A DNA stretch of 64,000 nucleotides, taken from the NCBI RefSeq assembly GCF_058153355.1, contig NZ_CM177019.1; one strand, given 5' to 3'. Below are positions 1 to 64,000 of this stretch, piece after piece. The position numbers and the translations under genes are program-made. The notes below the pieces were generated by a model. The model was not told the DNA's origin. It saw nothing but the letters and a program-made list of their open reading frames with translations, and did not search any database. How positions within the stretch are numbered: position 1 is the stretch's first letter; every line of letters starts with the position of its first letter.

Positions 1-21
1 TATCCCTGACAGGAGTAAACA

Positions 22-1428
22 ATGTCAAAGCAACAGATCGGCGTCGTCGGTATGGCAGTGATGGGGCGCAACCTTGCGCTCAACATCGAAAGCCGTGGTT
101 ATACCGTCTCTATTTTCAACCGTTCCCGTGAAAAAACGGAAGAAGTGATTGCCGAAAATCCAGGCAAAAAACTGGTTCCTTACTATACGGTGAAAGAGTT
201 TGTTGAATCTCTGGAAACGCCTCGTCGCATCCTGTTAATGGTGAAAGCAGGTGCAGGCACGGATGCTGCTATTGATTCTCTCAAGCCATACCTCGATAAA
301 GGTGACATCATCATTGATGGTGGTAACACCTTCTTCCAGGACACCATTCGTCGTAACCGTGAGCTTTCTGCAGAAGGCTTTAACTTCATTGGTACCGGTG
401 TTTCCGGCGGTGAAGAGGGGGCGCTGAAAGGGCCGTCCATCATGCCTGGTGGCCAGAAAGAAGCCTATGAACTGGTTGCACCGATCCTGACCAAAATCGC
501 CGCAGTAGCTGAAGACGGGGAGCCATGCGTTACCTATATTGGTGCCGATGGTGCAGGTCACTATGTGAAGATGGTTCACAACGGTATTGAATACGGTGAT
601 ATGCAACTGATTGCTGAAGCCTATTCTCTGCTTAAAGGTGGCCTGAACCTCACCAACGAAGAACTGGCGCAGACCTTTACCGAGTGGAATAACGGTGAAC
701 TGAGCAGCTACCTGATCGACATCACTAAAGACATCTTCACTAAAAAAGATGAAGACGGTAACTACCTGGTTGATGTGATTCTGGATGAAGCAGCAAACAA
801 AGGTACCGGTAAATGGACTAGCCAGAGCGCGCTGGATCTCGGCGAACCGCTGTCGCTGATTACCGAGTCTGTGTTTGCACGTTATATCTCTTCTCTGAAA
901 GATCAGCGCGTTGCCGCGTCTAAAGTTCTCACTGGCCCGAAAGCACAGCCAGCTGGCGAAAAGGCTGAGTTCATCGAAAAAGTTCGTCGTGCGCTGTATC
1001 TGGGCAAAATCGTTTCTTACGCTCAGGGCTTCTCTCAGCTACGCGCCGCGTCTGAAGAGTACAACTGGGATCTGAACTACGGCGAAATCGCGAAGATTTT
1101 CCGTGCTGGTTGCATCATCCGTGCGCAGTTCCTGCAGAAAATCACCGATGCCTATGCCGAAAATCCGCAGATCGCTAACCTGCTGCTGGCTCCGTACTTC
1201 AAGCAAATTGCCGATGACTACCAGCAGGCGCTGCGCGATGTCGTCGCTTACGCAGTACAGAACGGTATCCCGGTTCCGACCTTCGCCGCTGCGGTTGCCT
1301 ATTATGACAGCTACCGTTCTGCTGTTCTGCCTGCGAACCTGATCCAGGCACAGCGTGACTATTTCGGTGCACATACTTATAAGCGCATTGATAAAGAAGG
1401 TGTGTTCCATACCGAATGGTTGGATTAA
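22..1428 (+). CDS. gnd: 6-phosphogluconate dehydrogenase (decarboxylating)
   Basis: 468-aa ORF with N-terminal NADP-binding motif [15 protein letters not shown]; recognised as Gnd; conserved position next to ugd. Confidence 0.96.
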
Positions 1429-1454
1429 TCTGATCTAACTAACAATAAAATTGA

Positions 1455-1487
1455 GGCCCGGCGTATATTGTGCCGGGCTTTTTTTTG
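1455..1487 (+). terminator. Rho-independent terminator after gnd
   Basis: GC hairpin GCCCGGC...GCCGGGC followed by T-run. Confidence 0.7.
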
Positions 1488-1667
1488 CCAATTATCTTAT
1501 AGACTAAATTTCACTGCTTAATATTAACTTAATAAATATCAGCTATTCTTATAAAGAAAATCTGAATTGTTTTTCGTTGCGTTGACCATCGAACAACGTA
1601 GCGTTAAAACTTTTAGCTCTTATCAGGATGCTAAAAACATCATGATTCACAGTTAAGTTAATTCTGA

Positions 1668-2843
<1,176 letters not shown>

Positions 2844-2989
2844 CATCCTGTTATCAGGGCGATTTTCGCCCTGATTCTCTTATGTTCCCTTTGTAATAAT
2901 TCATTATTTTTATCATATATCCTATAGCATTCATGGCGATTATCGCTAAACTATGGCGACTTAAAATTATTTCGTCCGTTAGGGTAATG

Positions 2990-3967
2990 ATGAGAGTAGA
3001 AAATAATAATGTTTCTGGGCAAAACCATGACCCGGAACAGATTAATTTGATTGATTTACTGGTGCAGTTGTGGCGTGGCAAGATGACAATCATCATCTCT
3101 GTCATTGTTGCTATTGCCCTGGCTATCGGGTATCTGGCCGTTGCCAAAGAAAAGTGGACTTCCACAGCTATCGTTACTCAACCTGATGTGGGGCAAATTG
3201 CTGGTTATACCAACGCGATGAATGTGATCTACGGATCGGCTGTACCGAAAGTCTCCGACATTCAGGCTTCACTTATCGGACGTTACAGCACTGCATTCTC
3301 AGCATTAGCGGAAACGCTGGATAACCAGGAAGAAGCAGAAAAGCTGACCATTGAGCCTACCGTCAAAAATCAGTCATTACCTTTAGCAGTTTCTTATGTT
3401 GGTGAAACACCTGAAGGTGCGCAGAAGCAGCTGGCGAAGTATATCCAGCAAGTTGACGACCAGGTAAATGAAGAACTGGAAAAAGACCTGAAAGACAACA
3501 TCGCGTTGCGTATGAAAAACTTGCAGGACTCTCTGAAAACCCAGGAAGTGGTCGCGCAGGAGCAGAAAGATCTGCGTATCCGTCAGATTCAGGAAGCGTT
3601 GCAGTATGCGAATCAGGCGCAGGTGACAAAGCCACAGGTTCAGCAGACTGAAGATGTGACGCAAGATACGTTGTTCCTTTTGGGGAGCGAAGCGCTGGAG
3701 TCGATGATTAAGCATGAGGCGACCCGTCCGTTGGTGTTCTCACCAAACTACTATCAGACTCGTCAAAACCTGCTGGATATCGAAAGCTTAAAAGTTGATG
3801 ATCTTGATATTCATGCTTACCGTTATGTGATGAAACCGACGTTACCTATTCGTCGCGATAGTCCGAAAAAGGCAATCACCTTGATTCTGGCGGTGCTGCT
3901 GGGCGGCATGGTTGGCGCGGGGATTGTGTTGGGGCGTAATGCTCTACGCGATTACAACGCGAAATAA
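2990..3967 (+). CDS. wzzB: O-antigen chain length determinant (regulator of O-antigen length)
   Basis: ORF 2933-3967; start placed at MRVENNNVSGQNHDPEQI to match known WzzB N-terminus; two TM segments flanking a coiled-coil periplasmic domain. Confidence 0.9.
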   Translation: MRVENNNVSGQNHDPEQINLIDLLVQLWRGKMTIIISVIVAIALAIGYLAVAKEKWTSTAIVTQPDVGQIAGYTNAMNVIYGSAVPKVSDIQASLIGRYSTAFSALAETLDNQEEAEKLTIEPTVKNQSLPLAVSYVGETPEGAQKQLAKYIQQVDDQVNEELEKDLKDNIALRMKNLQDSLKTQEVVAQEQKDLRIRQIQEALQYANQAQVTKPQVQQTEDVTQDTLFLLGSEALESMIKHEATRPLVFSPNYYQTRQNLLDIESLKVDDLDIHAYRYVMKPTLPIRRDSPKKAITLILAVLLGGMVGAGIVLGRNALRDYNAK

Positions 3968-3985
3968 TCTTTGCAGCATTAAAGA

Positions 3986-4023
3986 AAACGGGCAGGGTGG
4001 TGACACCTTGCCCGTTTTTTTTG
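3986..4023. terminator. Bidirectional rho-independent terminator between convergent wzzB and hisI
   Basis: Stem ACGGGCAGGGTG/CACCTTGCCCGT followed by T8. Confidence 0.7.
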
Positions 4024-4063
4024 CCGGATGCGACAACAACATCGCATCCGCTTACCCCGCAAC

Positions 4064-4668
4064 TCACTGATGCCGTTTACGCAGGTTCTCAATCACCGTC
4101 GTTAAATCCAGATCCTGATCCTGCAACAACACCAGCAGGTGATACATCAAGTCAGATGCCTCGTTGGTCAGCTCAAAGCGGTCATGTACCGTTGCTGCCA
4201 GCGCAGTTTCCACGCCTTCTTCGCCCACTTTCTGCGCGATGCGTTTGGTGCCGCTGGCATACAGTTTGGCGGTATAGGAGGTTTCCGGGTCGGCAGTTTT
4301 GCGCTCGGCGAGTAGTTGTTCCAGTTGATACAGGAACAGCCACTGGTGAGCGGTGTTGCCGAAGCAGCTGCTGGTGCCTTTGTGGCAGGTTGGCCCGATG
4401 GGATTCGCCAGCACCAGTAACGTGTCGTTGTCGCAGTCCGGCGCAATACTCACCACATTGAGGAAATTGCCCGACGTTTCGCCTTTGGTCCACAGTCGCT
4501 GTTTAGTGCGGGAGAAAAAGGTGACTTTGCCGCTTTCGATGGTTTTGTCTAAGGCTTCCGGGCTCATATAGCCCAGCATTAGCACTTCGCCAGATACCGC
4601 GTGTTGCACAATCACCGGCATCAGTCCGTCGGTTTTTTCCCAGTCCAGTTCGCGACGTTGTTGTTCTG

Positions 4669-4675
<7 letters not shown>
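4064..4675 (-). CDS. hisI: Bifunctional phosphoribosyl-AMP cyclohydrolase / phosphoribosyl-ATP pyrophosphatase
   Basis: 203-aa ORF, last gene of his operon; overlaps hisF. Confidence 0.95.
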
Positions 4676-6753
<2,078 letters not shown>

Positions 6754-6754
<1 letters not shown>

Positions 6755-7820
6755 TACAGCACTCCTTTCGACGAGGGCAGGGTATCGCCTTCCACGCGGA
6801 TGGCCTGGCGCAGGGTGCGACCAAAAGCTTTGAACAGGCTCTCTACACGGTGGTGATCGTTTTTACCTTTGGTTTTCAGGTGCAGGGTCACGCCCATGGT
6901 GTATGAGAGCGAACGGAAGAAGTGCTCGATCATTTCGGTGCTGAGATCGCCCACGCGCTGGTAGGTAAACTCGGCTTTATATTCCAGGTGCGGGCGACCA
7001 GAGATATCCAGCGCGCAGCGGGCAAGGCATTCGTCCATCGGCAGTACAAAACCAAAGCGGCAAATACCGCGTTTGTCGCCAAGAGCAATTTTTAATGCTT
7101 CGCCCAGCGCCAGGCCGGTATCTTCGACGGTGTGGTGATCGTCGATATAGAGGTCGCCTTTGACGTTGATTTCCATCCGGAAACCGCCGTGGGTGGCGAT
7201 CTGATCCAGCATGTGATCAAAGAAGCCAACGCCGGTGTTAATCTTGCTGCCACCTTCGCGATCCAGCCACACCTGGACGTCAATCTGCGTCTCTTTGGTG
7301 TTGCGCACTACATGGGCGTAACGGTCTCGTTTAGTGAGTTGCTCACCAATCATCGGCCAGTTCAGGGCTTCGCGGTCGTAGCGTAAACCATTAATGCCCA
7401 TGTTTTCCGCCAGTTGAATGTCGGTCGCGCGATCGCCAATCACATAACTGTTAGCGCGATCCATCGCTTGCTCAGCCAGATAACGCTCCACCAGTTTTAC
7501 TTTCGGCTTACGGCAGTCGCACTCATCGGCGGGCAGGTGCGGACAAATCAGCACTTCATCAAACTGCACGCCTTGCGAGGTGAAGATCTGCATCATCAGG
7601 TTGTGCGGGCCATCAAAATCCGCCTGCGGGAAACTTTGTGTTCCCAGACCATCCTGATTAGTGATCATCACCAGTTTGTAGCCCGCTTTTTGCAGCTTCA
7701 GCAGCTGAGGGATCACGCCCGGTTCAAAGGCGAGTTTGTCAAAACGGTCCACCTGAAAATCACTCGGCGGTTCGCTAATCAGGGTTCCATCGCGATCGAT
7801 AAAAAGATACTTCTGACTCA

Positions 7821-7821
<1 letters not shown>
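6754..7821 (-). CDS. hisB: Bifunctional histidinol-phosphatase / imidazoleglycerol-phosphate dehydratase
   Basis: ORF 6754-7824; start trimmed to [13 protein letters not shown]. Confidence 0.95.
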
Positions 7822-10192
<2,371 letters not shown>

Positions 10193-10197
10193 GGCGA

Positions 10198-11097
10198 TCA
10201 CTCCATCATCTTCTCAATCGGCAGGACCAGGATTGAACTGGCACCCAGCGCTTTCAGTTTTTCCATCGTTTCCCAGAACAGGGTTTCGCTACTGACCATG
10301 TGCATCGCTACGCGTTGTTGGTCACCCGCCAGCGGCAGAATGGTTGGGCGTTCGGCACCTGGCAGCAGGGCGATGACTTCATCCAGACGTTCGGTCGGTG
10401 CGTGCATCATGATGTATTTTGATTCGCGCGCCTGGATCACACCCTGAATACGGGTCAGCAGTTTGTCGATCAGTTGCTGTTTGGATTCTTCCATTTCGCC
10501 ATCGCGCTGGATCAGGCAGGCTTTCGAGCGGTAGATAACTTCGACTTCGCGCAGGCCGTTAGCTTCCAGCGTGGCACCGGTGGAAACCAGATCGCAAATC
10601 GCATCCGCCAGTCCGGCACGCGGCGCAACTTCGACAGAGCCGTTCAGTAAGCAGGATTTAAAAGAGATACCTTTCTGGTCGAGATAACGCTTGAGCAGGT
10701 GAGGATAAGAGGTGGCGATACGTTTACCATTTAAGGAGAGCGGACCGTCCCAGGCTTCATCAACCGGCGTTGCCAGCGAAAGGCGGCAGCCGCCGAAATC
10801 CAGACGACGCAAGGTAAAGTAGCGCGGATCTTCACCCTGGGCGCGGCGGTTAAGCAGCTCTTCTTCCAGCACGTTTTCGCCGATAATCCCAAGGTCTACC
10901 ACGCCGTCCATTACCAGACCGGGAATGTCATCGTCACGCACGCGCAGAATATCAATCGGCATGTTTTCTGCCATCGCGATCAGGCGCTGGGTGTGAAGAT
11001 TGATTTTAATGCCACAGCGCGCCAGTAATTCGCGTGAGTCATCACTTAAACGGCCGGATTTCTGCATAGCTATGCGTAAACGAGTGTTGTCTGTCAT
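10198..11097 (-). CDS. hisG: ATP phosphoribosyltransferase
   Basis: ORF 10198-11136; start trimmed to [17 protein letters not shown]. Confidence 0.95.
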
Positions 11098-11144
11098 TTT
11101 CTTATTCCTCTTTAAACCTGTCTGAACCGTTAACAACCGCGCAA

Positions 11145-11181
11145 TAAAAAAGCCCCCGGAAGGTGATCTTCCGGGGGCTTT
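11145..11181 (-). promoter_or_regulatory. his operon attenuator terminator
   Basis: Minus-strand hairpin AGCCCCCGGAAGATCACCTTCCGGGGGCT followed by U-run, between hisL and hisG. Confidence 0.85.
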
Positions 11182-11242
11182 CTCATGCGTTCATGCACCA
11201 CTGGAAGATCTGAATGTCTTCCAGCACACATCGCCTGAAAGA

Positions 11243-11293
11243 CTAGTCAGTATGATGGTGATGATGGTGGTGTTTAAATTGAACGCGTGTCAT
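11243..11293 (-). CDS. hisL: his operon leader peptide with seven consecutive His codons
   Basis: Minus-strand ORF atgacacgcgttcaatttaaa + (cac/cat)x7 + actgactag = MTRVQFKHHHHHHHTD. Confidence 0.92.
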   Translation of the reverse strand: MTRVQFKHHHHHHHTD

Positions 11294-11575
11294 AAAAGTC
11301 TCTGTGAATGTTTATTCAACTGATGTCTTTTAACCTAAACCACTTTCACGTTAGAAAGCAAGGGCTTTTTTATATATTTTATGGCGATGGATTTGTTTAA
11401 TGAATGAGCGGGGAAAGGAGGGGGCTAAGAGGACTGTCCTCTAACTTGACAGCACCAAAAAGAGCAAAGTCTGATTTTTCGTCTCGCTGGCAATGTCTTG
11501 ATCTACAAACTAATTAATAAATAGTGAATTAACACCCATCATTGTACAATGAACTGTACAAAAGAGGAGATTTAC

Positions 11576-11827
11576 ATGCGTACAATTAGCTACAGCGAAG
11601 CGCGTCAGAATTTGTCGGCAACAATGATGAAAGCCGTTGAAGATCATGCCCCGATCCTCATTACTCGTCAGAATGGAGAGGCTTGTGTTCTGATGTCACT
11701 CGAAGAATACAACTCGCTGGAAGAGACGGCTTATCTACTGCGTTCCCCCGCTAACGCCCGGAGATTGATGGACTCAATCGATAGCCTGAAATCAGGCAAA
11801 GGAACGGAAAAGGACATTATTGAGTGA
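11576..11827 (+). CDS. yefM: Type II antitoxin YefM
   Basis: 83-aa [37 protein letters not shown] at 11576; overlaps yoeB start. Confidence 0.93.
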
Positions 11828-12078
11828 AACTAATCTGGTCTGAGGAATCATGGGATGATTATCTGTACTGGCAGGAAACAGATAAGCGAATTGTTAAAAA
11901 GATCAATGAACTTATCAAAGATACCCGCAGAACACCATTTGAAGGTAAGGGGAAACCAGAACCCCTGAAACATAATTTGTCAGGTTTCTGGTCCCGACGC
12001 ATTACAGAGGAGCACCGTCTGGTATACGCGGTTACTGATGATTCACTGCTCATTGCAGCATGTCGTTATCATTATTGA
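11824..12078 (+). CDS. yoeB: Type II toxin YoeB (ribosome-dependent mRNA interferase)
   Basis: 84-aa [25 protein letters not shown]; 4-bp overlap with yefM. Confidence 0.93.
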
Positions 12079-12160
12079 ACAGATTCATTCATAGAATGAA
12101 TTGTCAGTTTTGATACGCTAGCGTAGCCTTATAGATCTAAGGTGTATCAGGAGATAACGG

Positions 12161-12985
12161 ATGAAAAAGGTCGCAATTGTCGGGTTAGGGTGGTTAGGCA
12201 TGCCGCTGGCGATGTCACTTTCAGCGCGAGGCTGGCAAGTCACCGGGAGTAAAACCACACAAGATGGTGTCGAAGCGGCCCGAATGAGTGGCATTGATAG
12301 CTATCTGCTTCGCATGGAGCCTGAGTTAGTTTGCGATTCTGACGATCTGGATGCCCTGATGGATGCCGATGCGCTGGTCATTACGCTTCCGGCACGTCGT
12401 AGCGGCCCCGGCGATGAGTTCTATTTACAAGCGGTACAAGAGTTAGTGGATAGCGCGCTGGCCCATCGTATTCCCCGCATTATTTTTACCAGCTCGACAT
12501 CTGTCTATGGCGACGCGCAAGGCACGGTGAAAGAAACCACCCCGCGTAATCCGGTGACCAACAGTGGACGAGTATTAGAAGAACTCGAAGACTGGCTGCA
12601 CAATTTACCCGGTACTTCGGTCGATATTCTGCGTCTTGCGGGCCTGGTCGGACCGGGACGTCATCCCGGACGCTTCTTTGCCGGAAAAACCGCCCCTGAT
12701 GGTGAACATGGTGTTAATTTAGTCCATTTAGAAGATGTTATTGGCGCTATCACTCTGTTGTTACAGGCACCTAAAGGCGGACACATCTATAATATATGTG
12801 CGCCAGCTCACCCTGCGCGTAATGTTTTCTATCCGCAGATGGCCCGTTTATTGGGGCTGGAACCTCCGCAGTTCAGAAATAGTCTGGACAGCGGCAAAGG
12901 TAAGATTATTGATGGCAGTCGGATTTGTAATGAACTGGGATTTGAATACCAGTATCCCGATCCGCTGGTAATGCCGCTGGAGTAA
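12161..12985 (+). CDS. yeeZ: NAD(P)-binding epimerase/dehydratase-family protein
   Basis: 274-aa ORF with N-terminal GLGWLG Rossmann motif; conserved position. Confidence 0.85.
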   Translation: MKKVAIVGLGWLGMPLAMSLSARGWQVTGSKTTQDGVEAARMSGIDSYLLRMEPELVCDSDDLDALMDADALVITLPARRSGPGDEFYLQAVQELVDSALAHRIPRIIFTSSTSVYGDAQGTVKETTPRNPVTNSGRVLEELEDWLHNLPGTSVDILRLAGLVGPGRHPGRFFAGKTAPDGEHGVNLVHLEDVIGAITLLLQAPKGGHIYNICAPAHPARNVFYPQMARLLGLEPPQFRNSLDSGKGKIIDGSRICNELGFEYQYPDPLVMPLE

Positions 12986-13030
12986 ACGATCACGCCAGCA
13001 GGACGCCGCATACACTGCAAGGGGGCGTGT

Positions 13031-13960
13031 ATGAAACCACTGCTGGATGTGTTGATGATCCTCGATGCCTTAGAAAAAGAAGGCAGTTTTGCGGCGGCGT
13101 CGGCCAAACTCTACAAGACGCCGTCCGCTCTGAGTTACACCGTTCACAAGCTGGAAAGCGACCTTAATATTCAATTGCTTGATCGCAGCGGACACCGCGC
13201 TAAATTCACCCGCACCGGAAAAATGTTATTAGAGAAAGGGCGGGAAGTTCTGCATACCGTGCGAGAACTGGAAAAGCAGGCGATCAAACTGCATGAAGGC
13301 TGGGAAAACGAGCTGGTGATTGGCGTGGACGACACCTTCCCTTTTTCTCTGCTTGCGCCACTCATTGAGGCTTTTTATCAACATCATAGCGTGACGCGCC
13401 TGAAGTTTATCAATGGTGTACTCGGTGGTTCATGGGATGCCCTGACTCAGGGGCGAGCGGATATTATTGTTGGCGCGATGCATGAGCCACCATCTTCCAG
13501 TGAGTTTGGTTTCTCTCGGTTGGGCGATCTGGAACAAGTCTTTGCGGTCGCGCCTCATCATCCGTTAGCCCTGGAAGAAGAACCGTTAAACCGTCGTATC
13601 ATTAAACGATATCGGGCGATTGTGGTGGGGGACACTGCACAGGCCGGCGCTTCTACGGCCTCACAACTTCTCGACGAACAAGAAGCTATTACCGTTTTCG
13701 ATTTTAAAACCAAGCTGGAGCTGCAAATTAGCGGCCTCGGCTGCGGCTATTTACCCCGTTATCTGGCGCAACGTTTTCTCGATAGTGGTGCGTTAATCGA
13801 GAAGAAAGTGGTCGCCCAAACCCTCTTTGAACCCGTCTGGATTGGCTGGAATGAACAGACCGCGGGGCTTGCCAGTGGTTGGTGGCGGGACGAAATTTTA
13901 GCAAATAGTGCGATCGCCGGTGTTTATGCAAAATCTGATGACGGAAAATCAGCCATTTAA
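13031..13960 (+). CDS. yeeY: LysR-family transcriptional regulator
   Basis: 309-aa ORF with N-terminal HTH and LysR substrate-binding domain. Confidence 0.85.
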   Translation: MKPLLDVLMILDALEKEGSFAAASAKLYKTPSALSYTVHKLESDLNIQLLDRSGHRAKFTRTGKMLLEKGREVLHTVRELEKQAIKLHEGWENELVIGVDDTFPFSLLAPLIEAFYQHHSVTRLKFINGVLGGSWDALTQGRADIIVGAMHEPPSSSEFGFSRLGDLEQVFAVAPHHPLALEEEPLNRRIIKRYRAIVVGDTAQAGASTASQLLDEQEAITVFDFKTKLELQISGLGCGYLPRYLAQRFLDSGALIEKKVVAQTLFEPVWIGWNEQTAGLASGWWRDEILANSAIAGVYAKSDDGKSAI

Positions 13961-14226
13961 AGAAAAATTATTATGACAAGCCTCTCATTCTCTTGTCATT
14001 TCCCCCCCATTTAGGCACAATGCGCCGCTGTCAAAAAATGACTAAAAACCGACGTTTAATTAGCGTCGGTTATTTTTTGCTTCAAACCAATCATTCATAC
14101 CAAGAGGCCGGGCTTCGTACCGGATAGATATTTACTAAAAATCGACAGTTGTTGTCGCTGAGGAATCCAAAAAAATGGGGCAATTTTTTGCTTACGCGAC
14201 GGTTATCACCGTAAAGGAGAATGACC

Positions 14227-15585
14227 ATGTCGCATAACGTTACTCCAAACACCTCTCGCGTGGAATTGCGTAAAACGCTTACGTTAGTTCCGGTTGTAAT
14301 GATGGGTCTTGCCTATATGCAGCCGATGACGCTGTTTGATACATTTGGTATCGTTTCAGGCCTCACGGATGGTCATGTGCCGACAGCCTATGCGTTCGCA
14401 TTGATTGCGATCCTGTTTACGGCTCTGAGCTACGGGAAGCTGGTTCGCCGCTATCCTTCTGCTGGCTCTGCATACACTTACGCCCAGAAATCCATTAGCC
14501 CGACTGTCGGCTTTATGGTGGGTTGGTCTTCTCTGCTCGACTATCTGTTCGCGCCGATGATCAACATTCTGCTGGCGAAAATCTATTTTGAAGCTCTGGT
14601 GCCTTCCATCCCATCGTGGATGTTTGTGGTGGCGCTGGTGGCCTTTATGACCGCCTTTAACCTGCGTAGTCTGAAATCCGTAGCGAACTTCAACACTGTA
14701 ATCGTCGTGTTGCAGGTAGTGCTGATCGCGGTGATTCTGGGCATGGTTGTTTATGGCGTATTTGAAGGTGAAGGCGCGGGTACGCTGGCGAGCACTCGTC
14801 CGTTCTGGTCTGGCGATGCGCATGTTATCCCGATGATTACCGGGGCGACAATCCTGTGCTTCTCCTTTACCGGCTTTGACGGCATCAGCAACCTGTCGGA
14901 AGAAACCAAAGATGCAGAGCGCGTGATCCCGCGTGCGATTTTCCTGACCGCGCTGATTGGCGGCATGATCTTCATCTTTGCAACTTACTTCCTGCAGCTG
15001 TACTTCCCGGATATCTCTCGCTTTAAAGATCCGGATGCGTCACAGCCTGAAATCATGCTGTACGTTGCGGGTAAAGCGTTCCAGGTTGGCGCGCTGATCT
15101 TCTCCACCATTACCGTACTGGCGTCCGGTATGGCGGCGCATGCAGGCGTAGCGCGTCTGATGTACGTAATGGGGCGTGACGGTGTGTTCCCGAAAAGCTT
15201 CTTCGGTTATGTACACCCGAAATGGCGTACTCCGGCAATGAACATCATCCTGGTTGGCGCGATTGCCTTGCTGGCAATCAACTTCGACCTGGTAATGGCT
15301 ACGGCGCTGATTAACTTTGGTGCGCTGGTGGCGTTCACCTTCGTTAACCTGTCGGTTATTTCGCAGTTCTGGATCCGTGAGAAGCGTAACAAGACGCTGA
15401 AAGATCACTTCCAGTATCTGTTCCTGCCGATGTGTGGTGCGCTGACCGTTGGTGCGCTGTGGGTTAACCTGGAAGAAAGCTCAATGGTTCTGGGTCTGAT
15501 CTGGGCTGCTATCGGTCTGATTTACCTGGCTTGCGTAACCAAGAGTTTCCGTAATCCGGTTCCGCAGTACGAAGACGTAGCATAA
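14227..15585 (+). CDS. plaP: Putrescine importer (APC-family amino acid/polyamine permease)
   Basis: ORF 14221-15585; start set at [16 protein letters not shown]; 12 predicted TM helices. Confidence 0.9.
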
Positions 15586-15603
15586 TCATCTTTTCTAATA
15601 ATA

Positions 15604-15641
15604 AACCGGAGTCGAATGAACATTTGGCTCCGGTTTTTTTA
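15604..15641 (+). terminator. Rho-independent terminator after plaP
   Basis: AACCGGAG...CTCCGGTT hairpin followed by T7. Confidence 0.7.
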
Positions 15642-15763
15642 TTCTTTTTTATCGAAATCCTCATTAATAACCATTTGTTCTAATTTAGAGAATTTGGTTA
15701 TTGGTCTGCATTCCACCAGTCATGAATAATTTCCCCATTAACATTCATCTGGTTAATTAATTT

Positions 15764-16822
15764 ATGTTTTCAATGATATTAAGCGGGCTAATTTGTGGTG
15801 CTCTGCTGGGATTTGTCATGCAGCGTGGGCGTTTTTGCCTGACAGGTGGTTTTCGCGATATGTATATCGCGAAAAATAATCGCATGTTTTACGCCTTGCT
15901 GATTGCAATTTCGGTACAAAGCGTGGGGGTTTTTGCGTTAATTCAGGCGGGCCTACTGACTTACGAAGCCGGGGCGTTCCCGTGGCTTGGTACTGTTATA
16001 GGTGGGTATCTTTTCGGGCTGGGAATTGTTCTGGCGGGTGGATGTGCCACCGGGACCTGGTATCGCGCGGGTGAGGGATTGATCGGCAGTTGGATCGCGC
16101 TTTTCACTTATATGGTGATGAGTGCGGTGATGCGTTCTCCACACGCCAGTGGTTTAAATCAAACCTTGCAGCACTACACTACTGAACATAACTCTATTGC
16201 TGATACTTTTAATTTGTCTGTGTGGCCGTTGGTTGCCGTTTTGCTGGTGATAACGCTCTGGGTGGTGATGAAAGAGTTGAAGAAGCCAAAACTCAAAGTC
16301 GCGACCTTACCGCCGCGCCGAACCGGGATCGCTCATATTCTGTTTGAAAAACGCTGGCATCCCTTTGTCACTGCTGTACTCATCGGTTTGATTGCGCTTT
16401 TAGCCTGGCCCCTGAGTGAAGCAACCGGACGCATGTTTGGGTTAGGAATCACTTCCCCAACGGCCAATATTCTGCAATTTCTGGTCGCGGGTGACGTGAA
16501 ATACATTAACTGGGGCGTTTTCCTGGTGTTAGGGATCTTCGTGGGGTCATTTATTGCAGCCAAAGCGAGCCGTGAGTTCCGCGTTCGCGCTGCTGATGCA
16601 CAAACAACATTACGTAGCGGGTTAGGTGGTGTACTGATGGGCTTCGGTGCCAGCATTGCAGGTGGTTGCTCTATCGGTAATGGACTGGTCATGACTGCAA
16701 TGATGACCTGGCAGGGCTGGATTGGCCTTGTATTTATGATTCTCGGAGTCTGGACTGCGTCCTGGCTTGTGTATGTTCGACCGCAGCGTAAGGCACGACT
16801 GGCAACTGCTGCGGCAAATTAA
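15764..16822 (+). CDS. yeeE: YeeE/YedE-family inner membrane protein (putative thiosulfate/sulfur transporter)
   Basis: 352-aa hydrophobic ORF with two conserved Cys-containing GxCxxG-type segments; upstream of tusA-like yeeD. Confidence 0.88.
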   Translation: MFSMILSGLICGALLGFVMQRGRFCLTGGFRDMYIAKNNRMFYALLIAISVQSVGVFALIQAGLLTYEAGAFPWLGTVIGGYLFGLGIVLAGGCATGTWYRAGEGLIGSWIALFTYMVMSAVMRSPHASGLNQTLQHYTTEHNSIADTFNLSVWPLVAVLLVITLWVVMKELKKPKLKVATLPPRRTGIAHILFEKRWHPFVTAVLIGLIALLAWPLSEATGRMFGLGITSPTANILQFLVAGDVKYINWGVFLVLGIFVGSFIAAKASREFRVRAADAQTTLRSGLGGVLMGFGASIAGGCSIGNGLVMTAMMTWQGWIGLVFMILGVWTASWLVYVRPQRKARLATAAAN

Positions 16823-16835
16823 GTAAGGTGTAAAG

Positions 16836-17063
16836 ATGGCGATTAAAAAGCTGGATGTGGTGACGCAGGTCTGTCCGTTTCCACTCATAGAAGCAAAAGC
16901 AGCACTGGCAGAAATGGCCAGCGGCGATGAGTTGGTAATTGAGTTTGATTGCACCCAGGCAACTGAAGCAATCCCACAGTGGGCGGCAGAAGAAGGACAT
17001 GCCATCACCGATTATCAGCAGATTGGCGATGCAGCGTGGAGCATCACCGTTCAAAAAGCCTGA
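16836..17063 (+). CDS. yeeD: TusA-like sulfurtransferase
   Basis: 75-aa ORF with CPFP motif (VVTQVCPFPLIEAK). Confidence 0.88.
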   Translation: MAIKKLDVVTQVCPFPLIEAKAALAEMASGDELVIEFDCTQATEAIPQWAAEEGHAITDYQQIGDAAWSITVQKA

Positions 17064-17073
17064 CTCAAAATTG

Positions 17074-17099
17074 TCCTCCGCCGTACCAGCGGCGGAGGC
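17074..17099. terminator. Bidirectional hairpin between convergent yeeD and sbcB
   Basis: CCTCCGCCG tacca GCGGCGGAGG stem-loop. Confidence 0.55.
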
Positions 17100-17105
17100 T
17101 TCACA

Positions 17106-18533
17106 TTAGACAATCTCTTCCGCGTACTGCCAAAGCGCTTTTAACAGCGCCACTTTTTCTTTATCGTCGGCATACTGCTGCGCCAGCATCTGAATCTCTT
17201 CTGCATAGCCTTGTAAAAACTCTGGCGTGAAGACCTGGCGGCGGTGCTCCAGCCAGCGTTGCTGCTCGGCATAATCCAGCGTCCCCGGGAAGTTGCGCGC
17301 CCGATAATTGAACAACAGCTTTTCAATTCGTTTATCAACAAAAGTGATATCCAGTGCCGGTAAATTACGCGGCTCGGTTTCCAGCACAATTTTCATTGCT
17401 GCACGATCGGCGTCACTGAAAAAGCCGTTATAAAGCTGTGCATCCACATTATCTGAAGGTGTAAACGGTTCGGCTTCCACGAATATCGCTACCACTTTTT
17501 CACGCACTTGCGGATTTTCACGCAGAATTTTTAGGTTATCGAGGCAATGCTGACGATTAATTCCCAGTCGGTCGGCATCTTCCGGGCGTAGCGTATTCGC
17601 CTGGGCCAGTACCGGACATTTATTGATATGTACCAGCTTAACCGGAACGGCGGCGTTATCGCCAAGATCGGCTTTTGCGGTATATAAACGCTCGCGCAAT
17701 GTGTCGCTATCCAGCTCCAGTAATGGCGAAATGTCTCCTGCCAAATCCACCATAATTACGGCATTGCGATTTTCAGGATGCCACGCCAGCGGTGCCACCC
17801 AGCTTGTATTGCCGCGCCATGCCCCAAACATTCCGGAAACGTGAACCAGGGGTTTCATCTGAGGAACATCAATCAACGCCATTAGTTTGTGTTTATTACG
17901 ATGGGTAAAGAGATAATCAAACAGGCGTGGCTGACGCGTTTTTACCAGTTTTGCCATCGCAATAGTGGCGTACACATCAGCCATCGCATCGTGGGCGTTG
18001 CTATGTTCAATACCATTCGCTTTGGTTAAATGCTCAAGGCGAAAGCTCGGTAGACCGTCATCATTTTCAGGCCAATTTATTCCTTCCGGGCGCAGGGCAT
18101 AACAGGCACGCATAACATCCAGTAAATCCCAGCGCGAGTTATCATGCTGCCAGCTCCAGGCGTAAGGATCGTAGAAATTACGATAAAAAACGTTGCGTGT
18201 GACTTCGTCGTCGAAACGCACATTGTTGTAGCCCAGAATACAGGTCTTCGGTACGGTAAAAAGCGAGTGAATACGGGCGGCAAACGCGGCTTCGTTTTCT
18301 CCTTTCGCTCGTGCCTCCTGCGGGGTAATACCGGTAATTAATACTGCTCCAGGCTGGGGTAAATAGTCATCCGCGGGCTTGCAGTAAAAGACTTCGGGTT
18401 CGCCGATGACATTGAATTCGTCATCGGTGCGAATGGCTGCGAACTGTGCAGGGCGATCTAACGCGGGGTGCGTGCCAAAGGTTTCGTAATCGTGAAACAA
18501 AAAGGTAGATTGTTGCTTACCGTCATTCATCAT
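17106..18533 (-). CDS. sbcB: Exodeoxyribonuclease I
   Basis: ORF 17106-18581; start trimmed to MMNDGKQQSTFLFHDYETFG (DEDDh exonuclease motif). Confidence 0.93.
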   Translation of the reverse strand: MMNDGKQQSTFLFHDYETFGTHPALDRPAQFAAIRTDDEFNVIGEPEVFYCKPADDYLPQPGAVLITGITPQEARAKGENEAAFAARIHSLFTVPKTCILGYNNVRFDDEVTRNVFYRNFYDPYAWSWQHDNSRWDLLDVMRACYALRPEGINWPENDDGLPSFRLEHLTKANGIEHSNAHDAMADVYATIAMAKLVKTRQPRLFDYLFTHRNKHKLMALIDVPQMKPLVHVSGMFGAWRGNTSWVAPLAWHPENRNAVIMVDLAGDISPLLELDSDTLRERLYTAKADLGDNAAVPVKLVHINKCPVLAQANTLRPEDADRLGINRQHCLDNLKILRENPQVREKVVAIFVEAEPFTPSDNVDAQLYNGFFSDADRAAMKIVLETEPRNLPALDITFVDKRIEKLLFNYRARNFPGTLDYAEQQRWLEHRRQVFTPEFLQGYAEEIQMLAQQYADDKEKVALLKALWQYAEEIV

Positions 18534-18741
18534 TAGGTTAAATCCGTTATTTCTGCTGTCTGCCAGAGTATCAAATATCACCGTGCTAATCAGCTTTAGC
18601 GCGACAATTTGACAGCGAGTGACAACAGATCATGTCAGATAAAAATGAGAGGGTAGTCACATTTTCTTGCACTTTATTCCAGCCAGTTCATAAGTATTTC
18701 CGTAAAAAGAACAGCTATTTGAAACTCCTGAGGGTTTGCTG

Positions 18742-19908
18742 TTGAAACGCCGTCTTATTATTGCTGCTTCTTTGTTCATTTTTAACTTATCGTCTGGTTT
18801 TGCGGCGGAAAACATTCCTTTTTCACCTCAGCCTCCACAGATTCATGCCGGGTCCTGGGTACTGATGGATTACACCACCGGTCAGATCCTCACCGCGGGT
18901 AATGAGCATCAACAGCGCAATCCCGCCAGCCTGACAAAGCTGATGACGGGTTATGTCGTGGATCGCGCTATCGATAGTCATCGCATTACGCCAGACGATA
19001 TTGTCACCGTGGGGCGCGATGCGTGGGCGAAAGATAATCCGGTGTTTGTCGGTTCTTCACTGATGTTTTTGAAAGAGGGCGATCGCGTATCGGTACGTGA
19101 TTTAAGCCGTGGTTTAATTGTGGATTCCGGAAATGACGCTTGTGTTGCTCTGGCTGACTATATTGCCGGTGGGCAACGGCAGTTTGTTGAAATGATGAAC
19201 AACTATGCCGAGAAGCTGCATCTCAAGGATACGCATTTTGAAACAGTGCATGGTCTGGATGCACCTGGCCAGCATAGCTCGGCTTATGATTTAGCTGTGC
19301 TTTCTCGCGCTATCATCCACGGCGAGCCCGAGTTTTATCATATGTACAGTGAGAAAAGTCTCACCTGGAACGGTATCACCCAGCAAAACCGTAACGGGTT
19401 GTTGTGGGATAAAACCATGAATGTTGACGGCCTGAAAACGGGTCATACTTCTGGTGCCGGGTTTAATCTCATTGCTTCGGCTGTAGATGGGCAGCGTCGT
19501 CTCATTGCAGTGGTAATGGGGGCTGACAGTGCAAAAGGTCGTGAGGAAGAGGCAAGAAAATTACTGCGTTGGGGGCAACAAAACTTTACTACGGTGCAAA
19601 TTTTGCACCGTGGGAAAAAGGTCGGAACGGAACGCATCTGGTATGGCGATAAAGAAAATATCGACCTGGGAACGGAACAAGAGTTCTGGATGGTGCTACC
19701 GAAAGCCGAAATTCCACATATCAAAGCCAAATATACCCTTGATGGTAAAGAGCTCACCGCGCCAATTAGCGCCCATCAGCGGGTAGGGGAAATTGAACTT
19801 TACGACCGTGATAAACAGGTGGCGCACTGGCCGCTGGTTACCCTGGAATCTGTCGGGGAAGGCAGCATGTTTTCTCGCCTGAGTGATTATTTCCACCATA
19901 AGGCCTGA
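18742..19908 (+). CDS. dacD: D-alanyl-D-alanine carboxypeptidase (PBP6b)
   Basis: ORF with signal peptide and SxxK motif (PASLTKLMT), SGN motif; likely TTG start at 18742 after GAGGG RBS (18736 alternative). Confidence 0.88.
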   Translation: MKRRLIIAASLFIFNLSSGFAAENIPFSPQPPQIHAGSWVLMDYTTGQILTAGNEHQQRNPASLTKLMTGYVVDRAIDSHRITPDDIVTVGRDAWAKDNPVFVGSSLMFLKEGDRVSVRDLSRGLIVDSGNDACVALADYIAGGQRQFVEMMNNYAEKLHLKDTHFETVHGLDAPGQHSSAYDLAVLSRAIIHGEPEFYHMYSEKSLTWNGITQQNRNGLLWDKTMNVDGLKTGHTSGAGFNLIASAVDGQRRLIAVVMGADSAKGREEEARKLLRWGQQNFTTVQILHRGKKVGTERIWYGDKENIDLGTEQEFWMVLPKAEIPHIKAKYTLDGKELTAPISAHQRVGEIELYDRDKQVAHWPLVTLESVGEGSMFSRLSDYFHHKA

Positions 19909-20026
19909 CCTTTCTTTTGCAGCAGACTGGCAGGAGTGCGAGTCTGCTCGCATAATCAACACTCATTCCTTGTGGTTTTAATTTTGCAACTATACTGTAT
20001 ATAAAAACAGCATCAATGGAGGCGTC

Positions 20027-20500
20027 ATGAACTACGAGATTAAGCAGGAAGAGAAACGTACCGTTGCAGGTTTCCATCTCGTTGGCCCGTGGGAACAGAC
20101 GGTAAAGAAAGGTTTTGAGCAGTTGATGATGTGGGTAGATAGCAAAAATATTGTGCCGAAGGAGTGGGTTGCTGTCTATTACGACAATCCGGATGAAACA
20201 CCCGCCGAAAAATTACGCTGCGACACCGTCGTGACGGTACCGAATAACTTTACGCTCCCCGAAAACAGTGAGGGCGTCATTCTGACAGAAATTTCAGGTG
20301 GTCAATATGCGGTGGCGGTGGCTCGTGTAGTCGGTGATGATTTTGCTAAACCCTGGTATCAGTTCTTTAATAGCCTCTTGCAGGACAGTGCTTATGAAAT
20401 GTTACCAAAGCCCTGCTTCGAGGTTTACTTGAACAATGGCGCGGAAGATGGGTACTGGGATATCGAAATGTATGTTGCGGTGCAGCCAAAACATCACTAA
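20027..20500 (+). CDS. sbmC: DNA gyrase inhibitor
   Basis: 157-aa [27 protein letters not shown]; conserved position. Confidence 0.9.
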
Positions 20501-20697
20501 TTCATCTCAGGGCGGTGTGTTAACGCGAAGACCACTCTTTTTTTGAAAGCGAAAAGAGTAAGATGCGCCTTTCAAATTTTTCGCTCCTGCCGGGAAATTA
20601 CACTGTTCCCGGTATGTCCGTCGGATAACTCAGAGGCGCGCCTTCTGGCCGACAGATGTGTTATGAGCGCTTTTCATCTTCATTACGGAGTTTCTGA

Positions 20698-21756
20698 GTG
20701 TGTGCCGATAAGTCATTAAGCCCGTTTGAAATCCGGGTATACCGCCATTACCGCATTGTGCATGGTACTCGGGTCGCGCTGGCATTCCTGCTCACTTTTC
20801 TCATTATCCGCCTGTTTACTATCCCGGAAAGCACCTGGCCGCTGGTCACCATGGTGGTGATTATGGGGCCAATCTCGTTCTGGGGGAACGTTGTCCCTCG
20901 TGCCTTCGAACGTATTGGCGGTACGGTGTTGGGGTCGATTTTAGGTCTTATCGCTCTGCAACTGGAGTTAATTTCGTTACCGCTGATGTTAGTCTGGTGC
21001 GCGGCGGCGATGTTTCTTTGCGGTTGGCTGGCGCTGGGCAAGAAACCGTATCAAGGATTATTGATTGGGGTGACGCTGGCAATTGTTGTGGGTTCCCCGA
21101 CAGGTGAAATTGATACGGCGTTATGGCGAAGCGGCGATGTGATCCTCGGCTCTTTACTGGCAATGTTGTTTACCGGTATCTGGCCACAACGGGCGTTCAT
21201 CCACTGGCGCATTCAACTGGCGAAAAGTCTGACCGAGTATAATCGGGTCTATCAATCTGCATTCTCACCGAACTTACTCGAACGCCCACGTCTGGAAAGC
21301 CATCTACAAAAACTGCTGACCGATGCCGTGAAAATGCGTGGGCTGATTGCGCCCGCCAGCAAAGAAACCCGTATTCCCAAATCGATATATGAAGGTATCC
21401 AGACCATTAACCGCAATCTGGTTTGTATGCTGGAGTTGCAAATCAATGCGTACTGGGCCACGCGCCCCAGCCATTTCGTGTTATTGAACGCGCAAAAACT
21501 TCGTGATACCCAGCACATGATGCAGCAAATACTGCTGAGCCTTGTTCATGCGCTGTACGAAGGTAATCCGCAGCCGGTTTTTGCCAATACGGAAAAATTG
21601 AACGATGCTGTGGAAGAGCTGCGTCAGTTGCTCGATAACCACCATGACCTGAAGGTTGTGGAAACACCAATCTATGGTTATGTGTGGCTGAACATGGAAA
21701 CGGCACATCAGCTTGAGTTGCTATCGAATCTGATTTGCCGGGCCTTGCGCAAATAA
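20698..21756 (+). CDS. yeeA: FUSC-like inner membrane protein
   Basis: 352-aa ORF, N-terminal TM helices; conserved position. Confidence 0.85.
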   Translation: MCADKSLSPFEIRVYRHYRIVHGTRVALAFLLTFLIIRLFTIPESTWPLVTMVVIMGPISFWGNVVPRAFERIGGTVLGSILGLIALQLELISLPLMLVWCAAAMFLCGWLALGKKPYQGLLIGVTLAIVVGSPTGEIDTALWRSGDVILGSLLAMLFTGIWPQRAFIHWRIQLAKSLTEYNRVYQSAFSPNLLERPRLESHLQKLLTDAVKMRGLIAPASKETRIPKSIYEGIQTINRNLVCMLELQINAYWATRPSHFVLLNAQKLRDTQHMMQQILLSLVHALYEGNPQPVFANTEKLNDAVEELRQLLDNHHDLKVVETPIYGYVWLNMETAHQLELLSNLICRALRK

Positions 21757-21927
21757 TTCCTGAACTTCAGAATCATCTTGCTGCTGCTTCGATTCAGCAA
21801 GGATAAAGGGTATGATAGTGAAAAGGGATAAAAGCATTGTCATCTGCGGCAGCTATGAGTAATGTTGGCCCTAACGAATAGCGGTTGCTTAAACGAATCC
21901 GACTCTCACATTATCAGGGGTATAAAA

Positions 21928-22257
21928 ATGGAAACTACCAAGCCTTCATTCCAGGACGTACTGGAATTTGTTCGTCTGTTCCGTCGTAAGAACAAACTGC
22001 AACGTGAAATTCAGGACGTTGAGAAAAAGATCCGTGACAACCAGAAGCGCGTCCTGTTGCTGGACAACCTGAGCGATTACATCAAGCCAGGGATGAGCGT
22101 TGAAGCAATCCAGGGCATCATCGCCAGCATGAAAGGTGACTATGAAGATCGCGTTGACGATTACATCATCAAAAATGCCGAGCTCTCCAAAGAACGCCGC
22201 GATATCTCCAAAAAGCTGAAAGCTATGGGCGAAATGAAAAACGGCGAAGCGAAGTAA
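21928..22257 (+). CDS. yeeX: UPF0265 protein YeeX
   Basis: ORF 21862-22257; start set at [24 protein letters not shown]. Confidence 0.88.
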
Positions 22258-22357
22258 TTCCCGTTTTATTCAATGAGGGTTGCCCGGCAACCCTCATTGC
22301 TCATTGATTCTTATCTGTGTATCACCGTCATCATTCTCATCTGAGAACCAATCGAAA

Positions 22358-22585
22358 TTAACAACAGCCTTCTTCTGTATGCAGCAAGGCAAAAAGTTCT
22401 GTAACTCCATTGTTATTAACTGCACTGGTTACTAACACGTTGTGCGCTCCAGCTTCCCGTAACCAACTTTTCACCAAAGATATTTGTTCCATGCTGGCTA
22501 AATCTGCTTTGGTTACTACTCCAATGACCGGGTGATTCATGGCCCGGTAGGGCGTTTTTACCTCTAATTCCTGCTTCAGCGCTGA
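22358..22585 (-). pseudogene. Fragment of EutP/PduV-like GTPase (yoeF-like island-edge remnant)
   Basis: C-terminal-like peptide ...NHPVIGVVTKADLASMEQISLVKSWLREAGAHNVLVTSAVNNNGVTELFALL with no intact N-terminus; the upstream part of the ORF is antisense to an IS66-like fragment. Confidence 0.4.
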
Positions 22586-22599
22586 GATTCCTGCTTGTT

Positions 22600-22770
22600 G
22601 CCGGAAAAGCAGGCACCTGCCGTCTGAACGGTATCGATCCGGAAGCGTATCTGCGCCATATTCTGAGCATACTGCCGGAATGGCCCTCCAACCGTGTTGA
22701 CGAACTCCTGCCATGGAACGTAGTTCTCACCAATAAATAAGCGTCAATACGGTGCTCCGTTGACGCTGAT
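22600..22770 (+). mobile_element. IS66-family transposase 3' remnant and terminal repeat tip
   Basis: Encodes ...GIDPEAYLRHILSILPEWPSNRVDELLPWNVVLTNK*, matching the C-terminus of the intact IS66-family TnpC at 41197-42768; end sequence resembles the IS66 terminal repeat. Confidence 0.7.
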
Positions 22771-24280
22771 ATGACTTTCCGTGTCAAACCGGAATCTCTA
22801 ATTTTGACGATTTTCTTTTTAGGTTTAATTCCCTGAGGGCGACGTAGCAGTAAATCCGACGGTGAATCACGCTGATATTCGCGGGTTGGATACCGCATTA
22901 CAGAGGTCCGTCATATGAGCCTGCCACTTTCTTACGTCGCGAATCAGCTTTGTTCCGCCGTCGCCAAGCGCTAACGTGGGTTACTCTTGTACCGGGCTAC
23001 GTCGCCTTCAGGGAACTGGTTATTCTCATTTTTTATTTGTGACATTGTGGTTGTTGTGCGACAGACATTGCTATTCGGCCCATATCCCAGATAAAACCCG
23101 CCAGCTCACGTGCAACAGCAACAATTGTAATATTGACATTCTTTCCTTTGGCCTGAAGTTTTCGATACCTCTTACAAAGCCTGAGTTGAGCATCCCATGC
23201 TCTGTCAATGACGGGGCGGGGTAAATTTTCCTGCCTTTTTTGTATTGCCGGACTGATGCGTGCCGGATGACGGTAACTCCACGCTGCCTCGACCAATAGC
23301 TTTCTGGCATAGCTGTTTCCGGCTTTGGTAATGCTGCCCTGATGTCTGCTTCCACCCGATGAATATTCTGATGGCGTGATACCAAACCATGACATCAGTT
23401 GTCGTGGATGTTCAAAACGGGTCAGATCACCCAGTTCAGAAATTAATCCAACCGCAGTAATAAACTGAATCCCTCGCATGGCTTGCAGCGCCTCTACTAC
23501 CGGATACAGCCTCCATTCGGTAACGGCCTCCTTCAGGGCGGATTCCAGCCGTTCACATTGTGCCTGCCGGTCTTCTATTGTACGACGGTGTTCGTCAAAA
23601 GCTAATTGTCGCCAGGGACTTTCGAATGAGTATTTGCTGAGCCAGCGTCGGTGTGCAGGGCCCCAATCTGCTCGCCCGACATAATGGACCCCATGAACCA
23701 GAAGAAACGATTTCAGACGTTGCCTTGCATGCCGTAAATCATCGCGGGCAGATGCCCATGCCCGGGCCAAATCCCGGAATGCCTCATCTTCAATGCCGGG
23801 TACGTAGACAGCAGAAAGATCTCCTGCACGCAGTGAACGCACAAGTCTGATGGCATCACGGCGATCGGTTTTAACCCGCTCCCCCGGTTTTTTCGGGATA
23901 AGTGAGGGGGCGCAGACCATGCAGTCAAAACCGGATTTCACCAGCCGACGATAAAGTCCATAACCACAGGGCCCCGCTTCATAAACGATACTGACCTGCG
24001 ATGACTTTGACCTGAGACGTTTACAAAGATTCTGAATATCAGTAGGTGATGTGCCAATTTTACCCATCAGTTCAACAGGTTCTGAATTGATAGCATAAGC
24101 GACAGTAATCGATTCTTTGTGAACATCTAACCCGACGTACAATGTGTTATTGTTGTTCATGCTGGCCTCCGTGGTGGAAATACCGGGGTGTAGCAACAGC
24201 TCACCCATGCGGCTCTGACAACGATGTTAACCCGCGTTAAATATCCCACGTTGGCCAGCATCTGTCTCACGGAAAGTCAT
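22771..24280 (-). mobile_element. IS110-family insertion sequence, copy 1 (about 1,510 bp, 13-bp imperfect terminal inverted repeats ATGACTTTCCGTG)
   Basis: Identical to copy 2 at 54561-56070 in inverted orientation; ends atgactttccgtg (22771) and cacggaaagtcat (24268-24280). Confidence 0.85.
23033..24160 (-). CDS. IS110-family DEDD transposase/recombinase
   Basis: ORF 23033-24208; start set at MNNNNTLYVGLDVHK; N-terminal RuvC-like DEDD region (GLDVHK, YEAGPCGY, DRRDA) and C-terminal IS110 domain (ITKAGNSYARKLL). Confidence 0.88.
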   Translation of the reverse strand: MNNNNTLYVGLDVHKESITVAYAINSEPVELMGKIGTSPTDIQNLCKRLRSKSSQVSIVYEAGPCGYGLYRRLVKSGFDCMVCAPSLIPKKPGERVKTDRRDAIRLVRSLRAGDLSAVYVPGIEDEAFRDLARAWASARDDLRHARQRLKSFLLVHGVHYVGRADWGPAHRRWLSKYSFESPWRQLAFDEHRRTIEDRQAQCERLESALKEAVTEWRLYPVVEALQAMRGIQFITAVGLISELGDLTRFEHPRQLMSWFGITPSEYSSGGSRHQGSITKAGNSYARKLLVEAAWSYRHPARISPAIQKRQENLPRPVIDRAWDAQLRLCKRYRKLQAKGKNVNITIVAVARELAGFIWDMGRIAMSVAQQPQCHK

Positions 24281-24398
24281 ACTGCCTTACCTTTTCTCAG
24301 GCTATTTTTGCTTTTTTTTGCTTTTCCCCGCCACTTTATGGTGATTATCACATCAATATACATCGATAGATATTAACGTAACTGAAGTGAGGTGAAGC

Positions 24399-25613
24399 AT
24401 GAAATTTGAACGCCATCATGAAATATTGAAACGACTCAGTAAATTCGGTTCTGTAAAAGTATCCGATCTGTCCAATAGCCTCAATGTAACGAAAGAAACT
24501 ATTCGTTCAGATCTTAATGAACTTGCCAGGCTTGGCTATCTGACTCGATGTCATGGCGGTGCTTTTATCGTCCTAGACTCGCTTGATACTATTGCGAAAA
24601 ATGAAATCGCTTATGCGCTTGAAAATTATGATACAGCCCAGGGAATAAAAAAAGGCCACTCAACTATGAAAAGTCAAGTATGCGTTATTGGTTCGTTTAA
24701 TGTTGATATCATCAGTTATTTGCCGAGGCTTCCCACTATCGGAGAATCGCTTCTGGCAAGTAATTTTATATTTTCACCGGGGGGAAAAGGCTGTAACCAG
24801 GCGCTGGCAGCAAGCTTTGCCGATACTGATGTTTATTTCATAACAAAAGTAGGTACAGATCACTTTAGTGATTATGCGATCAACTTTATGAATTCGTCTA
24901 AGATTTATAAAAGTATAATTTATCAAACGAAAGAAACGCAAACCGGAACTGCCACGATCCTTGTTAATGAAGGTACTGGCGATAATGTTATTGCGATCTA
25001 TCCCGGTGCCAACATGACAATGTCGTCCGATGAAATAACTATTCAGAAAGAAGCGATTATTAATTCTGATGTCATACTTCTGCAGCTCGAAACAAATTAT
25101 ACCGCTCTGCAACAAGCGATCACATTGGCGCAAAAAAACAGTATCCCGGTCACTATTAACCCGGCACCCTATAATGATATCGTCAACGAACTTATTCAGG
25201 ATGTTGATTATATCACCCCCAATGAAACAGAAGCTGGTTTACTGTCCGGCATAGACGTACACGATCTTGAATCAGCTAAACGAGCTGCAGAAGCTATCCA
25301 CAATAAAGGGGTAAAAAACACGGTTATCACGCTCGGTAGCAAGGGCTCGCTCGCATTTGATGGCAAAAAATTCATTCATTCGCCAGCGTTTCCAGCGGTC
25401 GTTAAAAATACGGCAGGAGCCGGGGATGCGTTTAACGGCTCTCTGGCATCAGGACTTGCGAAAGGAAAATCACTGGAATCAGCACTGTGTTATGCCAGCG
25501 CCTTTGCATCCCTAGCGGTGGAGACAAGCAATGCTTCCGACATGCCTGAACATGAATCTGTGATACATCGAATTCAGAGTATACATTATCAGCAAACTAT
25601 TTTTACGCATTAA
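24399..25613 (+). CDS. DeoR-type HTH regulator fused to a PfkB/ribokinase-family sugar kinase domain
   Basis: 404-aa ORF; N-terminal 60 aa HTH (VSDLSNSLNVTKETIRSDLNELA), then PfkB motifs (GGKGCNQA; NTAGAGDAFNGSLA). Confidence 0.75.
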   Translation: MKFERHHEILKRLSKFGSVKVSDLSNSLNVTKETIRSDLNELARLGYLTRCHGGAFIVLDSLDTIAKNEIAYALENYDTAQGIKKGHSTMKSQVCVIGSFNVDIISYLPRLPTIGESLLASNFIFSPGGKGCNQALAASFADTDVYFITKVGTDHFSDYAINFMNSSKIYKSIIYQTKETQTGTATILVNEGTGDNVIAIYPGANMTMSSDEITIQKEAIINSDVILLQLETNYTALQQAITLAQKNSIPVTINPAPYNDIVNELIQDVDYITPNETEAGLLSGIDVHDLESAKRAAEAIHNKGVKNTVITLGSKGSLAFDGKKFIHSPAFPAVVKNTAGAGDAFNGSLASGLAKGKSLESALCYASAFASLAVETSNASDMPEHESVIHRIQSIHYQQTIFTH

Positions 25614-25626
25614 GAAGGGACAGAGA

Positions 25627-26385
25627 ATGAATAACACCAAAAAATCACTAAAAGTGCTCTTTATTGGGGAATCCTGGCATATTCATATGATTCATTCAAA
25701 AGGATATGACAGTTTTACCTCAAGTAAATATGAAGAAGGTGCGACCTGGTTACTCCAGTGTCTGAAAAATAGTCAGGTAGATGTCACCTATATGCCAGCA
25801 CATACGGTACAAATTGCCTTCCCTGAAGATGTGGCACAGTTAGAACAATATGATGCCATCGTTATTAGTGATATTGGTAGTAATACTTTCCTGCTACAAA
25901 ATGATACTTTTTATCAGCTTCGCATAAAACCAAACGCTCTCGAACTGATTAAAGAATATGTGAATAACGGTGGTGGGTTATTGATGATTGGCGGCTATCT
26001 CTCATTCATGGGAATTGAAGCAAAAGCCAATTATAAAAATACAGTTCTGGCTGATGTGCTCCCGGTTACGATGTTAGATGGTGACGATCGTGTCGAAAAA
26101 CCAGAGGGTGTTATTGCACAGCCATCACAACCTGAACATCCAGTTATTAAAGGGTTCTCTGAATATCCTTTTTTCCTAGGTTATAACCGGGCGATCGCTA
26201 AAGAAAATGCTGAGGTGGTATTAACAATAAACAACGCTCCATTACTGGTCTTTGGTAACTATCACAACGGGAAAATAGCCTGCTTTATGAGTGACTGTTC
26301 ACCGCACTGGGGTACACAGCAGTTTATGTCCTGGCCGTTCTATACCGCGTTGTGGGTAAATATACTGACTCATATTGCAAGATAA
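25627..26385 (+). CDS. ThuA-like / class I glutamine amidotransferase-like protein
   Basis: 252-aa ORF; family assignment by recognition of the overall sequence pattern, not verified. Confidence 0.55.
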   Translation: MNNTKKSLKVLFIGESWHIHMIHSKGYDSFTSSKYEEGATWLLQCLKNSQVDVTYMPAHTVQIAFPEDVAQLEQYDAIVISDIGSNTFLLQNDTFYQLRIKPNALELIKEYVNNGGGLLMIGGYLSFMGIEAKANYKNTVLADVLPVTMLDGDDRVEKPEGVIAQPSQPEHPVIKGFSEYPFFLGYNRAIAKENAEVVLTINNAPLLVFGNYHNGKIACFMSDCSPHWGTQQFMSWPFYTALWVNILTHIAR

Positions 26386-26441
26386 TAATAATAATGGGGT
26401 AACTCCAGTTACTCCATTTACTATAATAGAAGGATTGATGT

Positions 26442-27407
26442 ATGAAAAAGAATAAGTACTCAACTCCCTTATGGATGCTTGCCACGATTCTTGCGGGTAT
26501 GCTCTCCCCTATGCAATCAGCGGTGAATGGTCAATTAGGTCACTGGTTACAGGATGGTAATGCATGCGCAGTTATCTCCTTTGCCAGTGGTTTAGTCGTG
26601 ATGTTTTTTATTATTATGGCGCGAAAAGAAACCCGGCAACAATTTGCGGCAATTCCTTCTCTGATTAAAAACCGAAAAGTTCCTCTCTGGAACTGGTTTG
26701 CCGGTCTCTGTGGAGCGATGGTGGTATTTTCTGAAGGCGCATCAGCCAGCGCACTCGGGGTCGCAACGTTTCAAACCGCACTGATCTCCGCGCTATTGCT
26801 GTCTGGTTTACTTTGCGATCGCTTTGGTATCGGTGTCGACGAGAAAAAATACTTTACCCCTTATCGCATCATCGGTGCATTATTTGCGGTTATTGCTACG
26901 ATTTTTGTTGTGTCACCTCAGTGGCATTCTACCTCTTTCATCTTACTTGCCATTCTTCCGTTCTTAGCTGGTTTGCTTGCAGGATGGCAGCCCGCTGGAA
27001 ATGCAAAAGTAGCTGAAGCTACGGGATCCATGCTGGTTTCAATCACCTAGAATTTCATCGTTGGATTTTGTGTTTTAGGCACAGCGCTAGCTATTCGTGT
27101 CGCATTAGGGCACGTCACTGTTCAATTACCAGATGTCTGGTGGATGTATCTTGGCGGCCCGCTTGGACTAATGTCTATCGGTTTAATGGCCATTTTGGTC
27201 AGAGGTCTGGGGTTACTGATGCTGGGGGGTGCTTCAACGGCGGGCCAGTTACTGGGATCAGTATTGATTGACGTATTAATTCCATCGCTGGGCAATAGCG
27301 TTTATCTGGTCACGATCATCGGAACACTGTTTGCACTGGTCGGTGCAATTGTTACCACTATTCCGGAATACAGAACCTCGAAAACAATGAAGAAAATGGA
27401 GGTATAA
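26442..27407 (+). pseudogene. DMT-superfamily (YdcZ/DUF606-like) membrane transporter interrupted by an in-frame TAG
   Basis: Two same-frame ORFs (26442-27050, 27144-27407) separated only by TAG at 27048-27050; frame stays open and hydrophobic across the stop. Confidence 0.65.
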
Positions 27408-27483
27408 TCATGAAAGATTATCTACAAACTGTGACGGGCCCCGTCGCCCGTGAAGATATGGGGCTAACACTTTGGATTTGCCC

Positions 27484-28389
27484 CTATATTTCCAGACACC
27501 TGTTATCACTTAACCCATTACTGGCCTGCTGCCGCAGATATTCCCGTGGCGAGCGATAACCCAGTGCACTATGCGGATGCCATTCGTTATAATGCTCGAA
27601 CGCCTCTGCAAGGTTCTTTGCTGCCGTTAACCCGTCTGGTTTAGGCATGATACTGATGTAGTCACGCTTTATCGTTTTCACGAAGCTCTCTGCTATGCCG
27701 TTACTCTCCGGACTCCGCACCGCCGTGTTCTTCGGTTCAAGCCCCAACATCCGGGCAAACTGCCGTGTTTCATTAGCCCGGTAGCATGAACCATTATCCG
27801 TCAGCCACTCTACTGGAGACGCCGGAAGCTCGTTGCCGAAGCGGCGTTCCACCGCTCCCAGCATTACGTCCTGTACTGTTTCACTGTCGAAGCCGCCCGT
27901 AGTGACTGCCCAGTGCAGTGCCTCACGGTCACAGCAGTCCAGCGCGAACGTGACTCGCAGTTTTTCTCCGTTATCACAGCGGAACTCGAACCCGTCAGAG
28001 CACCATCGTTGATTGCTTTCTTTCACGGCCACTTTGCCAGTATGTGCCCGTTTCGATGGCGGTACAGCGGTTTTTCGCTCAAGCAACAGCGCATTCTGGC
28101 GCATGATCCGGTAAACACGTTTGGCATTGATCGCAGGCATACCATCAAGTTCGGCCTGTCTGCGAAGCAGCGCCCATACCCGACGATAACCATACGTGGG
28201 CAGCTCTCCGATAACATGGTGTATACGGAGAAGCACATCCGTATCATCTGAGTGACGGCTGCGGCGACCATCTTTCCAGTCATCGGTTCGTCTGAGAATT
28301 ACGTGCAACTGCGCACGCGACACCCGGAGACAACGGCTGACTAAGCTTACTCCCCATCCCCGGGCAATAAGGGCGCGTGCGCTATCCAC
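27484..28389 (-). CDS. insD: IS2 transposase OrfB (InsD, DDE integrase domain)
   Basis: 301-aa ORF recognised as IS2 OrfB. Confidence 0.9.
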
Positions 28390-28712
28390 TTTTTTGCATG
28401 CCCGTATTCAACGGCTTCTTTAAGGAGTTCATTTTCCATCGTTTTTTTGCCGAGCAGGCGCTGGAGTTCTTTAATCTGCTTCATGGCAGCAGCAAGTTCA
28501 GAGGCAGGAACGACCTGCTCTCCTGCGGCCACAGCAGTAAGACTTCCCTCCTGGTATTGCTTGCGCCAGAGAAATAACTGGCTGGCTGCCACACCGTGTT
28601 GCCGGGCAACAAGGGAGACCGTCATTCCCGGTTCAAAACTCTGCTGAACAATAGCGATCTTTTCCTGTGTAGTACGCCGTCTGCGTTTCTCCGGTCCTAA
28701 GACATCAATCAT
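28347..28712 (-). CDS. insC: IS2 OrfA (InsC, HTH)
   Basis: [41 protein letters not shown]; overlaps orfB in the -1 frame. Confidence 0.9.
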
Positions 28713-29789
28713 CTGCTCTCCAATGACTAGTCTAAAAACTAGTATTAAGACTATCACTTATTTAAGTGATATTGGTTGTCTGGAGATTCAGGGGGCCAGT
28801 CTACACTTCCTCATGAACATCTGTTCAACGATCTTTCCTCTGTTGTGGATGCTCCTTGCTATCCTTTTTCACAACGGCTTGTTGATAAAAAAGTCACGGC
28901 AGAAATCCAGTGGGCATTAAAACACGATCCTTATTGCTGCGCTGATAATATGGACCGCAAACCTATTGAAGATGTGATCTTCGAAATTAATAACTTTATC
29001 TCGCTCGGTGGTCGCACCATTATTGATGCCACAGGGTCTGAGTCTATCGGACGAGATGCGCAGGCATTACGAGAAGTCGCATTAAAAACAGGTCTGAATA
29101 TTGTTGCTTCCTCCGGTCCCTACCTGGAAAAATTTGAAAACCAGAGAATTCATAAAACGGTTGATGAACTGGCGACAACGATCGATAAAGAATTGAATCA
29201 AGGGATTGGCGATACGGATATTCGTGCCGGAATGATCGGTGAAATAGGTGTTTCACCGACATTTACCGAAGCCGAGCATAACAGCTTGCGGGCTGCCTCG
29301 CTGGCACAGATTAACAATCCTCATGTGGCGATGAATATTCACATGCCGGGCTGGCTTCGTCGCGGTGATGAAGTACTCGACATTGTGTTAGGTGAAATGG
29401 GCGTCTCGCCAAATAAAGTCTCTCTCGCACACTCGGATCCGTCAGGAAAAGACGTGGCGTATCAGCGGAAAATGCTTGATAAAGGTGTCTGGCTGGAATT
29501 CGACATGATTGGCCTAGACATTACCTTCCCGAAAGAGGGAATAGCGCCAGGGGTGCAGGAGACTGCCGATGCCGTCGCTCATCTCATTGAGTTGGGATAC
29601 GCCGATCAGCTTGTTCTCAGCCACGATGTCTTCCTTAAACAAATGTGGGCTAAAAATGGCGGTAATGGCTGGGGATTTGTTCCAGATGTTTTTCTGGCCT
29701 ATCTGGCGGAGCGCGGCGTCGATAAAACGATCCTCAAAAAACTCTGTATCGATAATCCCGGACGATTATTGACCGCATAAAACCATTAT

Positions 29790-29812
29790 CCCCCGGCACA
29801 TTGCGCCGGGGG
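29790..29812. terminator. Hairpin between the Php-like gene and the ggt fragment
   Basis: CCCCCGGC acattgc GCCGGGGG. Confidence 0.5.
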
Positions 29813-29819
29813 ATGTCAA

Positions 29820-30150
29820 TTAATACCCCGCCGTTAAATCATCCACCAAGCGCGAGTCGGATGCGCCGTACAACTCACCATCCGACCCAACCATAATGCT
29901 TTGCGTGCTGCCCATCGCCTCATTCAGCGCCACTTTCTGACCTTTTGCATCCAGCAGCTTGAGCGTATCCGGACTAAACCCTTTTCAACACGCAGCTCGT
30001 CCGGCAACCACTGATAGTGGAAACGAGGCGCATTGGTCGCTTCGGCAACATTCATTCCACAATTGATGCTGTTCACCACCATTTGCAGCACGGTAGTGAT
30101 GATCCAGCTACCGGTAACAAAGTGAGTACATAAAGGCCATACTGTCACGA
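29820..30150 (-). pseudogene. ggt: Gamma-glutamyltranspeptidase 3' fragment (frameshifted, 5' end missing)
   Basis: Minus-strand peptides ...IITTVLQMVVNSINCGMNVAEATNAPRFHYQWLPDELRVEKG and, in another frame, ...DSRLVDDLTAGY* match the GGT C-terminus; fragment abuts the ISL3-like element. Confidence 0.7.
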
Positions 30151-31907
30151 ACAGTGCAAAAGTGGCTCTTCCGCAACCTGGGTGAAGATTTTCATGCCAG
30201 TGGACTCATTACCCTCCGCCTAAGTAGTTCAAGTCCGGCTCGACCATACATCTGGCGTATCAGCACCTTCAGGCGATTTACATGACCTTCGACAACACCA
30301 GTACTCCAGCGACTGCTGATTGCCTCACATATAGCCGCAGCATCAGCTTCCATCCCCGCAGCTACGCACCGAAGTTCTGCTGAGCCGCTTTCGTGGACCC
30401 GAGTGAACCAGCTGCTTAGCTGTGATTTATTTTAGGTTTTCAGAATACGGTAGAACTCGAGTACCAGTTGCTGCGCTATTTTCAACTCCGGTTCTTTTTC
30501 ACACATCAGACTAATAAATCGGAAAGCATAATTTTCTTCACCCCTGATTATTCTCCAGGGCATCAACCAGCGGCTTACCCGGGACACTGAAGGAAGTCTT
30601 GCGGCAGTAGTAACCGGTGGGATCCAGCCTTTACGCCATTTGGCAACAGCATCCCTGACGATGGTTTCACTGCCTGTAACCCCCCTGGCCACCATTTCCC
30701 GCCATATCCGGCCGGAGTTATAATTACCACATTCTCGTTGCTCTTTTAACCACTCCCTCCATGGGTCCAGAAGCCCTCGCTTTGGAGGCCTAGTTGACAT
30801 TTCAGGGAATGTTCCTGAACCCACCCAGCGACTGACTGTCACTCGCGACAGGCCTGTAATACGGGATATTTCCCTGAAACTACATCCCTTGTTATGCAGG
30901 GCCATAACCTCTGTCCAACGCTGATGCCGTTTTTTGCGGATGTGCTGTTTAAGGCGTTCCAGACGACGGAGCGATGCTACAGGCACAGATATTTCTGGCT
31001 CAGGTGATTTCTTCAGTGATAACTCTCTGACAACAAGACGTATCAGAGGCATATGTCTGTACATCATTCGTTCAGGCTCATCACCAATATTTTTTAGCAG
31101 GTGCCATCGATCGGCCACCTGTCTGGCCTGAGGTGCACCTTCACGTGCTGCTGTCGCATAGACTCCACTGCGATCACGCGAGACAACCTGTATTTCCGGA
31201 TATTTTCTGAACCAGGTCGCCAGCGTACGCTGATCACGGCCGGGAAGCAGGACGAGGGGACGGTGAGTATCAAGATTGACTATTAACATACCGCAGCAGT
31301 GGCCCCGATGCCACGCCCACTCATCAATACCGACATGAGGCGCGCCTGACTGTTTCGTCTCCGGGGTATTGATAACCCTGCGAAGAAGAGTATCAGCACT
31401 GCAACGGAGACCCGCTGCCGTTGCAGCCCGTTTTCCAGCCTCACCTCCAGCTATTAATCCCAGTTGACGTTGTAAATTTTGTAACGCCTGTGAAGACTGC
31501 TGGTGTGAACCGGCGAAGGGAGCAAGCGACTCGGCAAAAATTTTACGTGAACAAGCCGGGTTACGGCAGTACCAGTGGCGGACGGAAAATACAAGCCATA
31601 GCGTCTGCCCTGAGCAGGGTAGATGCTGTATCCGGCGCCGACGACAACTATGAACAGAGTCGCTACGCTTAAAGCATTCAGGACATTGTGCTGTTTTGCG
31701 TTTTCCGTGGAGATGGAGGGTTATACCGTCAGAGCTAATAATTTGTCGACTGCATCGCCATCCGCAAGGTAACTGTAGAAGTGTCTTAAGAGAGTGCATT
31801 GCGTTGCCCATAACTTAAAACAGCTTAGATCCTTGTTCGCCAGAAAGTTTCATCCATTTTCTTCCACCCAGGTTGCGGAAGAACCACTTTTCATCCGTCG
31901 TTGACAG
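30142..31907 (-). mobile_element. ISL3-family insertion sequence with about 43-bp imperfect terminal inverted repeats
   Basis: Ends ctgtcacgaacagtgcaaaagtgGCTCTTCCGCAACCTGGGTG (30142-) and its inverted complement ending at 31907; encloses the transposase ORF. Confidence 0.75.
30432..31811 (-). CDS. ISL3-family transposase
   Basis: 459-aa ORF with N-terminal zinc-ribbon pattern (CPECFKRSDSVHSCRRRRIQHLPCSGQ...RHWYCRNPACSRKIFAE) typical of ISL3 transposases. Confidence 0.8.
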   Translation of the reverse strand: MGNAMHSLKTLLQLPCGWRCSRQIISSDGITLHLHGKRKTAQCPECFKRSDSVHSCRRRRIQHLPCSGQTLWLVFSVRHWYCRNPACSRKIFAESLAPFAGSHQQSSQALQNLQRQLGLIAGGEAGKRAATAAGLRCSADTLLRRVINTPETKQSGAPHVGIDEWAWHRGHCCGMLIVNLDTHRPLVLLPGRDQRTLATWFRKYPEIQVVSRDRSGVYATAAREGAPQARQVADRWHLLKNIGDEPERMMYRHMPLIRLVVRELSLKKSPEPEISVPVASLRRLERLKQHIRKKRHQRWTEVMALHNKGCSFREISRITGLSRVTVSRWVGSGTFPEMSTRPPKRGLLDPWREWLKEQRECGNYNSGRIWREMVARGVTGSETIVRDAVAKWRKGWIPPVTTAARLPSVSRVSRWLMPWRIIRGEENYAFRFISLMCEKEPELKIAQQLVLEFYRILKT

Positions 31908-32094
31908 ATGTGAAGTATGCGGGAGAAAAAGTGAATATCTAACTGTAATAACTCAGACCGGTACGAGTACTCGGAACGTCTACAATCATTCAGGGCAAAG
32001 TGCTAAAATTTCTCTATCCCGGGATGCCCCTACCAACGCAGCACTCCCGGAGATATCATTACAGCTCTGCAACTGATTTCCGCGACTGAACCGC

Positions 32095-32505
32095 TCAGTT
32101 CCTATCCTTCCAGTTGCCTTCCTGCAGCCCCCCCTCCCTGCTGTATACCCCGGTACCACAACGCGGGCAGCACTTTTCTCCTTCATAATCTTCGTCACAC
32201 ATCACACAAAACCACTTTCTCACCTTCACCGTATAATCCGGAACCGTCATACCCTGCAGATGCAAACGACGGGCCTCTTTCTCTGCCGGGTCAAGCCAGG
32301 TGCATCGCAGCAGGATTTTCTCAGCGACAGTCATCTGGTCATGTTCAAACCACGGTGGTTGTCCGTCATTGCCCCGCTGAAGTGTTAACGGGCATCCACA
32401 GGACACACAGCACAAAACGTCCTGGCGGTTGTGCTTCGCTGCTTCTTTCGCCGTAACAAAATGGCCTTTGCTGTCATTCGCCATATAACAGTTCAGAATT
32501 CGCAT
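32095..32505 (-). CDS. Cysteine-rich putative zinc-binding protein (paralog B)
   Basis: Start MRILNCYMANDSKGH after GGAGGAA RBS; CxxC...WFEH...CxxC-x7-CxxC pattern; tandem paralog of the upstream gene. Confidence 0.6.
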   Translation of the reverse strand: MRILNCYMANDSKGHFVTAKEAAKHNRQDVLCCVSCGCPLTLQRGNDGQPPWFEHDQMTVAEKILLRCTWLDPAEKEARRLHLQGMTVPDYTVKVRKWFCVMCDEDYEGEKCCPRCGTGVYSREGGLQEGNWKDRN

Positions 32506-32900
32506 ATTTCCTCCTGAGTTGTCCGGGGAATACTGAATCCTCCGGTCTGGCAGTGTGTGCAGTACCGCTCCCCATAATAATCGTGGTGACATTGTCTGCA
32601 GTGCCAGCTGGCTTTACGCACCACGGGTAAGGCACCCGGTACGAATTGCTGCAGACGTTTAATCAACTGTATTTCTCTGCGCTCCGGCCTGACATAAGGG
32701 CACTGTTGACCGTGCTCTGTCAGCCTGTCGTCAGTGTGTTCAAACCAGGGAAGTTCAGTGTCGTATTGCGGATGGTATCTGAGTGCACTGCCACACAAGT
32801 GGCAGGTGTAGTTAGCATAAGGTGCGGCCTGTGCAGTACGGGCGCCCGTCAGACGTCCGTTGCCATCAAGAGCGATAAAGGATTTTGCGTACATAGCCAT
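32493..32900 (-). CDS. Cysteine-rich putative zinc-binding protein (paralog A)
   Basis: 135-aa ORF MAMYAKSFIALDG...; CHLC...WFEH...CRQCHHDYYGERYCTHC; overlaps the start of paralog B. Confidence 0.6.
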   Translation of the reverse strand: MAMYAKSFIALDGNGRLTGARTAQAAPYANYTCHLCGSALRYHPQYDTELPWFEHTDDRLTEHGQQCPYVRPERREIQLIKRLQQFVPGALPVVRKASWHCRQCHHDYYGERYCTHCQTGGFSIPRTTQEEICEF

Positions 32901-33153
32901 ATTCCTCAGCCGCCAGACGACACGCAGGCAACAGCCGTCCCGGTACGGGCAGCGTGGTCAGGGTGTGAATGGCGGTTCAGTTAAAATCTGGACTGGAGTT
33001 TGGGTAAAGCAGGCTGGTTGCTGTTACAGCACTGTGGTTGTCACACAATGGAACACTGACGTAAAAAACAGTCAGTGGGCGAGTGGATACATCGTTGCCG
33101 CCAGACAACAACCCATACTTTTGGTTTGCCGGATATTGGCGCGCCAGTCGTGC

Positions 33154-33723
33154 TCAACTCCGGCTACAGCCAAAATTGCGCTCACCGGTGCAGTGAGCTT
33201 TGGTATGTTCCTTCGCCAGATAGTCAGCACGTTCCAGCACCTGCTGAAAGCCAGTGTCATCATCGCGTTCCAGCCACACCGCCGGCCAGGCCGGAAAATG
33301 CACCAGCGTGGCATGGCACCCGACATCCACTCCCAGGGCACTGCACCACGCCTGTTTAATCATCCCGGCCAGTGATCCCGGAGCACGGTAATCACCGGCA
33401 CGACACCAGGTATCCCGGTTAACCAGCAGCATCAGGTGATAGTGTTTTTTACCTTTGCACTCCCCAAACTCCCGGGCCCAGACGTAATGCAGGGTTGTGG
33501 GATGCACGCGTTTACCTTCCCGATGCTTACGTTTCTGGTAAGCGTCGATTCGGGCTTTCAGGGCATTGATGAAGCGGGATATCACAGCTGCGTCCGTTGC
33601 TGCCGGTACATCCGGGAAACGCAGGTCAACCCGCAATGCCGTCAGGCGGGGATGAACATTCAGTGCGTGCCGCACCGTCTCACGAATACGTTGCTGCCAG
33701 AAGGGGTTGTATTTGTAGGTCAT
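33154..33723 (-). CDS. YagK/YfjJ-family (inovirus Gp2-like) island protein
   Basis: ORF 33154-33759; start at MTYKYNPFWQQRIRETVRHALNVHPRLTALRVDLRFP, matching the YfjJ/YagK N-terminus. Confidence 0.7.
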   Translation of the reverse strand: MTYKYNPFWQQRIRETVRHALNVHPRLTALRVDLRFPDVPAATDAAVISRFINALKARIDAYQKRKHREGKRVHPTTLHYVWAREFGECKGKKHYHLMLLVNRDTWCRAGDYRAPGSLAGMIKQAWCSALGVDVGCHATLVHFPAWPAVWLERDDDTGFQQVLERADYLAKEHTKAHCTGERNFGCSRS

Positions 33724-35248
33724 GGTTAAATCTCCGTATGGTTCATACGGAATAGCCACGTCGTAAAAAATGCGCAGAGTCCCTGAAGTGACCTCCGGCA
33801 GGACACTGTCTCAGGCACTCTGTGATACCCCAACTATCGTCTCCGGACTGACGGTTGAATTTTCAGCGTTGTTTTTTTAATGTAAAAAACCGGTTACGGG
33901 TAAGGCTGTGAGGAGGGAGTGATGGTGATACGCAAAAAGAAGTGCAGGGACTGTGGAAACGCGATTACTCATAATACATGTTGCCCGTATTGTGGTTCTG
34001 TCGACCCCTTCGGCTATTACCGGAATACAGACCGTATCGTTACCATACTGCTGGCACTGATTATTGTGGTCCTGCTGACTACTGTCAGCGTCAGTCAGTG
34101 TGTATATACTGTGTAGCTGGTGAGATAACGGTTCATGTATCCCCTGAGCTGACAGTGTACCGGGTATATTAAGCGTAACCGACAGGTTCTCCTTCATACC
34201 ATATTAAATTTTTCCAGGTATTGCCGCTGCCTTATTTCGTCCCATACAGGAAAACTCGTCTGGGTTTCTGACAAATACGCGAAACTCACAGCCCCTCAAT
34301 ATCAACCACACGCTGTAAGCCGGTAATACCTGAAAATCAGCCTATTACCGCCCGCGCCTCCGTTACCGAACGCTCAGGTGACCAGACTGAAGCCCAGCAC
34401 GCACTCGTAAAATTTGCGGTCAGTTCCGTCAGTCAGTGGGCAACCGCAGAGTTACGGGCTTCCAGGTCCACAGGAGTGAGTCTATAACGCGTGTGGGAAA
34501 TCATTTTTTCTGGCGTTGACAGAACGCCTTACGGGCTGCCACTTACCCGGTGTCCCGCAATACAGCCTTAGTGTTCCGTTATCGGGGATCAGGACGCACC
34601 GCAACAACCGGGGAAGTATTTCTGGTTAGAGCTGTGTCAAGAGGGATTTCTCAGCCCCTCACTCACCGGCTCAGTCTCAGGGCAGAAGCATTAATACGCT
34701 CAGTTCATGTCTTATACAGGAATGGGCATGGGGGGAGCTGGCGTGTCACTGCTGATTTTACGCATCAGCGTTCATGTATCTGCACTCTGATACAGAATGC
34801 TTCACAGCGCTCTGTTACCGGAGAGATTTACTCTCTTAGGTTATTCTGGCAAATCCTTTACGTTACTCTCTGATGACTTCTTATATTTATAATACCAATC
34901 AGACAACCTTATCCCATCGGTGATATCAGTCTCCTGCTCGCCAGGAACGGGCTGACTCACTGTAACCACCTCCGAAAACAACTCTGCAATTATCAGAACG
35001 CCTGCTTCTCTCCCTGTCCTCACGAAAACTATCCCCTCTTTATCGCGCGTGCGTGCGGAAGCATCTTTTCGCAACAACCCCCCCGGGATTCCGCTACGGC
35101 TCTGCCATCGCAATCCCCCCGTTTATCTCCGGACAGCCACATTCCCGATTATTTTTTACGTTTCTCCCCGGTTGTTATGCCGGTGAAGGTGGCGCGCTGT
35201 TTTCATGACCACACCGGCTGGTTTAACAACATCCGGAGGAACATTCTC

Positions 35249-35455
35249 ATGGCTACCCCAGTTTCGCTGATGGATGACCAGATGGTCGACATGGCGTTTA
35301 TCACTCAACTGACCGGCCTAACCGATAAGTGGTTTGACAAACTCATCAAAGATGGGGGCTTTCCTGCGCCCATCAAAATGGGGCGCAGCTCCCGCTGGCT
35401 GAAAAGTGAAGTGGAAGCCTGGCTGCAGGCGCGTATTGCACAGTCCCGTCCGTAA
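35249..35455 (+). CDS. AlpA-family prophage regulatory protein (excisionase-like HTH)
   Basis: MATPVSLMDDQMVDMAFITQLTGLTDKWFDKLIKDGGFPAPIKMGRSSRWLKSEVEAWL; GGAGGA RBS 8 nt upstream. Confidence 0.8.
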   Translation: MATPVSLMDDQMVDMAFITQLTGLTDKWFDKLIKDGGFPAPIKMGRSSRWLKSEVEAWLQARIAQSRP

Positions 35456-35548
35456 TTTTTAACCACTAACCCTTCGCCCACAGCAGACGCAATCTCCGGC
35501 CTGCCGGCGGCGCTCTGCTGCCTGTTATCCCCCGTGAGGAATATGAAA

Positions 35549-36151
35549 ATGAAACAACAGTATCAGACCCGTTACGAGCTGCTCCATGAAAACTACCAGA
35601 AATGGCTGACCGGCTTCACCCGGCACGCCGTATCATGGGGCGTGTGTCATCCGAATATCTACTATTTCCATAATCTGACGCCCGGGTGGGTGTCATTCAA
35701 TGGCGAAAAACCGGAGATTGCCATCGTTCCCCAGAGTCTGCACCGGCTGATTTATGGTCCGGACAAACGGAGCTCCCCGTCCCTGGATGATGATCTGGTG
35801 GTGAATTTATGCACCAGCGAACACCTGCTGGTTCATCATCCGATGCTGGAAGGGATCCTGCTGTCTGAATGTGAGCGCCTGAAGCAACATTCTCTGGCAA
35901 ACAAACTGATCAGCCTCTTCCGTCAGTTTGGCGGCACGGAGTTACGTCTCAAACTGGTCTGGCTCTGCTGGCTTGACTTAATGACCGGAAACAGCCTTGA
36001 CGACTGGACGAAAAACCTGAAACACAAATCAGAAAAAGATCTGGAGCAATGGATCATTGCACGTCAGGGTCAGAGTGAACCACTGACAAATCTGATGGAT
36101 CAGTACGTGCTTATGGCATACCGTACATCGGTTGATGCCGCTCACAGTTGA
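35549..36151 (+). CDS. Hypothetical island protein
   Basis: About 200-aa ORF directly downstream of the alpA-like gene; no family recognised. Confidence 0.5.
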   Translation: MKQQYQTRYELLHENYQKWLTGFTRHAVSWGVCHPNIYYFHNLTPGWVSFNGEKPEIAIVPQSLHRLIYGPDKRSSPSLDDDLVVNLCTSEHLLVHHPMLEGILLSECERLKQHSLANKLISLFRQFGGTELRLKLVWLCWLDLMTGNSLDDWTKNLKHKSEKDLEQWIIARQGQSEPLTNLMDQYVLMAYRTSVDAAHS

Positions 36152-37012
36152 TGTCTGAGAACCACAGGCTGGCAGCAGAAAACCAGCCCTGTGGTAAAAT
36201 ACAGTAATAGCGGCGTACATCAGGCACGCCGCTCACTCGTCCACAGATCATATACGTCATTATACTGCGCGATAACGGAGGGCTTCAGCACCCGGTCATT
36301 TCTGAGCGGGTATGAATACCATTGATGATGCGAAGCAGCCACGGGCAGAAACGTTCTTCACAACCAGGTGCCTCCATCTTCACTGCAGTCTGAATGTGCC
36401 GGCTTGTTATCCACCAGAAATGGTATGCTCCGGTACATGCATACCCCGGAGACTATAAACGCACTGAATCATAGCCTCCCACCTCAGCAGGAGGCAGTCA
36501 GCTTTCAGGCGGAAAAACGTTGCAGTTAAAGATCGTGAGAATCGCTGTTTCGTTGCATAGCAACCCGAACAGTTGTAGTGAAACATTTTACCTGCATCAG
36601 CACATGGTCAGGCGCCGTCTGTATGGCGTGGAATACTGATGTTTCGGCTGATGGCAAGCCTCATTCTCTGTGGAAACAGGGGCGCGCATTAGCTTCTCAA
36701 CCAGAGAGTGTCACAAAGACAAATATTGCTGAAAATCGCATTCATCGTTCAGGCGTGAATGCCCGGAGACAAAAGCCGCTGTCCACACAGTCCCCCTCTG
36801 ACCTGAACAAAAAGCATACACACAACAGGCTCACCTGACCCCGAAAAACCATAACTTCAGCAATACCAGTGACACCAGCACGTTACCTCAGTGCCACATC
36901 TTCAGACCGCGATCAATCTGAAATGTGACTATCGGGGCAATATCCCTGCTTTGTGGTACACGATAACCAGAAAACATCCCCTGAACCGCCAGCCAGAAAG
37001 ACTGGCCACAAA

Positions 37013-38970
<1,958 letters not shown>

Positions 38971-40404
38971 AAGGGGTAAGCTGAAATCGTTTATGGATTA
39001 CATCGACATATGCCTGGCAGAGAATGTCCGGAATGACGAGGTTATCTTTGCGGAGATTAAGGCAATGGTATACGGGCCGACGTTCCATGCCGCGTTACTA
39101 CATTCAGCCCGGACGTAAAATGCGCCCGTCAAAAAGAACGGTTCGCTTCGAAACTCAGCCAGGATACCACCTCTCCGCCACACCCGAGAAGAAGTTGATA
39201 TGGTGGTTGCCGGACAACAGCGCTCCTGGATTGACTGCTGCATCACTCAACCACGCTGAATATCAAAGGAGAGCGTTACCGGTTAAAAGAGAAACGTAAA
39301 GCTGTGGTGATGACCCAAAACGCAACGCCTGTCAGTGAGGATGAAATGGTGAAAAGCGGACAGCATCAGTAACGGAAGTATCTTAGCGGGTACGAAAATG
39401 GCAGGATCGTGACATTGACAGAATATCTCCTGATCATCCTGAATGACTGCAGTTGCTGTAGAAAAGTAAGCTGTCTCCACCCACGGCACCACTTAACAGG
39501 CATTCCGTAACTTCCCCCAGACTTACTATGACGCATTATCGGTGCACTGAAAACGGGAGAGTGCGCTTAAAACCGCAGACCGCATGCGGGTGTTACTGCA
39601 TGACAGTCTGGCCGTATTGTGAGATGTCGGCAGGAACCGATGTCCGCGCAGGGGGGAACTTCCTGCAGTACCTGACGCTTCAAATGGTATTAACCGTAGG
39701 GTGTTGTTGGTTCCGGATCGCGGAAATGGGAGCACAGGTCTGCTACGGGGTGTACCTCTGACAGTATATCCGGCTCGCTCATCTGACAGCCTCTCTCCCG
39801 GAAAAGACCAAAAATGAGATCGTCTCCTCAACAGCAGAGAAGAGGTCTTGACAGACAGGCTACATTGCATACGATTTATGAAGAAAAAGACAGCAAATAT
39901 GGAGGTTATAGCGGAGAATACCCTACGAAATTCCTATGAAAAACGATTGAAAAAAATATCAAATTCGATTCGTTTTTATATGCTTTTTGGGAGCGTGGCG
40001 ATGACGAACTGTTGCATGTGCAGAGGAGAATGCACCCGGAAGCACCAGAATCATCCAGAAAGGCAGAACGATTACGCATCAAACCAGGAGACAGCAATAT
40101 CAAGGTAATATACTGATTTAAAATGAATTTACAGCAATACGTAAAAACATTTTTTACTTAAAGGAGACAGATGCGCTGAAGAGAGTGCAGGTATTTTTAT
40201 ATAAAAATGAGAAGTTTACGGGATGTATATCCGGCACACTATGACCGGAGAATATCAGTCAAGCTTAAAAAGACAATAAATACAGTGAGTTAAATACACA
40301 GAGAAAACGTAGTATCAGAGGGTACATCTGTAAGCGTCTTATCAGGACCGTCTGGCAAATTCCCGATGCTTTGGACAAAGTATCCACCACTAAATTAATA
40401 GTGG

Positions 40405-40833
40405 GTGATAAAAATGTCAGATATACAAAAAAATGCCTCTCCGGGAAGGCCTAAAGGGTGCCTGAATTATCCTCCTGAATTCAAACAACGACTCATAGAA
40501 GCATCATTCCAGCCAGGTGTTTCAATTTCCAGACTGGCCCTGGACAATGGTATTAATGCCAATCTGTTGTTCAAATGGCGTCAGAAATGGCGGCAGGGGA
40601 AGATAAAATTGCCATCATCAGAATCAGGCAGAGAATCTCAGTTAATTCCTGTCACTATTGATGCCCAACTCCCAACTGCTCCGGCTAATGAGCCACTGAC
40701 CGCAAGACCGTCAGTAACACCGGAAATACACAGCATCTCCTGTGAGATTACGTTCAGAAACGGCACCCTTCGGTTGAACGGGGCAGTGAATGAAAATCTG
40801 CTGTCCTTGCTTATACAGGAGCTGAGACGGTGA
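40405..40833 (+). CDS. IS66 family accessory protein TnpA (Orf1)
   Basis: 142-aa ORF, first gene of the IS66 module. Confidence 0.85.
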   Translation: MIKMSDIQKNASPGRPKGCLNYPPEFKQRLIEASFQPGVSISRLALDNGINANLLFKWRQKWRQGKIKLPSSESGRESQLIPVTIDAQLPTAPANEPLTARPSVTPEIHSISCEITFRNGTLRLNGAVNENLLSLLIQELRR

Positions 40834-41177
40834 TATCTCTCCCTGCAGGTTCGCGTATCTGGCTGGTTGCAGGTATCACCGATATGCGAAATGGCTTTAA
40901 CGGCCTGGCCTCAAAAGTTCAGAACGTCCTGAAGGATGACCCGTTCTCCGGGCATCTGTTCATCTTCCGCGGACGCCGGGGTGACCAGATAAAAGTGTTG
41001 TGGGCTGACAGTGACGGACTGTGCCTCTTCACCAGACGCCTGGAGCGGGGCCGCTTCGTCTGGCCGGTCACCCGTGACGGCAAGGTGCACCTTACTCCGG
41101 CCCAGTTATCCATGCTTCTTGAGGGCATCGACTGGAAACACCCGAAACGAACGGAACGCGCTGGCATCCGCATATAA
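40830..41177 (+). CDS. IS66 family TnpB (Orf2)
   Basis: 115-aa ORF MISLPAGSRIWLVAGITDMRNGFNGL typical of IS66 Orf2. Confidence 0.88.
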   Translation: MISLPAGSRIWLVAGITDMRNGFNGLASKVQNVLKDDPFSGHLFIFRGRRGDQIKVLWADSDGLCLFTRRLERGRFVWPVTRDGKVHLTPAQLSMLLEGIDWKHPKRTERAGIRI

Positions 41178-41196
41178 CCCGTTGTAAAGTGAGGAT

Positions 41197-42768
41197 ATGG
41201 ACACCTCACTTGCTCATGAGAATGCCCGCCTGCGGGCACTGTTGCAGACGCAACAGGACACCATCCGCCAGATGGCGAAATACAACCGCCTGCTCTCACA
41301 GCGGGTGGCGGCTTATGCTTCCGAAATCAACCGGCTGAAGGCGCTGGTTGCAAAACTGCAGCGCATGCAGTTCGGTAAAAGCTCAGAAAAACTTCGTGCA
41401 AAAACCGAACGGCAGATACAGGAAGCACAGGAGCGAATCAGCGCTCTTCAGGAAGAAATGGCGGAAACGCTGGGTGAGCAATATGACCCGGTACTGCCAT
41501 CTCCCCTGCGCCAGTCTTCAGCCCGTAAACCGTTACCTGCCTCACTTCCCCGTGAAACCCGGGTCATCCGTCCGGAAGAGGAATGCTGCCCGGCCTGTGG
41601 TGGCGAACTCAGTTCTCTGGGATGTGATGTGTCAGAGCAACTGGAGCTTATCAGCAGCGCCTTTAAGGTTATCGAAACACAACGTCCGAAACTGGCCTGT
41701 TGCCGGTGCGACCATATCGTGCAGGCTCCGGTGCCTTCAAAACCCATTGCACGCAGTTATGCCGGAGCGGGGCTTCTGGCCCATGTTGTCGCTGGAAAAT
41801 ATGCAGACCATCTGCCGTTATACCGCCAGTCAGAAATATACCGTCGTCAGGGCGTGGAGCTGAGCCGTGCCACACTGGGGCGCTGGACAGGTGCTGTTGC
41901 TGAACTGCTGGAACCGCTGTATGACATCCTGCGCCAGTATGTGCTGATGCCCGGTAAAGTCCATGCCGATGATATCCCCGTTCCGGTCCAGGAGCCGGGC
42001 AGCGGTAAAACAAGGACTGCCCGGCTGTGGGTCTACGTTCGTGATGACCGTAACGCCGGTTCGGAAATGCCTCCGGCGGTCTGGTTCGCGTACAGCCCGG
42101 ACCGGAAAGGTATCCATCCACAGAATCATCTGGCCGGTTACAGCGGAGTGCTTCAGGCCGATGCTTACGGTGGTTACCGGGCGTTGTACGAATCCGGCAG
42201 AATAACGGAAGCCGCATGTATGGCTCATGCCCGGAGAAAAATCCACGATGTGCATGCAAGAGTGCCCACCGACATCACCACGGAAGCCCTGCAGCGTATC
42301 GGTGAACTGTATGCCATCGAGGCAGAGGTCCGGGGCTGTTCAGCAGAACAGCGTCTGGCGGCAAGAAAAGCCAGAGCCGCGCCACTGATGCAGTCACTGT
42401 ATGACTGGATACAGCAACAGATGAAAACACTGTCGCGTCACTCGGACACGGCAAAAGCGTTCGCATACCTGCTGAAACAGTGGGATGCACTGAACGTGTA
42501 CTGCAGTAATGGCTGGGTGGAAATCGACAACAACATCGCAGAGAACGCCTTACGGGGAGTGGCCGTAGGCCGGAAAAACTGGCTCTTCGCGGGTTCTGAC
42601 AGCGGTGGTGAACATGCTGCGGTGTTGTACTCGCTGATCGGCACATGCCGTCTGAACAATGTGGAGCCAGAAAAGTGGCTGCGTTACGTCATTGAACATA
42701 TCCAGGACTGGCCGGCAAACCGGGTACGCGATCTGTTGCCCTGGAAAGTTGATCTGAGCTCTCAGTAA
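41197..42768 (+). CDS. IS66 family transposase TnpC (Orf3)
   Basis: 523-aa ORF with leucine-zipper N-terminus, CxxC zinc motif, DDE domain, C-terminus ...[10 protein letters not shown]. Confidence 0.9.
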
Positions 42769-42967
42769 ATATCAATACGGTTCTGGCGAGCCGCTTACGT
42801 ACATCTTACAACAGAGACTGAATTTCCGGTTTTTCATAACCGGCGCATTCCGGAAAGTGCAGGCGGCCCGGAGGTTTTCTGACGCCACTACCTGGTAGAT
42901 TGTTCTGTACATCATGTACGGAGGTTTTTGTTTGCTTTTTTAAAATCTGCAAATGTGAGAAAAGCAG

Positions 42968-44131
42968 GTGAGGTGTATTGTGGGAAAGGAACTGGATGAT
43001 ATCTGCACCAGCTGTCCGTATATCGATGCTGTAAAACGGCACAAACAACAGCTCGGTGCCATAGAGGAATATACACAGTGGTTAAAAAAAGAACCACGGG
43101 CATCTTATTTTTTTCTGTTCCAGCTGTATACCCGCATTCACAATACATTTTTCTCCCAAAAGCAACAACTCCCGTTCACTCCCGGTGGCACTCACTGCCC
43201 GGAACCTGATGTCACCCTTCGGGACTTAACGCTTTCCCCTGGCTACCACAGTGATTATGCCCCTCAACCCATTCCGGAGATGGACAGTTCTGCTGTTGTT
43301 CCCCCAACTAATGAAAACACCTCGCCTCCGGAAGATACTCCCGACAACACTCCGGCCGGAGGCAATACCGGACAAGCGGAAAAGACCAGAAACGCAGGAC
43401 TCACACCCATTCCTGAAAAACGTTCAGGAATGCCCCCGGAACATCTGCGGTTTGCCACGGGGTTTCCATCGCAACCGAAGATTGCCGGTCCCAGAGAAAA
43501 GCCGATGCGCACCGTGCATCCGGATAAAATCTACCGTGAAATTATATGGTTCTGCTCCAGTTACCTGCTGAAATCCGGACCAGAGGCTACGAGGACGATT
43601 ATCAACTCAGTATTCTCTGAATGGGCCAGCATAAACAATGATTACCCCTCCCCCTTTTCGTGGGTGGACAGCAGGGACAGTGAACAGTGTGACTGGTTAT
43701 GGAACGCCATGCAGGTCCGGTGTGTGGGAACCCCGCTGAATCCCCTTACCCCGGAGCAGAAATACTGGTTTGCCTGCGCCACGTTTGATAACTGGGAGGG
43801 CTGGAATGAGCAACAGGTACAGTTTTTACTGGAAAGTAATCCCAGACGGAACAGAGCGAAGTTTACGCAGGTCTCCTTCCAGGCCCCCAGGATTCAGCAT
43901 AAAGCGATTCTTCTTGATGAGCTGAAAAGTGCCCGGGAGCAACAAAAAAGGCGTGATGAACGTGCTGATGGTTCCGTCCCTCTGAAACTGTCCGGAAAAA
44001 TCCACAAACAGCTTGAAAGTATTGCCCGAAGTCGTGGTGTCCTCCCAAAAAAACTGCTGAATGAAATGATTGAGCAGGCGTACCATGATTTGGTGGCAAC
44101 CAGGCAGAACTGCCAAATCGATTCCAGATAA
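42968..44131 (+). CDS. Hypothetical protein with Pro/Thr-rich linker and C-terminal ribbon-helix-helix-like segment
   Basis: 387-aa ORF; no ATG near the 5' end (GTG start at 42968 or 42980 assumed); low-complexity PPTNENTSPPEDTPDNTPAGG region. Confidence 0.5.
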   Translation: MRCIVGKELDDICTSCPYIDAVKRHKQQLGAIEEYTQWLKKEPRASYFFLFQLYTRIHNTFFSQKQQLPFTPGGTHCPEPDVTLRDLTLSPGYHSDYAPQPIPEMDSSAVVPPTNENTSPPEDTPDNTPAGGNTGQAEKTRNAGLTPIPEKRSGMPPEHLRFATGFPSQPKIAGPREKPMRTVHPDKIYREIIWFCSSYLLKSGPEATRTIINSVFSEWASINNDYPSPFSWVDSRDSEQCDWLWNAMQVRCVGTPLNPLTPEQKYWFACATFDNWEGWNEQQVQFLLESNPRRNRAKFTQVSFQAPRIQHKAILLDELKSAREQQKRRDERADGSVPLKLSGKIHKQLESIARSRGVLPKKLLNEMIEQAYHDLVATRQNCQIDSR

Positions 44132-44159
44132 TTTCAGACAGATATTATTTCCGTGAATC

Positions 44160-44198
44160 CCCCGCCACCTTTCCGGTGCGCGGGGTTTTGTCTTTTTT
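44160..44198 (+). terminator. Rho-independent terminator between the 387-aa ORF and the YeeP-like GTPase gene
   Basis: CCCGCCACC...GGTGCGCGGGG stem followed by GTTTTGTCTTTTTT. Confidence 0.6.
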
Positions 44199-44214
44199 CA
44201 CCGGGAATACATGT

Positions 44215-44874
44215 ATGAATCCGTCTGATGCCATTGAGGCAATTGAAAAACCGCTCTCCTCCCTGCCTTACTCACTTTCCCGTCACATCCTGGAACATCT
44301 GCGCAAACTCACCAGTCACGAACCCGTGCCTGGCATTATGGGTAAAAGCGGGGCCGGTAAATCCTCACTCTGTAATGCGCTGTTTCAGGGGGAGGTCACC
44401 CCGGTCAGTGATGTTCACGCCGGCACCCGGGAAGTGCAGCGCTTCCGTCTGAATGGCCATGGTCACAGCATGGTTATCACTGACCTGCCCGGGGTGGGCG
44501 AGAGCCGGGACAGGGATGCAGAGTATGAAGCCCTGTACCGTGACATTCTGCTCGAACTGGACCTGGTACTGTGGCTGATTAAAGCCGATGACCGTGCCCT
44601 GTCTGTGGATGAGTATTTCTGGCGACACATCCTGCACCGGGGACATCAGCGGGTACTGTTTGTGGTGATGCAGGCCGATAAAACGGAGCCCTGCCATGAA
44701 TGGGATATGGCCGGTATTCAGCCTTCTCCCGCAGAGGCACAGAACATTCGCGAAAAAACGGAGGCGGTATTCCGTCTGTTCCGGCCCGTACATCGGGTTG
44801 TTGCCGTATCGGCCCGCACCGGCTGGGAACTGAACCCGGTGGTGATGTACCAGGCTGTTGTTACAGATTTTTAA
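44215..44874 (+). CDS. Small GTPase of the YeeP/YfjP/YkfA island family
   Basis: Start MNPSDAIEAIE; P-loop GIMGKSGAGKSS, DLPG switch II, QADK-type G4; K-12 has yeeP at the equivalent island position. Confidence 0.8.
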   Translation: MNPSDAIEAIEKPLSSLPYSLSRHILEHLRKLTSHEPVPGIMGKSGAGKSSLCNALFQGEVTPVSDVHAGTREVQRFRLNGHGHSMVITDLPGVGESRDRDAEYEALYRDILLELDLVLWLIKADDRALSVDEYFWRHILHRGHQRVLFVVMQADKTEPCHEWDMAGIQPSPAEAQNIREKTEAVFRLFRPVHRVVAVSARTGWELNPVVMYQAVVTDF

Positions 44875-45050
44875 CTCCATGAAAACACTATGCAAACGCA
44901 GCCATACCCGGGTTGTCCCCTTGCGTTGTGTTTCTCAAGTTAATAGAATACATCAATCGTTACTATCATATCGATCGTTATAAACAATCGTTTGTAGTAA
45001 ATGACCTCCTCCGTGGTTGTCATGAAAATGCGTCTTAGGAAGGTTAAATA

Positions 45051-47447
45051 ATGCACGAAAAGAACATCGCCCTGCTTTGTGATGAAGCCGACCGACTTTT
45101 GCAACTGAACATTAATCTGCTCCGGCAAATGGTTGAGGAGCCAGATGTGTTATCTGACAGTAAGAACGAAAACAGACTGCTTTTTGATAAACAGAAAGCA
45201 CTGAAAAGAATTGAGGAGCTGGAGGGCGAACAAATCAAAACCGCCCGCAGGGAGATGGTGCTGGCTGTTGTCGGCACGATGAAAGCAGGCAAATCAACCA
45301 CCATCAACGCCATTGTGGGGCAGGAAATTCTGCCTAACCGTAACCGCCCCATGACCTCTGTACCGACGCTCATCCGCCACGTTCCCGGAAAAACTGAGCC
45401 GGTTCTCCATCTGGAACATATTCAGCCTGTCCGCAATTTATTAATCACACTGCAGGAAAAACTCGCCACCCCGGCAGGACAGCAGGTCGCACAGACCCTG
45501 CAGCAAACCGGGGATACCCGCGAACTGCTGGATATTCTGACGGATGATGGCTGGCTCAAAAATGAATACCACGGGGAGGAGGAAATCTTTACCGGACTGG
45601 CATCGTTAAACGATCTGGTTCGTCTTGCTGCGGCAATGGGGACTGAATTTCCTTTTGATGAATACGCAGAAGTGCAGAAACTGCCGGTGATCGACGTGGA
45701 ATTCAGCCATCTGGTGGGGATGGATGCATGCCAGGGAACACTCACACTGCTGGATACCCCCGGCCCTAATGAGGCCGGACAACCGCAGATGGAAGTGATG
45801 ATGCGGGATCAACTGCAGAAAGCCTCTGCGGTTCTGGCTGTGATGGATTACACCCAGATGAACTCAAAAGCGGATGAAGACGTCCGTAAAGAGCTTAATG
45901 CCATTGCTGACGTATCAGCCGGCCGCCTGTTTGTACTGGTCAATAAATTTGATGAGAAAGACCGCAATGGCGATGGGGCAGATGCCGTACGCCAGAAAGT
46001 TCCGGCAATGCTGAACAGCGATGTGCTGCCCGCCTCCCGCGTTTATCCCGGATCCTCACGCCAGGCATACCTGGCTAACCGTGCGCTTCATGAGTTACGG
46101 AAAAACGGAACCCTTCCTGTTGATGAAGCCTGGGTCGATGATTTTATCAGAGGTGCCTTCGGTTGCATGAAAAAAGAATACGTCTGTAAAGACAGTGAAC
46201 TGGCAACTGAAGGGGCGACAGACCTGTGGGAAGGCTCACTTATCGATCAACTGATAACGGAAGTCATACAGAGCTCACATTCCAGAGCTGCGGCACTGGC
46301 GGTTGACTCTGCCGCCGCAAAACTGATGCAGAATGCAGAAAATATCAGTGAATACCTGTTGTTACGCCATCAGGGGCTACAGCAAAGCATTCAGTCACTG
46401 CAGTCGCATATCACCAGCCTGCTTGCGGATATCCGGGAAATCGCGGACTGTCAGGAGCAGATGACCACTGATGTCAGAATGGCCATGGAGGAGATCGATA
46501 CTAAAACCCGGGAATTACTGACGGGGGTCTGCACCTCACTGGAAGAGGAGCTGAATGACTATTTCAGAAGCGGTAAACGCAAAGAACAGCAAATGCTGGA
46601 GGAAGAAGACGCAGAACAACGAAGGTCTCAGTCCGGATTATGGGGGAAAATTTCTCAATGGTCCGGTATCAACAACCAGGGCCGGGAGGATTACAGGAAA
46701 CGAGATTTTGCCCCGGACAGCCCCGAAATAAAATTCAGTGATCGCAGGGAAGCCCTTGAACTGATGACGCAAATCGAATCGACCGTGACCAGCCTGCACC
46801 GTGAGGCTGAAGCACAGTTCCGGCCTGAGCTGGAGAAAATCGTCAGCGGGATTGAAACAGGTTTTCGTGGCACGGCCCTGTACGCCACAGAAAACATTGC
46901 CGGTCGCATCAATGCCCGCCTGGAGGATGAGGGCTTTACCGTAAAAATCAGTTTTCCGGCAGTCAGCCAGTTACAGACCCGGCTCGCGGTAAAAATAAAT
47001 CTGAGTGCGCTTATGGAGGAAAGAACGGAGACCGTCACCCGTCGCCGTCGGCAGAGTGGCGTATGGGGAACCGTTTGTCGATGGTTTGGCACCAGTGACC
47101 TGGGCTGGGAAAACTATGACGAGGATGTGAGTCGCAGCGTGATCAATATCAACAAGGTCAGAGAGGAAGTTATGTCACTGACCCGGGCATATTTCGGGGA
47201 GCTGCAGGCATCCATTGAGCAGGATATTAACCAGCCCGTCCGCCAGGAAATCGATGCCTTTTTCTGCGCATTCAGGGAGAAAGTTGAACAACTGCGTAAC
47301 ACGCTGATTCAGAGCTCTGAAGATCATAAACGCGATCAGCAGGCGCAGGAACGGCTTACCGGGCGACTTCAGGCATTAAATGAAAGGGTTCCTGAGCTCA
47401 TTACTGACAGTAAGGCGCTGAGGGAAGAGCTGGAGACAATGCTGTGA
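45051..47447 (+). CDS. Bacterial dynamin-like large GTPase
   Basis: 798-aa ORF; GTPase motifs G1 GTMKAGKST, G3 DTPG, G4 NKFD in the N-terminal third; long helical, coiled-coil-rich C-terminal region; AGGAAGG RBS. Confidence 0.8.
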   Translation: MHEKNIALLCDEADRLLQLNINLLRQMVEEPDVLSDSKNENRLLFDKQKALKRIEELEGEQIKTARREMVLAVVGTMKAGKSTTINAIVGQEILPNRNRPMTSVPTLIRHVPGKTEPVLHLEHIQPVRNLLITLQEKLATPAGQQVAQTLQQTGDTRELLDILTDDGWLKNEYHGEEEIFTGLASLNDLVRLAAAMGTEFPFDEYAEVQKLPVIDVEFSHLVGMDACQGTLTLLDTPGPNEAGQPQMEVMMRDQLQKASAVLAVMDYTQMNSKADEDVRKELNAIADVSAGRLFVLVNKFDEKDRNGDGADAVRQKVPAMLNSDVLPASRVYPGSSRQAYLANRALHELRKNGTLPVDEAWVDDFIRGAFGCMKKEYVCKDSELATEGATDLWEGSLIDQLITEVIQSSHSRAAALAVDSAAAKLMQNAENISEYLLLRHQGLQQSIQSLQSHITSLLADIREIADCQEQMTTDVRMAMEEIDTKTRELLTGVCTSLEEELNDYFRSGKRKEQQMLEEEDAEQRRSQSGLWGKISQWSGINNQGREDYRKRDFAPDSPEIKFSDRREALELMTQIESTVTSLHREAEAQFRPELEKIVSGIETGFRGTALYATENIAGRINARLEDEGFTVKISFPAVSQLQTRLAVKINLSALMEERTETVTRRRRQSGVWGTVCRWFGTSDLGWENYDEDVSRSVININKVREEVMSLTRAYFGELQASIEQDINQPVRQEIDAFFCAFREKVEQLRNTLIQSSEDHKRDQQAQERLTGRLQALNERVPELITDSKALREELETML

Positions 47448-48349
47448 CTTCACCATTTATTCAACAAATTGCTGATAACCGGGTATGTCAGGTACTCACC
47501 TGTCTTCCTGAAAAATTTGTGGTTGATTTCGCAAACGGAATCGATGTTGCACAGGAGCATATCCGCACGGCCGGAGAGAGCACGTTCTTCCGGCGTTTAA
47601 AAGAGGGGCTGACCGGCGAAGGCGCTGCACGGCAGAATGCCATCAATGCGTCGCTTGCACAGGGCGTTGAGGCGTCCCTGCGCTGGCTGACGGAGATGAC
47701 AACGTCACTTGCCACCACAAACTACGCGATTACCCGGGTAAACGACAGGGTCAGTTCACTGGTCAGTGATACAGCCAGGCTGGCGCATTATTCCGCAGAT
47801 ACGCGGGAGCAGTTACTCACCCTGGCCGATCAGGTTCACCATAAACTGAATCATCTTGAAGAAAAACTCCACCGTGTTGACCAGGTTCAGCGGGCGCAGT
47901 TACATCTTGAGCAGATATTCTCATGGTGGAGCGCCGGGCGATATGCGTCATTTTCCCCTGCCGGACGTTGTTATGTGGCACTTGAAGAGCTTCGCTGGGG
48001 CGCGTTTGGTGATGTGATACGTCAGAGCGAAACAGGCCAGGTTAACCAGCTACTGGATATTCTCAGACATAAAGCATTAACGCAGATGGCACAGGAGAGT
48101 GGCGGTAGTGCAACCGTGCGTCTGAACACTCTGGACTGGCTTGGTGGTCAGGGCCGGGAGCAGGCAGATAACGAGTGGCATGACGCGATTAACTGGCTGG
48201 GAGACTGGTGCAGTGAAGAGCAGCATCCGGTGATCTGGTCAACCACGCAGGCTGCAGAACACTTACCGGTTCGCATGCCTCGCCTCTGCTCTGCAGAACG
48301 CCTCTCTGAAAGTATGGTCGATGAAATATTTCAGAAGGGGGCTGCATGA
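47444..48349 (+). CDS. Helical partner protein of the dynamin-like GTPase (no nucleotide-binding motif)
   Basis: 301-aa ORF; start overlaps upstream stop (ATGA) and its stop overlaps the downstream start. Confidence 0.7.
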   Translation: MTSPFIQQIADNRVCQVLTCLPEKFVVDFANGIDVAQEHIRTAGESTFFRRLKEGLTGEGAARQNAINASLAQGVEASLRWLTEMTTSLATTNYAITRVNDRVSSLVSDTARLAHYSADTREQLLTLADQVHHKLNHLEEKLHRVDQVQRAQLHLEQIFSWWSAGRYASFSPAGRCYVALEELRWGAFGDVIRQSETGQVNQLLDILRHKALTQMAQESGGSATVRLNTLDWLGGQGREQADNEWHDAINWLGDWCSEEQHPVIWSTTQAAEHLPVRMPRLCSAERLSESMVDEIFQKGAA

Positions 48350-49416
48350 GTACAGAAATGAAAACGGGGCTGGTGCTGTCCGGTGGCGGGGCGGTGGGCG
48401 CTTATCAGGCGGGAGTGGTTAAGGCACTGGCAGAGTGTGGTACACAGATCAGCATGGTTTCAGGGGCCAGCATTGGCGCATTCAATGGTGCCATTATCGC
48501 GGCCTCTCCCGATCTGTCAGAAGCTGCCGTACGCCTGGAGGCGCTCTGGGATCATCTGGGGAATAATCAGGTGCTGTCGGTAAACAGATTGGTTTACTTT
48601 TCATTGCTGAAAAAATTGTTCCAGGCAATGAACCTCTGCCAGATCCCCGGACGTGCAGGAGCACTGCTTACGACGCTTCTTCGCCATATATCGACAATCA
48701 ACGGGTTTGACAATCTGATGGCTCAGCCGTTGTTGTCAGATGAGCCCCTGACAGCGCTGATGGATCATTATCTTGATACTGATGCTCTGGCAGACGGGCT
48801 ACCGCTGTATGTGTCGCTGTACCCCACAGAAGGGGGCATGCAGGATATTATTGACTGCATTCGTGCTGAACTGGGTGTCGGAACCACGAAAAACGCCGTT
48901 TTTCAGCATATCCAGAGCCTGCCCCGCGGACAGCAGAAAGAGGCTCTGCTTGCGTCAGCCGCGCTGCCCCTGCTGTTCCGTCCCCGTGAGGTTCAGGGGA
49001 CAATGTTCGGTGATGGTGGTATGGGAGGATGGCGAAATATGCAGGGAAATACCCCTGTGACGCCTCTGGTCGATGCCGGATGCAATATGGTGATTGTGAC
49101 GCATCTGAGTGACGGTTCTTTATGGGATCGCCAGGCTTTTCCGGACACCACAATCCTTGAGATCCGTCCCCGGAAAAGGCTGAAATATGCAGGTGATGGT
49201 GGCAACAGCGGCGGTCTGCTCAGTTTTACATCGGCACATACCGACGCCTGGCGTCAGCAGGGCTATGAAGACACGATGCTGGCGATGGAGCATATCCGGA
49301 AACCGCTGGCAGCACGTCAGGCACTGACCCGGTCAGAGGCGGTATTGCAGAAAAGCCTGGATATAACGGAAGAGGCAGATTTGGCACTGAGAAACGCGAT
49401 GGCCCGGATTAAATAA
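48346..49416 (+). CDS. Patatin-like phospholipase
   Basis: 356-aa ORF with oxyanion-hole motif SGGGAVG, nucleophile elbow GASIG (GxSxG) and catalytic DGG (FGDGGMGG). Confidence 0.85.
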   Translation: MSTEMKTGLVLSGGGAVGAYQAGVVKALAECGTQISMVSGASIGAFNGAIIAASPDLSEAAVRLEALWDHLGNNQVLSVNRLVYFSLLKKLFQAMNLCQIPGRAGALLTTLLRHISTINGFDNLMAQPLLSDEPLTALMDHYLDTDALADGLPLYVSLYPTEGGMQDIIDCIRAELGVGTTKNAVFQHIQSLPRGQQKEALLASAALPLLFRPREVQGTMFGDGGMGGWRNMQGNTPVTPLVDAGCNMVIVTHLSDGSLWDRQAFPDTTILEIRPRKRLKYAGDGGNSGGLLSFTSAHTDAWRQQGYEDTMLAMEHIRKPLAARQALTRSEAVLQKSLDITEEADLALRNAMARIK

Positions 49417-49746
49417 AGACGCCCCAAAGAAACGCCACCGCCTGTGGTGGTGTTTTTCCTGTCTGGTGTTATTGAAAATATTTTCATATATATATTACCT
49501 GAGAGAAAGTTTTACCCCTCACCTGTCAATTCACTCACTGGAAATTTAATTATGAAATTACCTGTAAAGTTATTAATGAGCCTTATATCTCTGGTCAGCG
49601 TTATTGCACGTGCCGGGGAATATAAAAATTACAGCCGGGATGAAATAAAATACTGGCGATATACATCATACAAGGGGGGGAAACTTCCGGAAGGTTTCAC
49701 TGATGAGAAATTTTCCAGCGCCATTTACAACGGAAGAATATTTACA

Positions 49747-50235
49747 ATGAAACGTTTACATACCCTTATGTTATTTCTGGCGGTTCTGTTCACGGGCTTT
49801 AACTTTAACGCAGAAGCGGCTACCGTAAAACAAGCTCTTAGTTGTAACCCGGAAGCCTGGGCTGAACAACCTGGAGCGTGTCCATCAACGTACGAGTTGT
49901 ACGAAGGTGACGCTACCTACAAAGCCGCTATCGACAAAGCATTAAAACCGGTCGGACTGAGCGGCATGTTCGGTAAAGGCGGCTATATGGATGGCCCTGG
50001 TGGAGGTATCACGCCAGTAAACATTAACGGTACAGTCTGGTTCCAGGGCGACGGTTGCAAAGCCAATACCTGCGGCTGGGACTTTATCGTAACACTCTAT
50101 AACCCAAAAACCCATGAAGTTGTTGGCTACCGTTACTTTGGTTTAGATGACCCGGCCTACCTGGTTTGGTTCGGTGAAATTGGCGTGCATGAATTCGCGT
50201 ATCTGGTGAAAAACTACGTAGCTGCGGTTAACTAA
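49747..50235 (+). CDS. Secreted protein, possibly Ivy-like (inhibitor of vertebrate lysozyme fold)
   Basis: Signal peptide MKRLHTLMLFLAVLFTGFNFNAEA; loop GDGCKANTCGWDFIV resembles the Ivy CKPHDCG motif; same frame is open upstream to an ATG at 49552 with a second signal-like segment, so the start is uncertain. Confidence 0.5.
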   Translation: MKRLHTLMLFLAVLFTGFNFNAEAATVKQALSCNPEAWAEQPGACPSTYELYEGDATYKAAIDKALKPVGLSGMFGKGGYMDGPGGGITPVNINGTVWFQGDGCKANTCGWDFIVTLYNPKTHEVVGYRYFGLDDPAYLVWFGEIGVHEFAYLVKNYVAAVN

Positions 50236-50250
50236 TTTAAGGAGTCTATC

Positions 50251-50661
50251 ATGAAAACTTTTATCAAAACTTTACTCGTTGCTGTAACTATTCTGTTCTC
50301 TGTCTTCGCTACTGCGAAACAAGTAAAACTGCCAAATAACATCAAATACGTTAATACTACAGAAGCGTTTTCCTGTACCGAAATTGACGGTATGAATTGC
50401 CAGACAAAGAATCAGTTCAACTATAAAGATAACAGCTATGTTTTCGTGCTTGAACGTGGTGGTGCCTGGTGCTACGACTACACTGTCTCGGTAGTTAACC
50501 TGAAAACCGGGAAAGCACAAATGATTGAATACGGGGACAATCAACTGTGCTCAGGTAGCAACAAACCGTTCTTCGAAATCAAAAATGGCGTACCGACGGT
50601 AGGAGTCATCGACACATCCGGAAAACCTGTCGTTGTAGCCCAGGACAAACTTAAAATCTAA
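50251..50661 (+). CDS. Small secreted protein with four cysteines
   Basis: 136-aa ORF with signal peptide MKTFIKTLLVAVTILFSVFATA; AAGGAG RBS. Confidence 0.6.
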   Translation: MKTFIKTLLVAVTILFSVFATAKQVKLPNNIKYVNTTEAFSCTEIDGMNCQTKNQFNYKDNSYVFVLERGGAWCYDYTVSVVNLKTGKAQMIEYGDNQLCSGSNKPFFEIKNGVPTVGVIDTSGKPVVVAQDKLKI

Positions 50662-50804
50662 GGAGTAAACCATGCGTTTCTCTGCACATTATTAATATCA
50701 AAGGTAAATACAGCCCCAGCCATTGTTACCGGAAAGCCGCTTAATGCGTGGCTCGCCAGTGAAAGGCCTCTCAGACAATAAACCTTATTCATTTCACCCG
50801 TCAG

Positions 50805-50836
50805 GCCGCGTCTTCTCCGGGAGACGCGGCTTTTTT
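50805..50836 (+). terminator. Rho-independent terminator closing the dynamin/patatin/secreted-protein block
   Basis: GCCGCGTCT tctccgg GAGACGCGGC followed by T6. Confidence 0.75.
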
Positions 50837-50881
50837 CATTTATTGCACCAGTAAATCTTAACCACCGATAAGGAGCAAAGT

Positions 50882-51703
50882 ATGCGATTAGCAAGTCGTT
50901 TTGGTTATGCTGCAAACCAGATACGCCGTGACCGTCCGCTGACACATGAAGAACTGATACGCCATGTACCCAGTATTTTTGGGGAAGACCGGCACACCTC
51001 CCGCAGTGAACGGTATGCGTACATTCCCACCATTACCGTCCTGGAAAATCTGCAGCGGGAAGGCTTTCAGCCGTTCTTCGCCTGCCAGACCCGTGTGCGC
51101 GACCCGGGCCGCCGGGGATACACAAAACACATGCTGCGTCTGCGGCGGGCCGGAGAGATAAACGGAGAACATGTCCCTGAAATTATTCTGCTCAACTCTC
51201 ATGACGGTACCTCCAGCTACCAGATGCTGCCGGGTTACTTCAGGTTCGTCTGCCAGAACGGGTGCGTCTGTGGCCAGTCTCTGGGGGAAGTGCGTGTTCC
51301 ACACCGGGGAAATGTAGTGGAGAAAGTTATCGAAGGGGCTTACGAGGTGGTGGGCGTGTTTGACCGGATAGAGGAGAAGCGTGATGCCATGCAGTCGCTG
51401 GTCCTGCCGCCACCGGCACGCCAGGCGCTGGCACAGGCGGCACTGACTTACCGTTATGGTGACGAACATCAGCCCGTCACCACCGCCGACATTCTGACGC
51501 CGCGACGCCGGGAGGATTACGGTAAGGACCTGTGGAGCGCATATCAGACCATCCAGGAGAATATGCTGAAAGGCGGGATTTCCGGTCGCAGTGCAAAAGG
51601 AAAACGTATCCATACCCGGGCCATTCACAGCATTGATACCGACATTAAGCTCAATCGCGCATTGTGGGTGATGGCAGAAACGATGCTGGAGAGCCTGCGC
51701 TGA
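50882..51703 (+). CDS. DUF932-family island protein (YfjQ-like)
   Basis: 273-aa ORF MRLASRFG...EIILLNSHDGTSSYQMLPG; recognised as the conserved CP4-type island family. Confidence 0.75.
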   Translation: MRLASRFGYAANQIRRDRPLTHEELIRHVPSIFGEDRHTSRSERYAYIPTITVLENLQREGFQPFFACQTRVRDPGRRGYTKHMLRLRRAGEINGEHVPEIILLNSHDGTSSYQMLPGYFRFVCQNGCVCGQSLGEVRVPHRGNVVEKVIEGAYEVVGVFDRIEEKRDAMQSLVLPPPARQALAQAALTYRYGDEHQPVTTADILTPRRREDYGKDLWSAYQTIQENMLKGGISGRSAKGKRIHTRAIHSIDTDIKLNRALWVMAETMLESLR

Positions 51704-51784
51704 TGCCGTTTCCCTGAGTGAGGGAATCATTCAGCTTTCGTTCCTGAAAAACACACATTTATTTGTTATTTAAGGAGTTATCTC

Positions 51785-52264
51785 ATGAAAACCGTTTCTC
51801 AGAATACCCCCACAATTTATTCAGCTACAACACCAGAGAATAATCCGCCTCAGTTGGTTGCCAGCCTCGTCCCTGATGAACAGCGCATCAGCTTCTGGCC
51901 GCAGCATTTTGGCCTCATTCCACAGTGGGTGACCCTGGAGCCCCGTGTCTTCGGCTGGATGGACCGTCTGTGCGAAGACTACTGCGGTGGTATCTGGAAT
52001 CTGTACACCCTGAACAACGGCGGGGCATTTATGGCACCCGAACCGGATGACGATGATGACGAAACATGGGTACTGTTCAATGCCATGAACGGTAACCGCG
52101 CAGAAATGAGCCCGGAAGCCGCCGGTATTGCCGCCTGTCTGATGACGTACAGTCATCATGCCTGTCGTACGGAGAATTATGCCATGACGGTCCATTATTA
52201 CCGGTTGCGGGATTACGCCCTGCAGCATCCGGAATGCAGCGCCATTATGCGCATCATCGACTGA
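51785..52264 (+). CDS. Antirestriction protein (KlcA/ArdB-like, YfjX family)
   Basis: 159-aa ORF with acidic DDDDDE stretch and the WPQHFG...CEDYCGG pattern of island antirestriction proteins. Confidence 0.75.
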   Translation: MKTVSQNTPTIYSATTPENNPPQLVASLVPDEQRISFWPQHFGLIPQWVTLEPRVFGWMDRLCEDYCGGIWNLYTLNNGGAFMAPEPDDDDDETWVLFNAMNGNRAEMSPEAAGIAACLMTYSHHACRTENYAMTVHYYRLRDYALQHPECSAIMRIID

Positions 52265-52279
52265 ATGGAGAGAAGCACA

Positions 52280-52756
52280 ATGCAACAACTTTCCTTTCTG
52301 CCCGGAGAGATGACGCCCGGCGAGCGCAGCCTCATTCAACGGGCCCTGAAAACCCTGGACCGCCATCTTCATGAACCCGGCGTGGCCTTCACCTCCACCC
52401 GTGCAGCACGGGAATGGCTGATTCTGAACATGGCGGGACTGGAGCGTGAAGAATTCCGGGTGCTGTATCTGAACAACCAGAATCAGCTGATTGCCGGTGA
52501 AACCCTCTTCACCGGCACCATCAACCGCACGGAAGTCCATCCCCGGGAAGTGATTAAACGCGCCCTGTACCACAATGCCGCTGCCGTGGTACTGGCACAC
52601 AATCACCCGTCCGGTGAAGTCACACCCAGTAAGGCAGACCGGCTTATCACCGAACGTCTGGTACAGGCACTGGGCCTGGTGGATATCCGGGTGCCGGACC
52701 ATCTGATAGTCGGTGGCAACCAGGTTTTCTCCTTTGCCGAACATGGTCTGCTTTAA
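52280..52756 (+). CDS. yeeS: RadC-like JAB-domain protein
   Basis: Start MQQLSFLPGEM; JAMM-like motif HNHPSGEVTPSKAD. Confidence 0.85.
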   Translation: MQQLSFLPGEMTPGERSLIQRALKTLDRHLHEPGVAFTSTRAAREWLILNMAGLEREEFRVLYLNNQNQLIAGETLFTGTINRTEVHPREVIKRALYHNAAAVVLAHNHPSGEVTPSKADRLITERLVQALGLVDIRVPDHLIVGGNQVFSFAEHGLL

Positions 52757-52818
52757 CCCTTCACAACCACATCACACCTGTTTTCACTTTTATCTTCTGT
52801 CTTCAGAGGTATCCCATT

Positions 52819-53040
52819 ATGAAAATTATCACCCGTGGTGAAGCCATGCGTATTCACCAACAACATCCGACATCCCGTCTTTTTCCGTTCTGTACCGGTA
52901 AATACCGCTGGCACGGCAGTGCTGAAGCGTATACCGGTCGTGAAGTGCAGGATATTCCCGGTGTGCTGGCCGTGTTTGCTGAACGCCGTAAGGACAGTTT
53001 TGGTCCGTATGTCCGGCTGATGAGCGTCACCCTGAACTGA
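52819..53040 (+). CDS. yeeT: DUF987 protein YeeT
   Basis: 73-aa ORF MKIITRGEAMRIHQQHP...; conserved position before cbeA. Confidence 0.85.
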   Translation: MKIITRGEAMRIHQQHPTSRLFPFCTGKYRWHGSAEAYTGREVQDIPGVLAVFAERRKDSFGPYVRLMSVTLN

Positions 53041-53113
53041 GTGGGAATTCTGATGAGCAGAATTATCGCCACTACCGGACCATTCTTAGCCGATTTTCTG
53101 TAAGGATTTTATC

Positions 53114-53482
53114 GTGTCAGACACACTCCCCGGGACAACACTTCCCGACGACAATCACGACCGCCCCTGGTGGGGGCTGCCCTGCACCGTGACGCCCTGT
53201 TTCGGGGCACGTCTGGTGCAGGAGGGTAACCGGTTGCATTACCTTGCCGACCGCGCCGGTATCAGAGGCCTGTTCAGCGATGCAGATGCGTACCACCTGG
53301 ACCAGGCCTTTCCGCTGCTGATGAAACAACTGGAACTCATGCTCACCAGCGGTGAACTGAATCCCCGCCATCAGCATACCGTCACGCTGTATGCAAAAGG
53401 GCTGACCTGCAAAGCCGATACCCTCAGCAGTTGTGGTTACGTTTATCTGGCTGTTTATCCGACGCCCGAAATGAAAAATTAA
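53114..53482 (+). CDS. cbeA: Type IV antitoxin CbeA (YeeU)
   Basis: 122-aa ORF matching CbeA/YeeU. Confidence 0.88.
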   Translation: MSDTLPGTTLPDDNHDRPWWGLPCTVTPCFGARLVQEGNRLHYLADRAGIRGLFSDADAYHLDQAFPLLMKQLELMLTSGELNPRHQHTVTLYAKGLTCKADTLSSCGYVYLAVYPTPEMKN

Positions 53483-53570
53483 CTCTCCAGAATAGCCTTC
53501 TGCTACGGCCTGGTGTTTTCACCACGCCACTTTTCCATTTTTATATCTGCATATCAGGAAAATCTTCAGT

Positions 53571-53944
53571 ATGAAAACATTACCTGTATTACCCGGGCAG
53601 GCGGCCAGTTCTCGCCCGTCTCCTGTTGAAATCTGGCAGATACTGCTGTCCCGACTGCTGGACCAGCACTATGGCCTCACACTGAATGACACACCTTTTG
53701 CCGATGAACGTGTGATTGAGCAGCATATTGAGGCAGGCATTTCACTGTGTGATGCGGTGAACTTTCTCGTGGAAAAATACGCGCTGGTGCTACCGACCAG
53801 CCGGGATTCAGCGCCTGTACCCGCTCTCAGTTAATAAACAGCATCGATATCCTCCGGGCTCGCAGGGCGACCGGCCTGATGACCCGCGACAATTACAGAA
53901 CGGTAAATAACATTACCCTGGGTAAGTATCCGGAGGCGAAATGA
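53571..53944 (+). pseudogene. cbtA: Type IV toxin CbtA (YeeV), frameshifted
   Basis: ORF stops at 53834 after 87 aa; N-terminus matches CbtA and the C-terminal third continues in another frame to TGA at 53942-53944. Confidence 0.7.
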
Positions 53945-54135
53945 TGACACTGGAAGCCGACAGCGTTAACGTACAGGCGCTGGATATGGGGCACATTGTC
54001 GTTGACATTGATGGTGTTAATATCACTGAACTGATTAATAAGGCCGCTGAAAACGGTTATTCACTCCGCGTGGTGGATGACCGTGACTCTACCGAAACAC
54101 CGGCAACTTATGCCAGCCCTCACCAGTTGCTGTAA
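53941..54135 (+). CDS. yeeW: CP4-44-type island protein YeeW
   Basis: 64-aa ORF MMTLEADSVNVQALDMGHIVVDIDG; overlaps cbtA stop. Confidence 0.8.
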   Translation: MMTLEADSVNVQALDMGHIVVDIDGVNITELINKAAENGYSLRVVDDRDSTETPATYASPHQLL

Positions 54136-54490
54136 GACAATGCAGTGATGCAGGGTATAGTGCCATTAACCACAGAAACAGCACTGTTGTCCTGTATTAA
54201 GCAGGCAAGAGAAGATGTCCTTACCCTGCGCCATCTGCAGCTTCTGCACCAGAACCGGTGAATCTCACTCAACAGGCTTCATTTCCCCTGACGCCAGCCT
54301 GAATACAGCTGGCGTTTTCATTTATAAACAGAAAGGAAAACCGATAATAATGGAATGGACGCCCCGACCATGAAGCAACGGTAGGATATTACTGATAAAC
54401 CTTCCAGTGGAGGTGCGTTATGGCCGTTTTAACGATTAGCATTGACCTGACAAAAAATGAATTCCAAATCCACGGTCTGGGTAGGAACAG

Positions 54491-54552
54491 AAAAATCTAA
54501 GCTCAGAAAACGGATTAAAGTAAAAATCTAAGCTCAGAAAACGGATTAAAGT
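54491..54552 (+). repeat. Perfect 31-bp tandem duplication (2 copies) abutting the left end of IS110-family copy 2
   Basis: aaaaatctaagctcagaaaacggattaaagt at 54491-54521 and again at 54522-54552. Confidence 0.9.
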
Positions 54553-54560
54553 AAGGCAGT

Positions 54561-56070
54561 ATGACTTTCCGTGAGACAGATGCTGGCCAACGTGGGATAT
54601 TTAACGCGGGTTAACATCGTTGTCAGAGCCGCATGGGTGAGCTGTTGCTACACCCCGGTATTTCCACCACGGAGGCCAGCATGAACAACAATAACACATT
54701 GTACGTCGGGTTAGATGTTCACAAAGAATCGATTACTGTCGCTTATGCTATCAATTCAGAACCTGTTGAACTGATGGGTAAAATTGGCACATCACCTACT
54801 GATATTCAGAATCTTTGTAAACGTCTCAGGTCAAAGTCATCGCAGGTCAGTATCGTTTATGAAGCGGGGCCCTGTGGTTATGGACTTTATCGTCGGCTGG
54901 TGAAATCCGGTTTTGACTGCATGGTCTGCGCCCCCTCACTTATCCCGAAAAAACCGGGGGAGCGGGTTAAAACCGATCGCCGTGATGCCATCAGACTTGT
55001 GCGTTCACTGCGTGCAGGAGATCTTTCTGCTGTCTACGTACCCGGCATTGAAGATGAGGCATTCCGGGATTTGGCCCGGGCATGGGCATCTGCCCGCGAT
55101 GATTTACGGCATGCAAGGCAACGTCTGAAATCGTTTCTTCTGGTTCATGGGGTCCATTATGTCGGGCGAGCAGATTGGGGCCCTGCACACCGACGCTGGC
55201 TCAGCAAATACTCATTCGAAAGTCCCTGGCGACAATTAGCTTTTGACGAACACCGTCGTACAATAGAAGACCGGCAGGCACAATGTGAACGGCTGGAATC
55301 CGCCCTGAAGGAGGCCGTTACCGAATGGAGGCTGTATCCGGTAGTAGAGGCGCTGCAAGCCATGCGAGGGATTCAGTTTATTACTGCGGTTGGATTAATT
55401 TCTGAACTGGGTGATCTGACCCGTTTTGAACATCCACGACAACTGATGTCATGGTTTGGTATCACGCCATCAGAATATTCATCGGGTGGAAGCAGACATC
55501 AGGGCAGCATTACCAAAGCCGGAAACAGCTATGCCAGAAAGCTATTGGTCGAGGCAGCGTGGAGTTACCGTCATCCGGCACGCATCAGTCCGGCAATACA
55601 AAAAAGGCAGGAAAATTTACCCCGCCCCGTCATTGACAGAGCATGGGATGCTCAACTCAGGCTTTGTAAGAGGTATCGAAAACTTCAGGCCAAAGGAAAG
55701 AATGTCAATATTACAATTGTTGCTGTTGCACGTGAGCTGGCGGGTTTTATCTGGGATATGGGCCGAATAGCAATGTCTGTCGCACAACAACCACAATGTC
55801 ACAAATAAAAAATGAGAATAACCAGTTCCCTGAAGGCGACGTAGCCCGGTACAAGAGTAACCCACGTTAGCGCTTGGCGACGGCGGAACAAAGCTGATTC
55901 GCGACGTAAGAAAGTGGCAGGCTCATATGACGGACCTCTGTAATGCGGTATCCAACCCGCGAATATCAGCGTGATTCACCGTCGGATTTACTGCTACGTC
56001 GCCCTCAGGGAATTAAACCTAAAAAGAAAATCGTCAAAATTAGAGATTCCGGTTTGACACGGAAAGTCAT
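54561..56070 (+). mobile_element. IS110-family insertion sequence, copy 2 (inverted relative to copy 1)
   Basis: Ends atgactttccgtg (54561) and cacggaaagtcat (to 56070); internal sequence identical to copy 1 over all inspected ORFs. Confidence 0.85.
54681..55808 (+). CDS. IS110-family DEDD transposase/recombinase
   Basis: Same 375-aa protein as copy 1; GGAGG RBS at 54671. Confidence 0.88.
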   Translation: MNNNNTLYVGLDVHKESITVAYAINSEPVELMGKIGTSPTDIQNLCKRLRSKSSQVSIVYEAGPCGYGLYRRLVKSGFDCMVCAPSLIPKKPGERVKTDRRDAIRLVRSLRAGDLSAVYVPGIEDEAFRDLARAWASARDDLRHARQRLKSFLLVHGVHYVGRADWGPAHRRWLSKYSFESPWRQLAFDEHRRTIEDRQAQCERLESALKEAVTEWRLYPVVEALQAMRGIQFITAVGLISELGDLTRFEHPRQLMSWFGITPSEYSSGGSRHQGSITKAGNSYARKLLVEAAWSYRHPARISPAIQKRQENLPRPVIDRAWDAQLRLCKRYRKLQAKGKNVNITIVAVARELAGFIWDMGRIAMSVAQQPQCHK

Positions 56071-56740
56071 ATCAGCGTTAATGGAGAATCATATTGATGC
56101 TTATTTATTGGTGAGAACTACGTTCCATGGCAGGAGTTCATCAATACGGTTGGAAGGTTATTCCGGCAGTACGCTCAGGATATGGCGCAGATACGCTTCC
56201 GGATCAATGTCGTTCAGAAGGCAAGTGCCGATAAGCCCATACAACAGTGCACTGCGCTCGCCGCCGAAGAACATAAAGTTTTTATTTCCGAGACAGATGG
56301 CACAAAGGGCTTTTTCCGCGGCATTATGTCTGCCTCCGCCTGACCGTCAACACTGTAATAACAGAGTGCGCCCCACTGATTCAGTACACAGCTGAACCAT
56401 TCTCCCAGTCTGGATTTTTGGATAGCGTGGCATTTTTCTCCACCATGCATGCAGTGAGTCCAGTAACAGTTTGCTCTTCTTCTGCCTGACCACAAGATGT
56501 GCTGGACTGGTAAACGATGGGGATACCTGCTTACGCGAGAGCAATAAGTGGCTGGCCACAATTCTCGGTACAAAACTCTGCTGAATAGCAGCGATTTTCC
56601 CAGCGTGGTGCGTCGTTTGCATTTTACTGGTTCTAAGTTAACAATTATCTGTTCACTAATGACTACTCTAAAAACTTGTATCAGGACTATCACTTATTTA
56701 AGTGATATTGGTTGTCTGGAGATTCAGGGGGCCAGTCTAT
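56071..56740 (-). mobile_element. Composite IS remnant: IS66-like tnpC 3' fragment plus IS2-like terminal fragment
   Basis: 56071-56400 encodes an IS66 TnpC C-terminal tail on the minus strand, about 85-90% identical to the remnant at 22600-22770; 56650-56740 is an IS2-type terminal repeat (GGGGGCCAGTCTA). Confidence 0.65.
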
Positions 56741-58012
56741 AAACTTTTTACAAAAGGATGAATGCAGAAGGTTACTCTAATGGCCAGAGTGATGACAATG
56801 ATGGTCAGACGTTGACCTGCAGAAACTGCATTTTAATTGGTCTATAAAGTCTGCAAGAGGAATCAGGGTCAGATCAGTGAGTCTTATCGCGGCCCGAAGC
56901 TATGACTGAAAGAAGGCTGGATACAGAATTGCAACAATTTGGCAATGTCAGAACACAGAAGCTTTGCAAGCAGGTGAAAGGTTATGTCTAGCAAAAGGAG
57001 TATATCAGAATACATCTACTGATGTACAAAACACAACAATAGCTTCATGATATATAAATACGTGATGACGAGTGGTACTCCGCATGGTTATTTAACTTCT
57101 CAGCACCACTAATGATCCTGAGCAACTTCGTATTTGGGCCATTGCCATGGAGTAGAAAGCTGTGTCTGAGAATGCAGAATTTGAGAAAAGAATTCGCTTT
57201 CTTGGAGAGCTTCTGAAAATGGCACGCTAACAACGTTTTGTTAAAAAATGTGAATCACTTGCCGGGGCTGCATTTTCTATTCGAGGAGAATGTTGACGTA
57301 GATATTACAGAAATCTCAGCGCATCAGGATAAACTGCTACCTTAGGTCAACCACCAAAAGAAAATACAATACGTCCAGTTTGTATGCCTTTAATAACACA
57401 TCTTTTAAATGTTGAAGAATTATCCCGCCTGCTGAAGAACGTTGCTCTGAGTGTGATAAACCTTTTTATTCTTGATGATGTCAGCGAGAAGATGGAATAT
57501 ATCCCCGACTGGGTCGTGGTTACCCGGTTAAACATCTGGTGGCGCTAATAAATCTGGCAAGTCACATTCTGTTGAATGCTGTGACAGTGCCTTACCGAGA
57601 GAGCGAAATTGTGGTGTTCTAGTGCATAGTCGCCACCATTCCGGATAATTCTATTGCGTTGTTTTACAAGTTCTTTTACAGCGCAGATCTGTCGCTGACG
57701 TTGAATCAATAGCCTGGATTTCAGAACACAATGCCCGTTTGCTGGTTGGTCCGGCAGTAGCATTAATTCATTATCTGAATGAAATGTGTCAATCCACAGA
57801 AACCGCTGTCAATGACACATTTTGTCGGACGTTAACACGAGAAAGTCTGGCTATTCCGTAATGCCATCTTATTTCGTAATGGATTGAGAATGCTGGATTT
57901 TTAATTATATTACGCGCAGTATTAATCGCGTAAATGTTTTGCGGTCAGCAACGGTGGGGGATCCATTGTTCTGTTCAATGAATACCATCATACATTTGAA
58001 TCAGGAGTCGGT

Positions 58013-58558
58013 ATGATGATTTTGGTGACGGGGGGCGCACGGAGCGGGAAGAGTCGCCACGCAGAGGCGCTTATTGGGGACTCTTCACAGGTTCTGTATA
58101 TCGCTACCTCGCAAATCCTTGATGATGAGATGGCTGCACGGATAGAACATCATCGGCAAGGCCGCCCGGCGCACTGGCGCACAGTGGAGCGCTGGCAACA
58201 TCTTGATGAATTAATTCATGCAGACATTAACCCGAATGAGGTTGTGTTGCTGGAATGCGTTACCACAATGGTGACTAATCTGTTGTTTGATTATGGCGGC
58301 GATAAAGACCCTGATGAATGGGATTATCAGGCGATGGAACAGGCGATTAATGCTGAGATTCAGTCGTTGATTGCTGCCTGCCAACGTTGCCCCGCAAAGG
58401 TTGTATTAGTGACTAACGAAGTGGGAATGGGGATTGTGCCGGAGAGTCGTCTGGCACGACATTTTCGTGATATTGCCGGGCGGGTAAATCAGCAGTTGGC
58501 CGCTGCGGCAAATGAAGTATGGCTGGTGGTTTCGGGTATTGGAGTAAAAATCAAATGA
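58013..58558 (+). CDS. cobU: Adenosylcobinamide kinase / adenosylcobinamide-phosphate guanylyltransferase
   Basis: 181-aa [21 protein letters not shown] with P-loop. Confidence 0.93.
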
Positions 58559-59322
58559 GTAAATTATTTTGGGCGATGCTCTCATTTATTACGCGTCTGC
58601 CTGTACCGCGTCGCTGGTCCCAGGGACTGGATTTCGAGCATTATTCTCGCGGTATTATTACTTTTCCTTTAATTGGATTATTGCTTGGCGCGATTAGCGG
58701 GCTGGTCTTCATGGTGCTGCAGGCATGGTGTGGCGTACCACTGGCGGCACTGTTTAGCGTACTTGTGCTGGCGCTGATGACCGGGGGATTCCACCTGGAC
58801 GGCCTCGCCGATACCTGTGATGGCGTATTTTCTGCACGTAGCCGCGATCGCATGTTGGAAATCATGCGTGATAGCCGTTTAGGCACCCATGGCGGTCTGG
58901 CATTGATTTTTGTTGTACTGGCAAAGATTCTGGTATTAAGCGAGTTGGCTCTGCGTGGCGAACCGATCCTTGCATCGCTGGCGGCAGCATGTGCGGTCAG
59001 CCGCGGGACTGCCGCATTATTGATGTATCGTCATCGTTATGCGCGGGAAGAAGGGCTTGGCAATGTGTTCATTGGCAAAATTGATGGGCGACAAACCTGC
59101 GTCACACTCGGCTTAGCCGCTATTTTTGCTGCCGTATTATTGCCGGGTATGCATGGTGTGGCTGCTATGGTGGTGACGATGGTGGCGATTTTCATCCTCG
59201 GTCAGCTTCTCAAACGTACGCTGGGCGGGCAAACCGGCGATACGCTGGGAGCTGCTATAGAGCTTGGTGAACTGGTCTTCCTGCTGGCACTGCTATCTGG
59301 CACTGCTATAAAGAGACGTGAC
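58555..59322 (+). CDS. cobS: Cobalamin synthase; no stop codon, reads through in frame into cobT
   Basis: [17 protein letters not shown]...; ORF tool reports one 627-aa ORF 58519-60402; 13-bp direct repeat CTGGCACTGCTAT at 59284-59296 and 59297-59309 sits where the stop is expected. Confidence 0.8.
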
Positions 59323-60402
59323 ATGCAAACACTTGCCGATTTACTGAATACGATCCCTGCTATCGATCCTGCCGCTATGTCGCGTGCACAACGGCATATT
59401 GACGGGTTACTCAAACCTGTTGGTAGCCTGGGAAGGCTGGAGGCGCTTGCCATACAACTGGCGGGAATGCCGGGGTTGAATGGCATACCGCATGTGGGCA
59501 AAAAAGCGGTACTGGTTATGTGTGCCGATCACGGCGTCTGGGAGGAAGGGGTCGCTATTTCCCCAAAAGAAGTGACAGCCATTCAGGCTGAAAATATGAC
59601 CCGCGGAACAACCGGCGTGTGTGTGCTGGCAGCACAAGCGGGCGCTAACGTCCACGTAGTTGATGTTGGTATTGATAGTGCTGAGCCTATCCCCGGGCTT
59701 ATCAACATGCGTGTCGCACGAGGTAGCGGCAATATTGCTTCAGCTCCGGCAATGAGTCGCCGTCAGGCTGAAAAGTTGCTTTTGGACGTCATATGTTATA
59801 CGCGGGAGCTGGCAAAAAACGGTGTCACGCTGTTTGGTGTAGGTGAACTGGGGATGGCAAACACGACACCGGCAGCGGCAATAGTCAGCACAATCACTGG
59901 CCGGGATCCTGAAGAAGTGGTTGGGATTGGCGCAAACCTGCCGACAGATAAACTGGCTAATAAAATTGATGTTGTGCGCCGGGCGATTACGTTGAATCAA
60001 CCAAATCCGCAGGATGGCGTTGATGTCCTGGCAAAAGTGGGTGGATTTGATTTGGTCGGAATGGCTGGCGTGATGTTAGGCGCTGCTTCCTGCGGTTTAC
60101 CCGTGTTGCTGGATGGATTTCTTTCTTATGCTGCCGCGCTCGCAGCCTGCCAGATGTCTCCTGCAATCAAACCGTATCTCATTCCTTCTCACCTGTCGGC
60201 AGAAAAAGGGGCGCGTATTGCGCTGTCGCATTTGGGGCTGGAGCCTTATCTCAATATGGAGATGCGTTTAGGTGAGGGGAGTGGCGCAGCTCTGGCGATG
60301 CCCATCATCGAAGCTGCCTGTGCGATATATAACAACATGGGCGAACTTGCTGCCAGTAATATTGTTCTACCGGGGAATACGACTTCTGATTTGAACAGTT
60401 AA
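59323..60402 (+). CDS. cobT: Nicotinate-nucleotide--dimethylbenzimidazole phosphoribosyltransferase
   Basis: Region beginning [40 protein letters not shown], 359 aa to stop at 60402. Confidence 0.9.
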
Positions 60403-60466
60403 AAACGAAAAGTCTGATAAAAGCTATACTTAACGGATAGCTTTCGCGACTTAGGAAAGGGACATG

Positions 60467-61399
60467 ATGCGTCGTGTAAATATTTTTTGCTCATTTGCTC
60501 TGCTTTTTGCCAGCCAAAATAGCCTGGCGGTAACTTATCCATTACCTCCAGAGGGTAGCCGTTTAGTGGGGCAGTCGCTTACTGTAACTGTTCCTGATCA
60601 CAATACTCAGCCGCTGGAGACTTTTGCCGCACAATACGGGCAAGGGTTAAGTAATATGCTGGAAGCGAATCCGGGCGCTGATGTTTTTTTGCCGAAGCCT
60701 GGCTCACAACTCACCATTCCGCAGCAACTGATTTTGCCCGCCACTGTTCGTAAAGGGATTGTGGTTAACGTCGCTGAAATGCGTCTTTATTACTATCCGC
60801 CAGACAGTAATACAGTGGAAGTCTTTCCTATTGGTATCGGCCAGGCTGGGCGAGAAACCCCGCGTAACTGGGTGACTACCGTTGAACGTAAACAAGAAGC
60901 ACCAACCTGGACGCCAACGCCGAACACCCGGCGCGAATATGCGAAACGAGGGGAGAGTTTGCCCGCATTTGTTCCTGCGGGGCCCGATAACCCCATGGGG
61001 CTGTACGCGATTTATATTGGCAGGTTGTATGCCATCCACGGTACCAATGCCAATTTTGGTATTGGGCTCCGTGTAAGTCAGGGCTGTATTCGTCTGCGTA
61101 ATGACGATATCAAATATCTGTTTGATAATGTTCCTGTAGGCACTCGTGTACAAGTTATTGATCAGCCAGTGAAATACACAACGGAACCGGATGGTTCAAA
61201 GTGGCTGGAAGTTCATGAGCCGCTGTCGCGCAATCGTGCAGAATATGAGTCTGACCGAAAAGTGCCATTGCCGGTAACCCCATCTTTGCGGGCGTTTATC
61301 AACGGGCAAGAAGTTGATGTAAATCGCGCAAATGCTGCGTTGCAACGTCGATCGGGAATGCCTGTGCAAATTAGTTCTGGTTCAAGACAGATGTTTTAA
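60467..61399 (+). CDS. ldtA: L,D-transpeptidase
   Basis: ORF 60464-61399; signal peptide, LysM-like and YkuD catalytic domain (HGT...SQGCIRL). Confidence 0.9.
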
Positions 61400-61421
61400 G
61401 AGCGTTGATAATTAGAAAGTA

Positions 61422-61450
61422 AAAAGCCTGCTCGAAAGCAGGCTTTTTTG
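61422..61450. terminator. Hairpin terminator between ldtA and tRNA-Asn
   Basis: AAGCCTGC tcgaaa GCAGGCTT followed by T-run. Confidence 0.7.
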
Positions 61451-61454
61451 AATT

Positions 61455-61530
61455 TGGCTCCTCTGACTGGACTCGAACCAGTGACATACGGATTAACAGT
61501 CCGCCGTTCTACCGACTGAACTACAGAGGA
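61455..61530 (-). tRNA. asnV: tRNA-Asn (GTT anticodon)
   Basis: Minus-strand 76-nt sequence TCCTCTGTAGTTCAGTCGGTAGAACGGCGGACTGTTAATCCGTATGTCACTGGTTCGAGTCCAGTCAGAGGAGCCA. Confidence 0.95.
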
Positions 61531-61856
61531 ATCGTGTGAACGGGGCGCATATTAATGGCAGTGCATGGTGATGTCAAAGGGTGAAATGCATTTTTTTGTT
61601 TGTTTGCTGCCAATTTCAACAAAGTGGTGAGCTTTCAATCTTATTGGGTAATGAACCATCGTGGTGCATACCCTCCTTTTATAGGGCAGGTGAATGCGAC
61701 TGCAGATAAAAAGAGCCAATGACGAATCTATCATAATCTCTTATTTGACAGTTGGTTAGCTTGCGCATCAACGCCAAAATAGAACTGGCAAGCATCTTGC
61801 ATTCTGGTTGTAAGTAATGGCGGCACTTGGGCCGACTCTTAAAAACCGGAGGCAAC

Positions 61857-62774
61857 ATGAACTTCAGACGCCTGAAATACTTCGTAAAAATTGTAGATAT
61901 TGGTAGCCTGACCCAGGCTGCTGAAGTATTGCATATCGCACAACCAGCGCTCAGCCAGCAGGTTGCCACACTGGAAGGTGAGTTTAATCAACAACTTTTG
62001 ATTCGCACAAAACGGGGCGTTACGCCAACTGACGCCGGAAAAATTCTCTATACCCATGCGCGGGCCATTTTACGTCAGTGTGAGCAGGCCCAACTGGCGG
62101 TGCATAACGTTGGTCAGGCATTATCGGGGCAAGTCTCGATTGGCTTTGCGCCAGGAACCGCTGCGTCATCCATCACCATGCCCTTATTACAGGCGGTTCG
62201 CGCTGAATTCCCGGAGGTCGTTATCTATCTTCATGAAAATAGCGGTGCAGTGCTTAACGAAAAACTGATAAATCACCAACTCGATATGGCGGTGATTTAT
62301 GAGCATTCCCCTGTGGCTGGTGTATCCAGTCAGGCTTTACTGAAAGAAGATCTTTTCCTGGTAGGGACTCAAGATTGTCCGGGGCAAAGCGTTGATGTTA
62401 ATGCTATTGCGCAAATGAACCTCTTTCTTCCCAGTGATTACAGTGCTGTTAGACTTCGTGTTGATGAGGCTTTTTCCCTACGGCGACTCACGGCAAAAGT
62501 CATTGGTGAAATTGAGTCTATTGCCACGCTTACCGCAGCGATTGCCAGCGGCATGGGCGTTGCAGTATTACCCGAATCGGCCGCGCGTTCGTTATGTGGC
62601 GCAGTAAACGGGTGGATGTCACGCATTACCACACCTTCCATGAGTCTCTCTTTGTCATTAAATTTACCCGCCAGAGCGAACTTATCACCACAGGCACAGG
62701 CAGTGAAAGAGTTGTTAATGTCAGTGATGAGTTCTCCAGTGATGGAAAAAAGGCAGTGGCAATTGGTGAGCTAA
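61857..62774 (+). CDS. nac: Nitrogen assimilation control protein (LysR family)
   Basis: Start MNFRRLKYFVKIVDIGSLTQAAEVLHIAQPALSQQV; ORF 61827-62774. Confidence 0.88.
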   Translation: MNFRRLKYFVKIVDIGSLTQAAEVLHIAQPALSQQVATLEGEFNQQLLIRTKRGVTPTDAGKILYTHARAILRQCEQAQLAVHNVGQALSGQVSIGFAPGTAASSITMPLLQAVRAEFPEVVIYLHENSGAVLNEKLINHQLDMAVIYEHSPVAGVSSQALLKEDLFLVGTQDCPGQSVDVNAIAQMNLFLPSDYSAVRLRVDEAFSLRRLTAKVIGEIESIATLTAAIASGMGVAVLPESAARSLCGAVNGWMSRITTPSMSLSLSLNLPARANLSPQAQAVKELLMSVMSSPVMEKRQWQLVS

Positions 62775-62875
62775 GCGTTATATCGGGATGGAATAAGATG
62801 CGGGTTTTTATTATTTGTTATGCCGGGCATTAGACTTTAACAATAACGGAAAATCTGAACTGCCCGGAGTTTACC

Positions 62876-63826
62876 GTGAATTTCCAACAACTAAAGATAA
62901 TCCGCGAGGCTGCACGTCAGGATTACAACCTGACAGAGGTTGCGAATATGCTTTTTACCTCACAGTCCGGCGTCAGCCGTCATATTCGGGAACTGGAGGA
63001 TGAACTTGGCATCGAAATATTTGTTCGACGAGGTAAGCGACTGCTGGGCATGACTGAACCGGGCAAAGCATTACTGGTCATTGCAGAACGTATTCTGAAT
63101 GAAGCCAGTAATGTTCGTCGGCTTGCAGACCTGTTTACCAACGATACGTCTGGCGTTCTCACTATTGCAACGACGCATACTCAGGCACGTTATAGTTTGC
63201 CAGAGGTCATTAAATCTTTTCGCGAACTTTTCCCGGAGGTTCGGCTCGAGCTAATCCAGGGGACGCCACAGGAAATTGCGACGTTGTTGCATAATGGTGA
63301 AGCTGATATTGGTATCGCCAGCGAGCGTTTGAGTAATGACCCGCAGCTCGTCGCCTTCCCGTGGTTTCGTTGGCACCATAGTTTGCTTGTTCCACTCGAT
63401 CATCCCTTGACGCAAATTACACCATTGACGCTGGAATCAATAGCGAAGTGGCCGTTAATCACTTACCGACAGGGGATTACGGGGCGCTCACGTATTGATG
63501 ACGCATTTGCCCGCAAAGGTTTGCTGGCAGATATTGTATTAAGTGCGCAGGATTCTGATGTCATTAAAACCTATGTTGCTCTTGGGCTTGGGATCGGAAT
63601 AGTTGCCGAACAATCCAGCGGTGAACAAGAGGAAAAGAATTTAATCCGCCTGGATACGCGGCATCTTTTTGATGCTAATACTGTCTGGTTGGGACTGAAG
63701 CGAGGACAACTTCAGCGTAACTATGTCTGGCGCTTTCTGGAACTTTGTAATGCAGGGCTTTCAGTTGAGGATATCAAGCGGCAGGTGATGGAAAACAGTG
63801 AAGAGGAAATTGATTATCAGATATAG
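62876..63826 (+). CDS. cbl: CysB-like LysR-family regulator
   Basis: 316-aa ORF MNFQQLKIIREAARQDYNLTEVANMLFTSQSGVSRHI; conserved position between nac and tRNA-Asn. Confidence 0.88.
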   Translation: MNFQQLKIIREAARQDYNLTEVANMLFTSQSGVSRHIRELEDELGIEIFVRRGKRLLGMTEPGKALLVIAERILNEASNVRRLADLFTNDTSGVLTIATTHTQARYSLPEVIKSFRELFPEVRLELIQGTPQEIATLLHNGEADIGIASERLSNDPQLVAFPWFRWHHSLLVPLDHPLTQITPLTLESIAKWPLITYRQGITGRSRIDDAFARKGLLADIVLSAQDSDVIKTYVALGLGIGIVAEQSSGEQEEKNLIRLDTRHLFDANTVWLGLKRGQLQRNYVWRFLELCNAGLSVEDIKRQVMENSEEEIDYQI

Positions 63827-63828
63827 CA

Positions 63829-63856
63829 AAAAGCCCGCTATAAAAGCGGGCTTTTC
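63829..63856. terminator. Hairpin terminator after cbl
   Basis: AAAGCCCGC tataaaa GCGGGCTTT. Confidence 0.65.
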
Positions 63857-63863
63857 AGAAATT

Positions 63864-63939
63864 TGGCTCCTCTGACTGGACTCGAACCAGTGACATACGG
63901 ATTAACAGTCCGCCGTTCTACCGACTGAACTACAGAGGA
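63864..63939 (-). tRNA. asnU: tRNA-Asn (GTT anticodon), second copy
   Basis: Same 76-nt minus-strand sequence as 61455-61530. Confidence 0.95.
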
Positions 63940-64000
63940 ATCGCTGTTGAGGCACATCTTAACGGCGAAAAATCTTTTGTCAAACCCGATTTTTAATTTT

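Follow-up and report, generated by a model that had tools for sequence, protein, structure and literature searches.

In the cob operon of Salmonella and Citrobacter, cobUST follows the cbi genes in the order cbiA...cbiG...cbiP-cobUST (the Salmonella gene order is given in PMC5282855). In E. coli, the interval between cobU and yeeX is a published insertion site of the CP4-44 island (PMC3032704). Two transcription signals at this island end in K-12 were listed as constitutive promoters in a survey of RpoD holoenzyme binding in vitro (Shimada et al. 2014, PMC3946193): TTGAGA-16-TATATT in the cobU/insH-6 spacer, assigned to cobUST, and TGTACA-17-CATGAT, assigned to 'yoeG', the latter motif accompanying RNA polymerase holoenzyme binding in the yoeG-yoeH spacer.

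Here, we describe the counterpart of this interval at positions 56741-58012 of the window, a stretch of 64,000 nucleotides from contig NZ_CM177019.1 (RefSeq assembly GCF_058153355.1). Compared with the Salmonella/Citrobacter operon, cobUST occupies the same place, with remnants of the cbiG 5' end and the cbiP 3' end just upstream of cobU, whereas the cbi genes and the B12 riboswitch are missing, as are codons 1-88 of the cbiG stub, and an island stands in place of what was lost. The interval is a mosaic of several pieces rather than a single element. We consider it very probable that it represents a fossil built up in layers that has one working part, made up of insertion sequence (IS) debris, cob relics and the cobU promoter. 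The left 975 bp (56740-57716) are the cobU-proximal end of a 35-kb CP4-44-type island, and the right 296 bp (57717-58012) are backbone, a decayed and AT-enriched leftover of the ancestral cob operon.

An earlier note made from the letters of this DNA had described the interval as AT-rich with short ORFs only, which holds. Its GC content of 0.412 compares with 0.501 in the window as a whole and 0.514 in cobUST-ldtA, and just 1.3% of equal-sized windows are as AT-rich. The largest ORF wholly within it encodes 72 aa (57545..57763, minus strand); since 500 shuffles gave a longest ORF of 74 +/- 19 aa, the ORF content is as expected for non-coding sequence. A comparison of the longest ORF per tile along the window was set aside because genes spanning tile borders went uncounted. 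The note had also proposed four kinds of content, three of them rightly. Pseudogene debris is present, as IS66 tnpB' and tnpC', a piece of an IS4-family transposase gene, a stub of cbiG and a relic of the cbiP 3' end; blastn and tblastn searches for pseudogene relics, for which the note had recommended blastx, recovered the IS66, IS4-family and CbiP relics. The suspected original attachment junction does lie inside the interval (57716|57717), but as a deletion joint and not as an att site. Regulatory elements for cobUST are represented by a predicted promoter but not by a riboswitch. Small RNAs found no support: Rfam searches of window positions 56000-58600 gave no match at E<=1, and the cobU leader folds no better than its shuffles (z = -0.03). 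Neither an sRNA nor a riboswitch nor an intact gene was found in 56741-58012.

The cobU-proximal end of the island

The right coordinate of the interval, 58012, is the base preceding the cobU ATG (58013). The left one, which the earlier note took for the island edge, falls 2 bp beyond the point at which an IS2-like relic ends (56739), and island DNA continues for another 975 bp. Homology of the window to the island-free strain N3 (L004) and to a pdu-positive E. coli (L009) begins at 57717, and the same is true of E. marmotae and E. albertii, placing the island/backbone junction (no strand) at 57716..57717, ~975 bp to the right of the earlier edge. The segment 56741-57716 is wholly absent from N3, ET120, L009, E. 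marmotae and E. albertii, and these empty-site genomes carry either a pduV relic or a pocR-riboswitch-cbiG' arrangement instead. N3 and ET120, examined as the island-free comparison that the earlier note had called for, share the order tmaR, pduV relic, 'cobalamin biosynthesis protein' relic and cobU. On the other side of the island, the left backbone (sbcB, dacD, sbmC, yeeA, tmaR and pduV') corresponds to window positions 17821-22540. The island thus defined, 22541-57716 (35.2 kb), is a composite of CP4-44 type between yeeX/tmaR and cobU, and it replaces 280 bp of N3-type island-free sequence. Its left junction, 22540|22541, falls within the pduV relic adjoining tmaR (yeeX).

This island end is common. 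A 171-bp probe spanning the junction was found in 3727 of 5426 complete E. coli genomes (~69%), which shows that the island end is one event that is widely shared in the species. The K-12 end of CP4-44 (MG1655 2065765-2068240) is like that of the window, with the same order and position beside cobU, 99.4-99.7% identity and the same IS4'|cbiG' junction. The two differ to the left of 56740, where the window has the IS2-like relic, a truncated IS66 and an IS110-family element, whereas K-12 has yoeH and yoeA. In MG1655 the CP4-44 boundary is annotated at the equivalent of window position 57757, ~40 bp to the right of the junction placed here.

Islands of the integrase type, as in the P4/CP4 type, are recognized by direct repeats at their junctions or by a tRNA target with an adjacent integrase, and the junctions of this island display neither pattern. 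Reading 22540|22541 against 57716|57717 brought up no common repeat, no tRNA was found at either junction, and a repeat search returned no IS termini and no att-like repeats. The pieces on either side of 57716|57717 have both been cut internally, and 280 bp of backbone are gone, so that this position represents a deletion joint rather than an att site. The same reasoning extends to the boundaries between pieces: all of the pieces are truncated internally, so these boundaries are joints of deletion or illegitimate recombination and not transposition termini. Successive IS insertions and IS-associated deletions would be the most likely source of such boundaries.

Sequence divergence changes at the same position, which backs the placement of the boundary there. 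In the same strain pairs, it amounts to 0-0.6% in 56740-57716 and to 1-7% in 57717-60402 (stub, cobU and cobT). This step at the junction suggests that the island end has recently spread by horizontal transfer or has undergone a sweep.

Two further features concern the island interior. An inverted repeat of 1683 bp with 98.9% identity is present at window positions 22612-24294 and 54548-56229, each copy consisting of a C-terminal IS66 fragment and an IS110-family (ISSso6-like) element. Between the two copies, the orientation of the island interior is opposite to that in genomes such as EC190329, consistent with an IS-mediated inversion.

Insertion sequence relics on the island side

Immediately outside the interval, 56524..56739 (minus strand) holds the left-end relic of an IS2-like element of the IS3 family, comprising a terminal inverted repeat and a frame-shifted insC-like start. 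It shares 83-84% identity with the IS2 terminus, among others that of the IS2 copy at window positions 28624-28803, and 95.6% identity with a second relic that K-12 carries. Just to its left, 56128-56487 (minus strand) contains a second IS66-family relic matching TnpC residues 378-503 at 30% identity, which probably derives from another IS66 copy than the one described below.

To the right of the IS2-like relic follow 229 bp of AT-rich island spacer (56740..56968, no strand), for which no origin was assigned. In K-12, NCTC11476 and R8, this spacer runs on into the upstream region of yoeA, a TonB-dependent receptor gene that is either intact or IS2-disrupted in strains with this continuity. Compared with the collinear part of IS66 tnpB, the spacer gave a local score of 19 against a shuffle mean of 18.3, i.e. 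no similarity was detected, and Pfam matched none of its plus-strand frames.

The largest relic, at 56969..57527 (plus strand), belongs to the IS66 family, as judged from tnpB and tnpC homology in the gene order of the family. It contains the tnpB 3' end (~56969-57041) and tnpC codons 1-151 (57084-57527), with stops and frameshifts. A plasmid IS66 element aligns to it by blastn with 71.3% identity over 571 nt (E 5e-77), and TnpC residues 1-151 align to 57084-57527 by tblastn with 47% identity (E 1.4e-25) across several stops and frameshifts. Collinearity with this plasmid element, at 71% DNA identity, extends from the tnpB 3' end through the spacer into tnpC as far as codon 151. A complete element measures ~2.5 kb, of which ~560 bp remain here, without tnpA, the DDE domain or the inverted-repeat ends. 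The relic breaks off after 151 of the 511 tnpC codons and is interrupted by internal stops; it is an IS66 fragment, not an element. Searches detected nothing collinear with tnpA or with the 5' portion of tnpB, nor matching inverted repeats in 56400-58100. In the K-12 annotation, 57084-57616 corresponds to the pseudogene yoeG. Pfam gave no match to the three plus-strand frames or to a stitched IS66-type pseudo-protein, and the assignments to IS66 and IS4 are based on BLAST and NCBIfam rather than on Pfam domains. Just 5' of the tnpC' start codon, at 57023..57051 (plus strand), lies the promoter-like site TGTACA-17-CATGAT, whose hexamers match those reported for K-12 (PMC3946193).

The remaining island-side piece, 57521..57709 (plus strand), comes from the interior of an IS4-family transposase gene; it covers residues 166-228 of a 445-aa protein and contains one internal stop. 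The 445-aa IS4-family transposases known from E. coli plasmids are 73% identical to it at the amino acid level over these residues (tblastn E 5.5e-24; plasmid match E 2e-21), and blastn gave 77%. The NCBIfam model NF033592 also matches (E 5e-5), with a score far under its cut-off of 115 bits, as no more than 63 residues are left, and the PGAP label supports the assignment. Compared with IS4-family elements, the window has a 63-codon internal piece with a stop, and the ends of both gene and element are missing; the remainder of this transposase was not found anywhere in the window. We had read 57521-57760 by eye as a continuation of IS66 TnpC, and rejected that candidate when tblastn with TnpC was blank at E 10 and the IS4-family match stood at 73%. 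Since all of the island-side pieces are cut internally and contain stops or frameshifts, none would be able to encode a transposase.

The K-12 pseudogene yeeH corresponds to window positions 57623-57709, and 57521-57709 comprises yeeH together with the portion that IS5 split off from it in K-12. The earlier note was correct in stating that the K-12 site is disrupted by IS5: IS5H lies there within sequence of identical order. MG1655 and NEB10-beta match the window in two blocks, 56738-57622 and 57619-58100, again at 99.4-99.7%, and IS5H is inserted at a CTAG, window 57619-57622, that was duplicated as the target site. The window lacks IS5H and its CTAG target is empty.

Remnants of the cob operon and the predicted cobUST promoter

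To the right of the junction, 57717..57861 (plus strand) holds the last 48 codons of a cbiG stub ORF, identified by alignment and by the CbiG model match of full-length stubs. The relic that PGAP annotates as 'cobalamin biosynthesis protein' (57718-57861) is the tail of this Escherichia-wide stub. Full Escherichia stubs of 144 aa match positions 1-127 of the 351 positions of NF004463 (CbiG), with E-values of 1e-19 to 1e-23 and scores of 69-84 bits against a cut-off of 546 bits. The stub is therefore a CbiG remnant, not a cbiG gene. In the window, stub codons ~89-119 are retained and the first 88 are lost; CbiG-derived codons reach ~57801 and are followed by an out-of-frame tail to the TAA at 57859-57861. 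The dN/dS of the stub (0.32-0.47 vs 0.03 for cobS and pocR) indicates that it is under strongly relaxed constraint. It is still an open reading frame in several species despite this ratio.

The decayed and frame-shifted 3' end of cbiP, about its last 70 codons, occupies 57802..58012 (plus strand; left limit approximate). In blastn, two segments are collinear with cbiP of Citrobacter, Salmonella and Klebsiella (57873-57929, E 4.7e-7; 57982-58030, E 7e-11), and in tblastn CbiP C-termini align with E-values of 1e-3 to 3.5e-4 in a frame other than that of the stub ORF. NCBIfam models gave no match in the frames of 57780-58012. Two other assignments were tried and dropped: the PGAP relic as the CbiP C-terminus, as the full stubs match CbiG 1-127 and cbiP DNA begins further right, and a by-eye CbiP alignment of the stub tail in the stub frame, as tblastn puts CbiP in a different frame. 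Judged from these alignments, the Escherichia ancestor had cbiG (codons 1 to ~119) fused to the last ~70 codons of cbiP, followed by cobUST.

Escherichia genomes that retain pdu still carry the sequence upstream of this fusion. In L009, E. marmotae and E. albertii the order is pdu, pduF, pocR, a stub of 136-144 aa and cobU, with a full-length cobalamin riboswitch (RF00174, 106-114 bits) between pocR and the cbiG stub (L009 5608-5782, E. albertii L010 4608-4782 and E. marmotae L012 4608-4782). The riboswitch seems to have been retained to control the salvage genes after the loss of all cbi genes. Upstream of cobU in the window, the search that detects RF00174 in these loci gave no match at E<=1 in 56000-58600. 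We infer that cobUST was cut off from this ancestral control when the island, together with the accompanying deletion, took away the riboswitch and its promoter.

Island-bearing genomes appear to run their corrinoid-salvage genes from a promoter in the decayed cbiP tail. The candidate, TTGAGA-16-TATATT at 57884..57911 (plus strand), is situated inside the cbiP relic; it scores 10/12 in a consensus scan and has a spacer within the 16-18 bp range of sigma-70 promoters. The match alone is weak because sites of such quality are no more numerous in the region than expected from shuffles (3 found vs 3.5 expected). Its hexamers, the 16-bp spacing and the distance to cobU are identical to those of the cobUST promoter of Shimada et al. 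(2014), for which the support consists of in-vitro RpoD holoenzyme binding in K-12 (PMC3946193). IS5, which lies ~260 bp upstream of that promoter in K-12, is absent from the window. A Shine-Dalgarno sequence, AGGAG, can be read at 58003-58007, ahead of the cobU start codon at 58013-58015 (together 58003..58015, plus strand), and both are invariant or almost so across Escherichia. The promoter site is mostly conserved in E. marmotae, and in E. albertii its spacer has a 6-nt gap. By sequence match and the published in-vitro polymerase binding screen in K-12, TTGAGA-16-TATATT and AGGAG are shown as the predicted signals that drive cobUST. With the ancestral control gone, cobUST would rely on the promoter in the cbiP relic, and transcription reading through from 57023-57051 may contribute, as no terminator-like site was found between 57051 and cobU.

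Between E. coli and E. marmotae, the 130-150 bp ahead of cobU share 91% identity, compared with 76% for cobU third positions and 80% for the stub, which fits some functional constraint. A palindrome with perfect 7-bp arms, TTACGCG-N10-CGCGTAA (57910-57933), overlaps the -10 hexamer and the likely cobUST start.

Three observations concern the salvage genes themselves. In the window, a 13-bp tandem duplication at 59284-59309 (CTGGCACTGCTAT twice) eliminates the cobS stop codon and fuses cobS and cobT in frame, giving an ORF at 58519..60402 with the linker SGTAIKRRD. The duplication is absent from all 5413 complete E. coli genomes that gave a match, the matches listed spanning 98 bases of the record vs 111 in the query; either a mutation private to this strain or a sequencing error may account for it. 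In the E. albertii locus L010, the interval from the cbiG stub to ldtA (5436-6876) has cobS as its only gene call, with neither cobU nor cobT, so that the salvage operon appears to be decaying there. In Escherichia sp. MOD1-EC7003 (L041), an intact cbiP reads directly into cobU, the sequence is Klebsiella-like, and its CobU is 81% identical to that of the window; this looks like a complete cob operon that was acquired separately within Escherichia.

Alternative explanations and significance

We give almost no credence to the possibility that the entire interval is conserved backbone carrying just the cobU promoter. This description is true of the last 296 bp alone, which are backbone and hold the promoter, and the occurrence of the full 1272 bp at a coverage of at least 80% in 2857 of the 5426 genomes would agree with it, but the empty sites of N3, ET120, L009, E. 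marmotae and E. albertii refute it for 56741-57716, and the part that is absent there is composed of IS66 and IS4 fragments. Another proposal accepts the 975 bp as island DNA and holds that they are kept for a cell function, be it a non-coding RNA from TGTACA-17-CATGAT, read-through into cobUST or a buffer against the island. The low diversity of the segment (0-0.6% vs 1-7% for the backbone) could reflect selection rather than recent spread, and the segment is constant while the DNA to its left varies by strain (yoeA, a PfkB module or IS3). Holoenzyme binding at the promoter motif in the K-12 yoeG-yoeH spacer (PMC3946193) and the terminator-free path from 57051 to cobU point the same way. However, natural variants exist in which the segment is interrupted or lost: K-12 and other strains have an IS5 or IS1 inserted, SLDY13 has an IS1 143 bp from cobU, and ET120 has a deletion to 188 bp. 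The recent horizontal spread of one island end predicts low diversity equally well, no Rfam family is represented, and the ORFs are at chance level. We regard such a function as unlikely.

Still somewhat less probable, in our estimate, is that the cobU leader acts as an uncharacterised regulatory RNA or operator that took over from the riboswitch, for instance in cobinamide induction. Lawrence and Roth (1995) reportedly found that E. coli cobUST has several promoters and is induced by cobinamide, and such induction is not explained by the fossil reading. The high identity upstream of cobU between E. coli and E. marmotae, compared with cobU third positions, and the position of the palindrome over the -10 hexamer and likely start would suit such an element. 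Against it, the leader is no more stable than its shuffles and has no Rfam match, the right arm of the palindrome is changed in both E. marmotae and E. albertii, and the conservation may reflect the promoter, the ribosome-binding site and short divergence time alone. The reading that we prefer remains that of a layered fossil in which the cobU promoter is the one working part.

All of the components are of known kinds, and their K-12 counterparts CP4-44, yoeG, yeeH and IS5H are already annotated. Outside annotation the significance is slight: the island boundary is corrected from 56741 to 57716|57717, and the pieces of debris are named. The relic-borne cobUST promoter provides an example of a promoter that survived or arose in pseudogene DNA, as follows from known annotation and literature. 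It is very doubtful that 57862-58012 contains a further control element, either the palindrome as an operator or a leader RNA, that makes cobUST responsive to corrinoids; if it does, a corrinoid response would exist in the 69% of E. coli genomes from which the island has cut away the riboswitch.

Follow-up and report, generated by a model that had tools for sequence, protein, structure and literature searches.

The cobS and cobT genes in the 64-kb stretch of DNA analyzed here (the window) form a single open reading frame of 615 codons, in which a short tandem duplication has removed the cobS stop codon and joined cobS in frame to cobT. With a probability of roughly four in five, we regard the duplication as genuine, very recent and private to the isolate, and the resulting allele as a neutral or mildly deleterious lesion and not as an adaptive fusion enzyme.

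Results

The duplication and the fused reading frame

The 13-bp unit CTGGCACTGCTAT is present twice in tandem at 59284-59309, as stated in a preliminary description of this DNA; both the sequence and Tandem Repeats Finder (period 13, 2.0 copies, 100% match, score 52) bear this out. Perfect non-trivial two-copy tandem repeats with a period of at least 8 occur only four times in the whole 64-kb window, and those with a period of at least 13 are expected by chance about 0.001 times per 64 kb. No microhomology was found at the duplication boundaries when the bases were read directly from the sequence. Simple slippage via microhomology was considered as the origin of the repeat and found to be unsupported, the CTGCT repeats nearby being 9 bp and not 13 bp apart. 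The features of the locus are as follows:

58013..58558, + strand: cobU, adenosylcobinamide kinase/guanylyltransferase, 181 aa, intact (Pfam PF02283, 217 bits, full length)
58555..59295, + strand: cobS-derived part, 247 codons, ending at L247 (TIGR00317 match, allele match, motifs)
59284..59296, + strand: first copy of the 13-bp unit CTGGCACTGCTAT (sequence, Tandem Repeats Finder, alignment)
59297..59309, + strand: second copy of the 13-bp unit (sequence, Tandem Repeats Finder, alignment)
59296..59322, + strand: linker SGTAIKRRD, nine new codons (codon table)
59309..59311, + strand: former cobS stop TAA, out of frame (codon table)
59312..59322, + strand: native cobT translation-initiation region with a weak Shine-Dalgarno-like AGAGA (alignment)
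59323..60402, + strand: cobT-derived part, 359 codons and TAA (NF000996 match, allele match, structure alignment)

The TGA of cobU overlaps the ATG of cobS (ATGA); the cobU label is also found in the annotation of matching records. According to the codon table, the L247 codon of cobS is CTA (59293-59295), and it is followed by the new codons TCT GGC ACT GCT ATA AAG AGA CGT GAC, which are made up of the final base of copy 1, all of copy 2, and what used to be the spacer between the genes, and then by the cobT ATG at 59323. The old cobS stop TAA now has a frame offset of +1 and is unread. In the ORF list, a single frame (58519/58555 to 60402) extends across cobS and cobT; counted from the cobS ATG at 58555 to the TAA at 60400-60402, it encodes 615 aa, and by both the list and the codon table ribosomes starting at cobS encounter no stop until that of cobT. 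The fused product consists of CobS (247 aa), the linker SGTAIKRRD (9 aa), and CobT (359 aa), all complete. The +1 shift into cobT and the 615-aa ORF had been predicted in the preliminary description and are thus confirmed, with both domains at full length. The distance between the cobS stop and the cobT ATG, given there as 13 bp, has to be corrected to 11 nt, as measured in single-copy genomes (cobS end 8243, cobT start 8255).

Integrity of the two halves

The CobS half matches TIGR00317, the model of the adenosylcobinamide-GDP ribazoletransferase family, over positions 1-241 of 241 (302.2 bits, cut-off 110) and PF02654 over positions 1-207 of 207 (182.9 bits). It retains the motifs HxDxxxDxxD (residues 80-89) and GxxGDxxG (residues 225-232; here GQTGDTLG), which are described as the conserved motifs of the cytoplasmic loops of CobS (PMC8092220). 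For the CobT half, the models of the NaMN:DMB phosphoribosyltransferase family NF000996, TIGR03160, and PF02277 were used. Residues 257-604 of the fused protein cover positions 1-347 of 350 in NF000996 with 468.3 bits (cut-off 306), and TIGR03160 is matched with 392.7 bits (cut-off 319.3). In addition, CobT residues 1-352 align with the S. enterica CobT crystal structures 1jh8/1d0s with E = 5e-180. The CobS half and the CobT half are each an exact common wild-type E. coli allele, found on at least 1000 contigs. At the sequence level, then, nothing appears to be wrong with cobS or cobT except the missing stop.

Proteins of the CobS family end right after the last membrane helix (...FLLALL, residue 247) with a free C-terminus that faces the periplasm, whereas 368 more residues follow in the fused product. 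The preliminary description had allowed for reference CobS proteins that normally extend beyond LLALL; this is not what the alignment shows: in 22 of 22 aligned enterobacterial orthologues, the protein ends at the same column, and the last ~27 residues form the most conserved block of the protein.

The cobT ATG and the 26 nt upstream of it are the same as in the wild type by alignment, and this ATG now lies inside a longer ORF, the upstream part of which encodes a membrane protein with a predicted periplasmic end. The calculated Shine-Dalgarno duplex energy is -2.9 kcal/mol for cobT, compared with -5.9 for cobS and -6.9 for cobU, and a search with Rfam revealed no regulatory RNA near the locus. 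Since the Shine-Dalgarno sequence of cobT is weak, wild-type expression of cobT is probably coupled to termination at the stop codon of cobS. Such coupling would be lost together with the stop that formerly lay 11 nt upstream, and some free CobT may still be produced from the ribosome-binding site of cobT, which is weak but unaltered.

These observations bear on the possibility that the change is functionally silent, with the fusion being degraded or cleaved and with enough free CobT and enough CobS activity remaining for a wild-type phenotype. The unchanged initiation region of cobT would allow this, as its predicted accessibility is similar in the two forms (opening energy of 8.4 kcal/mol in the wild type and 7.2 kcal/mol in the duplicated allele), and the catalytic motifs are all intact. 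On the other hand, every CobS molecule must bear the extension because the sole in-frame stop is that of cobT, and the extension follows directly on a C-terminal helix that is the most conserved segment of CobS and ends at L247 in all of the aligned orthologues. The weak cobT Shine-Dalgarno sequence, with the suggested dependence on the lost cobS stop, argues in the same direction, and we consider a silent outcome very unlikely.

Distribution of the allele among sequenced genomes

Alignment with the closest complete genomes revealed a clean 13-base insertion with identical flanks, and one of the two copies is an insertion relative to all single-copy genomes examined. FDAARGOS_943, the closest complete record for the region, is annotated with a cobS of the usual 247 aa and with cobT as a gene of its own, and shows a 13-base gap relative to the window. 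In this genome and in E. coli VL7S7 (stool, Thailand), the single copy leads to ...ELVFLLALL followed by TAA, exactly as had been anticipated for an unduplicated gene. VL7S7 shares 100.0% identity with positions 1-12000 of the window and differs over positions 56074-64000 by only 2 SNPs and one 13-bp gap. The duplication is also absent from GCA_015332025.1 (7,550 columns) and SRR8656992 (4,770 columns), both of which align to the window with 0 mismatches apart from the 13-bp gap. Overall, the single-copy sister sequences have 0-3 mismatches to the window locus.

In a broader survey, a 96-bp query centered on the duplication had matches in 5,413 of 5,426 complete E. coli genomes; the two-copy form was not observed among the top-ranked matches listed, each of which spans 83 bp in two pieces. 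The exact junction gave 0 matches in a one-genome-per-species collection (100,044 species) and 0 matches in the JGI metagenomes. At the protein level, no protein covering more than 58% of the fused ORF was found among 5.8 billion clusters, and the fused protein, with either of its two possible starts, had no exact match in a 15-billion-protein cluster collection. The rare ldtA allele of the window was found in ten places, nine of which, GCA_015332025.1 and SRR8656992 among them, have separate cobS and cobT genes. The tenth is the Logan contig SRR31441161_127, which is 100.000% identical to positions 56711-61480 of the window (4,770 bp), both copies included, and encodes the identical 615-aa protein. 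This is the only contig encoding the fusion among 153 billion indexed gene positions.

The preliminary description had presented a strain-specific fusion and an artefact of slippage or sequencing as alternatives. If the duplication were a sequencing or assembly artefact, the genome would contain one copy of the 13-mer and separate cobS and cobT genes, and the uniqueness of the allele, which has no counterpart among the matches listed in the 5,413 complete genomes or in the locus-identical sisters, would be expected. However, the same 26-bp structure is present in SRR31441161, a short-read assembly produced by a different pipeline, whose contig breaks at repeats, and the remainder of the locus has no other indel relative to its relatives. 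An independent short-read assembly with the same allele makes an assembler artefact unlikely. Furthermore, neither short-read nor long-read sequencing usually produces errors in the form of perfect 13-bp tandem duplications where the sequence is free of repeats and homopolymers. Overall, we regard an artefact as very unlikely, and the balance between the two alternatives now leans toward a real, strain-specific change that SRR31441161 carries and the locus-identical sisters do not. We conclude from these comparisons that the duplication is in all likelihood really present in the DNA that was sequenced, from one isolate or one very tight clone. If SRR31441161 represents the reads behind the window assembly, the two assemblies would not be biologically independent, and the mutation could have originated in laboratory culture.

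The same data suggest when the duplication arose. Because sisters without any mismatch at the locus are nevertheless single-copy, it would have arisen after the split from these sisters, that is, very recently. A recent event is also indicated by the two halves, which are exact common wild-type alleles with full-length matches to the domain models. Thus, the allele has the form of a stop-loss lesion, a small frame-altering indel private to a tip of the tree: it is a 13-bp insertion in a single sample.

Genomic context and host lineage

The gene order in the window is gnd-ugd-wzzB-his operon ... cobU-cobS::cobT-ldtA-tRNA-Asn-nac-cbl-tRNA-Asn. The WzzB protein of the window corresponds to an allele that one source names for E. 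coli O28ac, which is a classic enteroinvasive serogroup. Insertion sequences crowd the middle of the window (two copies of ISSso6 and representatives of IS3, ISL3, IS21, and IS66), and the VL7S7 annotation contains several pseudogenes in the neighboring region. Expansion of insertion sequences and loss of core metabolic capabilities were reported for enteroinvasive E. coli (EIEC) lineages (PMC7373316). Based on the name of the WzzB allele and the content of insertion sequences, the host probably belongs to an IS-rich, EIEC O28ac-like lineage of E. coli.

Search for natural CobS-CobT fusions

The fused sequence was compared with 1.84 billion representative proteins by an exhaustive HMMER search, of which the best 150 matches, with a floor of 228 bits, were listed, and 30 long matches among them were scanned with Pfam. 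No intact CobS-CobT protein is present among these best 150 matches, and distant fusions below 228 bits may exist. Many of the long matches are tandem CobT-CobT proteins, and in others CobT is joined to CobU, CbiC, an ABC ATPase, GNAT, Maf, CbiG, or a nitroreductase. The reverse order, CobT followed by CobS, was also considered, since it would fit the cytoplasmic N-terminus of CobS. Matches of 600-690 aa in three stretches were initially taken as candidates for natural CobT-to-CobS fusions and were rejected when Pfam identified them as tandem double-CobT proteins.

The only two-domain match has CobT followed by CobS and is encoded on one metagenome contig (P0420). Both of its domains are truncated (positions 1-281 of 329 in DBI_PRT and 1-151 of 207 in CobS), its connectors are of low complexity, and its end overlaps a gene on the opposite strand. 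This candidate was therefore rejected as an evolved fusion and attributed to read-through after a frameshift. Among the sporadic lesions of the cobS-cobT locus is P0129, in which read-through joins CobU to CobS (CobU::CobS) on a contig of 2.1 kb. In the literature, we found no described fusion of the CobS ribazoletransferase with the CobT phosphoribosyltransferase; the matches obtained there concern the unrelated cobaltochelatase CobS/CobT or other fusions.

Membrane topology of CobS and expected fate of the fused product

The consequences of the fusion depend on the side of the membrane at which CobS ends, an aspect that the earlier interpretation left out of account. A C-terminal BlaM fusion of E. 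coli CobS confers ampicillin resistance, and its authors assign an N-in/C-out topology to the protein, for which TOPCONS predicts seven transmembrane helices (PMC4604451). In the model of S. enterica CobS derived from PhoA/LacZ fusions, residues 225-232 form cytoplasmic loop 6 (PMC8092220), which implies that one last membrane segment follows. No solved CobS structure was found by sequence search, and when the CobS model was compared with the PDB by Foldseek, the only matches were other helical bundles at chance level (all E > 0.1); the topology is therefore derived from the literature, the number of helices, and hydropathy. The AlphaFold2 model of CobS (22 orthologues; mean pLDDT 70.8, pTM 0.75) contains seven long helices at residues 37-59, 61-75, 109-133, 138-157, 178-195, 200-223, and 228-246. 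The last of these has a pLDDT of 82-95 and is preceded by a four-residue turn after helix 6. Hydropathy and charge distribution of CobS agree with this seven-helix picture. All these sources give CobS seven predicted membrane helices with the N-terminus inside and the C-terminus in the periplasm, the C-out assignment being based on predictions, one published model, and one reporter study whose constructs had an artificial N-terminal fusion.

CobT and the substrates that it makes for CobS are cytoplasmic (PMC8092220). Given a periplasmic C-terminus of CobS, the fusion would place CobT on the side of the membrane where it does not belong, and a working bifunctional enzyme is unlikely. An evolved ('Rosetta-stone') fusion recurs in independent genomes or lineages, and its junction fits the topology and location of both parts. 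Here, the fusion does not recur in the collections searched and the junction does not fit the predicted topology, and therefore the allele does not appear to be a member of an evolved fusion family.

The most plausible sequence of events can be outlined as follows. The insertion shifts the frame by +1 right behind the last codon of CobS, ribosomes pass the TAA unread, and a CobS-linker-CobT polypeptide of 615 aa and ~66 kDa would be synthesized. Two fates of this predicted product may be envisaged. In the first, CobT would be dragged across the membrane like the reporter domains, away from its substrates, and would be useless. In the second, the K-R-R of the linker, which would act on helix 7 according to the positive-inside rule, together with the bulky domain would block the insertion of this helix and damage CobS. 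Either fate should impair cobinamide salvage, which is predicted to be reduced or lost. In E. coli, cobinamide salvage is dispensable when MetE or imported B12 is available, and its loss should therefore cost little. Most likely, then, this is a neutral or mildly deleterious lesion affecting a salvage pathway that the cell can do without, in a lineage whose genes are decaying.

An adaptive bifunctional enzyme, in which CobT is tethered to CobS and channels alpha-ribazole phosphate within a hard-wired complex for nucleotide loop assembly, has to be weighed against this scenario. Since the Escalante-Semerena laboratory has proposed that CobS anchors a multienzyme complex that includes CobT (PMC8092220, PMC8749415), a working tethered enzyme is conceivable. 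Both domains are complete and wild type, natural CobT proteins accept N-terminal fusion partners, and the K-R-R of the linker could hold the junction in the cytoplasm. By analogy with these partners, which are soluble, the CobT half could be active if helix 7 stays cytoplasmic. However, the C-terminus of CobS is predicted to be periplasmic, and the 1.84 billion representative proteins contain no intact CobS-CobT protein among the best matches, the only two-domain candidate being frameshifted and truncated. Moreover, the allele occurs in a single sample and is missing from locus-identical sisters, and hence nothing indicates that it has spread or been selected; its pathway is one that is not needed when MetE or imported B12 is at hand. 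We therefore judge an adaptive enzyme to be highly improbable. The chance is equally slight that the fusion is stable and active because K-R-R retains the junction, perhaps together with the last helix of CobS, on the cytoplasmic side.

Significance

Our verdict on the allele is that of an ordinary stop-loss read-through, a mutation that is recent, private, and located in a pathway the cell can dispense with, and it is of little consequence for biology at large. The duplication provides a further example of how a short tandem duplication erases a stop codon and welds neighboring operon genes. For genome annotation, it should be taken into account that pipelines may label the allele either as a 615-aa bifunctional enzyme or as a cobS pseudogene followed by cobT; neither of these names should be passed on as that of a family. 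With its two complete wild-type halves, the allele makes the isolate a natural construct in which the C-terminal topology of CobS and the proposed CobS-anchored complex could be studied, a use of modest value. If the fusion did prove to be stable and active, it would be a natural demonstration of CobT working while covalently tethered to the membrane synthase. In this case, it would support a membrane-anchored complex for nucleotide loop assembly and would indicate that the last CobS helix is topologically flexible.

Comparison with known systems

The closest reference is the wild-type cobU-cobS-cobT operon for nucleotide loop assembly in E. coli and Salmonella enterica, which has the same genes, order, and neighbors (ldtA, tRNA-Asn, nac, and cbl). 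In the wild-type operon, cobS and cobT are separate and 11 nt apart, whereas here they form one 615-aa ORF through the 13-bp duplication.

A second lesion of the same locus is represented by a 367-aa protein (P0002) from 'Shigella sonnei' GCA_014424105.1 and SRR7204243, which is also encoded by one ORF with CobS and CobT Pfam domains. Like the allele described here, it results from a small mutation in the E. coli/Shigella group and was found in very few assemblies. In contrast to the present allele, in which both enzymes are complete, it is the product of an in-frame internal deletion from about residue 141 of CobS to about residue 133 of CobT that destroys both enzymes.

Natural multidomain CobT proteins (CobU-CobT, CobT-CobU, CbiC-CobT, ABC ATPase-CobT, CobT-CbiG, CobT-nitroreductase, and CobT-CobT) resemble the fusion in that CobT is covalently joined to another protein of the cobamide pathway. 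Their identified partners are all soluble, some of them being located N-terminally to CobT, whereas membrane CobS occurs as a partner only in the frameshifted metagenome protein P0420.

The nearest experimental analogues are the engineered proteins D94N-CobS-BlaM and D94N-CobS-EGFP (PMC4604451), in which a soluble domain was likewise placed on the C-terminus of CobS. The domain added to CobS showed periplasmic behavior there, with BlaM being active and the EGFP signal serving as the 'out' baseline. The natural fusion differs from them in that a cytoplasmic enzyme is appended after a K-R-R linker and that it has no N-terminal helper fusion.

Expression of cobT and detection of the fused protein

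The cobT initiation region of the window (59312-59322) has a predicted Shine-Dalgarno pairing energy of -2.9 kcal/mol, which is much weaker than the values for cobU (-6.9 kcal/mol) and cobS (-5.9 kcal/mol). Translation of cobT would thus normally seem to rely on coupling to termination at the cobS stop codon, located 11 nt upstream. For the fused CobS-CobT protein, the exact-sequence cluster look-up returned no match, yet the gene-position index places this protein on the Logan short-read contig SRR31441161_127. Since the contents of these indexes do not fully agree, a negative result from the exact-sequence cluster look-up is no proof of absence.

Sequence variation and rearrangements relative to VL7S7

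The window was compared with the near-identical E. coli genome VL7S7. At position 60173 (cobT codon 284), the window carries the consensus CCG (Pro), whereas VL7S7 has CTG (Leu); hence, it is VL7S7, rather than the window, that has the rare CobT allele. Owing to a SNP at position 61154, the ldtA allele of the window is rare (found in 22 contigs), and it was used as a lineage marker.

The insertion sequence (IS) elements of the window are as follows:
23033-24208, minus strand: ISSso6 (IS110-family) transposase gene
54633-55808, plus strand: ISSso6 (IS110-family) transposase gene
27484-28757, 30432-31811, 37079-38880 and 41197-42768; also 34876-39352 and 40329-42799: IS3, ISL3, IS21 (istA/istB) and IS66 elements

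The two ISSso6 genes, in opposite orientations, flank a segment of ~31 kb (24286-56229) that is inverted in the window in the alignment with VL7S7, and this arrangement suggests a recent IS-mediated inversion. A 31-bp unit, AAAAATCTAAGCTCAGAAAACGGATTAAAGT, adjoins ISSso6 as a perfect tandem duplicate (54491-54552). The duplicate sits exactly at the inversion breakpoint (alignment breakpoints 54522/54523) and probably represents flanking sequence found at both IS copies that was brought together by the inversion. For the stretches 34876-39352 and 40329-42799, the alignment found no counterpart in the compared VL7S7 region, so the IS content varies even between these two near-identical genomes.

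The RNA features of the window are ordinary for this chromosomal region, and its two tRNA-Asn(GTT) genes are identical to each other:
11144-11267, minus strand: His operon leader
14006-14080, plus strand: sRNA STnc240
61455-61530, minus strand: tRNA-Asn(GTT)
63864-63939, minus strand: tRNA-Asn(GTT)

Other CobS and CobT variants in public data

An independent cobS-cobT lesion is present in the 'Shigella sonnei' assembly GCA_014424105.1 (locus L002, 6001-7104) and likewise in SRR7204243 (locus L003). The encoded protein, P0002, is a 367-aa in-frame deletion product, in which CobS ~1-141 is joined to CobT ~133-359. On the contig, pdu genes are also located upstream, which is unusual for E. coli/Shigella. 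Further rare aberrant CobS products in public assemblies (P0129, P0163, P0217, and P0225), among them CobU::CobS read-throughs and forms of CobS that bear a foreign tail at the N- or C-terminus, come in most cases from short contigs and are probably mostly frameshifts or assembly errors.

Among the representative proteins matched by the fused query, CobT is also found in fusions with CbiG (P0364) and with a domain of the nitroreductase family (P0351). Many other proteins of 600-740 aa, including P0320, P0324, P0327, P0339, and P0376, contain two tandem DBI_PRT (CobT-like) domains, an architecture that recalls the ArsA/ArsB heterodimer with its two subunits fused.
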